Positions 1-64,000 of a DNA stretch of 64,000 nt are shown piece after piece. How positions within the stretch are numbered: the stretch's first letter is position 1; each line of letters starts with the position of its first letter. Location: the NCBI GenBank assembly GCA_030265395.1, contig JARFYF010000104.1, positions 35,588,672-35,652,671 of the forward strand. The letters are read 5' to 3'. This DNA is from Rhina ancylostomus. Lineage: Eukaryota. The translations under genes were made by a program, and so were the position numbers. The notes beneath the pieces were generated by a model. It saw only the letters and a list, made by a program, of their open reading frames with translations. It was not told where the DNA came from and ran no database searches.

Positions 1-654
1 ATATGCATATTGGGGGATATGTTGTTCATGCATAGGAAAGAGGTTAGATGATGTGGTCCACCATAGTCACTGCTTACCATGAATTTATGCAGATGCATAG
101 CTCTAGGGCATTATGTACATGTTATTTTAATACATACTGTAAGCTACTCCTTTCACAAGAAGTTTGAAGGGATATTTTAAAACTGATTTACAACCTCCTT
201 GTGTTCAGTTTTATGTTTCAATATATCTAGTCTTACATCTTCCTCACTTACAGTGATTCAGCTTCTCCTGTTCTAAATCCTGCTATGCTAACAACGAACT
301 ACAAGGTAAATTACATAAGGCAGTGTTACTTGTCTGATGGGACAGCTGACAGGAAGTCAGTTCACCCCAGTCTTGTTCATCCGATCACTAACTGTAAAGG
401 CAGTAACCAGAAATCAGCAGCTCTGAGAAGTGGCTTCAGCCAGCACCCTGAGACACCTCACATCCCCAAAAGAGGCTGTGTCCAAAGCACCAACTTGTTA
501 AAGTTTATCAACTAAATTTACAGCAGCTTTTTCAATCGATTCACACAAATTTAATGAAGATATTGTGAATGTGTCCAGAAATGGTACGATATGATACATT
601 TTCTGCTCTTGACTTTATGTGTCTGTATTTTGGGATGTGGCAAAGTTGTGAAGG

Positions 655-860
655 CCAAAATTTACTGCTCATCCCCAATGCACATGCCAAGAGTGGTGAG
701 CTAGCACTTTCAATCACAGCAGACCCAGTGGTGAAAGTACTCCCACAGCGCTCGTGAGTAGGGAGTTCCAGAAATGATGAAGGAACAATGCTGCTTTTCC
801 AAGTCATGATGGCATGTGACTGGAGGCCAAAGTGCAGGTGCAGGTGTTCTTTATGTCCTT
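655..860 (-). mobile_element. Decayed 3' end of an elasmobranch non-LTR retrotransposon (L2/CR1 group)
   Basis: AATTTACTGCTCATCCCCAATG...GGGAGTTCCAG...GATGAAGGAAC...TTCCAAGTCATGATGG resembles a common shark/ray LINE tail; related short pieces near 51980-52060 and 54550-54605. Confidence 0.5.
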
Positions 861-3800
861 GTTTTTCATTGCACCTAAAATCTTCATCTGGTCCAAATTT
901 CTGATCCATCCTTTGTGTGGGACCCTATATTAACCTACTACATGTTGGTTCTTATATTGGTTTCAATTATGGACACTGTTAATTTGTAAATGGCTTTACA
1001 GGAAACTCTTTACTTTCTTATGCCATCTAATAATTGCATAACTACATCTCTTTTCTCCATTTCTGAAGGAAATTGTACACCTTGCACTGTTGACAGCCAT
1101 GACGGTTATTTTATGCAGTGTAACTGGTTGCTCTGCTCATTTTGCAACATTCCTTCAGATATTTTCCAACAAGCCTTTGAATCATCACATCCTGAAGCAT
1201 TCAGAAATGAAGTTGACTACAAAAGGCAGAAGTGGCAGTTGCTGTACTAATACTGACTTCACCAATTTCACATGACCATTACAACTGTTTAGGTATAGAT
1301 ACTTTTATGTGGCCGATAGCAACTTATCAGAAAGTCCAGACAATGTTTGTTTGATAAAATATTGCCTTTTAAGCACTGTTGAAACTTTATGATGAAGCAC
1401 CATAATCACTGGGGTGTAGTCTGAAGGAAGAAACAATCTCTTTACTTGGAAATATTAGCCAGCAACATTCAATGAGAGTTCACTTACTTTATATAAGCAG
1501 AAATATACAACTTTAAAGTATCTTATTTACTCAGAAATGAATTAGGGAAGAGGGGAAAAACACTACTTTGGAATTTCATGTCACATTGGAAAAAAGGCTG
1601 AAAGGCCTGCAGTATTTCATGAGAAACCTGAAGTCCTTTATCTATTCCCCAGCAAAGACAAAAACAAAACATGCCACTTTTCTTTGATAAAAGGTGTAAA
1701 ATGTCATTTATGGGACAGCCAGGAACTTAACCATATTGTTAATTTTAAAGACAGAACTTCAAGTCCTCAACATTAAAATTAATCATGAGATTGATCGAAG
1801 TCAAATAGAAAAAAATCCTGACGAAAGTGGGACCAAAGACCAAAATAAACCAGTTTATCAAAGATGTCAGAACAAAACTGTATAATCCACTGTAAAGCCT
1901 CCTCTATTTATAATTCAAAGGTGTTGTTCACAGAACATAAAAGCACTCTTTTCTGATATTAAATACTCAAGATGTAGAACTGAAAGAAGTGTTCACTGTT
2001 CAGTGTTTTTGCAATCTTGACATCAGCTAAAGTTTCCTTTGTAAATGAACATTTCCTTTTTACTCACTCTCAAATTTAAGATAATTAGTTATGCACGCAG
2101 GGTTTTCTTAAGTGTTTATTTTGTTCCAATCTCACTACTGTATTAGGTTTACAAAGGGAAAGTGAAGATTACATTAATAAGCTTTTGTGATATTTTGCGT
2201 TACTCATTTTCCTTGTTATATTCTTTGCTGACTTCTCAGCAAATTGTTTAAGAAAAGAGTGCTATGTGGTGGGGGCCACGTGCAAATTCCCATTTGTTTC
2301 CAGATGGGACAGCTTTAATTTAATTTGCTGAAAGACTAAATTCGCTGGATTTTCAAGGTGGCTGCTTCTGTGACTGGAGTCTCTCATTAGCATGGAGGAA
2401 ATCTGCATCCAAATTGCAGTATTGCTAGATTTTGCCGATACTTTCTTCTGTAATCCATTTCCCAAGCAAAGTTAGTAACCAAAAGATTCCACCTTCAGAA
2501 GTCTTCACACTGTGTCAGGCAACACTGGTGTTGTATTTTGAATTATGTTACATGCTCCTCCTATCCTCTCCCCCACACAGCCCCTGCCAAAGTCATCTGA
2601 CAGGAAACTAAAGATTAAGTTTGTCCTACCGAAGAGAACAAAGAGCCCACAGAGTAGTGAACCAGCTTACTGCAGAGTGCAAACTTTCTAATCCACCCCA
2701 AATCTTAGGATTTTCTGGGAAGTGTTAATGCAAAGTTGTTTCAATGCTTTAGTATTTTGTCTGTGGATCATCTTTCGACACTTTAGCATTTACACCCACC
2801 ATTTCCATAAAGGTTAACTTGAAGCACCAAACATAATCATGTGGAAAATAGACTTTATTGATTGCTATGGTCTATTGTTCCCCTTTTTTAAGTCCCTGTA
2901 GTTCAAGTTCAATCTGGAATTACATCATGTCTGGTTTCCCTTGGTTACGAGACAGCTTGCGACGTGACCATGATTAGAGAGAAACAAATAATCATCTTCA
3001 TGTATCAACTCCTCATCTACTCAAATATAAACTTCTTTTCCACAAGGACACCTGAAGGATGCACTGCAGTCAATTTATGGATTATAGTCTAAATTAGATT
3101 ATCTAATGGCTTCTTAATGGATTATTAATCCACTTGCATTCATNNNNNNNNNNNNNNNNNNNNNNNNNNNNNNNNNNNNNNNNNNNNNNNNNNNNNNNNN
3201 NNNNNNNNNNNNNNNNNNNNNNNNNNNNNNNNNNNNNNNNNNNATCTGCATATCTGGGTTTCTTGGATCGAAATTCCTGAGAGGAATAACTGCAAAATTA
3301 TATTTAGTTCTATGAAAATTTAATGATTCAGCTACATTAATCATGTAGGATATTTTCTAAGTACAGTGAGGTTTCTAGGCTGTAAGTTTAATTTTTGTTA
3401 AAACAATCAATCTGTTTTTCCTCATACAAAGAACTAACATTTTTTTTTCTTATTGCACTATATATCAAGTGAAAAGTTTCTGAAAATGTTCCACAAATCT
3501 AAATTGTAGCAGTGACAAAAATAAAAGCAGGAATACTAAGTCATTTAGTCTGCCTTTTTTTCCCAAAGACTTTGATTCAAGAACACTAAGCAATCTTTTA
3601 AGTCTTTCACATACAATTATCGAGTTAAACATCCTCCTCCAGAGTATAGACTGAAACAGCTGCTTCACTGTAAGCTTAATGTAAGTTACTGCAGTAACAT
3701 AAACTTATGGCAGGAAGTGCTGACCCATGTATTTGCCAGGATAGTCAAACAGAAACATTTATTTTTTTCCGAGAAGAGGAAAAGAAATAAGAGTATTGAT

Positions 3801-5533
3801 GCTACAAGCAAAAGGATTAACCTTTTGAGTACTGAATTTCATGCCACTTTTCATTTGGCTCTGCTTCCCATCACCCAATATCTATAAGGCCATCAGTCGC
3901 TTGAACAGTCAGAAATCTGAAGACTAACAACAATGAAAGAAAGGCTATAAAACTTCCTACAATAGGACAATTAAATGACAGATTGGGCACACCGCCAAAT
4001 CATACTTTTTTTCCAAGATTTAGAAGAAACTTAAATCTGGCCTAGAACACGTAAATGCTCCTAACAAAGTCTCACTCATTTGGCTTACTTTAAACAAAAC
4101 TGCCCCATTGCTTGACTGTCACTGAACCATGCTGTAATGCACAGTTCTTTAAAAAAAGATATTGCACCTGCAAACAGAAACAAACAAATCTATTGCACAG
4201 TGGTAAATGACCTCACCAAGGTACTTGGAATATGCCTTAAAAATCCCTATACATTACCATCATTGTATAACATTGTACAGACATTTACACTCAATAAACA
4301 AAATAAGCATAATTTGGCCTGTGATTCAGACTAAGGAATTTTATAATAAGCAATGCATTTAATACATAATCAATAGAAAGCTGTCCTAAATTTTCAAAAT
4401 GCTGAATTTATAATTGTACTTTAAATTTTAATTTGAAAATACATGATTCTTAATAAACAAAAGAGAAAAATATGAGAGCCAACAGTGTGGTGCAAAGTGT
4501 TGTTTCAATGAACATTTCTTCAAAAGTGTCCCTAATTTACTGGCTGGGGTCTAACTTTGCACACACTTAACAAAAAGTAATAACTTCTCTTCAAAAAAAA
4601 TCAGAATTGTAATTTTTAAGACTGCAGTATCCCTCTTTGCTGCCCTGCATCTGTTCAATTTCAACATCATTAAATGTCACCTTTGCTCTACAAAGAGCTT
4701 AATTTTGCTTTCTTGAAGTTGCAATAAGTACTTGGTTTTGCACACTCTATTACAAGTACCTGTACATTTAGAATACACCCACTTGTTTCACTATTTCAAA
4801 CACACAGGCAATATTCTGAGAATTTATAATTTCCCATCTTTTGCTCTCTTCTATAAAATTCACTAAGTCACCAGGGTCATACACTGGCCCTAACTGAGGT
4901 CAATGGTTTGCTCCAGGAACCACTGCTTTGCTATTGGCTAAGTCCTGGGATATACATGGCCTTACTTGCCTTTCCTCTCTATCCGGAAACCCCAGGTCTC
5001 TGCTGCCCTCCTTGCTATAGGGCAGCTGAGATAAAAGGTTCAGCCAGATGGGACTGGATCCTCTGAGTCACAAATGTGAAGATACAAATACTGGCGCACC
5101 AGTGTACTGTGCTACTTCACTGCAGAGCAAACTAATTATTAAACAAAAAGTTGTTTTTTTATAAAAAAGAAATTATAGATGTAAATGAAATAAAGAATAT
5201 CCTGAGTACCAAACATTAAGGGGTTAAAATTTCTTCTGTGAAAACTTTCCTTTAACAGAAATCCAGTCTTCTTACAGTACTCTGAACAGATGTTTTACAT
5301 TTAATTCTCTGAAGAGGATGGCAGCCATGTTTATATCGAGCAGTGTGGGAAAATACAAGTAGTTTAACATTTCCAAATCCACTGTACTCAAAGTACTAGA
5401 AAATACCGAGGTGGGAACTGACTCTTTTGATTTATACCAAATAGTAAAGTCTTGATGCTGGACAACAAGAAGAGATAATGCAGCTTCACTTTTGATATGC
5501 ATGTGTAGATTTTAGAAATATTTAAAGTATTAC

Positions 5534-5622
5534 CTTTGCCAAGCAATTCCCAATGTATCGTCACTGGCACTGGGGTATAAATGCCTGCCGTTTTGATTCA
5601 TGGTCCAGTCACAAATCCTCAG
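5534..5622 (-). CDS. NFIB: NFIB alternative cassette exon (89 nt, phase 0/2): [29 protein letters not shown]
   Basis: TTGACAG acceptor and AAG|GTAATA donor; in frame after exon ~10 or ~8; nearly identical to the recalled mammalian long-isoform segment [29 protein letters not shown]. Confidence 0.88.
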
Positions 5623-8600
5623 CTGTCAATTGAAACCTATCAGTGAGATTGGGTGTCGAGCAGAACTAGACTCCAAGAATACATGCAAAAAATTCACTTC
5701 CATTAAGAAAGGCATTAGTCTGATTAAGATGCAACACAGATTTCAATCAAGAAATATTAGAAAGTCAACCACATTGGTTCAACATTCCAGACAGACAGAC
5801 AGAGTAAAGGTTAACAAGAGAAAATGTTCACTTAGTTTGCTTTAAGGAACCGTTTCAGTAGCTGGAACTGGCAATTCATTTCTTCCAGTCCAGAAACCCT
5901 TTGTGTGGAGCTGTGAAGTACTGACGTAGGAACCTACACTGATCTTGGATGGCTCTACAGCAGATCCCTCCAGAAATTTTGTTTAGGAGCAATATTTGGG
6001 ATCATTAATATTCTTTGTCTGCCTTTTTCTTTATAATGACACCCAGGTTTAGATTCAACTTTAGTGACGGACCCCTGTACTTCTCCATGAAATATCATGG
6101 GGTAGATGTGCCTCATACACCAAAAACTGATTCCTTACACTGTATATAGAACCCTGATAAACAGTTGAGAATGAAATACACAATCACAGAAAAGAATCTG
6201 ACACAATGTAAACTGTTAATCTTAAAACAAAAAGAAAAATATAACTGAGAAGGTTTTTATATTTGCGTTTACATATTTAAAATTTTACCTTCCATACAAA
6301 CCACACATTTAAATTAGTTTATTATAAATAATATAGATAAAAAGTTCTCTTTAACTTTATAGGATCAAACATAATTACATCTCATTTAATGCATTAGTTA
6401 TTAAATACTTTAATCGGTACTATTGAAGTAACTTATCAATTATGATGAGTGTAATATTAGTAGATAATAAATGATGCTTATTGAATTTTCATGTAAACTA
6501 TATTTGACTTCTTAAAGAAATTTCAAGATTTTAGCTGAGTTTTGATTTTAATTAGATGCAGGCAAGTTTCCTAAGAGGCTCTTTATCTCTATTTCCATCA
6601 ATTAACTGGTTCTTTCCCAATCTCTGCTCAGTGATATAATCCATTTAGAATTCATGTGGTAGAATACAAGATACTTAAGATTAAGTGGGAGCAAAAGGGT
6701 TATTTACTTCCAGATTCTCATGTGTTTAATAATGCCAGGAAGTCTAAGTAAGTCCTGGCGAAATGTTTATACCCATTTCAAAAGAAGTTCATGCTTTGGA
6801 GGGTCCAAGCAGAATTTATGGTTCAGTAAAAAAAATCTTCCACTGATTTTGTATCACTGTGAGTAAAATGATGACTATTGAATCATGATGACAAAGAAAG
6901 TCATTTGGCCATTCAAATCTGTAATGGATCTTTGTACGGTATCTAGTCAGTGCCATTTGGTCACCTTTCAACCTGCATTTTTTTAAAAAAACTTTTAAAT
7001 GTTTCTCCAGTTCCCTTTTGAAAGCCACAGCTGAATCTGAATCCACTGCACTTTCAGGCAGTGCCATCCAGAAGATGGCCAGTCCTTCTATAATATCTGC
7101 TCCAACTTTTCTCACCTGGATGTATTCCCTTTCAGATATTCACACTAAGCACAGCCAGTCTTCTCATTACAGCCTCCTTATTAATTGTCATTGCATTCAG
7201 TATCTTCCCTTTTTACTGAGAGTACAACAGCATCCTTATCTTTAACAAAGATGAATACAGTATTCTCATTGGAGTAAATCATGGTAGATTTGACCTGCTG
7301 TCCAAATTGATCATCCATGGCATCTGCCTGCCCACACTGGCCCGGTCTGGACACCAAACCTGGATGAGCAGAATGCAGTGAGGCCTCACATTCAGGGAGG
7401 CTACAGGCAGCATACATCTGAGGGCCTGCCCCAATAATGCCTTGGAAATCTTTAACAGCAGCCAATGGCAGGAGCGGAGTCTCACCTTCTGTCAAAGTTG
7501 TGAGGCATTTTAAACAGGTTTTATAACACACTGATCTTTAGGGTCTTGCAAAATACTAAAATGTTATACACATTATTATTATTATTCAAACTATTTAAAC
7601 ATTTTAAAGAAATGATAAAAAAACACAAAATAATTAAAGATGTTAAAAATAAACCAAGTAAAAAAAAATCTTTTTCCTTGTAATCTCCAGGTTGCAAAAC
7701 CCATTCGAATCAAAAGGGATTCTGATTCAACACTGGGTTTGAATGTGACACTGTGAAGCTCTAGTATGTTCAGGTTTCACCACTGGATCCCACATGGAAC
7801 TGAAGAACACCCACATAAAGTCAATAGATACTTCCCCGAGTGGCTGCATGCTGGCAGTTGCCAGCCAGGCCCATTGTCTCCATGCATAAATTAACTTTTT
7901 GACCACTAATTAACCCTGTCCTCCAACTTCCCACTCATTTTATATATGTTTGGTTTTCCTTTCATATTGACCATCAGCTTATTCTCAAATCCTCTCTTTG
8001 CCCCTCTTATCTTTCTCTCTTTTCACCTTTAGTCATTTTTTCCCTCATGCTGCATCCACCTTTTTTTTCCTTCATCATTCACTTTATCTCTTTTGTCATT
8101 CAGCGAGCTCTGCTTTGGCTACTCTAGATGACAACCAAACCATTGTTTCTTCAAAGACAGCCTATTGTTCTCTTGCGATTTTACCAATCAATCACCCATA
8201 GCAGGTCTCCTCTCATCACAGTAAAGTTCACTCTCCTCCAGTTCAGAAGTTCTAATCTAGACGGCTCCTTGCTAATTTAAACCTGAACAATGATCAGTGT
8301 TTCCATTATGTTCCCTCTCACACTTAGTCAACATTGCCCAATTCATTCCCCAGAACCAGATCCAACAACATCTCCTTCCTTGTTCGGATTGAAGCAGACT
8401 TCAGAAAATTCTTCCCCTCTCCCACCCCACTCCTTTTCAATTTCAATCTTCTTACTCTAACATTTTCCCAACCAGCACTCCAGTACATGAATCCCACATT
8501 ATCATCACCATAGTACAGTTCTTCCCTCTAGATTTCACCTACTGCCTCCTTGTCCTACGCAATGGACTGTGGAATCTCCAGAATATCTCCCAGTAGAGAA

Positions 8601-11600
8601 ATGGTGCATTTATTGTATCTAAACTTTAACTAGAAGGATTCTGGCCTTGATGCCTCAGGGACATCCTCTTTCTCCATTACTGTAATAATCTTTATCAATT
8701 AGTATTGGCACCCAATCCTTCTTTCTTCACTTCCCCTAAACATATTACTTACAGAAACGTACAGTACTCTTACCTGCTTATTTCAAACCATGTCTGTATC
8801 ATTTTACAGAGCACATTTTTTGACTTACTCTAAATATTTTTTCCCATTCAATGCAGGTCCTCCTCGGGATATGTACACCCAACTTATTGACACAACCCTT
8901 ACATACAAATGAGCGCTTGGGAGACCAGCGAGATGGATATAGATTCGTTGGCAGCTGCAGCTTTTCCATGATTTCCATGTGCCCTCATTCCCCTTTTCCC
9001 ACTTATTTATTCCTTTCCTTTCCTGTCCTGTCCTGAAGGTGCTCTTGAATGTTAAACTACAACTATTCATGCACATTAAGTAGTCCTGAGTTTGAGCTAG
9101 AGTGTAAATCTGGTGTTCAACCATAAGACCATCATAGCCAAGGCCAGTTCTTTAGATTTCACCTTTCCATGCCAGTGAGTTCCCAATTTCAGTCACACGA
9201 ATGGAAAGCTCCAAGTAGTAACATCAATTGGGATAGAGGGAAATTCAAAAGCATATCAATTTCTGGAATACTCATATTCTCCTTTGTGTCAGTGCAAAGT
9301 AGCAACAAGCCAGAACCCTGACAAAGAGATCAGTAAACAATAACTTGAAACCCTAATATAAAAATACACAGTATATAGAACACTTATACAGCACATATTA
9401 ATATTACAATAAAAGCTAAAAAGTGGCTTATGATTTTCTTTTAGAGTGAAATGAAATAAAATTGAGTTCCCCAATGTCTGCATTCTGAGCATTTTCATTC
9501 TGGTAAAAGAACATTTGCACATTTTGCCTCATTCACGGTATTTTTAATTTTAAGTCATTACCTATTACATGCGAGTGAAACATTGCAAAATTATTAGCAA
9601 CTAGATGGTCCCCTACTCTGACATTAAAATGCTGATTGCACAGCAAAAATCTGCCGCTGTACGTCCAAGTAGTTTTAAGTTCTGACTGGATATCTAATAC
9701 ATTTTGTACTGGCTTTAGGTCCCCAATCAAAGCTTTAGGTCCTCAATCTTGGCTGCTTTAAGCATGACTTTCAAATCCCTCCACACCTTTATTGGCATTT
9801 TAATCTTTCATCTTTAACCTTTATCCTGAAGCCTAAACCATTCTGTAACTTACAACTGCATATTACATAGCCTCAAAAGAAATGTGGATCGGAATTTAAG
9901 CCATTAGTGGACTGAGATATAACGATGACCTGTGGCAATGACAGGTGAGTTTCCCTGGAGTTTGCGCAAAGCGATGTCAAAATTGTTCCCTGATGAAAGA
10001 GCCATACTATAAGAAGTTGGAAAAGAGAAGCCAAAATAAAGTTGTTGTTATCCTCCCATATCCTGCAGGTTCTCCACTTGTAGCTTGGATCTATTTTTAC
10101 TTCCTTCAGTTGGTTCAGATTTGAAAATCATCAAGTTATCCTAAAAACTAGGCTGTATTGGGTCAGTTCTTTCAACACTTGATGTGCCAATTTGCTTTCA
10201 ACTGCATTCACAAATCTTGAGCACACATTTTAGTGTGGATTAAGCCGCTCTCGAACTTGGATTGTATGATAGCCTGCAAGACATACATGCAGAGTTGGCA
10301 AGATTTTAATCTTCATGCAACTCTGCCTTGCCATCTTCTCACAGCTACCATTGAGCAAGAGGTACTGTGAGGCCTGAAGCCCCACAGCACCAGGTTCAAG
10401 AACATCTACTTCTCTTCAACCATTCAGTTCTTGAATCAACCTGCACAACCCTAATCATTACCTCAGTAAAACAATATCATGACCACTTTGGACTGTTTTT
10501 TCTTGTTCTAATTGTGTCCTTTCTTGTAAAAATTATAATTAATTTATGTTTTTCTTGTGAATGCTGCTTATATGATGCTATGTGCCTGTGATGCTGCTGC
10601 AAGTAAGTTTTTCATTGCACTTGTGCATTCATGTACCAAGTGCATATGACGATAAACTTGACTTTGACTTTTAACTTCGAGTTGACACCAATACAAATGA
10701 ATTGGGCTGTTGTGACACTGCTAATGCTATACATTGAATCTTGCTGACCCCTCAACAAACTACTGGCATTTATCCTTGTAAATGCAAGCAGGTCTGGACT
10801 TTGGAACACACTTACTTGAATAAGGAAGTCCCAAATTTGTTAAGTTTCCTCATAGTGAACTTGTTAATACAGTATATTCCATTACTGAACTCCACAGAGA
10901 AGCCAATGACAGAACACAAATTTGCTGAGATTCCCCTTGCACACTTCAAATGGTATTTTATAGCTGCCAGGAATAAACTTAAGAATGAGGTGATACTTTT
11001 TCAATAACTATTGGCATTTACTTTGATGCTTTCAGTTATTTTTAAATGTTTTGTCATGATTTCATACAGTTTGGAAATGTTTGAATCATTTATTTCAATT
11101 TTAATAGTTGTTGAATGCTTTTGGGCATTCAGAAGTATTTGAAAAGCTTCACAGCTTTGACAGATAGCAAAGTCGGCAGCGTTTAGAGACTGCCTACCAA
11201 TGGTTTTCCCCTGCTGTTTTGTGGGTGGGGAAGATTTTGATCCACTCAGGGGACTAAATTACATGGTGTGAGAGTGCGGCCTTATCGAGGACGCTCTCAA
11301 CTGGCAAGTTCAGACCTAGGCAGCCAAACTAGGTAAGTGCAGGGCAGTGAGAGTGGGTGGTGGATTCCACTGAACAAAATCCAGGCCATTGTGTTAATCA
11401 CACATGGAAAATTTTTGATGTTTTGCAGTCAAAAGTACTCCCATCCTAACCTTCCCTACTTAAGGGGTTCCTGAATGATTCTGCAGGTTTCTTAAGAGTG
11501 CAGTTTGTTGGAGAGAAACTGCTTGTACTTATCTGCTAGAGATAACGTTCTGTCAACCTTTCAGAGGATGCTGTGGCAGGGTTTGATCTGACAATGTCTT

Positions 11601-14600
11601 TAGACACCTCCGTTTCCTGGCACAAATGGGTGCACTAGGCCACCACATGATAGGAATGGGAGGAAGAGATGATCTGATGAGCAAGGCAAGCTGCCTGTAG
11701 GAGCAAGAGGCGGAGAGGTCAAGGAGTGGTGAAGGCAGCTCACCAGGCAACAGTGTCCATTGAAGGTGTTCAGGAAGCAGTCACAGTATGTAGATCTGAC
11801 AGAGGAGAATTAACAACTGAGACCCCACTTCTTCAGGGAGATTGAGATCTCCCTTATGTCTTAAGCCACACAATGATGCATGGACCGTTCTGCGTCTGGA
11901 AGTAATCATCATCATTCTTTCTCTTGAAGCGTCATTCCAGAGCGATTCTGGTTAAGCTGCAAGGTGTCACAAGATGTAGCTTTCTATGCCTTAAGGAAGT
12001 AACAGGCCTCTGTTATCCAGGAAAGACAACTTCATCTTCTTCTTGAGAGCAGCACAGAGCCCATCACTGAGCTTCCCAGTGATGCATTGTGTGACTGACT
12101 GCTATTACATTTGCTTGAAAGCTTCAGCTCAGAATGCAGATCTATACCATAACTAACGGTCAATGCTAGACTCTGAAGGAGCCCGCATAATCACCTTATC
12201 CTCTAGACCACTGGATGGCTGCTTGGTGGACAAAGATTATGGGGACACCAGCTCCTGATTCCACTCAGTGTTACATTCATAGAATGCTCTCACAATAAAA
12301 GACCTGTTGCCTCCTTTAATCACTATAGATCCTGGTGGTTACCTGCACCTTGGAATCAAACAGGTATCCCCTGCTAGCAGCTGCAGAGAAGAGAGAAGAG
12401 GAAGAGACCGAATAGCAATGTAGAAGGTGCTGACCTGTTCCTTTCCAGTACATACTCAGGAAGAGACATGATGTTCAGCAGCTCCGTTAAGGGGAAGCCC
12501 AAGGAGAAATGCCAAAGTTCAGATAATGAAGCAGGTCTTGGCTATAAGACATGGACGACATTGTGGCTTTGTGGCAAGCAACACCTGTGCCACATGCAAT
12601 GAGAGAGTCTTGTCACTTACTCTTGATATTCAAAAGTCACTGTTGTTGTTGAATCCCACATCAGCAAGACCCCAGGTTTACTGCTGATCAGAAATTTAAC
12701 TGGATGGGCCTCTTCATTGTTGTGTTTATAATGGTACTTAAGAAGCTGGGATCCTGTAGTGAGAAAGTCAACTGACTCCACAAAGCCTTTCCACTATGGG
12801 CAAGGTACAAGTCAGGAGCACAACGGAATACTCGCCACTTGCCTGGATGGGAGCCCCAGTAACACCCGGGATACTTGAAACTATCCAGGACACAGCCCGC
12901 TTGATACATGAGCAACAATCTGCTGGAGGAACTCAGCAGGCCGAGCAGCCTCTGTGGGANNNNNNNNNNNNNNNNNNNNNNNNNNNNNNNNNNNNNNNNN
13001 NNNNNNNNNNNNNNNNNNNNNNNNNNNNNNNNNNNNNNNNNNNNNNNNNNNNNNNNNNNGAAGAAGTCAGCATATCGAGCAGCATCTGTGGGAGGAAAGG
13101 AACTGTCAATGTTTTGGGTCGAAACCCTGCATCAGGACTTGCAATATGCTTCACTCACTGCTTGAATTCTCTCTCTCAGCACAAATGGCACGATATGACT
13201 GTTGTAGATGAACAGATTGTGGGATAAGAGGAATGTGGAATGTGAGAAAGAAGAACAGGTATGGACATGCCATCGTCTTCCGTGTTCTCTATATCACTGC
13301 TGGATCTGGATCCAATGATGGTCATACTCTCTTTGAGACCAGTAAGTGATGGAAATGGCCATGTCCCTTGCCAATTTGTTATTGTCTCCTGCAAGAGAGG
13401 GAGGGGATTGTGTGGGTGTGTATCTTGCAATGGGTCTGGGGGATTTGCCTGCCATTGTTGAATTAATGGCAATGTGTGCAAGCTGTGAGATGTAGGTGTA
13501 ATGCTTGTAGCAGTGAGAAACATGTGAAAATATGGTGCAGTTTATAAATGTTAGGTAAGGTTGACATACTGATGGAGATTATTAGGAGGTGAGGAAAGCA
13601 CAGACAGATGAGTTTGCCTCATGGCCTAAGCAAAAGACAAGACTTGGTGACTACACCACTGTGTACAGGACCTTGGCACTTTACTCCTGGATTGTGACCT
13701 CCTCCTACTGAAACTTCACAATGGTTGGCTTCCTGTGGATAGACCACCTTTCTCTTTCTCTTCACCTCATCCAATGAAGCATCTGTGGCAGAGGACAAAA
13801 ACTGGGGTGTCCATTCTCATCCTGGTCTTCTTCCAACATGGAGAATGACTTCCACTGACCGCCAGTACCCTAGATGTCTCCCCATCAGTTCCTGTGAGCC
13901 ATCGGGCACGGTGGTGGTTTAAAGAAGTAACGACACCTCCCATTTCAGATATGAGGTATGGCCTCAGTCAGAGCTACCTGGAATCAACTGGTGCTCTTCC
14001 CCCACAAAATATGATCCCATGGATATCCACCAGGGCACTCAGAAGTCTCAAAGCCAGATAACAAAGTGGAAGCACAGACTGTACGTGCAACCTGTACCTA
14101 GTCAAAGGACAAAGCTTGACACAGATTGAGATCCCAATGCATGTTTTCCAGTGGCATTCATTAATACTTCCACCCCTCCCTATGGTGAGCACAACACTAT
14201 TCTGTGCATGGCAGAGTTAAGTGCTAGTGGTCAACATTACTGCCACAATTCTCCTGTACCTACATGACACAAGTTCGCTCCACCTTCTGCTGAGCTGAAA
14301 GAAACATAATACTAAATAGCCAAGTGGAAGTCATCATTTAGCATGCTGCTCAGCTCTGTCCTGTGGCCTTGCACTTTAATGGGCTGCCTCAGCTACTTTT
14401 CATTTTCCTCTTCCATCATGTCCAGCAAAATAAGATATAGTAGCACAAAATCATTTCTATGTGAACTGACAGAGTTAACTTACACGTTAAAATGCCTCTT
14501 GGTTGATCCTCTGTTAACTCAGTGACAATTTCATCACAATGCAGTGTCGGTAACAAGGCAAATGTATAATTGTACATGTTGTCTGTAATTGCTATTTAAA

Positions 14601-17600
14601 CTGCACCCTCCCAAAAAATTAATGTGGCACTTGTGTGCCTTATATTAGTCTTGTCCCATGAAACAAAACTATTCTAATGCTCTTTTGATCTTAATGCACT
14701 GAAATTCCACACATCAATGCATATTTAAGTATGTCATCCCAACATGGAGTAATTTCACTCATTTTTAAATGCTACAAAGCAGTTTTATAACTCTAACAAA
14801 TGCTAACTAATCACTAAGAACATATTAAATACACTTTTAGATAGTAGCTAATATCTGGTTATGGAAAATACTGAGTCAAAATGGAACAAGAGAATCACTT
14901 ATGCTTGCTGGAATTTTGAATTACACAGCAATACCAACACACTTCCGAATCATCTCTTTCAATAATTGCCATAAACTGCTACAGTCTGAAGAAACACAAG
15001 GTAAATTTGGGTAATTTGCTCTCAAGAAAGGACAAACAGAATCTGTCCATTTTTGTTAAAGTGTTAGTAGGGACAGGAAGTCCATAAACTTAAACAAGCC
15101 TGATTTTCCATGGGCTGTCAGTATTTTGACTGCAGTTTCCTTTCTCCATTTCCTTTAGATGAAGCATATGTGGAATGTGACCCAACTTCCTTCTCACTAT
15201 ATCTATACAGTCAGCCTTCACCTTGGCAGTCCTGTGATTTGTCTTTATGTCAAACCGTCAATCATAACCCAGGACACAATGAGAACATGGAACCTTTGGG
15301 ATCCTGAATACAGCACACTTCCTTGCACTCCTGAAAAGTTCCCTGTTGGGGGAAGGGCAATCTTACATTGGTGTGGTTTTCCATTCATCATGTTATCATT
15401 ACAGCTGCATCCTTTGTGAGACCATCACTTCCATCAACCACCACACTTTAAAGAAAAGAATTGCAACCCAACAATTCTAAAACATAGCGTACGAGTCAAT
15501 CATGGGATGTCAAATTATTCCGGACACATGTGTTGCTTTATCAACTTTGAAGACTTAAAGCCAGAGGAATATGCATGTTAATTTATCAAATGGAAGAACA
15601 CGACTTATGCATTGTATAACAACCAGAAGTAATCACAGAAATGTAGGACTCAGTCTAGTAGATGAAGCCAACTACAGGTCCCATACACTGCTACATATCT
15701 GCTGTAGTACATTTGTGCTGCTACAGATGTTCTCTATAGGATACTTTGGAGGAGTGAGAGTGGGTAGCTGGTGGCATGTCTTCCATCTTGTACAACCAAT
15801 TATAATTTGCGTTATAATCTTTTCATCAATCACCCAAACCTAACAAATAGATTGAAACTTTAGTGACCAATCATTGGTCATCTTGCTCAAGAAATAGCAC
15901 CAGAAATTTTGGACTTAATTTCAACTACAACCTATTAACTATCAGGTTTAACCAAACTAATATATACTATATTCAGTTGCATAGCAATTCCAGTTTGGTG
16001 GATGAAGTATTTAAGAATGTCTTCCTTACCAAGTTGAGGGGCTGTTAGTCAAATTTAATTTTGCAAATATTAGTTCTTTTTTCCTATAATAGAGGTTTTT
16101 CTGCCAATAAACAAAATGTGCTATGTGCAAATGCAGATTCCTGATACGAAACATGGGTTATACTTTATTATATCTATCAGAGTGTCCAAATAAGGATTCT
16201 GGTTTCATCCGTATACGGTGTTGAAGATCAGTCCAGTGGAAGAACTACTGAACTTCCCTCAGTTTGGGGAATTACCCTGTCATTAAAAAAAAATAACAGT
16301 GGAAAACTGAAACTGTTCCAATGCATGAATTTAATTCACCTCAGACTTCAGTTCAGATACTAAACACAATTTCAGTCTACACTATACCAAATGAAGGTGA
16401 ATCTCAACCAGAAGCACCTGGAGATAAGACATGTATTACAGCATGTAAGGAAAATTGATTCTGGTGATTGCCTTCAGATATATCAAAGCAGTAAGGGGGA
16501 AAGGAAGCATTTATTTTTTTAATGAATGGAGTCACTCCTGTGCTTGTCACATGTAGCTCTATGTAAATGCTAACACTGCATTTCTTATTGACAATATGTA
16601 CATTGTTAACATTTCCAATTGCTGGATCAATTCTTAAAAATGCAATGCTCGATTTGTAGTCAGTATATTGTAATCTCACTGCTTAAAAATGCAGGTTTTC
16701 TGGTGCTGATACAATTTGCTCACTTGATACCTTGTGATTTTTTTTAAATGTGTTGCTATTCATTTCTAATCGTTACAATTGCTCATTAACCTGACTGGCC
16801 AATTAACTACATATACAGACGGAGCAAGCAGTGTACTGATTTTGCTTGTTGCTGTTTCGATGAGTGCGACAGACCTATTTTGTATGCTCTAATTAGTTAT
16901 AGATAGACACTGCAACAAACTGCCACCAACTACCTCATGCTGCTTGATTAACGGCCATGCCACAGATGTCAGACAGAGACCATGACTATAGATTCCCATC
17001 AAGATTCAGACTTCCTTTATACTGACAGATGAAAGAGCTCTAAGTAGTTAGAAAACTATAAGCCATGTCCTGTCTTTCTCTATGCATTCTGCCACGTTTG
17101 CATCACTTTGAAAAGAAACTACCGGTTTCAGCAGATTAGTATTTCAGAGACTAATATACCTGCATACAAAAGCATTAAATGAACACTTATAGTTGCCCCA
17201 AGTTAATAGACTAACCCCACATACATTCACTAAGATGCCTTTGTTTAGATAGATAGCGGAATTATATTTTGGATCAATTGACACGAGGATTGTAACAGGG
17301 TGCTATCAAAATTTTATTTGTTTAATTGACTTTTTCCCACGATAGTATGTTCTGTAAAGTATTACCCTCTGATTTTTGTGGCTTGGTACTTTTGCAATTA
17401 AAGATTACAGGGTAAAATATTAGCAAATACATCTGTGCTCAGAGTAGCTAAGGATCTCAGAGCAACATTATTTATTATTAAAGCTGAATGACACATGGAA
17501 TCTAGAATGTTGCTTCTTGTAAGCAACTTTACCACACTTTTATTCAATGAAATGACTGCAGAAGTAGTAAAGAGATGCAGCTTATCCCACTACAGGCCTG

Positions 17601-20600
17601 ACATAGCTTTGCTGTCCACAATTCATCTGTAGAAAAATTCCAGGTTTTTCTTGGAACACAAGCCACTTAACAATGCCATAACAGAGCATATGGTCATATG
17701 ATATTGTACCGCAGATATATAAATCACAATGCAGGCAGCAACAGCAAAGCGAGAAGGGTTACACAACTGATGTTATTTATACTAAGGGTCACCACCTATT
17801 AAAATATCTGGTGTTAAAAAGATCCATGTTAATTCATTCTTCCCATTATTTTTCCCCTTTTCTTGGCTCATATGTAATGATAAATATTTATTTTGTTGAT
17901 TTATTCTGACCTTTCTATTTATGTTCATTTTATTTTTTGCTGTATAAGTGCAAAGGAATAAGTATCTAACACTGTAAAGCAGATAAGCAATAAAAGCTTT
18001 CTTCTCAATTCATATCTCTAGAGCACTATATAGAATTCAAGTGTCTTCATCCAATTCATTTATATTCACTTTGCTTTCAAGCTCATAAACTACAATTCTG
18101 TGTTATATGTACAAAGATAACTATTAAAGTTGTTTACTTACAAAAGTGGCATAACATTTTCACTTTTTATTCCTTAACTATTCTTAATGTAAATGCAGAA
18201 ATTACAGATGATGGATGCATATTTAAAATATACCACATACTGGTCTGACCAATTAAAGTTCATTTCTAACACACTGCAATTTTCTATTTCATGCTAGATT
18301 TGTTAACGCTATTTCAAGTATATTGCAAAACTACCAGCTGCTTTGTATGATTAACTTACATTTATTTCTAAGCTATACACTTCAGATAAATTGATAACAG
18401 CACTTTTTGTTTCAATAATTTGTACAAGGGATATGAACATTGCTGCTAATGCCACTTCTGATAGCCTCTAGTTAATTTAAAATAGAGAAAAACTGAACTG
18501 ACTGCCATTTAGTTTGACAGGGCTCTCTATAATGAAAGATTGTTTACATGTTACAGAGAAATTATGAATGTGTAAATNNNNCTTTATTATGATTATACTA
18601 AATCTAGACACAATAGAAATTTTCACTGTTGGATTTAAATTGGTCATGGCTCATGAAAAGAATAGAATTTGTGTCTGTATGAAATATATAAGACCGCTTC
18701 AATCTGTTAAACAAACTTAAAATTTGAATTTGGAATACTTAATTCTGAAGTAATAATGTTTTGGGGAGGGTATAGAAAGAAGCATAAAGAAATTTTTCCT
18801 TACATTTCTGCTCTTATTGGTTATATGTTGTTAAAACTGTACTAGGAATGACAAGGCAGTAGTTCTCATCAGAGACCTAATTTATTGCAGTTTGAGGTCT
18901 TGCTTCCATGAATTGATTCTGCTGTGGCTATGAAACATAATTTTGTTTTTGGGCAATAAAAACCTCCTAATATCAAAGTTTTCAATAACAAGGTAGTATT
19001 GCATTTGATGTTTATGATCATTTTCTAGGAAGAATTTGATCACACATTAAATCCCACCAGATAAGAATAGGACATGATCAGAAGAGCTTCTAACACATGA
19101 AACTACTTCTGATGGCATTCAAACAAAACCACTAAATACTTATGCTTTCTAGAATTAAAAAAAACATAAACAAAAGAAGCATTGATGATTCCTGAACATG
19201 AAGCATCCATCAATAGAAGAGATGAGGTTTCAAATCAGTGAGTTGTTGATATAAGTTGGCGTAGAGATGGGAGAAAATCTGATTATATCTTACAGCATAA
19301 TACACTCAATAACCTCATATTACAGCTTCAGGGTTAATTTATGTTCTTTGCAGAACCATACCTGGGTGACTAATAGAGGGGCAGTGTGCCAAAATTACCT
19401 CATTCACTCAGCTAAAGTTCCCTTTGAAAAAGGACCATGTGCAGCTCTGTCTTAAAGTCATTTGGTCATCTCATTTCTCTGGCAGTATTGTCTGCAAATC
19501 TTCTTGCAGCGTTCAACATACCGTGCATGAGGTTTTAGATGAATATGGTATTTTCATTCTGAAAATCTGACTATTTTAAGGGAAATTTAATCAAAAATAT
19601 TAAAAGGGAAAATTGCAAGGAGTGGCTACAAATAAATATGACAGAAAAGGATGGAGAAGCAAAACCGTTAATTATTACGTTGTGGCTTTTGTGGTTGGTG
19701 TTCAGATGTTCAAAAATGAGCACTTGAGGTTATTCTGGCAAAGAGACATTGTTTAAGCAATAATGGACATATGCATGCACTTTATTGCAAACTTAATGTT
19801 GAAGCCATCAATTTGTCATGGATATTGCTTTCTCAATTTACCATGGCTGTGCCTATCAAGTCAGCGACTCTGTTCAATCATATTTCAAGGAGTGTTTACA
19901 TTTTAGTCATTTTATTAAATGCTGAATTACGGTAGAATGCTATGCCAAATCCTGTAATGTTTATATATATCTTGCCTATCAATACTTAAGTCGTAACATT
20001 TAATGACAGGAAGACATCATTAATTGACAATCTGAGTATTGTTTCAGCACATGAGAGCAGTGACAGGGAGATACCTCAGCACTACTAAGAATTACTCTTA
20101 TTTCATGATTTGTACATAAATCATATTTACCGACCACCACAGGTATTTATACATTTATGACAAATTCTGTGAAGGAACAAAATAAATAATTTATTAGATT
20201 TTCAAATAATTTAAGCACCATCAATAAGGATGCCTATTGTAGATTTATTGAGTAGCACAGCACAGAAATGGGCCCTCAAATCCACCACACACATGTCAAC
20301 TGTTGTACCTTCTATACTAATCCCATTTGCCTGGATCGGATGTTAGATGTCTCTCAGTCTCCCAGCCATCCCCTTTTATTTTGTGATGAAACTTTGAACC
20401 AATGGTGTCTGAGGACAAATGTTGGTGCATCACACTGATAGTCCAGGTGAAGATCAAAGGCAATCTCAGAGCTCGTGACAATTCAGTTGTGTATCCTTCC
20501 CCTCTAACTCACACACTATCACCAATGTTGTATTTGAAGGAAATGAGTGCTGGGGTCTTAATGTGATTCACAAAATTGGTTGTAAATTATGTGCAGTTGT

Positions 20601-23600
20601 TGGCTGTCAAGTTGAGAGATCATCAGTACGCCTGCTTAAGTTTACTTTGAAATCACTGCAATGGACAACTTAAGTCATCTGTCCCTTCCATGGAGAAAGG
20701 CTGTTAAATTGATGGAGAAAATTCAACCCTGGAGTTTTTCATGGAAATATCTGACTCTAGAATCAAACCAAATGATGCATGGGATCAGAGAATGGGGAGA
20801 TCATTCAGCCCAGTGAGTCTGTACTGGCTCTTTTGGAAGTGTAATCTCACTCCCCACTCTTTTCCTGTATCCTTGCAGTTGTATTTTCACCAAGCATTTG
20901 CCTGATTTCTTTTCGTTGGTTACGCAACACATGCTGACAGAAGGTCAGTTAATTGTGGAGAAGGGTTTTGATTCATCTTTTAAAAACCTACAGGAATGTT
21001 AGCTGTCTTCTTTCACAAATAATTGTACTCTTAAGTTCTTCTGATGACAACATTTAGCAGCTATGTGTTCCCACCACTTCAGCAGTCAAGACTCCCATAG
21101 CAATTCAACAACACATGGAACACTAACAGTGTGATTAGTAATGCTGTTGTGAACTCTTGTTTATCCTACAATTAATGAAGCAATGGGAGCCATATTAGGA
21201 TTCTCATCACAACCAGAGCCTCATTATGTTTTGGAGAGGGGAGGGGAAGTGGTATTCACTACTGTAAAGGCAAAAATAGGCTAAGTTACCTGTTGGTTTC
21301 TCACCAACTGTTTTATATATGAAAGGCTTAGAGGATCAATGGTGTGCTAATGCTATGAATCTGTAATTGTATATATCTAGACAAAGAGTGACAGGAATTG
21401 CGCCCACCTGCTGCTGGTGTAGAAAGGCTGGGTCCCTTGAGCTGAGTCCCACAAATTGCCGGTTGGCAGGGGGTGTACCTGAACCTGTATAGGCTGGTAA
21501 AGACAAAGAGAAGTTAGAATCAATTCAATAGGCCTTTTGCAAACTGTTATATATAAACCTTTCATTGCATTATTAAAGCAAACTGTTTTATATGGCAAAC
21601 TTCTCAGATATGGAGGCAGAATATATTTTTAAGTTAAAAATAAAATAGAAATGCTTGAAGTATTCAGCAAGTCAGATAGCTCCACAGATATTCCTTGACT
21701 TGCAGAGTACTTCCAGCACTTGTTTTACTTCAGATTTCAAGCATCTGCAGTATTTTGCTTTGGATTTTTAAAAAAAACTCAGCAAAAAATAGCAACTGGT
21801 ACCTATGCCTATCTTAACACTTGGGGTAAAACAGCTTGAGTATTGCTCCTGGCAATACTAACGTAAGAATTCATTCAATGAGACATTTCTTTGTCTGCCT
21901 TTTTAAGAGGAGACATTAATTTTCTCTAATGAGTTAACATCTGCTAAAAGAAATCACATACAGTGGAATGCCATGTGATCAGTTCNNNNNNNNNNNNNNN
22001 NNNNNNNNNNNNNNNNNNNNNNNNNNNNNNNNNNNNNNNNNNNNNNNNNNNNNNNNNNNNNNNNNNNNNNNNNNNNNNNNNNNNNTCAATAATTAGCTTA
22101 ACAAAATGAATCTTGTTTCTTTACAATGTGTTCTGGCTTAATTCTGAAGATCGCCCTTTGCCCTAGATTTCAATGGATATTATCATGTTTTTATCACTGT
22201 CAGATCAAATTAGCAAATTTCAGTGCATTGACAGCTTTTGGTTCTTGGAATACAAGGAGTGGTCCAATCCAACATCTAAAGGTTAAAGTAATTGCCTGAC
22301 TGTTTGAGTTAACTGCTGGAGACATACCATTAGAGTGGAGCAAGGAACATCTCTTCTTTCAGGAAAACCATCTTTCTGAATAAACTGACAGCTGTCATCT
22401 TTTTAAGGATGGAGAGCATAGGGTGTACATAGATAAAATTTTGTGATCTTGGTGAAAAACAGTATGAATCCAACCTTTGAACAGAACCCCATTTCGAAAG
22501 TTATCTCTAGCCAGATGTGTTTAGAGGTGACGTTTGGTAGCAGCTGCACATTCTATTGTACTTTCCAATATTCATTTGATTAATTTCAATAGACTGTATC
22601 TTATAATTGCAGTAGGGCACTCTACTACCACTGAACAGTTCAGCTTTGCTAATTTCTAAGCAATCATCCCATATTATTTGAAAGTTTGCTCTAGTGCCAG
22701 GAGAGCAAAGCACCTGTCAGGAACATCTTCCTTTCACACTTGTAATCTTTGATTAGTTTATGATTTTGGACTTCAGCTGGCTTTTCAGTTTTAATTGGTG
22801 GTTTTACATCAAAGTAATTTTTCAAAAGGTATTGGTGCAAAAAGTGCTGAAGCAAAATAAATGGGTATTCCGAGACTAGGGAGTAATGTTTAACAGAGAT
22901 GACTTAAATACAAATTTTTTTTGTGTAACCGTCTATTCAGATTGTAAGTGTGACCAGAGTTTCTGGTTGTCTACACTTTTAATTTTCTATCTTACTCTGA
23001 TTTTCTTCAATGTACCACACTGTTGAGTAAAGTTCAATGTAAGCTTGAGAAATGGTACAATATCTTTCACCTATGTTTAACCCAATCTCCTAAATACAAC
23101 ATTAAGTTCGACCAATTTAGGTAATGATTCTGCTGTTTCACCTCGACCAGACCTTTCTTCTATTGTTTTGCACATTCTATTACTGCCCCCCCTTAACTTG
23201 TACAATCAACAATTTTATCATTTAATTGTTCCTCCTTCTACCCCATTCTAGGTCTGCCCTTTTCTTCCTCCATCTTTCTCTGCACCTTAAAACATGCTTT
23301 CTCTCTGATCTTTTTCACTTCTGGTGAAGGGTCACTGATCTGGAATGTTACCTCTGTCTCTCTCTAACCTGCTAAGTGATCTCTAGCAGTTTCAGTTTTT
23401 ACCTTACCAAAGCTGTACAATGTACGAATTGTGAAATTTATCCTGCAGTTGGTTTGAATGGAAATGGTAACATTTGAAATAAGCAAAAAAAGTCCCCTCA
23501 GTATATAAAAATAAAATTGAAATCTGGAAGAAAATCATCTTTGAAAATACTGAGACCGAATCTCTTATTGAATTTATTATTGTTTATTTTTGGCACCAAT

Positions 23601-26600
23601 TTAATTATCTTGTCCCTTCCCTTTCTTGCTGGAGCAGAGTCTGTGTCTACTAATTGGCTCCAGGTACCTTGCTAAATAGCTAACATTATTGAAAGGCTCT
23701 GCATTTGAAGTGTTGGCAAATGGTTCAGTCACGGGGTCTGGCTTTATCTAGTCTTCACCCAATACCAAATGTCACAGAATGGCAGCGAGGAGAATGACCC
23801 ATGGCAAATATTAACTCTCCTAACCAGGAACACTGAGGTCCATTGCAAAGCCACAACCCCACTATTGTGTGATCAACTAACTAAACACAGAAGGAGGATT
23901 AAATTGAGGACTTTCATTACTGAGCCAGTACTGTTCAGCTACTCACTATGTAAGCTTGAAAAACTACTGGGGAATTATTGCTGCTCTTACACCATCTTTG
24001 TTGAGGAATGAAGAAAACTTGCTCAAACCACAAGTTCATGGCCATCCACAAATATATCTTTTTTTCATTGATTTTGAATTAGAAATGATTTTATAAGCAT
24101 ACATGTTATAAATCTCACTGCAATACCATAGTAGAACTGTTCCAATAAAGCTCACCAGAAATTTTGGGTTTAGGACAAAAAAATACACACTTACTGCATT
24201 CAGTGTAAGCTCACCTTTAATTCTTGGGCTCACGACAACTACCTGTACTTTATACGTGACCAGACATGGGTTTGAACAGCTGAGAAGCTGCAAAGCCACA
24301 GCAAATCAATTAGTACACAAGTCGCAGCTGTCTAGAGGTTTTCTCAAAAGAAGACATTGTTCTCCTATTTCATTGCTGACAGTCTCCCACGGAACACATT
24401 AGTGAGCCTTTGTTAACTTCATCCAGACAGAGATACAGAACACAGTGTGGCAGTTTAACCACAGTACTTGGGAAAAAGATGATCTATCTCAGCACGTTCC
24501 AGCACATCTGATTTTCATCATTAATACAGTCTGAGACCGCTCTCTTGAAATTTGCTGTGGTCAGTCAAAGCTCATAATACCATTTCAATTGTAGGTTGCA
24601 GCTGTCACAAATCAAATTTTCTGGAATAATTTATTATTACCGTAAAATCAAAAGTTCAAGTATAATTATATCTCTGTCCAATGCTGTTCATTGTTTAGGA
24701 GGAGCTGATAAGTTAGCGGTCAAATAAGCTGGCCTTTACTGAAATTTGTCTTAAATTGATAAGAATTAGTCCTCATCATCCAATTGGCTGTGTAAGATCN
24801 NNNNNNNNNNNNNNNNNNNNNNNNNNNNNNNNNNNNNNNNNNNNAATGCAAATGAGAGAGAAAAGCACCAAAGGCAAAACAAACCCGTTTTACCAAGCAT
24901 ATGTAAGTAGTGAAAAATACTTCTACAGATATTATTTTATTTACCTCATGAATGTGAATTCTATTCCTGCATCAGGATTTTATAACCACAGGTTAACACC
25001 TCATCTAACTTAATGGTACTTACTGGATGATGGGGATGATGATGCCTCACCTTCGGTTGATGTAGTGATGGGTTTAGTGTCTGAAGACATGGCCAGGGTC
25101 ACCGGTCTGGACATGCCATGATGGGGTGAGGGAGCCAGTACTGATGTAAAATGACCAGGCACTTTGCCCACTACTTGACCACTACTATTTGGCTGTGGAA
25201 GGGAACACAAAAAGCAGAAGATCAGTATTCCCTCATTGTGACTTTGCGCAACATAATCTTTATTTTTAAACTGCAAAAGTCAAGCTGGCTAAAAGTCTTA
25301 CAGAACAAGAATTCAATATTGCTGACAAGTGCCTAACATTCTTATTCAGTCACTATTACCTACGATACATGATATGGAAGTTGCCATAACCTGTCCATGC
25401 TAGTGTCCAAGTTCCACTTGAGCCTCTTCCCATCTGTTCTCATTTAAATCTCTCAGTGTAACCCTCCATCCTTTCCTCACTCATACCCTTGTCCAACAAA
25501 CAACTTGCTGGAGGAACTCAGCGGGTCAGGCAGCATCTGTGGGGGGAAAGGGATTGTCGACATTTTGGGTTTCAACCCTGCATCAGGACTCTGTCTCCAT
25601 ACTTATGTCCACACTTCCCCTAAATGAATCTAAGTGATTTGTTTCAATCACTCTCAGTGGGAGCAAGTTCCACATTCTCACCGCCCAGAGTAAAGACTTT
25701 CCTTCAGAAGTCCCTATTGAACTTGATTGCATGCCTTAAAACTTGCTTCCTCATTATCTCCCTTCATGCCTTTGAAAGCTGCCTATAAACCTATCTGTAC
25801 AATTGCCTCCATTCTCCCCGATAAATTGTGACTTTTATTACTTGTAACCTTTTGACCTCACAGTCCTATGAGATGTTCTTCTAGACTCAATATGTATACA
25901 AACTGCTGTGCTGTTGAAATCATGTTATTAACATCTTTCCAAATATACACAGGATCAGACCTTCCAGGAGGAATGGAAGAAAATATCAGTGTTCAGCATT
26001 ACTACAAAGCAAAACTGCTACGATTTCTGCTGTCAGTGCTCCTCTGTTTTCCAACTTGCTCCAGCATAATCAAGTAAAATCAATGTTCTGACAAGTAATT
26101 CAATTATTCACAAACCCTTCCCACTGTAAGATATCTTGAAAATGCAATGTTTTGATGCATTATGTGTAAGGGAGCTTTTAATGATTAATCTTTAAACTAA
26201 GATTAACCTTTAGCAAAATCTTCGGCCCTCAAGTCCAAATTTTATTTCTCTGGTTTGTAACTTCATCAGGCAAATATTTTAAAATATTTTAACACATTTT
26301 AAAATAATACGTTTCTGCTTCTAATTGTTTCTGTGGTATTCTAACCTATATCCTCAGCTTTATGTGTACTCTCCAATCCTTATTATCGCACTCTGTAAAT
26401 GTTTACAATATCGGTTAAAATTGTGCTATTTTGTTTGTTTTTTTATGATTCCTGGAATCATACAAAGATACATTCTACTCCCAATCCATTTTAATGCCTA
26501 ACTCATATGTCTATTAACACTCAACAAAACAATGTTCAAACAGCACTGTTCTCATAACTTCAGGACTAAGGCATCCACCATATATCCTTTGGGATATGAA

Positions 26601-29600
26601 TGTTGGATTTTCAGAAGGCTGCAACTTATTATGGGGAATGATAAATATGTAGAATTAAGCAAACATTTCCAGCATGTGGAATGTTTATAACAAAACTTAC
26701 TTGTGTTAAAATAATAGTGCCTGATAAGCAACATTGCTTTTGGAACAAGGGATTAAAAAAATAAGCAAACTTGGACAAAGGCTCATGCAAATGAAGACCA
26801 CTGCTAAGATATGATTAAACCTTTATGCCTAATCATTTGAAAATTGTTCTATTCCCCTACTCAAAAGTTTTACATACTTATTTTGCAAAAAGTTACTTAA
26901 TTTCTTTTCCTACATTATTTGGAATTCTGCTTTTATTATTTCTGGTATGGCAATCCATATCACATCATATATTTCTGCAAACCTATTGAACCTTTTTCTT
27001 TCTTTCAGTAATGGCAGTGAATTTATGCACTCAAGGAAACATTTTCCCTAATTTATTTTATTAAGAAACATGATGAACACCTTGGTTTTCAAATTTATTT
27101 TGATCTATGAATTTTGTGATTCTAACTTTTGTGTTTTGCATAATAATTTCAAGATCAATTTCCTTCAATCTCTTCCAAGCAGTTGGAAAGTAGAAAACTT
27201 CTCTCCATAGTTCAGTATCTCCCCTATTCTCTCAAGTTCTAACTACTGGTTATAACTGAAATAAGCTATTCGGTGAAGGTAATTATGCAGAATTTATCAA
27301 ACAAAAAATAACTGCCCTCTTCTCTATCCAGCAAGATCCCCTTTCTTCAGAAAAGCCTCACCAAAATAAATCATAGATTAGACATAATAAGACAGAAATA
27401 TGTTAGAGAACAAGCTCTGGGTTTCTGCAGCTCCTGGGTTTTATATAGGATAGTTATGACAGCCTTCATTCAGAGAGGGTGCAGGAGGGAATGGGGGTCA
27501 GGGGTGAAGTCTAGAGTATTTTCTGCAATTTGTTTTCAGAAGTGATGGCATCCATATATTTTCTAGATTCTGTAGCAAGTGTGCTCTAGAAAAAGGACTC
27601 ATAATGCAGACTATTTACTGAATACTCAATTACCACCAATCCTCATCTTTGGAAGTAACACTTGCTTCCATAAAACAGGATGCATTTATTAATAAAACTA
27701 CTTGATCAGCTATCTCGCTTCTCCCTTTTTTTATCACTTGTAATACAAGAGTTACTAAATGAAACTTCTTAGCCTGTGAACACCATCTGCTTCATTTTTA
27801 TTTCTTCAAAAATGTAATCCTATCCAGACTTTTGCAATAACAATGACTGAATTTTACAAGGCTTCACTTTGCGCTCAGTGACTTAATTTAGAGCTAATAT
27901 TTTAATAAACATTTATAGGAAATGAGTAAAGGCTAGTTGAGCAATGAATACCAGGGCAGTGTGTTATTTAACAATTAAAATATTTAACCCCTCCTTCATA
28001 ATTTCCCTATGTCATTGGGTCCACATACATCTTATTAACTAGGATGGAAAAGGTTTAACAAACTTTTTAACCCCTCCATGACTGCAAGTCAAACATAACA
28101 ATGCTAAGTCTCTCAATAAATTCTACCTTATGAAATATAATCAGAGTTATGATAAAAGCTCAAATCTTAAATAAATTAACTCGCCAGGAAAAGATTTGTA
28201 ACAGCTGAGATAGTTATGCATAACTTTGTAAAGAACTGTATATGGAAATTGAACTTCTAGCATTAAAAAAAATGTATCTTTTCATCAATGAGTAGTAGAT
28301 GGAGTATAAGGTAGAGGAATATGAAATTATCCACATTGATAGGCAGAAAAGAAAAGCAAAATATTACATAGATGGTGTAAGACAGTTGAATGCACAGGTA
28401 TAGCAAGTAATCAGAAAGGCAAATGGGATGTTAGCTGTCATTGGAAGGAGATAGGTAAAAGAACAGGGAAGCCTTATACAGGGCTGTGGTGAGGAGTATC
28501 ATGTACAGTTTTGGTCTCCTTATTTAAAGGAAGACATATTTGTCTCAGAGGCAAAATAAAGATTTGTGAAGGAAAATTTAAGCAGATTAGACCTATATTC
28601 TCTGAAATTTATAATCATGAAAGGGTCTTACTGAAACATATAAGTTTCCAAGGGGGCTTGACAGATTAGACGCTTAAGGTATGTTTCCTCTGGTGTTAGG
28701 GAATAAAGCTGAGATAAGGGGTTTCCCATTTAACACTGAGACAATGGGGAAGTTCTTCTCTAAGTGGTTTGTGAACCTTTGTAGTTCTCTACCTGAGAGC
28801 CACATGGAGACTGATTTGTTAAGTACATCCAAAGCTGAGACAGATTTTCAAACTTTAGGGGATCAGGTAGGAAGGAGCAGTTGAAGCCAAAGATTGGACC
28901 AGGCATGAAGACTTTGAATGGCAGAGCAGGCTCCAGAGACCATATTGCCTACTGCTGCTCCAACTTCTTATGTTCTTAACAGGAAAAAAAAAGCAATATA
29001 TTGAGCAAGACCATTCCTTTTCATTGATTAACTCTACCTACACAGTGTCCTGTCATATATTGTCTCTTGCCAAAAATGTATTCATCTGCAAATTTCAAAA
29101 GTTGTCCTTCTATAGGTTTATTGGCCAGGTATGAAAATACATTTCACCTCTGTCTCTACTCCCAACCACCCCAGCTTTGTATGTCCCCAACCTCTCCATC
29201 TTTGTGTGTCCCCAGCCTCTCCATCCTTGTATGTCCCCAAACTCCATCCTTGTATGTCCCCAACCTCTCCATCCCTGTATGTCCCCAACCTCTCCATCCC
29301 TGTATGTCCCCAAACTCTCCATCCTTGTATGTCCCCAACCTCTCCATCCTTGTATGTCCCCAACCTCTCCATCCCTGTATGTCCCCAACCTCTCCATCCT
29401 TATATATCCTCGTATCACCCTATATGTTCTGTTACTTTAATGTTTCACCAAAGCAAAAAATCTTTGTGTTAAATGATGCAAGTGTCAAAACTGTTCAGCA
29501 GCAGTCCTCTCAATAATCACCTTGGATTGGGGAATGGGAAAAGAATCTATACTCTCTAGGTTCAAATGACTTAGGGTGCAGACAACGTTACTGGATAATG

Positions 29601-32600
29601 ATCAAAGCAATTTGCTGTTAATTTACAAATAATGCCATGTTATAACATCGAACAATGACAAAATGCAACTGCGTCTCAGCACACTAGTAATTCACTGAAG
29701 TGCTCACGCCTATGACTTCTGGGATAATGAAAGAGCAGAAACTTAGTGTTCAAGTGGCAAAGGGGAATTGGAGAGGGACAGTAATCCAGATCAGAAAGAA
29801 AGGGAAAGAATGGAGGGATGAGGAAGGGCAGGGGAAACCAGTAATCAAAAGTGAGAGGGCAATAATCNNNNNNNNNNNNNNNNNNNNNNNNNNNNNNNNN
29901 NNNNNNNNNNNNNNNNNNNNNNNNNNNNNNNNNNNNNNNNNNNNNNNNNNNNNNNNNNNNNNNNNNNNNNNNNNNNNNNNNNNNNNNNNNNNNNNNNNNN
30001 NNNNNNNNNNNNNNNNNNNNNNNNNNNNNNNNNNNNNNNNNNNNNNNNNNNNNNNNNNNNNNNNNNNNNNNNNNNNNNNNNNNNNNNNNNNNNNNNNNNN
30101 NNNNNNNNNNNNNNNNNNNNNNNNNNNNNNNNNNNNNNNNNNNNNNNNNNNNNNNNNNNNNNNNNNNNNNNNNNNNNNNNNNNNNNNNNNNNNNNNNNNN
30201 NNNNNNNNNNNNNNNNNNNNNNNNNNNNNNNNNNNNNNNNNNNNNNNNNNNNNNNNNNNNNNNNNNNNNNNNNNNNNNNNNNNNNNNNNNNNNNNNNNNN
30301 NNNNNNNNNNNNNNNNNNNNNNNNNNNNNNNNNNNNNNNNNNNNNNNNNNNNNNNNNNNNNNNNNNNNNNNNNNNNNNNNNNNNNNNGGAGTGGGGTCAT
30401 GGTCGGTGGGATGTAGGCAGCTCCTTCATAGAGGCATTTCAGGAACAATTAAAGAGGTGGCATCTCACACTGCTCTGAAAGGGAGACAGGCTGGGTACAA
30501 ATAAGAAACTTTCAACCCATGATTAACAAAAACTAACAGCACAAATAAATTCCCAAACTCTGGCAGCCTGCTGTGAGAAGTAGGAAGATCCTTAAACCTT
30601 TCACTGTTCATGCATGTTCAGACAATTAACCTGTGCGTATCAACACACAAAATACTGGAGGAACTCAGTGGGTCAGGCAGCATCCATGGAGGACTGGAGA
30701 GAAAGAGGGGAGATAGCCAGTATAGTAGGGTGCGGGGGAAGGGGTGGAGCAAGAATTGGCAGGTGGATCCAGCTGAGGGGGGGGATAGGCAGATGAGGGA
30801 GTGGAGAGAGTGGGAATGAGGTATGAAGCTGAGAGGTGATAAAGTGACAAAGGGCTGTAGAAGATGGAATTTGATAGGAGAGGACGGTGGACCATGGAAT
30901 AAAGGGAAGAGGAGGGGAACTGGAGGGAGGAATGTGTGGATGATGGGCAGATCAAGATGGCAGGGGAGGAGAAANNNNNNNNNNNNNNNNNNNNNNNNNN
31001 NNNNNNNNNNNNNNNNNNNNNNNNNNNNNNNNNNNNNNNNNNNNNNNNNNNNNNNNNNNNNNNNNNNNNNNNNNGGGGTGCGGGGGCCAGTGGGATAAGG
31101 GGAAAAAGGGGACAGAAGAAAGTGGTTACCAGATGTTAGAGAAATCGATGGTCACGCCGTCAGGTTGGAGACTACCAAACCTGTGTGTATGTCAAGACTT
31201 GAAGGCACACTACCTCACATCCCACCATGAAACCCCACCACCACAGAGAAATTACATGCACCTTAATAAAGGTAAGAAAACAAAAAGGGCCAAGGGTCTA
31301 TCTCGCATGTGATTTTCTGCTTTAAAGTCAGGTTCTAATGATTTAGAGAAATAAACAAGTTATAAGTCATTGGGCAGTACTTCCTACTCAATTATCTTAG
31401 AAAGATAGCCTTTCAATTGTCAAGAATTAACATTTCAGTATTAACTCACCTGGCTTGTTTGTGGATTGGACGGCCCGCAGCCAAGTTGTACGAAGTTCTT
31501 CGCTGTGTCCTGAGGGGTAAGATGCGGTGGGTATCTGATTGTAGGGTGCGAGAAGTAACTACTGGGAGCAGGAGGGAGAATGGAGGAGGCTGAAAAATGT
31601 AGCGGTGATGGAGGAGGTGGGCTTCTTGTTGAGATGACTAGAAACAGAAAAGAAAAAGTTAAAGAAATTTTCTAGAGTGCAAATTTCTTGTATACCACTG
31701 ACCTTATCTGTATATCTCATATTTTCATTTCCTGCAACAGTGAACATTGTTTCTGTGCATAACATGAGCTTAGTAAAGGCTTCTGTATACTGCAAAAAAA
31801 TGATAAAGACTTAAGGAAGTATAACTCAGTACGGAAAATATTCCGACTAAATAAATCCCTAGCATTCAATCAATATTCTATGTACCATAGTGGTTTGCAA
31901 TTGTTTAACAGATTTGTTGTTATGATCATTTAAGCCAGTTAATTCAAAGTGTACTGTTCCCTTTGATGGATGTTGCTGAAGCACACTTACTTGTCCTTTT
32001 TGCATAACTCTTTCAAAGGAAAACTACTCAGATGAGAATAATTCAATTACTATTTTTGAAAAACACAAACACAATTCATGAAGAACTATATGCACATAAT
32101 TCAGAGTGCTGAACTTCAAGATTTTTTCTTGTTAAAATCAAAAACATTAGACTCTTCTACTGTTAGTAAGCATGAATATCGAATCCTTCAGGAAAACAAG
32201 TCATTTTATCTTAAATTTTCCATTAGTTATATTTATTATTGAGTCAATGTGTAGAAAAAGACGATGCAAATCGATACAGATTATATCTGATGTAGCCTCT
32301 TCCTTATTCTGTTTTCTTTCAGCAGACTCATTCTGCATATGTTTCCAAGACTCCAGCAGCAATTTATTCATCAGTTTGTCGAGACCAAAGAGGTAACAAA
32401 TAGCCAGGTTCCCCTCAAGCTTCAATGTGCACTGCACAGCACAAAACACAAATGGACACCTAAACAGCCACGCTCTGAATACTGAGTGCACTCTCCGACT
32501 GTGATTTTGCACTGTGCAACAGTTAAAGTGGTCAAGTGAAATGTTCTTGGTTGAAATGAAATCTCCCCAACCTGTTTAAGAGGAAAATGTAATGTGCATC

Positions 32601-35600
32601 ATCATTGTTGTACTGCAGGAAGTTGTAGCCTGAGGTCCCACAAGCCACAATTGTCATGGTTCTGAGTACTGGCCCTTGATTTGGCCCCTTAGGTGTCTTG
32701 TTGTACAGCACATGGATTCCATGCTGGACTGATTGTATAATGACACTCACCTGAGCCCCATCATGGGCCTAGCATAAGTTCCTGGGTTTCTCTAGCACTA
32801 GTTGCCAGAGTATTGGTCTACCTTTGGCTCCTAGCTGCTTAAGAGTAGTCTACTCTAGAGCAGTCCTGTGTTCTCTATTCCTTTTTGAAGATCCAGTTTG
32901 TGTTGGGATTCCTCTTCAGATCTCNNNNNNNNNNNNNNNNNNNNNNNNNNNNNNNNNNNNNNNNNNNNNNNNNNNNNNNNNNNNNNNNNNNNNNNNNNNN
33001 NNNNNNNNNNNNNNNNNNNNNNNNGTATTTTCCAATTTGTTTGCATTTACTTAATACACAGATAAAGTATGAATTGAATTACCACTGTGTCCTGGGATGC
33101 CAGGGTGATGATGCGGTGGGAAAGTACTCAGTCGTGGTGATGAACCTTGTGGAGATGTGGGGTCACTATATATTGGCTTCTCGGGCTTCTTCATTGTAGG
33201 AGATGACATTTCTACCAAGTCATAGATAGAAATATGAAAACAGGTAAATACTTATATACAGGTGTATTAGACCACTTTAGAAAGGTGCATTGTTTCAGTA
33301 CTATTTTGCCGATACCTCAGGAGAACCCGCTATTACCACTTTTGGGTCAGCTGATGTGAATCACCTGTATCTGTGATGAACCAAAGTCCAAACAAAAAAT
33401 AGCAGAGAAAGATGGTTAATAAAATTCTACCAGGACAATTCTTAAAATGCAAAGACTACTATTTGGAATCCACTTCTCACCCTAACAATCCAGAAACTTT
33501 CATCAGCAAACTAAAAGCAAAAGACATGGTAATGAAATTACTACAACCAATTAAAATAATTTCGCTGCTGCTTTGTCTTTTAACTCAAGAAAGGAAGGAA
33601 TAGTTTGGAGCATTCTGCATGAATACATTGAAGTGCAGTTAATTTAGGGGAATATGTCAGCTAATAAAGTCTCATGAACAACAATAACATTATCAAATCA
33701 TTCCCTTTAACAGTGTTGGTAAGAAATACATATCAATAAGGACACTGGGTGCCCAAACAAGAAAGCAGATAAGAACTTTGCTTGTCACCTCATCCAAAAG
33801 ACTAAGCCCTTGCAGTGCAGCACTCTAACATTGCTACCAGGAAGTTCCATTTTGGACTATATGTTCAACATTGCAGAATGTGAGCACTGGAGACAAGACT
33901 ATGACCGACACCTTATGCCAGTAATCTGGGAACCAGTAGCCTGTGAACAAAAAGCTAAAACTGGTAATACATGGTACATCTGTGGAGAATTTAATTTCAG
34001 GTGGGGAAAAGAAATCAACTGATTTTATTGGCAGACCTATTGGTGAATCACTAATCAAGGAAAGAGTTAACAGAAGAATCCTCTTAAACTCTTGTGATCA
34101 AAAATCCTTGCTTGAAGGTTAGCTATCAGGATGGGTCATAGAAAGCTGTACTTTGTTTAACATAAGACCAGTGCAGATGAAACATATTTGAGGCTTGGTT
34201 TGTTTCAAAGTTCAGGTAGATGAGGAGCATGTTTATGTCATTTTATTATACATCATAAGAAAAGAATCTGTATTTAAGTAAATATGCTTTGACTATGGCA
34301 ATCATTTTGCACACTAACTTGCTGACTGTGAAATTAAGCAGTTTAATGATTCCGATATGGCCTGTCCTCAACAAATTACTTTCAGTTCACTTAATAAAAA
34401 TTTGGAAAAGCATACATGAGGGCAGAAATTTATTTGCACAGGGAACCATTTCTGAAAATAACATTACATGGAGATCCATGCCAGTGTGTCATTGCACTTT
34501 GTTCAATGATTTGTCCATCTAAAGAATGTGATCAACCTATTTTTCATGAAAGCTTATTGTTAGGATGAATAACTTCAGGACTACCAGACAGGGTACTAAT
34601 TGAAGTTGTGCTTGTGACCGTTAAAATGAAATGTCCAATGCCTCAAAGTATTGCAAAAAGTCATTAAGCATGTTGAGGAAGTGGAAGGATGCAGTCACTC
34701 AGGGAATATGCACTCACTTCTCAGAGGAAGCCCTGAGCATTCCTGTAGAAGAGAGGTCCTGGAAGCCAGTCAGGATATAGCATTGGAAAAAGATCATCAT
34801 GGAAGTCAATGCAATGAGCAATCTCCCCTGACCTAGTTCCAGTTCAAGAAGAAATTTAAGAACCTTGCATGTGTAACCAAGGTCAGAGTTACAGAAACAC
34901 ATTCTACCCATGCACATTTACCATTACTTACATAAATACCTTGCATACCCTTTGTTACTCAACATTACATATATATATTGTGATACCTTTAACATACTTC
35001 CCTCTTTTTAAAAGGTAAAGGCTGCAAGCAACAGCCAACTGCAGCAGCACTGTGTAAGGGGACCCTACAATGGTCAGAGTCTTCCTGAGGAGAGGGTGCT
35101 TATGAGTGTGAGCTTTGCTGCAACTGAGAACGTTGTAAGTTCAGAGTTCAGGGATGNNNNNNNNNNATGATGATGGTATGCTCATATCTAACATTCATTC
35201 TCACAGCCCACCCACCTCATCCTCAACTTCTTTTGCCATAGCACGCAGAACCTACTCCAATGCAAATGAATGAATTTACTTGGCCTCAGCCATTAGGAAA
35301 GCAGTGTGTTAAAGTGGTCATACAGGCAAGGCACACAGAAGTCAGGCATGGTTTTGGTCTTATCTGGATTTAAAATTTAGTTGGCATTTTGCTTTAATTG
35401 TGCTCCTTACTTGTGTTTAAGCTGATGTTTAGAGAATGAAGGACAGAGTAATGGGAACATGGAGACCATCACTTTGGGGTTGAGTTTCCCTTAATTCATG
35501 GGAGATGCACCCAACTTTGATGTCAGTATTCATTGATTATTTTATGGCACTGAGGATGTGGAGAAGTCACCTCCCTGACCTGCTGCAGTACTTGTTCTAA

Positions 35601-38600
35601 AGTAACTCCTGCCGTTCTGTTACATCGAGCAGCTCCAATGATGCAAATGAACAGCCTTAGAGAACTTGCAATGTATTTCCACATTACACTTGGAGCGCAC
35701 CTTGCATGTGTAACAAATTTCACAAAATTAATGTCTTGTTCTTTTAAGTAGTACAGGTTGAGGGATATTACAACCAATGGGTCAAAGGTGGTCAGCAGTG
35801 AATTGGGTGCCAAACCTAAGTCCTGAATAAATCCAAGCTTCTTCAACATCTTCAGGGAAGCAAGTAGGTAACATTCTTCAGACCCTATTTCCCTAAGAAG
35901 ATGTATTACTTGCCTCTATGACGCCCAAGTGACATGCCTGGTGCCAAATGACCATTGCATAATGGTTGGTGTCACCAGTTGGTACATCAGGCACAACCAC
36001 ACAGTACAAACAAACAAGTAGCATAACGTGCACATTACTTTGCTCATCACAAGTTGTGAATTGAATTATAGACAAGTGGGAGCATGTAGTCAAAGAAAAT
36101 ATCTGCTGTGTGAATGTATGTCTGGGCTGTGACATCCAGTTAGAACAATGTTTTTGTTAATCTTCCTCTCCTTTGCTTTCATCTCCATCAGATATTGGAT
36201 AACACAAGCACAGGCACTGTATCTGGAGATCACTTAGCACCACTGACTCAGGAAGATTAGCTCAATCATCTTAACGCAGAATTTGATTATAAAAGTAACT
36301 ATGAATTTGTTCCGTTGTATGAAAATTAAGTGCAGCATGTTAAACTTTATCGAGAACAATCTTCACGGTAAAAATATTTGACTACATTCAAGTCATTGTT
36401 TAAAGCTGTAGCCAAGGCACATCACATATGAGAAGAACCAAGTATTATATGTCTGCACATGGTGAAAAGAATATCAAATGGCTTATTTTTAAAAAAAACT
36501 TTTATCCATTAGAAAAGTTATGGTTGAAAAAGTCTAATTGGTTTTTGCCTCAACTACATTCTAACTAAAGGAATTCAATGTGCAGTGAGTTGTTCCATGT
36601 GCAATGTATGAACAGAAAACAATTTCATTGTGCTTGTTTACCTCCTCCTGACTTCTCCTCCATTCCAGCTTTCTATTTCATTTATCGTCATAAACTCATC
36701 TACTTTCCTTTTGGAAGCACTTAAACCATTTTCCACAAACACTTCCTGGGGCAGCAGTTTTCACATAATTACCACTCTCTGAGTCAAGATCATTTGTTCT
36801 TAGTTACCTATTAAACCGATCAACAAGTTTCTTGGAGTCCTAATTTTCCAAAACAAAAATATTCTCTTCGCACACTGCCAAGCCAATCCATTCATAATTT
36901 TAAAGATCTTCATTAGATCCCCTCAAAGTTTTCTATTTTCCAAAAAAAAATTCAAACTCACTCAGTAGTTATGTCCTCTTTGTTCTGGTACCATCAATGC
37001 ATATCTTTTATTAATTTTTTTTAGCATCTCTTTGTCCTGTAGGTGGTGTGGAGATGAGCTACAGGCTGGTCCCAACCCATATTATGTACAATTCTAACAC
37101 TACATAAAATTTAATACTCCAAGAAGTGTACCCTAATTTATTACAATGTTTTGCTTAATTTTAACCTTGCTTAATCTTGACCTCATGCTCTTCTATCCTA
37201 TCCAGTTTACTCAACCAAATCAAACTTTCACATGTTACATTCTCTTAGTTCTGGTACCATCGATGATTCCTTTAATGAATTGCATTATATTTTCTTGTGC
37301 GATCATTCATTAGTCACTGCCCAGTGCAGGTTTTCTGAATGGATGACTGGGATAAGATAAAAAAAAGAGTTCCCACTGCATGCCTCAATAAATGAAGTTT
37401 CATTCATCTTTACAGGATCAATTATAAAAGCAGAAAAGCATCATCATAACTTAAAGCAATTGATAAATTTACAAAACTGATCACAAGTATTCATTTAAAG
37501 GAACAAAAAACCCATTGCTCTCAAAATCCAGTGCATGTTCATATGTGGGAAACATGAGCACATTTAGTTGGAGACACAAGAGATTCTACAGATGCTGGAA
37601 TCTGGAGCAACACTCACAAAATGCTGGAGGAACTCAGCATGTTAGGCAGCATCTATGGACGGAAATAAACAGTCGACATTTCATGTCAAGACCCTTCGTC
37701 AGAACTGGAAGGGAAGAGGGTAGAAGCCAGAACAATCTGCAACAAATTGCAGAAGTCACACATAACATGCTGATCTTTTTTTCGAAAGTGTCACCTGCTT
37801 GAGAAACAAGGCACAGTGGTGTCACTCAACTAGAGGCCTTTCATCATTCAGTCCACCCGTTTTACCAAATAATCTCAGCAGATCAGGACTGTTTGAATGG
37901 TACAACCTGTCCGATGACACCACACCTGAGAGAATCCACCTCCCAGTAGTATAGCAAGGGACTGGCCTTGTTGGAAAGTGGATAGAAGGTGACCAGCTCG
38001 GTGAGCCACTAGTGACTCCACCAACCTGAATACCCCTCAACAAGCAGTTACATGAATAACTTCCTAGATGTGAACTGGGCAATCTGGTACATCATGTTAG
38101 AATGTGGAACTTCTTCCCACAAGTAGAAGGCAGAGATGAATATGTTTTGTCTATTAGATGAAGTAAGGTGGATTCGATGTGTTGTATCAACAGCACGTAA
38201 ATCTGTGGAGGCACAAAGTCCCTTTTAATGTTGCAGTTTCTATGCATTTCCATGTGGTGCACAGCAAGACTCAGTGATTCTAGAGAGTCTTGCTGAAGTG
38301 TACTGTGAGATGTGAAGTGTACGGTGTGGCACAGTGGCCTAGCAGTTAGTGTAACGCTCTTACAGCACCAGCAACCTGGGTTCAATTCCCGTCGCTGTCT
38401 GTAAGGAGTTTGTACATTCTCCCCGTGTNNNNNNNNNNNNNNAGGTGCTCCAGTTTCCTTCCATATTCCAAAGATGTACAGGTTAGGAAGTTGTGGGCGT
38501 GCTATGTTGGCACCGGAACAGTGGCGACACTTGCAGGCTGCCCCCTCCCAGCACATTCTTAGCAATGCAAAAACACTGTGTGTTTCAATGTACATGTGAC

Positions 38601-41600
38601 TAATAAATAAATATCTTATCTTAGATTCCACCCCAGTGCAGGCTCCTTTGTTGTGATGGCTGTGCTGTTACCTCTCAGGAGTGTCTATGCACACAAGTCC
38701 TGGCCGTTTCTAGTGCTCAGCCGCAGACCATTGCTGGCTAGGGATTGGGTCAGTTTGCCAATTTCCCCTATGTATGGGTACAGTAATGGGACCTCAGTCT
38801 TCCCATGACTGTGGTGGGGTTCCAGAGCCTGCTTGGTGTAGGCGTGTAGTTAGTGAGCCATATCTGACACAGCACTAGGAGTGGAAGTGCTGGTGTCCAG
38901 GGAGCGATGGCTTCCTTCTCCTGGTAGCCTTGATGACTGCGCATATCTGGAGTGCAATTTGGCTTAATTCTATTTAAAGATTGCTTTGCCGGTGAACCTA
39001 TCTGCTTGCAATGTTGATGCAATGCAGTGTGATGTCTTATTTTGGGAGCTGTGAGAAGCAAAGAGTAGATTTATTTTGAATAGCGAGGTTGTAATGCATT
39101 GAATGTGAATGATGTGCTCATACTTTGTGGAGGATTGTATTCAGTTGGTGGGAGGGGATAGACAAGCTGTTTGTGGAGTGGCGCTGGGCAGGGGTGGACG
39201 GGTGCAGTCAAACACATGATTTATCTTGGAGTCACCCTGACAGTACTGATCACATCAACAAAAGTATGGATAGGAAAAGTTTAGAGGGATATGGGCCAAG
39301 CATGGGGAAATGGGACTAGCTTAGATGGTCATCTTGGTCAGCATGGATGAGCTGGGCTGGAGGGCTTGTATCCTTGCTGTATTACTCTAATAACCGCATT
39401 AAAAATCAAAGCAAGAGTTAACCTACTATGGAGTGCCAGTGACTTTGTTCATCACCACTTGTACTGCTTTATTTTGGCTCAGACAACTGACATGGTAAAC
39501 TAGTGCAACACCAAATCTCGTGGCACAATGAACTGAGCGTCAGGCATGCTGCACCTCACTAAACTCTGGCTTCCAGTCCTCATCTCTGTACACAAATGAT
39601 GAAGCATACTTACTAGCCAGAGTCCATTATAATTCAATGCTTCCAGCACACTCACTATCAGACATCTCCACTCAGGACATCCAGCCTTTCAAAACCCATT
39701 GACTCATCTTCTTTACTTGATGGCATGAAGAATGGTTAGTGTAAGCTCCTGTCAATCAGCATATCATCTGAAACCAGAACCAGTCAACCAGAATTGAACT
39801 GAACACTTCCAACCTGTACTGTGTCTCAAATGTACACCAATGGGGTCTTTGTTATGGCAACAAATACCCTTCTGGACAATGTCAAACCACGTACCACGAA
39901 TTTCACTCCAGCCCACTGACAACCTGGTGGTCTTTAAGCTCTTCATACTATATTGACATTGCCTTATGTTGGTGAAAGTAATATGCTGAAAACCTACAGC
40001 ATAACTCATTAAGTTTTCCTCCACGTCTGCACTGAGTATTTCTAAGCTCTAGGAAGGTAAGGCATTGTGTAAGATTGATCACCATTGCAGAGAAAGGCCT
40101 CAAACATTAACAGCTTTAACACAGACATGGGCCAGTGAGATAAACAAGATGCACTCACTGTAATGTAACTGCCACAACAAAGTTCATTCGACTTTGAAAT
40201 CTGTGTTGATGAAAGGCGCACGTCAATTAATATTACCTTTCCTTTTGTTCAAGTACCATTGAATGGGTAGAAAGGGACAAGACACACTGATTTAGACATG
40301 AAAACAGAAAGCTTACTTTTTGATATGGCCATTGACAATGATAATCATTGGATAAATAAAAAGAGAATGTACAAAATTACTGCATTAACATTTTGCACTC
40401 TACCTTATAAAAGCCATTTTCATTACCACTGTAGCTTAGGAGCATGGAAGCAAGGAGAGGTGTGGACCATGAAGCCCTTCAAACCTGCCCTACATTCAAA
40501 TGATCATGGCCAATCTCTATCTTAATACCACATTCCTGCTTTCTCTTCACATATCCCTTTGATGCCTTTTGTGTGCAGAAATCCATCTACCTCCTTAAAT
40601 ATTTCCAGTGACTTGGCCTTCAGTGGTAGAGAATTCCACAGGTTCACCACCATCTGGGTAAAGATATTTCTCATCTCAGTTCTAAATATTTTATCCCATA
40701 TCCCGAGTCTTTCTAGACCACCCCCCTCCCCCAACCAGGTAAACTTGTTCCGCACATCCAGTCTGTTGACCCCTTTGAATTTATTATCTCTTTTTTATAT
40801 TTCCGAGAAATCCCCTTTGAAACAAGTGAATTCAGGCTTAGATTATTAAAACTCTCCTTATGCAACAATTCCACCATCCCACAAATCTGTCTGACAGACA
40901 CTCACTGTCTAGCAAGTATATCCTCTCTTAGGTAAGGAGACTAAAACTATACACATTACTCCAGGTGTGGTCTCACCATGCCATGTATAACTGTAGCAAG
41001 ACATCTTTGTTCTTGCAGTCCCAGATCAAGACAATAGCTTGATTTCATAGGGACAGAATATTTAATAAAAAAAAGCAGCTGACATTGTAAGATAATCAAA
41101 AGTTAAGCATTCTACAATGATAGTTTTAATTCTTCATCTTCATAGATTCATACAACACACAAATAGGCCCTTCAGCCCAACTCATCCATACCAATCAAGA
41201 TGCCCATCTAAACTAATCCCATTTGCCTGTGGTTGGCCTATATCCTTCTCAACTTTCTCCATCTATGTATCTGTCCAAATGTTTTTTAAATGTTATAATT
41301 GCTTCTGCTTCTACCACCTCCTCTGGCAGTTTATTCCATATACCCACCACCCTGTGTGTGAAAAACTTGCCCCTCAAATCCCCTTTAAATATTTTCCTTC
41401 TCACCTTAGATTCCCCTACCCTGGGAAAAAGACTATGACTATCTACGCTATCCATACCGCTATCATGGTCCCAGTTAGTGATACTTTGATGAAAGTGACA
41501 AAGAAAAAAATTGAAGATCTTCTGCAGAGCCAAGAGAGTAGATGTCACCAGTTCAGTTGCTGCGTAGGTCTTGCTGATCAAAACGTGGTCAGCACCAACG

Positions 41601-44600
41601 CCACTGCTTTGAAATCTCTGCGTATTATGGNNNNNNNNNTGGGAGGGGCAGGAAGGCAGGCAGGATTGAACTTTGTTGGAAAATGAATGCTGTACAGTTG
41701 CTGGGTAACAAAAGAAAAATCAGGCTTGGCCACAATGCTCTGCCCAGGCGTTGTGGGCCTCCCCTTCAGTATCACTCTTCTGGAATTAATATAAAGGTGT
41801 CACATGACTCTGACAGTTGGCATTTACACTGACAAATGCTGGTGCTGCAAAACTGAATGGAAATTGAACAGAACCATCAGATGAGATTAACAGAGAAAAT
41901 GATTCAAGTATTTTATGTTCAGGCACTTCCAAAGTGCTTGATTAGACTTCTCCTTTGTTATTACTCCCAGATAGTCTACTCCATTTAATATACATTTCCT
42001 GCACAGATTTATTACTCTGTTCTCCTAACTTTCCTTTTAAGCTAGAGTTTCTGCTAATTACAGTTATTCTTCTTACTCACACATTGCTAACTATTTACAA
42101 ATGCATTTCATTTTTGTGTGTTCTGGCCATGCTTATTACAGCCACCAATTTATCAAACTGCTGAATTACTGCAAACTACTTTGGCAAAGGCAGTGGTGAC
42201 TCACTGACAAACATCTTTTGTGTAAACTTAATAACGGGTGGGGAATATTAGTTTGTCCGCTAGTAATTATTATTCAGGTCCAGCAATTCTGCTTTAAGTC
42301 ACAAAGGACCGGTATTTAAAACTTGGCTGTACAACATACAAGTGCTGTTCTTGGGTTGTCAAAGCTTCTTTGTGTTAAAGCAATTTTTCTGAAGTAGAAA
42401 TAATATATTGTTCACCAGATTTTGGCATTAGTCATAGTTAACATCATTTAAAATATTTTTTTAAAGTCACCATTATTAATAAATTGCCTTACATAGCATT
42501 GATTCATGTGTTCCACTCTATTAGTGAACAAGTAGTCTCCGAATCTGTTAGTGAGTTGAGGCAGTGCATCGTTTAAGGGAGTATTTTCAGCAGGATGGTG
42601 TGTTTACAGGCAGAAATTTAAACAGATTGATTCCCGAGCATTAATGCAACTTGGTGCTTGACAGCCACCCCTCTGTGAGTGTGAGTATTTTTATGTTAGG
42701 ACACAGTGGGGTCTTCAGACAGAAGCTTTCAGTTGAGGATCCAGTTGCTAAGCAGTTTGTAAGTAACACTGTGAGGAAAGGTTATTTCAGNNNNNNNNNN
42801 NNNNNNNNNNNNNNNNNNNNNNNNNNNNNNNNNNNNNNNNNTTAAGTAAAAATAAACTAATGCCAATCACAGATTGCCACATATGATGTCAAACTCAATC
42901 ATCTCCACATAAGATGATAATGTCCTTTTAATATTTTTAGAACCAAATTTCATCTTGACTAACTGCTATTAAACTCAGCTTCAAAATCAACAGGGACAGT
43001 ACTAAAACAGCATAACTACATCCTAAAAACAGATCATGTTCGTCTTCCAGTCAAAACAATGGGATTGAAGTCATAGCTAGCAAAATAAATAAGCTTCACT
43101 AGGGGGAATAAAGTCAGAAGTTAAACTGGTGTACTTGATGGAACCAAGATTCAATCTATCATACTCCATAACCAATCTTAATGACTCCTTAAACTTTTGC
43201 CCTTTCCATCTTGAAGATTACTTTAATTAGATGCCTCCATTTAGTGAAATAAACCCAGTAAGGTCAAAGAAATCAATATCTTGCAAGGAGTCATCACTTA
43301 GAGAGAGACCTTCACATTGCACTCAATCTCATTTAACACTCTATGCACTGAGCACCTACATCAGTTGCTGAAATATAACCAACAGTTCTGTTCTCTCCTA
43401 ATTCTAAATATTTCTGCTTTNNNNNNNNNNNNNNNNNNNNNNNNNNNNNNNNNNNNNNNNNNNNNNNNNNNNNNNNNNNNNNNNNNNNNNNNNNNNNNNN
43501 NNNNNNNNNNNNNNNNNNNNTCTGCTTTGATGCTCCTGTATTATCTCATGAAATCATTTTTATTGATAATTGCAGAACAAAATAGGCCAATTTTAATACA
43601 ATTATAATAGACCACAAGGTAATTATTATTATAGAGTAATATTGAAACACAAAATTAAGGACGCATGGGGTTGAAGTGACATATTTGTATGTATAAAGGA
43701 TTGGTTACGAGACAAGAATCAGTGCAAAGGTAAATGTATGGTTTTCAGGTTGGCAGACTGTTACTAGTGTGATGTCACAGAGTCATATATAAGCTATTCA
43801 TAATATATACTAATGGCTTTGATAAAAGAAAGTGTTATGTATCCAGATTTGCTGATGATTTAAAGCTAGATGGGAAAATGGACTGTGAGGAGGATGCAAA
43901 GTGTCTGCAAATGGATGCAAAAAGATTAAGCCTATGGGCAAAGAGATGGCAGATGGACAAGGTGGACACCCTGCCAATGCACTGGTACAATACGACATTG
44001 TCCAATTTAATAGGAATGACAGAGACTGAAGTTTTTAAATAATAGTGTATAGAACAATTCTGGTGTGCTGGTTCATGGGAAGCAGAGGGTGATCATGCAG
44101 GTACAGCCAGCAATTAGGAAGGTGCATAGTTTATTGACCTTTATTTCACTGGTTGGATTGGAAAAGCATTGAAGAGTTGTTGAGATAAAAAGACAAAATG
44201 CTGGAAACACTCAGACTAATGTCTCTGATCTGAAATGTTGGCTCTAGTTCTCTTCCACAGATGCAGACTGACCAGCTGAGTGTTCCCAGCATTTTCTGCT
44301 TCTGTTTCAAATTACCAACATCTGCAGGTTTTTTTTTGTATTTCAACAATTACTGAGATTGTACAAAGCTTCAGTGAGACTTCATGTGGAGTATTGTGTG
44401 CAGTTTTGGTCTCCATGTCTAAAGATCAATTTGCTTGAGTTACTGTCAGTGCAACATGGAAGTACTAAATTGTTTTCTGGGATGAGGGAGGTTGTTCAAT
44501 GAGGAGAGATTATGTGGGACTAGCCATTTTCACTGAGGCTAAGAGAAATGAAATGTGATCTCAAGCAGGCAAACAAGATTTTGACAAACAAAATCAGTTC

Positions 44601-47600
44601 ACTCTTTCTGGAGATTCTCACAATCTCAGAATGAAGGACTGGCTATATGGCATTGAAATAAGGAGAATTAATGAATGCCACAGGTTGTAAATTTTTGTAT
44701 TTTCCAGGCTGAGATTTTTTGAACAGCAATGAAATAGGGTGATATGGGGATTGGATGGGGCAGTGAGCCCGCGTCTTTTTATGGAGTGGTAAAACAGATT
44801 TGAGAGGCTATTTTACCTATTCCAGCTTCCAATTCTAATGTTCTTATAAGGTCAAGAGTATGGCAAATCTGACATCTGTATGTTCCATTAACCATTATTA
44901 CCCCTATGATTTTTCATTATCTTTAAAAGAAATCTAATTTTCATTAGATTTATTGAGTAACTGTAACTTTAGTTTTCTGGATTTAAGTGTCCTCTTTAAA
45001 CTCTGAGTACACAGTAATGCCCATCTCAGTGCACTGCCAAGATCAGCGACGATCCTTGTTATGGGTGTGATGTACTTGGAAACACCTTTGAAGCAGTATC
45101 CAAGTAAATGAAGAATACAGCCCCTTTGAACTACTATTTTAAAAAAAGCAAAAGAAAAAGTTTCATCAGTTGAATGCTCCATGTTTGGTTTTAATTCGGG
45201 ATGTCATTCTGGATGTCAATTGACATGAGATATGGCACTTAAAGAACTAATCACCTGTTAAAAATCTATCTAATCTTGCTAGCCCAGCCAAGCAAGATAT
45301 TTGCAGTCAAATCTAACACAATATTAACACTGGAAACACAACAAACATTATAATACAATAATGCAACATTTGAATATTATGGAGTTTGATCCTATAAACA
45401 GTTTGTGTAATATGTATATACAGTATCTCAGCTCAGTTTTCTCAAGTTACAATGAAATGTATTTGTATAGTAAAAATGTCCAATTGGGAAAATCCTTAGA
45501 GTGAGCAAAACTCCATGGCCTAATTTCATTATAAGACACTCAATGGGCTGCCAGTCCACTATCTGTGCCAACTATGCTATGAATTTGTGATATTTGTTCT
45601 TACTAATCAGCTTCTGAAAAATGCACTGCTTGGCTGTGGAACTTACCTTCTTGCTGGGTCCTGAATGCGATTCAATTGTGGTATACATATAAATGGTGTG
45701 TTATAACTGCATTTAAATTGCTGCCTCAATACCTGAAAGTATACAGTCTATTTTTAACAAGGGTTAACCCAAATACTAATTGAGTTATAGAGTCATACAG
45801 CATGGAACCAGGCCCCTCGGCCCAAATGGTCCACGCTGACCAAGATTTCCATCTAAGCTTGTCCCATTTGCCTGCGAACGCATTGCTTTGGGAGTAAACT
45901 TTGGTCCTTGACATCCTTTCTGATGGTGACCATGGTAACCGCTTCCCCTTTCTCCTTCCTGACCTATCTGCAGCTTTCAACAGGATTATCCACATTGATT
46001 CTGTGCTGTTCCTCCATCTTTTTGCTGGGTTGAACTGCTGTAGCCTGGATCCATCCCTGTTTGTCCACTAGTAGCAAGGAAATCTCGGGCAATTACTTCA
46101 TGACTGTGACAGTACTGCTCTCTCACAAGTGATCACTGACCCTCTCCTTTCTATTTCTCAGCTATGCATTATCCCACACAACATCAGCAAAAATCCAACA
46201 CGAGGTTCTGCGTCTATGTTGATGACAGCCAACTCTGCTGTACCTCCGCCTCACTCAAGGTCTCTGTTCTCTAATTTGTCATGCAGTTAGTCCATAAAAG
46301 CAGTATTGGAAGGTTAGAAATTTCCTCTAATTGGGAAGACTAAACCCATTGTCATAATTCCCAACACAACCTCTGTTCCCTGGACACTGATCCACCCTCT
46401 CCCTGGCCACTGTCTGAGAATGAAGCAGACTGTTTGTCCCTTAAAAATAAGTCAGAACATGTTGACACTACTCTGGGTATTTTCAGCATATCTATTTTTG
46501 GATGTGCCTGTGATGTACTGGACTTGGCCCAATACATCACTGGCACATCCCTCCCCACCATCAGAAGTATCTACATGAGGCACTGCCTCAAGGAGGCAAC
46601 ATGTCTCATCAAAGATCCCCACCATCCAGGTGACACCATCTTCTCACAGCTACCATGGAACAGAAGGCTGAAGTCCCATACCACCAGTTCTTGAACAGCT
46701 ACTTCCCTTCAACCATTCGGTTCCTGAACCAACCTGCATAATCCTAATCACTACCTCAGGAGAGCAACACTATGACTACGGTGCACTACAACGGACTTGT
46801 TTTTATTGTTCTAATTGTGTTCTTTCTTATATAATTTCGTATAATTTATGTTTAATTTATGTTTTTCTTGTGAATGCTGTGTCTCTGATGCTATGCGCCT
46901 GTGATGTTGCTGCAAGTAAGTTTTTCATTGCACCTGTGCATAAGACAATAAACTCAACTTTGACTTGTTTCAGATTTCCAGCATCCATTGTTTACTGCTG
47001 CTTTTGTAACCTTTGGCATGTGATTTGACTTTGACATTATCTTCACAGCCCTCAGGCATCCAATCACACAGAACACCCACTGTCCTGTCCATAACACCAG
47101 CACCTCCGCCTCGGATTCAGCTCATTGGTGCTGAAATTTTCCTCATGTTTTTACTGCTAGACTAGACTAGACTACTGTGGTGCCTTCCAGGACAGTAGTC
47201 AACATGTATGCTCTGTAAATCTCACATTCATCCAAAATTTCCCAATTTTAGCTCACAATCAGCATTACCTTGTGCTCACTGACAAGCCCAGGTTCCTGGT
47301 CTTGTAGTACACATATGCCTCTTTGACTTTCAGCACTCTGCCACTGGCCTTTGGCTACATAGACCCTAAGATCTGGAATTCACAATGTTTTACTACATGA
47401 ATAGCACTCACAGTGCTATATAAATGCATGTTAATGTAATGTAGCAATTTGAAGCTCCCTGGGCTCCAGATGTTATTCATTCGTAGTATCAACTTCATCA
47501 GGAGGAAAATGTTTGCTATTGTTGTGGCTCATCTTTTTTTAGTGACGTTATCTGTAGATGTGGATGCTTTCAGTGGGAAAGTTACATCAAAAACTCCTTC

Positions 47601-50600
47601 ACATACAGCTACAATCTTATTGTGGCCAAGTCCTTTCAATATGATGAATCATCATCTTAATTTATAATACCAGCTTTAGTTTGTCACTTGGCATGGAGCA
47701 TAAATTATATTTCATCTCTATTTATGTCCAAGTGTTTGTGGAAGTACACCAGTAATCAGTGTTATATATCACAACGCATCAAGCTCACTCCAAGAACTAA
47801 CCTTGATCCCTTTCATGCCATGTTCTGCTGACACTTGTAGGTGAGCTGGGAGATGGATAGAATTCTCCAGCTGGACTGGTGTCTATGCTGTCATCAATAG
47901 AGATGGTCTTAGGCCGTTTGCTGGAAAATAAATACATAATTCAGATTAAGGTGCGGTGCTAAAACTGTCAATTCTCTTTGAAATAATATCAGCACATTTT
48001 GCAAAATTCAGCTTTAAACATTGTCAATAAAATGTTAGAGTGCCCTCAAGGAAAACGGAATATTTTGACGTTGTCTCCTCGTCCCAAATATTGGCAGTGA
48101 ATTTATGAACAGTTAAAAAATGCTCCTATTACTGACCCTGTAAGATGCTCGCCACAGATACTGTATCTAGTGACCTCTGTAGTAAGCACTTTCCCTTTCT
48201 GATGCCTTTTGTTGCCAGCTGGCAAACTGGCTGAGCAACCAATCATGTCACAGATTTGGTACAGAACGCAAATCAGGAAGGAAAAAGCCCAATTTTTAAT
48301 TAACTTGTTAAACATATAAAGAATGCCAAACAACTTTACACACATGAAAGCAGAAGCTGAAATAACAAGCACAATCTTTTTATAAATTTTTACAGTCCCA
48401 TATATTCTGAAATGTTTATATGAAAGGATTACAACACATGTACGATAAATATAGTTTCTTCGCCAGCAATTGTGGATAAGTTCATGATGGAAACTAAAGA
48501 CACTAATGCAATAATCATTTCCATGATACTTTGCAATGAAAATAGTTTGTAACTAGATTAAATTCAGGCCAATTCAATGATTCATTTGACTGAGGTGGAG
48601 AAGACCATATGCAACAATCTGTGGAGTGACAATGAATCATTTATAGCAAGTTTGAGGTTTACATGTTAGACAAAAGCTGCAGAAAATATAAAGTTGCTCG
48701 CCCTCTTACCATGCAATGCTGGTGATCATTAATAGTTTCTGTTATCATTAACATAAAATCTGGGCAACTTCAGCAGAAGAACACCTGTATACTTGCTTAT
48801 ATATCTCATCAGTTTTATGAACAGTTAGAGGTGGTCTGAAAACATTTTTGTCATGGGGTTTCATTCTCGCATAAGTCAAGCATTTACAATCAAGATAAGC
48901 CAGAACCTGTTGAATTTTATATGCCTGCTGCACTGGAGGATCCAGCACATCATGTCCCTGCTTTCCACCATGATGCAATTTGACCTCTTTCATTATTTCT
49001 ATTTATATTATGTTTCCATGAACCAGACAGAGTACTCAGGAGCACCATCCATTGAACATTGCAGGTGTTTCTTTTCTAAATTAATGTTACCTTCACAGAG
49101 AAATGTATCATCACATCCCCATACTTATGAAGGACTTATCAACAATCATTAATCTCTATGGTTTACTGAGTTTTATATTTAAAATTATTCCAAGTATGTA
49201 ATTTCCTTTTGTGGACCCATTGATGGCACCTCACATTCAAATCTCCCGCATGTTCAAATCTCCCTCACACTCATTTCTCTCAGTTTCCAGATATTGCCAA
49301 TGGTTTAACCATGGCAGGTATGTTACCCAAACACCTTATGAGATAATCGCTAGCAGATATATCACTTTTCTACATAATCACATCTGGAAGAGCAAACCAT
49401 GGCTCGAGCAGTTCCATCCATGTCCTCCATTCCCCTGAACACAGTGTGTTAGCCGCTATTAGTCACCTAGACTGGATGGACTACACCCCAGGGGTCTGAA
49501 AGAGGCAGCTGAAGAGATCGTGGAGGCATTAGCAGTGATCTTTCAAGAATCACTAGATTTAGGAATGGTTCCTGAGGACTGGAAATTTGCAAATATTGCT
49601 CCACTCTTTAAGAAGGGAGGGAGGCAAAAGACAGGGAGTTATAGGCCAGATAGCCTGACTTCAGTTGTTGGTAAGATATGAGAGTCCATTACTAAGGATG
49701 AGGTTTCAGAGTATTTGGAAACACATGATAAAATAGGCCAAAGTCAGCATGGTTTCCTGAAGTGGAAATCTTGCCCGACAGATCTTGGAATTCTTTGAAG
49801 AAGCAATGAGCAGGATAGACAAAGAAGAGTCAGTGGATGTTGTTTACTTGGATTTTCAGAAGGTCATTGACAAGGTGCTGCACATGAGGCTGCTAGACAA
49901 GAAAGAAGCCCATGGTATTACAGGAAAGATACCAGCATGGATAGAAGATTGGCTGACCAGCAGGAGGCAAAGAGTGGGAATAAAGGGGGCCTTTTCTGGT
50001 TGGCTGCTGGTGACNNNNNNNNNNNNNNNNNNNNNNNNNNNNNNNNNNNNNNNNNNNNNNNNNNNNNNNNNNNNNNNNNNNNNNNNNNNNNNNNNNNNNN
50101 NNNNNNNNNNNNNNNNNNNNNNNNNNNNNNNNNNNNNNNNNNNNNNNNNNNNNNNNNNNNNNNNNNNNNNNNNNNNNNNNNNNNNNNNNNNNNNNNNNNN
50201 NNNNNNNNNNNNNNNNNNNNNNNNNNNNNNNNNNNNNNNNNNNNNNNNNNNNNNNNNNNNNNNNNNNNNNNNNNNNNNNNNNNNNNNNNNNNNNNNNNNN
50301 NNNNNNNNNNNNNNNNNNNNNNNNNNNNNNNNNNNNNNNNNNNNNNNNNNNNNNNNNNNNNNNNNNNNNNNNNNNNNNNNNNNNNAGTCCTGAACAACTG
50401 ACCAAGAAGATCCCTGTGAGTTTCTGCTTTTAGTAGCAGCATCTTTTCCACATTGCTTCTTGGTGAGATGAATAGAGAACTGTTTGCTGAAGCTCGTTTC
50501 TGGATAGGATTTCCTTCTTAGAGCCATATCCCCATTTTGGCTTGACTGCCACCTCTGCAATGTTGCACACTCACAGAGGTGTCATCCACAGACCCCAAAT

Positions 50601-53600
50601 GGCAGCATCAAGTTGAGGCAAGAGCATGGATGTATCTTCAGCCATAGCACTCACTCCCAATCTTTCAAACTCCAACGTTCTCTAATTATCAAGAAACCTA
50701 GCAAATCAATACAACCAACTCGCTGTCTAACCAATCATCACCAAACCTTCAAACTGATTAATGGTTTCTTTAAAAAGGGAATTGAAGTGTGGGTTGATTT
50801 TGTGTGTTTGTTTGGGTAGGTGGGGTTCTGTCCACTGTTAACCACTGGGGTCTCTGTGTGAGAAACACATGTTGTTAGCTGGACTGTTGAGACAGTTTGG
50901 CAGCACTGATGTCAAGTCGGCTTTGAATGAAAAATAACATCAAAATCTGGCTACATAACATATTTTTAGAATGTGTGAGCTACCACCCTTCCAAATGTGG
51001 CAAGTGCGGTGAGTCACACTAAAAATATGTGCAAACATCACGCTTGAAATTCTAGTCAAACTGGCATAATAGTGACCAAACAAGGGATGCAACATGACCT
51101 GATTGTGTAGTCATTGTCTTTTTGCAAAATTAGGTTTAGTACAGTTAAAATAAATNNNNNNNNNNNNNNNNNNNNNNNNNNNNNNNNNNNNNNNNNNNNN
51201 NNNNNNNNNNNNNNNNNNNNNNNNNNNNNNNNNNNNNNNNNNNNNNNNNNNNNNNTTAGGTTTATTACAGTTAAAATAAATGATGTCAACTGCCTTCCAC
51301 TCAAAATTCTTTCGCAGATGTTTAAATTTTCAGTAGGATTTTACTATAATCCCCATATATCCATAATTTGTAAATGAATTCAGGTCCCTCATATTACAAA
51401 TTTGTGCTGCATTTGATTTCCAGCTGTTATTTGGAAAGCAGATTCTTCTTTATGTATTTTAAATTTTTACAAAATATATTGATGCACTTTTATATCTCGA
51501 AGTAACATTCCTTAATTTGTGCAACCTTCTATAGCATCTAAAAGGTTTAAGTATCGCAGTAGAAACCAGTGTGCTTGTATAATCATTTGTGGACATTTTA
51601 TAAATACAAGACTCATTAAGTTTATTTGTTATAAACTTAAAACTGGTATAGACATTCATTACAATTCTACAGATATAAACCTTTCAAGGCAATCTCCTGG
51701 GATGGAGTAAATTACACTTTTGTTCTGCAAGCAGCAGTTTAATAGTATTAATCACAGCAGTGCAAAATTGGCATTTGCCAAAAAGTTACATTTGTCCGTT
51801 TTAACTTCCTGTAAAGCTGGCGCCAAAATAACAAGGAAAATCTTTTTAGTCAGGGAAAATGGATGCGGAGGAGTGTGTTAGAGAATACATTTGGTTAAGA
51901 AAATGTACCTCTGGAAAGAAAAACAGTTGGCCAAAAGAAAAATATTATTGTGTTTCAACAGTTACATCTTTCTTCAAATATTCATTCACTGAGTGTGATA
52001 TTGCTAGTAAGGCTGGCACTTATTGTCTGCCCTCATCTTCATTGAGAAGATGGTAATGCCTCTTTCTTTGAAAGACAGTCTTAATCCTGATAGGTTTTAC
52101 AGATCTCTAGGAATGTCATGGCCATCAATAATTTAAATTCCCATCATGGGATTTGAACTTGAATCTATGAGATTATTCGTCCAGATGATAACTATTTTGC
52201 TGCTGTTCCTTGCCGATATCAGGTAAAGATGAGAAGTTTATCCTCTGTGGTATGCATGAAATATTAGACTATGTATCTTGTACACTGCTACTGAAGATCA
52301 GTTCCTTTGAAGTCAATGGAGTTAAATTTCACATACAGGATACAATGCACATACCAATAATATTATGCATTTAGCATATGTAACCATGGATAAATTTCCA
52401 CCAGTCCTGTGTCTTTGGGTCCTTATTGGGCTCTGGGCTACAAGTTAATAGTGTTGAAGTGAGCATCTCTGTTCAGATAGGTATAAGTTTCTTTTAACAA
52501 GTATTATTTCATAGAGAACTCTTATGACCAAATTATTCTACACTATGATGTTTTAATGAACAGGAGAGGGATCAAAACATAGACCTTAGGATACATTTCC
52601 ATATGTTACTTCAGGTATTGATGATTTAAATGAAAAATGTATTAAATCAAAGAAGTTACCTGCCCGGTGGGGAAGACAATGACCTCTGTAGGCTGGAGTT
52701 TATGTCATGGTAGAATGGTTGGCTTTGAATCTCTGCAAGGTTGTAACTAATCCCACTTCCTTGTGTTATAGCCACTGAAAGCATAAAACAATTGTGAATT
52801 ATGATAGTCTTTCTGCACACAAAATAATTTTACATTATTCACAAAGAATAAAAATATTTGGAATACATTTGTGTATTGGATTAGAGTTTGTTAAGAACAA
52901 ATAACGTGAATACTTTGACTACTTTTAAGCCAATCTGACTTGATCTTTATAAGGTATACAAATGAAATCATAAACAGTTCTGGATAAGATTATCATACAC
53001 TGATTTGACTTTTGTCCCTAATCTTTCTTCATTACTTTTTAAAAGTTTTTGTATCTTATATATTTCCAAAGTTTGTATCCACAAACCTGATCAGAAACAA
53101 TTTTATAAGTCTTCGCTTTGTGTTGGAATGTCTTACAAAGTGTCAGAAGAACAGTCAAAGTGCATCATAACTCAGGCTGATAACACCTTCTCCCAAAGTC
53201 AATGGAGTGAAGTTTATCTATCCAGTTACACATAATCATAGTGAAAAGGCCATTGCAATTTTGAACCACTGTAGGATTGGTCTGGTAAGTTGCAGGCCTC
53301 AGTAGTGGGAGGTGGGGGGAGGTATGGAAGTCCAAATGTTGAAGGATATCCCACTGCCAGACAGAGACTCCTGGGGAACTCCATCCACAAACAGTGAAGA
53401 GCAGTGTCAAAACAATGACCTGTAGGAGTCCCACAGTGATAGCAGTCCAAATTAGTTTTTTGGGGCTCTATAGTGAATTTGCTACGTTCCTCTCAATCCA
53501 AGAAAATTAATTCCAAATGTATTTGGCTGGATTCTTTGGCTCCAATACTGTGAGGCTTGTTGGAGTGTGCGCAGAATACACAGTAACTAATTCCTATCAA

Positions 53601-56600
53601 AATTATATTTTGGGTCTCAGGACCTGATTTGTATATTCAAGGAAGTTACTGCCTTAAGCTTGTCTAGTTATATATACTCATAGTGTAACGACCATTGTAA
53701 TTTTGAGCCATTGTAGGATTGGTGTAGTCAGCTGCAGGGATGTGGGGTATAGAAATCTGAATGTCAAAGGATATCCCATTGCCAAATGAATAATTGGATA
53801 GTAAATTTCCAAATATGACATAGTTAATATTCAAATTAGCAATATTTCTACAGTTAAAGAGGGTTCAACAAAAACTGAAGGTTATTCTATTAGCAGAGAA
53901 ATTAAAATTCAATTTGTAAATGAAAGCGAGAGGTAACAAATCTCCTATNNNNNNNNNNNNNNNNNNNNNNNNNNNNNNNNNNGGGCAAAAAATGACAAAG
54001 GACTTTTTTTTACAAAGGATAGAGAAAGAAACCATATGAGAGATGAAAGAATAGTCAAACCAGCAGATGTGACCTCACCCTCAGGTTCTGCCAACAAAGA
54101 CTGTGGTTGTGGAAATGAATGTGGCTGTAATGATGCAATTAGATACAATAAATATTGTCAAAGAAGCAATATAGAACCTATTGTTAAGACAGAAAAAAAA
54201 AGTAGGTTTTATGGCATGGACCTTCAAAATGCCAAGGGAAATACCTGGGGTTCTAACCACAAATCTTTAAACATTTTGAATGAAGGATGACTAGGTTATA
54301 TCTTTTTGTAATGCAGCAAAAGGAATAAATGGACAACCATGAATCAATCAGCCTACCATTGGTTGCAAACATAGAAAATAATACTTGCTTGGAATGCAAA
54401 AGAAGCGTGACAGACTGAATTAGAAGACCACACGAACGGTTAATGAATGCTTGGGGAATTAAACTTATTTCAGCCAAGGTTAAGTGGAGAAACTGTTTCT
54501 TCTTGAGGTACATAGAAATAATCTGGACTCATACATTTTTTAAATATAATCATTCGAGGGATGTGGGCTTTGCAAGCTGAGCCAGCATTTAATTGCCCAT
54601 CCCACGTTGGGACAGAATATCACAACATCAAAATTGCAAATGGCATGAACACAGAAATTTTTTGTTATTTTAAAATGGACTGTACACACTTCATACAGAA
54701 TTGTGAAAATGGGCAAATTAGCTGTTAAAAGGGTTCAAATCCAGAGACTGGCAATAAACAGGTAAGTAGTTGCAAGACAATGAAATGTGAGGCTCACAAT
54801 AGCATGAAGTTCAGCTTCAATGGGAATTACACCTTAGAAGTAGACTGATACAAAGGTGTAGTTGGACTAAAACATTTTTCTGATGTATTCTCTTGGAATT
54901 AAGGATGACTTGCTATAATTATTAATTACATATACTGAATTTAGATTATGGGGCAGTTTGGTGCTGGTAGTTCAGGTTGTCAATATCTGCATTTATTAAA
55001 GTGCAAATAATGGTAGTGCATGGAACTTTATGTAAAATGTACAAAATGAAATGAGTGTGATCACAGGTTTTCAGTGCTTTCAGGGATAGCACATTGGACT
55101 AGGTGTTATAAAGCTGAATCTCGACAGAGGATCCTCATGTTAGCACAGTAATGAGCCACCCTCCAAAGCATTAGAAAGAATGAGGCATTTATGGAGCACA
55201 CTCACTGATATATAGTCACCCAAGAGGCAGCAACGAATGAAGAAGAAACATATGGGTGACCAGTTCCAGAGGTAACAAAGGATAACATTATGTGCAATTG
55301 CAGGGAGTCTTTTGCATTTTTAAACAGGTCCTCTGGATGTTTAATGTGAGACAAAAATGAGGCAGGCAAAGAGAGTAGTTCAAATGAGTGTAGTCACAAG
55401 CAACATCAGAGTGAGAGACAGCTCACAGGCTGAAAGACAACTGAATTGCAAAAAGTAAAATAAAATTGGTTATAGGCAGGGATTTTATAGCTTTGGGAAT
55501 AGGCTGCTTTTATTCCAATGTATCTGACAGTCATGATAAGTTACTTCCATGGTGAAGGATCTCACAAAAACAGATGAAAATATTTATGGAAAAAGGAGAT
55601 CAGCCAAAAAAGCACAAATATGTTTGAGGTCCTGCAGAGGGAATCTATGATAGAAGAAGAAAATAAATAAAGTATATCATGTGAAAAAAAGTGAAATCAC
55701 CTTGGGTTGGTGCAAAATCTAGAGAAGCAGAGTATTTTTAAAACATTGAGAGATCTCAGGTATCCTTGCACATAAATATAAGTTAATTTGTAGGGCACAG
55801 CAAGAGGGTAGGAGGCAAAAGGTGTGTTGGTCTTTACTGCAGGAAGATTTGAATGTGGAAGTAGAGATCTTACTCCAGTTCCATAGAGCCCTGATGAGTT
55901 TGCATCTGGGACATTGTGTACAGATCTGATCGCCCTATCTACTTATGATGGAGGGAGTACGTTGAAATTTCACCAGATTGATTCCTGGGATAGCAGGTTT
56001 TCTGTAGGAGCAGAGATTAAACAGACTAGGCCTATACGCTCAGAGTTTAGATGAACGAGAGGTGATCTCATTGAAACCTGTACAATTCTTATTGGGATGT
56101 TTCCCCTGGCGATGGTGTTCAGAACAGGGATAACAGTCTCATGATAAGGGCTGCAATGAAAAAATTTCTGAATGTTTGGAATACACTACCAAGAAAGGCA
56201 TGAAGGCTCAGCTGCTGAGTATATTGAAGAGAGAGATGAATATAGATCCTGAAATAATCAAAAGTATAGAATTACTGCAGGAAAATGGTGCTGAAGTAAA
56301 ATATCAGCTGCAGTTGTACTGAAGAGCAGATCAGACAAGAGGGGCTGAATAGGTTACTCCTGCTTCCATACGTTCTTGATAATACTCTATCAGGCATCCA
56401 CAGTTGCTAGCCATTGGACGTAACCAAATGGCAAATTTTCAGGCTAGAGAAAGTTGTACAATCAAACAAAAAGGGGGAAGACAGCAGCTTCCATCACATC
56501 CAATTGGGAGCAACAAACGTTCTGCTGGAGGAACTCAGGGGGTTGAGCAGCATCGGNNNNNNNNNNNNNNNNNNNNNNNNNNNNNNNNNNNNNNNNNNNN

Positions 56601-58738
56601 NNNNNNNNNNNNNNNNNNNNNNNNNNNNNNNNNNNNNNNNNNNNNNNNNNNNNNNNNNNNNNGGATTCCAAGGCCTCGGAATACCTAGTAATCCTTTCTT
56701 GCCACTCCCCTTCTCCTCTCTAACTGGTCATCTCGCCTCTCCACTCTCAGTCCTGATGCAGAGTTTCGACCCAAAACGTTGACAATTCTTTTCCTCCCAC
56801 AGATGCTGCTTGACCCACTGAGTTCCTCCAGCAGATTGTTTGTTGCTCTCTATTCCAGCATCTGCAGTCTCCTGTATCTGCATCCAAGAGGGAGTTATGA
56901 GGGACACTGTAGAAGCCAGGCGGGTGGTCAATACAGGGAGCAGGTGCTGTCTGTCCTCAACAATGTGCCGCACTCACCATGTGGGCCACGGTACAGCTCT
57001 GAGACCCACATCTCAGCACTGAGTGACTGTATGGCTTGCTCCAGCCCACCCAAACAGCCATTACACAATGTAGCTCATTCCACAGCAAGCCATTGCCATA
57101 CAGCCTTGAGATCACTTTGATCATTTCTTTCCGTGGGAGCGCCAGTGTGGGACAGAGCACTCAGCCGGGTTCCCTGCACAGCAATGCAGGGGATTGTGCC
57201 AGTCCCTGGGACAGCAGTGCCATCAGTAACTTATCTCTCTATACATAATGTTATAATGATCCATTTTAGCACTGATTTACAGCTCTCTCTGCTGAGCACA
57301 AAGAGATGAACCAATGTATACAACTCTGTTTGATGTCCAAATATAATTCAGCAAAGTCTTGTTAAACTAGACTTTGTTTAATTATAAACATTTCTAGAAT
57401 GACAACACAAGAACTATTTGGTGGTAAAAAAGCTTTAATTAATTTTGAAAGTTTGGCAATAAAATATAATATACAAAAGAGATGATGGCCCATGTGCTTC
57501 AGTTTCACTGATTTTCCAGGGTAGATTTTTGACTTCATTGTGTAGTTTGTAATTAGTGGAGACAATAAAAGTTGGATTAGCCACTATACAAGATTGCCAA
57601 CTTGATGGTAAAGTTAAAAACCTTTTGTTACATGAGCTCGGGCATTAATAGGTCTCCATGAAGATTATGAGTTATGTGAAAAATATCGGCAGGCTAGAAA
57701 TTATTGAAGACAGTGACATTTCAGAAGCTCTATTGAGCTTCATGTAGTGTACGAGTAATGTATTTTCTGAATAATTTACATTATATAATTTTCTGCAGAC
57801 TGCCAAATGGAATCTGTAACTCAACTGAATTGGTCTATCGCTATGGATCTATTTCTTTATTGATTCAGGAGATTGGAAATATGGATCCCATATCATTCCA
57901 TGCTAAGCCAATGGCATGAAGATTTGCTGATTGACTTTTTCAATATTTTATACAGAAGGACAAATTTCAGTTTATGGTTGGTGGCTTTTCAATGAAAAGT
58001 GAATTTTTCAGAAAGCACACATAAGCAGAAGTGTGAGGTAGCCCAAACTCTGGTATATATGTCACAATGTTGATCCAGAGCAAACTCACAGAGAACCCAA
58101 ATGCGGCACACTGATACAAAACTGGAGTCAGGATACNNNNNNNNNNNNNNNNNNNNNNNNNNNNNNNNNNNNNNNNNNNNNNNNNNNNNNNNNNNNNNNN
58201 NNNNNNNNNNNNNNNNNNNNNNNNNNNNNNNNNNNNGCCCCTGATGGGGCTCAGGTGTGTATTGTTACCTAATCAGTCCAGCATGGAATCCATGTGCTGG
58301 ACAACAAGGCATTCATGGATCCAAATTGAGGGCCAAAACTCAGAACCATGACAATAAACTACAACGGTTTTAAGTTAGTGAAATAGAACAAGAATAGGGC
58401 ATACAAAGCACAGCCGATACTGTTATCTGCTCAGTGGTAATGAATGAAAATAACTTTCTACCTCACCATCTCTACAGGGTAAATGGACCGTCAACCTCAT
58501 CCTGAGCTGAAATATATATATGTCAGTGAAGAACATGATGAGACATGGACACTAATCAGCTTTTATCTGAACGAGTTTGTAATGGGAAATACTAGCACAG
58601 AGTTCTGGCCAATTATAAAACATGTAACTAATTCTTTAAGATTAATCTCAATGAACGAATTATACTTACTTCGAGAGACTCGCATAAGTTCTCCAATGCT
58701 GAAGACTCCTGATTTTATAAAGCTGTCCTCTAGGTATG
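5534..58738 (-). CDS. NFIB: Nuclear factor I B, partial spliced gene (exons ~4-10 plus alternative cassette exon); gene extends beyond both window ends
   Basis: Seven exons with canonical AG/GT boundaries and matching phases (69+115+119+129+188+169+86 = 875 nt). They translate to [22 protein letters not shown]...KRPKTISID...RTWHERDQ...[15 protein letters not shown]...[10 protein letters not shown]...[10 protein letters not shown], collinear with the vertebrate NFIB C-terminal half. Confidence 0.96.
6880..7100 (-). mobile_element. CR1 LINE 3' fragment
   Basis: Minus-strand translation [26 protein letters not shown] resembles the CR1 ORF2 C-terminal motif WN.LP...V.A.S...FK..LD. Confidence 0.65.
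10330..10675 (+). mobile_element. Rex1/Babar-type LINE 3' end with (GACTTT)n tail
   Basis: Clearly similar to 46630-46965; ends ...GATAAACTTGACTTTGACTTTTAAC. Confidence 0.75.
12580..12905 (+). mobile_element. Non-LTR retrotransposon (L2/CR1 group) ORF2 C-terminal fragment
   Basis: Translates to [35 protein letters not shown], a typical post-RT LINE motif (K..VR..lEY...aW). Confidence 0.7.
12910..13140 (-). mobile_element. Penelope-derived short repeat with degenerate hammerhead motif (spans a gap)
   Basis: TGCTGGAGGAACTCAGC...GCAGCATCTGTGGG core is shared with copies at 25495, 30645, 37570, 56510 and 56745. Confidence 0.7.
21408..21493 (-). CDS. NFIB: NFIB exon ~10 (86 nt, phase 1/0): [28 protein letters not shown]
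   Basis: CTTTGTCTTTACCAG acceptor and CAG|GTGGGC donor; matches NFIB [27 protein letters not shown]. Confidence 0.95.
21640..21765. repeat. Short fold-back relic of the Penelope-derived repeat family
   Basis: AAATGCTTGAAGTATTCAGCAAGTCAG is followed by its approximate reverse complement TTGACTTGCAGAGTACTTCCAGCACTT. Confidence 0.5.
25024..25192 (-). CDS. NFIB: NFIB exon ~9 (169 nt, or 142 nt with internal donor after 25051): [47 protein letters not shown](GEASSSPSS)
   Basis: TTCCCTTCCACAG acceptor; donors GAAG|GTGAGG and CCA|GTAAGT; lies inside ORF 25010..25276; matches [20 protein letters not shown]...[10 protein letters not shown]. Confidence 0.95.
25495..25590 (-). mobile_element. Penelope-derived short repeat inserted in a minus-strand CR1 3' fragment (about 25380-25740)
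   Basis: Family core plus CTGATGCAGGGTTGAAACCCAAAATGTCGAC on the minus strand; flanks contain CR1-like AAGTTCCACATTCTCACC. Confidence 0.7.
28290..28980 (+). mobile_element. CR1 LINE 3' fragment
   Basis: CAGTTTTGGTCTCCTTATTTAAAGGAAGAC (QFWSPYL motif), [15 protein letters not shown], and the CR1 tail CCTACTGCTGCTCC...CTTATGTTCTTA. Confidence 0.8.
29178..29400. repeat. Minisatellite, 9 copies of 25-bp unit TGTATGTCCCCAACCTCTCCATCC(T/C)
   Basis: Head-to-tail copies read directly (one 23-bp variant), with no unique spacers. Confidence 0.95.
30645..31178 (-). mobile_element. Penelope-like element 3' fragment (end of GIY-YIG ORF plus terminal repeat)
   Basis: Minus strand from 31176 reads [16 protein letters not shown], like the Penelope ORF end LG.LQP.GmN. 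It is followed by a pyrimidine-rich tract and the family core. Confidence 0.7.
31450..31637 (-). CDS. NFIB: NFIB exon ~8 (188 nt, phase 1/0): [62 protein letters not shown]
   Basis: CTTTTCTGTTTCTAG acceptor and CAG|GTGAGT donor; [21 protein letters not shown] is identical to recalled NFIB. Confidence 0.96.
32652..32924 (+). mobile_element. LTR-like element, truncated by assembly gap (strand is relative to the other copy)
   Basis: Begins TGTCATGGTTCTGAG; 32652-32770 is the reverse complement of 58237-58353. Confidence 0.6.
33083..33211 (-). CDS. NFIB: NFIB exon ~7 (129 nt, phase 1/1): [42 protein letters not shown]
   Basis: GACTTGGTAG acceptor and GTG|GTAATT donor; matches [19 protein letters not shown]...[18 protein letters not shown]. 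Confidence 0.95.
33630..33830 (-). mobile_element. Decayed Deu-type SINE (SacSINE1-like)
   Basis: CCTCATCCAAAAGAC...CAGTGCAGCACTC matches the reverse complement of the recalled DeuSINE core. Confidence 0.45.
36640..37090 (-). mobile_element. Old CR1 fragment
   Basis: GGCAGCAGTTTTCACATAATTACCACTCTCTGAGT and TTCATAATTTTAAAGATCTTCATTAGATCCCCTC are reverse-strand CR1 3' motifs. Confidence 0.55.
37570..37735 (-). mobile_element. Penelope-derived short repeat carrying a minimal type I hammerhead ribozyme motif
   Basis: Family core; minus strand 37707-37670 reads CAGTT-CTGACGA-AGGGTCTTGACAT-GAAA-TGTC-GACTG. Confidence 0.75.
38322..38622 (+). mobile_element. tRNA-derived V-SINE (HE1-like)
   Basis: A box TGGCCTAGCAGTTAG, B box GGTTCAATTCC, V-domain GGAGTTTGTACATTCTCCCCGTG...GGTGCTCCAGTTTCC, and AATAAATAAATATCTTATCTTA tail. 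Confidence 0.85.
39260..39390 (+). mobile_element. CR1 3' tail fragment
   Basis: GATAGGAAAAGTTTAGAGGGATATGGGCCAAG...TTGGTCAGCATGGATGAGCTGGGC; reverse-oriented relatives at 41140-41260, 45785-45875 and 20250-20335. Confidence 0.7.
40436..41020 (-). mobile_element. CR1 LINE 3' fragment
   Basis: Minus [26 protein letters not shown]...[16 protein letters not shown] is the CR1 ORF2 C-terminus. Confidence 0.85.
41140..41450 (-). mobile_element. CR1 LINE 3' fragment
   Basis: Minus [58 protein letters not shown]. Confidence 0.9.
43620..44850 (+). mobile_element. Decayed CR1 LINE (RT to 3' tail) with a nested Penelope-derived repeat at about 44190-44345
   Basis: AGATTTGCTGATGAT (FADD), GAGTATTGTGTGCAGTTTTGGTCTCCA (EYCVQFWSP) and CR1 tail TTCTAATGTTCTTAT. 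Confidence 0.8.
46130..46430 (+). mobile_element. Decayed L2 LINE RT fragment (probably continues at about 47030-47430)
   Basis: GTCTATGTTGATGACAGCCAACTC (YVDDSQL, compare L2 YADDTQL) and AATTGGGAAGACTAAACCCATTGTC (KT.I motif). Confidence 0.6.
46515..46965 (+). mobile_element. Rex1/Babar-type LINE 3' end
   Basis: [43 protein letters not shown] matches the Rex1/Babar C-terminal motif; 3' UTR shared with 10330-10675. Confidence 0.8.
47802..47920 (-). CDS. NFIB: NFIB exon ~6 (119 nt, phase 2/1): [39 protein letters not shown]
   Basis: TTTATTTTCCAG acceptor and AAG|GTTAGT donor; KRPKTISID and RTWHERDQ are typical of NFIB. Confidence 0.96.
49470..50014 (+). mobile_element. CR1 LINE reverse transcriptase fragment (relatively young, runs into a gap)
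   Basis: PDGLHPR-like start, VPEDWK.AN..PLFKKG, SQHGF.K.KSC and [17 protein letters not shown]...[17 protein letters not shown]. Confidence 0.92.
52660..52774 (-). CDS. NFIB: NFIB exon ~5 (115 nt, phase 1/2): [37 protein letters not shown]
   Basis: TTTATGCTTTCAG acceptor and CAG|GTAACT donor; similar to [42 protein letters not shown]. Confidence 0.94.
53221..53785. repeat. Diverged direct repeat, about 130 bp (53221-53360 and 53663-53785)
   Basis: Both copies share TCATAGTG...CCATTG(C/T)AATTTTGA.CCA.TGTAGGATTGGT...AAGGATATCCCA.TGCCA. Confidence 0.75.
55610..56380 (+). mobile_element. Decayed CR1 LINE 3' fragment
   Basis: TTCACCAGATTGATTCCTGGGAT, AGAGGTGATCTCATTGAAAC (RGDLIE) and tail GGGGCTGAATAGGTTACTCCTGCTTC. 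Confidence 0.8.
56510..56875. mobile_element. Two oppositely oriented Penelope-derived repeats forming an inverted pair around a gap
   Basis: CTGCTGGAGGAACTCAG at about 56522 and its reverse complement CTGAGTTCCTCCAGCAG at about 56818; degenerate hammerhead at 56748-56785 (+). Confidence 0.7.
58060..58353 (-). mobile_element. Probable solo LTR with TGTCA...TGACA termini (strand is relative to the other copy)
   Basis: Inverted 5-bp termini, imperfect flanking duplication ATATA/ATAAA, and a second copy at 32652. Confidence 0.6.
58670..58738 (-). CDS. NFIB: NFIB exon ~4 (69 nt, phase 1/1): [22 protein letters not shown]
   Basis: TTTCTCCTTTAG acceptor and GTAAGT donor; matches recalled NFIB [22 protein letters not shown]; lies inside ORF 58563..58829. 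Confidence 0.95.
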
Positions 58739-61729
58739 CTAAAGGAGAAAGAAAAAACATTAGCTTAGATAAGTTATTATTAACTAATTGAAAATTTATT
58801 TCAGCATTTTGAATGGTCTTGAGCATCATATAAACAAACAGAAGCAGGGAAAAGTCATTTTGTAAATAATCAGCAGATCAGAAGAGCAGTGACCTTATGA
58901 CCAAATAGATAGGGCACTGAAGGTTTGGACACCCATTGAATGCTTCAAACCCAAATGTGGATTTGCATTCCATCTTCAACTACTTCTCAAAGGTAGATTT
59001 GCAAGTCAGCTGGAGTAGAATAGGATTTCTGTATCTTTGAAACTCAGGTACATACTGTAGCCAGTAAAATTAAGAATGGAATTTGGCTATGTGCTTATGA
59101 AATATAAACAAGTGAGACACTTTGCTGTTCCACACAAGAGTAGGATAGTTATGAGAGGGCATCTATAAACAGATAGGAAAAGGTAAATGCTTTATTATAG
59201 CTAGAAGATGTTATATCCTATTTATTATGGAATTGAAGCTACAAATCGGACTAGGCAAGGAGTGAAGTTGACACAAAAGGTGATTTATGGAACACTGTTA
59301 TGCAGTTGTAAGTTCAAATGATATAATTTTTGATTCTAGGAGTGTTTATATTACATTTAAAGTGAGTGAGTTAGCATTTGTATAATATAATCTGATCCAG
59401 TCAAAGGAAAACACAGAGAAAAGCTGAAATGTTCATTACAAAGGTCCAACAATTTTTATTTCTTCAACAATAGTTTTCTTCATTCATATGAATGGGTGAA
59501 TAGGTAAATGGTTATGTTTAGGTTTGTACTAGTGCCCAACTAGGTATCTGTGCCACAATGGTAGTGGCACTAAATATCCACAATAATTGCAAAGAAAGTT
59601 GAACTATTGTAGCACACCAGGCAATGTGCGTGAACATTTGCAGGTCATCTCATTGGCTACTTCTTCTTTAGGTTGAGCTCATTTGGAAAATTACACCAAG
59701 GTGATAGAAGTGCTGGTTTCTGCAAAAATATAAAAAACTTCAAATAACAGCAGGAAGGAGAGCAGATGAGTGATAGATCTGGCAGAATTTGAAGCAGAAA
59801 CTCCTCTGAGGAAATGATTCTCGTGAAGATTGGGTGATCCTCCACAAAAATTCAGGACCTAGAAGCTTGATGAGCATTTTGGCTTTCTGTTGTCACTGTG
59901 GACACTTTTTTGGTTCATCAAATCAAAGCAGTTCATCTGGCACTTTGAAAGAATAGTTGTCAAAATTTATTAAAAGATTTCATTTACTCATAAAGTGACA
60001 TCATAATAGCTGATCCAAAATAATAACTTGGTCACAATTCTGTTCAGTTTTTGTTCCAGTTGTGTGCACACATGGACAATGTTTTTTCCTGCACCACTGC
60101 ATTGATTATAATTGAAGAAAGAAATGCAAAAAAATGCTTTAAATTACAGATAAAATAAAACTTCTAATTAGCACAGGAAATTGCAGCATAGTATCATTTG
60201 CTCCCTTTTGTTATGGATGAAAAGTCATGAGTTGTATTACGTATTTAACTTTTTTGATTCAAAATTACTTCTTGTCCTCTTTCACAACTAACCAAAACCA
60301 CACAATACTATGATCACTATTCCCAAGATGCTCATCAATTGCCACATTATCCAACTGACCAACTTTGTTCCCCATGTCTAGATACAACATATAGCAATGC
60401 CACCCTTCTGCAAAAATCCTCTTGCGCACACTTCAGAAATTCTTCCTTTTCTCTTCCAATCATTTTGCATTCAATGTTAGAGTGGCCAAAGGCTCCCATT
60501 ATTACTGCCCTAAAATTATTTCACCTCTCAGTCATTCTCTACAAGTCTCCTCTTTCTATTCTGGTAGTATTACAACTCTTTTATTGTTAAACATTTCCAA
60601 CCAAATAAAGTATGCATTTGATCATTCTTGTTCTAGCACTGTAATATATTCCTTAATCAAAGATGCTACCTCATTTTATACATTTGAGCCAATTAAGATT
60701 CATAATATTAAACAGGATAACAAAAGGATAAGCTAGGTGAATAGACTAAAATATCAGTAAATCATGATATTATTTAAGGTGAACCAACTAGAGGGACTGA
60801 AGAATCTTTCCTGTTCTTATTTTCTATTGACACACTCATCACAAGAATTCCTACTTAATTTGGGACTTACTGTCAACCTCAAAAGTTGGATGATGCTCTG
60901 AGTTTCTTGCCTGAGGCAATATATTTAGCCTTTTCTGTGCATCTAAATTGCTCTCTTCATTTTCTTCTTCTGCACTGAGGGAAAGGCAATATCTGCATCC
61001 AAACTGAGCTCTGGTGGTAACGATTCTGCAGCACAATTGATTTTTGTCACTAGTAAGTTAACAACTTAAAATAACATGCTTTATTCTGCTATGCAGATAG
61101 TTCTACACCTGAATTTGAGATTGACTTTTGTTCCTATTCTCCTTTTCTTAAATCTATGCAAGGGTCTCATTAAATTGTTTTTGTTAATACCTAAAGATAT
61201 TGGCAATCTAAAGATATTGCCTTTACCAATTCCATGCACAACATAAAGATTTTGACAAGACTGCTACCAATTTCTTTCTGTTGTACATTTACATATGTAC
61301 ATTTTGTTAGAATGACTGGAGCAAATTTATGCAAATACTTATACTTCAATTTGCATAACCAATTCAATGATTAATTAATCAATAATTTTGGACTGTTCAA
61401 GAAACCATATCCATTTCCTAAATTTTAAGGATTACTCGTTTCATCATGTTGCCTAAAATCAGTGCATTGCACCAGATTTGTTTGTATTTTAGGTGTTAAC
61501 ATGATTATTAACTGTATTATTTTGTTGGATATTTATTCATGATATATTCTTATCGCAATTATATTTTTTGTTAATTCTTAGCAATTCATTTGGCTGCATC
61601 AAATAGGATCTAGAGTTCAGCTGATGGTACCCCTTTTATGCTGGGTAATTATAAGAACCATTCAGAGATTTCATGAAGGAGAATCATGATCCAATCTGTA
61701 GAATGAACGATTGCATAATATGAGCCACA

Positions 61730-62012
61730 ATGCTATTGGATTCGATTCCTGGCCTCAGCTAAACAAAAACTGAATTTAGTTGGTATGGTGATGTGGTTGC
61801 TGCAATTTGTCTCATCATTCCTGGGCCAAAGGAGTTAATAACTCAGTTAAATAATCTAGTTATGGTTCATACTCATGATTCCCTTGTTGAAAAGTGCATG
61901 CATATGGCATTGGGGAAGATAGGATCAGAATTGACTGTGATGGCTGTTTGTTTGAACAGCCTGTCAACATTCGCTCTTGGGTGAATAAACTCTTGGGCAA
62001 GGTACTAGAGAC
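61730..62012 (+). mobile_element. Old tRNA-derived SINE
   Basis: B-box GGATTCGATTCC followed by a body (GGAAGATAGGATCAGAATTGACTGTGATG...TTGGGCAAGGTACT) resembling a recalled elasmobranch SINE. Confidence 0.5.
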
Positions 62013-62509
62013 CTTTGAAGCACAGCTTGGATGACCTTAGAAAAATAGACAACAACAGAGAATGGCAATTTAAAAGCCGTATAAATTAAGCCAGAACTGC
62101 ATCAATGAAAGCTTCAAAATTACTGGAACTACAAACTTTTTCCATGAGGTCGATTCAAACAGAGACCACGTGATATCATTAAGGTAACAACATTGCTTTC
62201 CAGGTGTTCAGTACTCAGGAACATTCATAAATGTGTTAAGTAAACATAGACTTTGAGAGCACTACCCAAACCAATCTGATTATTAACATGTTAAATAGAC
62301 ATCTCCAAACAGTGGTATGTGAGGAAGCATCTAATAGATGTGTTAGGTTCAAAGAATGCTGAATGCTTCGATTTTCACATTCACTAAAGAGCATCTAATT
62401 ATTAAGTGCTCACACTAACTCTAAAATTAAAATTATAGAAGTATCCAGTCCTACACCTGAAAACATAACAAAGGGCTTTGGGTGCACACAGATTTTTTAA
62501 TGATGCTTT

Positions 62510-62810
62510 GGCTAAATGGTAGCACTTACTTCCAAGGCAGATGATCATGGGTTCAAGCCATGACACTTGAGCTATGCTGACACTGAGGGGTGCTACACCG
62601 TTGGAGATGTGACCTGGATGTGATATTAAACTGAAACTCTGACTGTATACTATTCAAAGAAGAGTAAGAGGAGTTCCGTCAGCCAACATTCATCCAAAAA
62701 TCTAGGTATCTTAATATTTATCTCTGCTGTTTGTGAGATTTTGCTACACCCTTTGCCTCTCTCAATACCCTACACTACAACAGCAACTGTTTTTCAAAAG
62801 TGCTTAACTA
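62510..62810 (+). mobile_element. Decayed Deu-type SINE (SacSINE1-like)
   Basis: GGTAGCACT...GGGTTCAAGCC head, ACTGAGGGGTGCTACAC, TATTCAAAGAAGAG...GGAGTTC and TGCTGTTTGTGAG core. Confidence 0.65.
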
Positions 62811-62984
62811 ACTCCAATGCACTGTTAGTGTATGTAAAAGATCATTCAGAAAAAGCTGACAATTAGAGAAGCCTATTGCAAGGAAGAAAGGCCCTACAAC
62901 ATGTTGCGGATATGCTGGCTTTTTTCTTTATCTTCCCTTCAACTCCCCCACTGAGAAACAAAACACCTGAAAAGTTTTCAATTG

Positions 62985-64000
62985 ATCAGAGACACAGCGG
63001 GAATTTGTGAAGGGTAAATCATGCCAGATAAATCTGATTGAATGTTTTGAAGGTGTGACTTAAGTAGTGGACATGGGATGTTATTCTCATGGAATTCCAA
63101 AAATATGAATTAAATAAATCTTATTCAGTTTGGTAGGACTTGACAGAAAGGGTTTTACAAGGATTGGAGTTGGGTCTGGAACTTCTCAGAATGTTTATAA
63201 ATGACTTAAATGATGGAACAGAAAGTCACATATCCAAGCATGCCTATAACATAAAGATAGATGGCAAAGTAAGAGTGTAGATACAAGCAAAAATTGACAG
63301 GCAACTACCTCTAGGTTGAAGAGAAGGGCAAAATTGTGGCAAATGGATTTCAGTGTGAGGTCACTTATTCTGAATTGAAAAAAGATAAAAAGGAATATTT
63401 TTACATGACAAACTAGAAGCAATTTCAACCAATACAGACTTAGGGGTCTATATGAATAGATAATTAAAATGTCATTCTGAAAGTAAACACAGGCCAATAG
63501 GGGACTGGAGGCAAGTTAGATTCCAGATAGAATACTGTGCATAGTTGCAGGCTTCACATTTTTGGAAGGATAGATTGGGCTTGGAGGGAGTAGAGAGAAG
63601 TGGGAGGGAGGTCATCCATGATACCTGGAATCCAAGGGTGACAATATGAGAAGAGATTACTCAAATTAGGGTCATGTTCTCTGGAATTCAGAAGAAATGT
63701 TTAAGATGTTAAGGGAATCAATGGGTTACAGGGAGAGAAACATCTACTGGTTGGGATGTTGAAGACCTGCAGGCATCATCTAAAAATTACATCAAGGTCT
63801 TTCAAGAGGGAAGCTTGGAATCAGTTCTACACATAGTGGGGTGATGGAACCTCTACGGTTCTGTTGCAAATGAAAATTGGTAAATTATTAATTTTGGATC
63901 AAGAGGAAATAATGAATCTTTAGGAAAGCTGAATGTAATCAAACCTCATCAATGTGGTTTTATGAAAGGTATATCATATTTGACAAATTTGCTCAAATTC
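62985..64000 (+). mobile_element. Heavily decayed CR1 LINE fragments
   Basis: TTTGTGAAGGGTAAATCATGCCAGATAAATCTGATTGAA (FVKGKSC..NLIE), TGTGGCAAATGGATTTCAGTGTG (WQM.F), and a second GF.KG.S.LTNL start at about 63950. Confidence 0.75.

What the first reader, a model, noticed from the sequence alone, without database searches (positions are those of the whole stretch)
5534..5622. Deeply conserved frame-switching cassette exon of NFIB
Seen: an 89-nt exon with AG/GT boundaries, 16 kb downstream of exon ~10, encoding [29 protein letters not shown]. Recalled: a long mammalian NFIB isoform has [29 protein letters not shown] and then reads the terminal exon in a shifted frame (SPGTWA... instead of SWYLG*). 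That is 26/29 identity, higher than the neighbouring constitutive exons show. Inference: since the origin of jawed vertebrates this exon has acted as a switch that removes the conserved SWYLG C-terminal motif. The selection could act on the peptide, on splicing signals, or both.
Basis: partly seen in the sequence, partly recalled or inferred. Interest (0 to 1): 0.8.

Follow-up and report, generated by a model that had tools for sequence, protein, structure and literature searches.

The report
Known NFIB exon swaps protein tail
An 89-base optional exon in the NFIB gene of a cartilaginous fish shifts the last exon into a second reading frame, replacing a 5-residue end with a 72-residue tail that is kept from sharks to humans and likely tunes the protein's partners; the exon is already annotated, so mainly its function is open.

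Summary
Window 5622-5534 (minus strand) is an 89-nt AG/GT exon encoding the stated peptide, 26/29 identical to curated human NFIB isoform 9 (NP_001356391.1). The last exon lies 34 kb further on, outside the window. It reads SWYLG* when the exon is skipped and an open 43-codon frame when it is included. Both forms are annotated in sharks and rays, ray-finned fish and tetrapods. The exon is the 'NFIB exon 11' of MYB-NFIB tumour fusions, and a 2026 preprint already lists the NFI family among jawed-vertebrate dual-coding genes. Added here: (1) the shifted frame is under protein-level purifying selection beyond the SWYLG stop (21 of 28 differences at third positions against one distant vertebrate; 6 of 7 synonymous among three coded relatives); (2) ray-finned fish lost the SWYLG stop through a change silent in the shifted frame; (3) the three paralogues in this genome show no such exon. 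So the main event looks like gaining a selected tail, more than losing SWYLG. Not tested: junction reads and synonymous or flank conservation of the cassette itself, tissue pattern, function. Real and ancient, but known.

The parts
5534..5622 (-). 89-nt frame-shifting cassette exon of NFIB (human 'exon 11' of 12); phase 0 in, phase 2 out; encodes 29 residues of the long tail
5623..5645 (-). Weak acceptor region of the cassette: 10 of 20 pyrimidines, against 13-18 of 20 for the eight other NFIB acceptors examined; AG-free zone only 12 nt
5682..5687 (-). One Rbfox-type hexamer 65 nt upstream of the cassette (0.08 expected per 300 nt; noticed after the fact, conservation untested)
   Evidence: motif identity recalled
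21408..21493 (-). Exon 10 (86 nt, ends in phase 0); upstream partner of the cassette or of the last exon
25024..25192 (-). Exon 9, with two donors (ends 25051 or 25024; 142 or 169 nt; both end in phase 1)
   Evidence: both forms present in annotated proteins
31450..31637 (-). Exon 8 (ends in phase 0); second upstream partner of the cassette in amniote annotations such as human isoform 9
33083..58738 (-). NFIB exons 4-7 (first bases at 58738, 52774, 47920, 33211)

Best explanation
Including this 89-nt exon after exon 8 or 10 shifts NFIB's last exon by two bases, so the protein ends in a 72-residue tail instead of SWYLG; the last-exon part of that tail is under protein-level purifying selection, and the tail likely acts as a binding or stability module that changes NFIB's transcription-regulating end. 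Both products stop in the last exon and would escape nonsense-mediated decay, so this is an isoform switch and not an off-switch (shown by arithmetic). The exon likely arose in NFIB alone, after the four NFI genes separated and before cartilaginous and bony fish split (inferred). Regulated, tissue-dependent inclusion is inferred from the weak acceptor and from both forms being annotated; it was not measured.
For: Frame arithmetic: 8-C-T and 8-9-10-C-T end in ...AETTN, while 8-T and 8-9-10-T end in SWYLG. 105 of the 120 listed hits (of 229) to the shifted frame carry the cassette peptide before it; the other 15 are ORF calls or gene models without it. Skip forms are annotated in cartilaginous fish too: 2 of 29 rows (Mobula, Mustelus) end SWYLG, 26 end in the tail, 1 ends otherwise. 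Selection, codons 8-43 (past the SWYLG stop) against L043: 28 differences, 21/6/1 at codon positions 3/1/2, pS 0.79, pN 0.10, Fisher p=3.5e-11; the other two frames show no such pattern, and the UTR after the stop barely aligns. Three coded relatives: 6 of 7 variant places are synonymous (binomial p 0.0007-0.003), about 0.25 per synonymous site and 0.012 per non-synonymous site, against 13 of 60 UTR places. In 3 of 4 runs laid, deep contigs (112-165) begin exactly at the last exon's acceptor, with intron depth 0 in two runs and one minor contig at 3.8 in the third, as expected for spliced RNA that branches there (weak). The published 'NFIB exon 11' primer encodes YPSTSE inside the human cassette, and MYB exon15-NFIB exon11 transcripts were Sanger-confirmed. 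Teleost cassettes drift to 55% identity and 26-28 residues yet keep the frame and the C, W, GI, WQ positions.
Against: The selection test covers the 36 last-exon codons, not the cassette; no orthologous DNA or reads for the cassette were examined. It rests on one distant locus (L043) and three coded runs whose RNA status is a guess, and differences near contig ends were not listed. The teleost multiple-of-three length changes are partly circular, because only proteins annotated with the tail were collected. Most non-human records are predicted (XP_) models. The cassette's excess identity is not significant (p=0.11). No partner, motif, Pfam family or fold was found for the tail, so the 'binding or stability module' step is inference. 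The preprint's main text names NFIA, not NFIB, as validated through a frame-changing exon.
Confidence: 0.75

Rival explanations
1. The cassette is conserved mainly as a DNA or RNA element (enhancer or splicing-control block); its peptide is a passenger, and only the last-exon part matters as protein.
For: In sharks and tetrapods the cassette peptide is nearly frozen (29/29 to chimaera, 26-27/29 to mammals, bird, turtle and frog). It has a weak acceptor and an upstream Rbfox-type hexamer. DNA of the cassette could not be compared here.
Against: Teleost copies diverge to 16/29 with frame-keeping deletions while specific residues stay. The exon is the annotated route into a frame that is selected as protein.
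Confidence: 0.15
2. One reading: the point of the switch is to remove a functional C-terminal SWYLG motif, and the tail only has to be harmless.
For: SWYLG* ends NFIB in sharks and tetrapods and two of three paralogues here; the third ends SWFL*. Inclusion does remove it.
Against: A merely harmless tail would not show pN 0.10 at saturated pS. All 7 ray-finned skip forms seen read through SWYLG for a further 27-28 residues, so a free SWYLG end is dispensable for NFIB in that lineage. A search for 'SWYLG' found 3 papers; the one passage read gives it no function.
Confidence: 0.07
3. The exon is partly a decay switch: when it follows exon 9 directly (exon 10 skipped), or an 8-10 join, it brings a premature stop.
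For: 8-9s-C-T places a stop 75 nt, and 8-10-C-T 85 nt, upstream of the last junction.
Against: No evidence that these joins are used. The annotated inclusion forms are full-length, and the downstream frame is selected as protein.
Confidence: 0.03

Closest known systems
Human NFIB isoforms 9, 16 and 22 (NP_001356391.1, NP_001356398.1, NP_001356404.1) and RefSeq predicted NFIB isoforms of sharks, rays, chimaera, bony fish and tetrapods
   Same: Same exon, same peptide (26/29 to human; identical to Mobula, Hemitrygon and Amblyraja), same shifted last-exon frame with the stop at the same codon in sharks and tetrapods.
   Different: Nothing in kind; this is the orthologue in another cartilaginous fish.
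'NFIB exon 11' of MYB-NFIB fusions in adenoid cystic carcinoma (PMC6626627, passages read; PMC5323230 and PMC6721700, passages read)
   Same: The paper's exon 11 primer encodes YPSTSE in the cassette and its exon 12 primer encodes ILPANV in the shifted last-exon frame. The exon15-exon11 fusion was the predominant chimeric form, 30-43% of MYB transcript, in three tumours.
   Different: The passages read treat NFIB's contribution as about 5 residues and likely very limited; they do not discuss conservation of the long tail. Exon numbering differs between papers.
Ancient dual-coding last exons of the NFI family (Tress et al., bioRxiv 10.64898/2026.05.28.727796; abstract, passages and sections 8, 20, 21, 22, 25 read; supplements not seen)
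   Same: Lists NFIA, NFIB, NFIC and NFIX among families with dual-coding regions preserved across jawed vertebrates (90 such regions), and validates NFIA through a frame-changing exon.
   Different: The paper infers a pre-duplication origin for the family's dual coding. The frame studied here (+2, reached by the 89-nt exon) has no counterpart in the three paralogues of this genome, whereas the +1 frame is long in the C63 paralogue and closes after 8 codons in this NFIB. Which NFIB frame the paper scored cannot be told from the main text.

Membership tests
NFIB orthologue (Nuclear Factor I family) | Exons encode the CTF/NF-I modulation region and match NFIB best | tested here: met
   tblastn maps exons 4-10 and the cassette; the named close hits are NFIB; PF00859 on the near-identical P0004; three other NFI loci exist in the genome
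Frame-shifting cassette exon | AG/GT ends and length not a multiple of three | tested here: met
   89 nt
Frame-shifting cassette exon | Both included and skipped transcripts exist in this lineage | tested here: inconclusive
   Both are annotated in cartilaginous fish (26 tail, 2 SWYLG, 1 other of 29 rows) and contigs break at the last acceptor, but no junction read over the cassette was seen; human use rests on curated RefSeq and PMC6626627
Dual-coding region (Tress et al. criteria) | Same exon read in two frames after alternative splicing | tested here: met
Dual-coding region (Tress et al. criteria) | Both frames preserved with no lost stop codons across jawed vertebrates | tested here: not met
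   The shifted frame is preserved, but the SWYLG stop is lost in 7 of 7 ray-finned skip forms seen, against 8 shark, ray and tetrapod forms that keep it (criterion). It is met within sharks and tetrapods.
Dual-coding region (Tress et al. criteria) | Purifying selection on the alternative frame beyond the overlap | tested here: met
Dual-coding region (Tress et al. criteria) | Peptide evidence for both frames | not testable with these tools
   No proteomics access; the preprint's supplement was not seen
Poison (NMD) exon | Inclusion creates a stop more than 50 nt upstream of the last junction | tested here: not met
   The annotated inclusion forms stop in the last exon; only the unobserved 9-C and 8-10-C joins would qualify
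Ultraconserved exon | Near-identical DNA over the exon and its flanks across distant vertebrates | not tested
   No orthologous cassette DNA was obtained; teleost peptide divergence argues against it for that lineage

The most novel reading that the evidence does not exclude
The 'alternative' 72-residue tail is an NFIB-specific functional module older than 400 million years (age recalled) that outranks SWYLG: ray-finned fish gave up the SWYLG stop by a change silent in the tail frame and so turned most of the last exon into a two-frame region. MYB-NFIB fusions that include exon 11 would then carry a working NFIB module rather than five inert residues, and would differ in activity from exon-12-only fusions.
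Probability: 0.25. Interest if true: 0.6.

Novelty: already known. Interest (0 to 1): 0.3.

Why it matters
NFI knockouts all remove exon 2 (PMC13637464, passage read), so C-terminal isoform function is open, and altered NFIX C-termini have distinct effects in mice (PMC10241085, passages read). A tail under strong selection from sharks to humans is a good target for an isoform-specific test, and it is predicted to ride on a common MYB-NFIB fusion form. The exon and the class of event are not new.

Tried and rejected
AlphaFold2 on a 41-sequence alignment gave mean pLDDT 32 and failed even on the DNA-binding domain, so it says nothing about the tail. Pfam has no family for the 43-residue frame. 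Run search: no holder is on record as RNA; 18 of 24 rows are guessed RNA and hold 0.14-0.30 of the words, and these shares are not used as evidence. No reads were laid on the cassette, so its junctions and DNA variation stay open. One of four runs laid on the last exon gave nothing (X14). The search of 50%-identity representatives gave 23 hits: 22 NFIB-like at 71% or more and one repetitive false hit, with no distant homologue; this is weak evidence on jawless fish or invertebrates. The metagenome scan gave 1 locus from 508 candidates. The paralogue search found no cassette homologue (best E 0.9), but 9-20% of those stretches are N. A first splice calculation had exon 9 off by one base and was redone. 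In one search the exon 4 query ran 3 residues into the intron; one search uses 24. Literature: eight searches turned up no paper, in the listings or passages seen, on the tissue pattern, function or shark conservation of this exon; PMC1942171 and PMC99863 are not held, and older NFI splice papers in subscription journals are likely missed. Earlier scan notes: nothing on this gene. Rejected: artefact or chance ORF; poison exon as the main role.

Full report
Observation. It is single copy. tblastn with skate and ray NFIB places exons 4-10 and this exon in order in the window. The acceptor is the weakest of nine NFIB acceptors examined (10 of 20 pyrimidines against 13-18). The last exon is outside the window, 33,986 nt further on.

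Frame logic. Exons 8 and 10 end in phase 0. Joined straight to the last exon they give SWYLG*. With the cassette between them, the last exon is read two bases shifted and gives 43 open codons, so the protein ends in a 72-residue tail. Both stops lie in the last exon. Exon 9 ends in phase 1: joined to the last exon it opens a third frame that closes after 8 codons here, and joined to the cassette it would put a stop 75 nt before the last junction.

Orthologues. The shifted frame found 229 proteins, of which 120 were listed. 105 of the 120 carry the cassette peptide in front of it: 95 at 29 residues, 5 at 26, 3 at 28, 1 at 30 and 1 at 45; 15 ORF calls or models lack it. Named sources span chimaera, sharks, rays, bichir, sturgeon, paddlefish, gar, bowfin, teleosts, frogs, reptiles, birds and mammals, with coelacanth and platypus added. 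Human NP_001356391.1 is a curated record with 26/29 in the cassette and 35/43 in the tail. Skip forms are annotated in cartilaginous fish as well (2 of 29 rows). These rows are cluster representatives of mostly predicted models, so the ratio is no measure of expression. The cassette's higher identity than its neighbours (26/29 vs 215/283) is not significant (p=0.11) and reverses in carp (16/29).

Selection on the peptide. Codons 8-43 of the shifted frame lie past the SWYLG stop, so they would be 3' UTR if the tail were not translated. Against one distant vertebrate locus (L043) they differ at 28 bases: 21 at third, 6 at first and 1 at second positions; pS 0.79, pN 0.10, Fisher p=3.5e-11. The other two frames show no synonymous excess, and the next 400 nt of UTR give only one weak 42-nt local match. 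Contigs of three coded runs laid on the same exon show 7 variant places, 6 of them synonymous third positions (binomial p 0.0007-0.003), against 13 of 60 places in the UTR just after the stop; differences near contig ends were not listed. In those three runs deep contigs start exactly at the acceptor and the intron has depth 0 in two runs and one minor contig at 3.8 in the third, which fits spliced RNA branching at that point but names no partner exon; the fourth run gave nothing. The same test could not be made on the cassette, for which no orthologous DNA or reads were examined.

SWYLG is the less stable end. All 7 ray-finned skip forms seen (sturgeon, two gars, four teleosts) read through SWYLG into a further 27-28 residues, while 8 shark, ray and tetrapod forms stop there. 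The only codon pair compatible with both fish frames is GCG/AGC, where this genome has GCT/AGT. The stop was therefore lost by a change silent in the tail frame; this is inferred from protein pairs, not read from fish DNA. It argues that the tail frame, not a free SWYLG end, carried the constraint in that lineage.

Paralogues. Three other NFI loci (C57, C63, C65) have last exons ending SWYLG*, SWYLG* and SWFL*. Their +2 frames close after 7, 19 and 34 codons and resemble the tail at most in the first five residues, and no cassette homologue was found (best E 0.9; 9-20% N). The C63 gene has a 25-codon +1 frame that I recall as the known second NFIA end; the labels NFIA, NFIC and NFIX for these loci are recalled. 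A search of 1.84 billion representatives found no distant relative of the tail. The simplest reading is an NFIB-specific gain before the split of cartilaginous and bony fish (inferred).

What is known. Tress et al. 2026 (bioRxiv 10.64898/2026.05.28.727796; abstract, passages and sections 8, 20, 21, 22, 25 read; supplements not seen and likely to bear on NFIB) list the NFI family among ancient dual-coding genes, validate NFIA through a frame-changing exon, and do not name NFIB among the triple-coding genes in the main text. In PMC6626627 (passages) the 'NFIB exon 11' primer encodes YPSTSE within the human cassette, and MYB exon15-NFIB exon11 transcripts were Sanger-confirmed and predominant in three tumours. 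Reviews (PMC6721700 and PMC5323230, passages) stress the five-residue SWYLG contribution. If MYB exon 15 ends in phase 0, as a SWYLG product would imply, the exon 11 form carries the whole 72-residue tail (inferred). PMC9103462, 10.1101/684472, PMC13637464 and PMC10241085 (passages only) added context but nothing on this exon's function. Eight searches showed no study of its tissue pattern or role.

Mechanism and verdict. Shown: the exon, the frame switch, its conservation across jawed vertebrates, and purifying selection on the last-exon part of the tail. Inferred: regulated inclusion, and a role for the tail as a binding or stability module in the regulatory C-terminus; it is richer in aromatic and aliphatic residues than the rest of that region and keeps invariant C, W, GI, WQ and SPGTWASL positions across 37 distinct sequences. 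Folding was uninformative. The feature is real and ancient but already annotated, and belongs to a described class. Interest 0.3, carried by the selection evidence, the fish stop loss and the untested link to MYB-NFIB fusions.

Noticed in passing
proteins P0186, P0188, P0205, P0217, P0226, P0241, P0242 (orthologous to L004:1547-1450): Ray-finned fish NFIB skip isoforms have lost the stop after SWYLG and read a further 27-28 residues overlapping the tail frame; the change must be silent in the tail frame.
   Followed up: partly
window 31450 to 21493, then L004:1547: Skipping exon 9 (an 8-10 join) would read exon 10 in another frame that is open here and also enter the tail frame without the cassette; use is unknown.
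   Followed up: no
L004:1547-1525 (-); L043:403 on: The +1 frame of the NFIB last exon closes after 8 codons here but runs 28 codons in L043, and a turtle model (P0140) uses it, so the exon may be read in three frames in some tetrapods.
   Followed up: partly
G000:C63:32982390 (-): The NFIA-like paralogue keeps a 25-codon +1 frame in its last exon, recalled as the known second NFIA C-terminus.
   Followed up: partly
window 25051 and 25024 (-): Exon 9 has two donors 27 nt apart; both forms occur in annotated shark and tetrapod proteins.
   Followed up: partly
window about 29110-29440: A tandem repeat array (period about 25 nt) lies in the intron after exon 8, near an assembly gap at 29868-30387.
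   Followed up: no
proteins P0192, P0100, P0221: Some models end or diverge right after the cassette (manatee read-through into the intron, a rabbit extra exon, a catfish different tail); they may be annotation noise.
   Followed up: no
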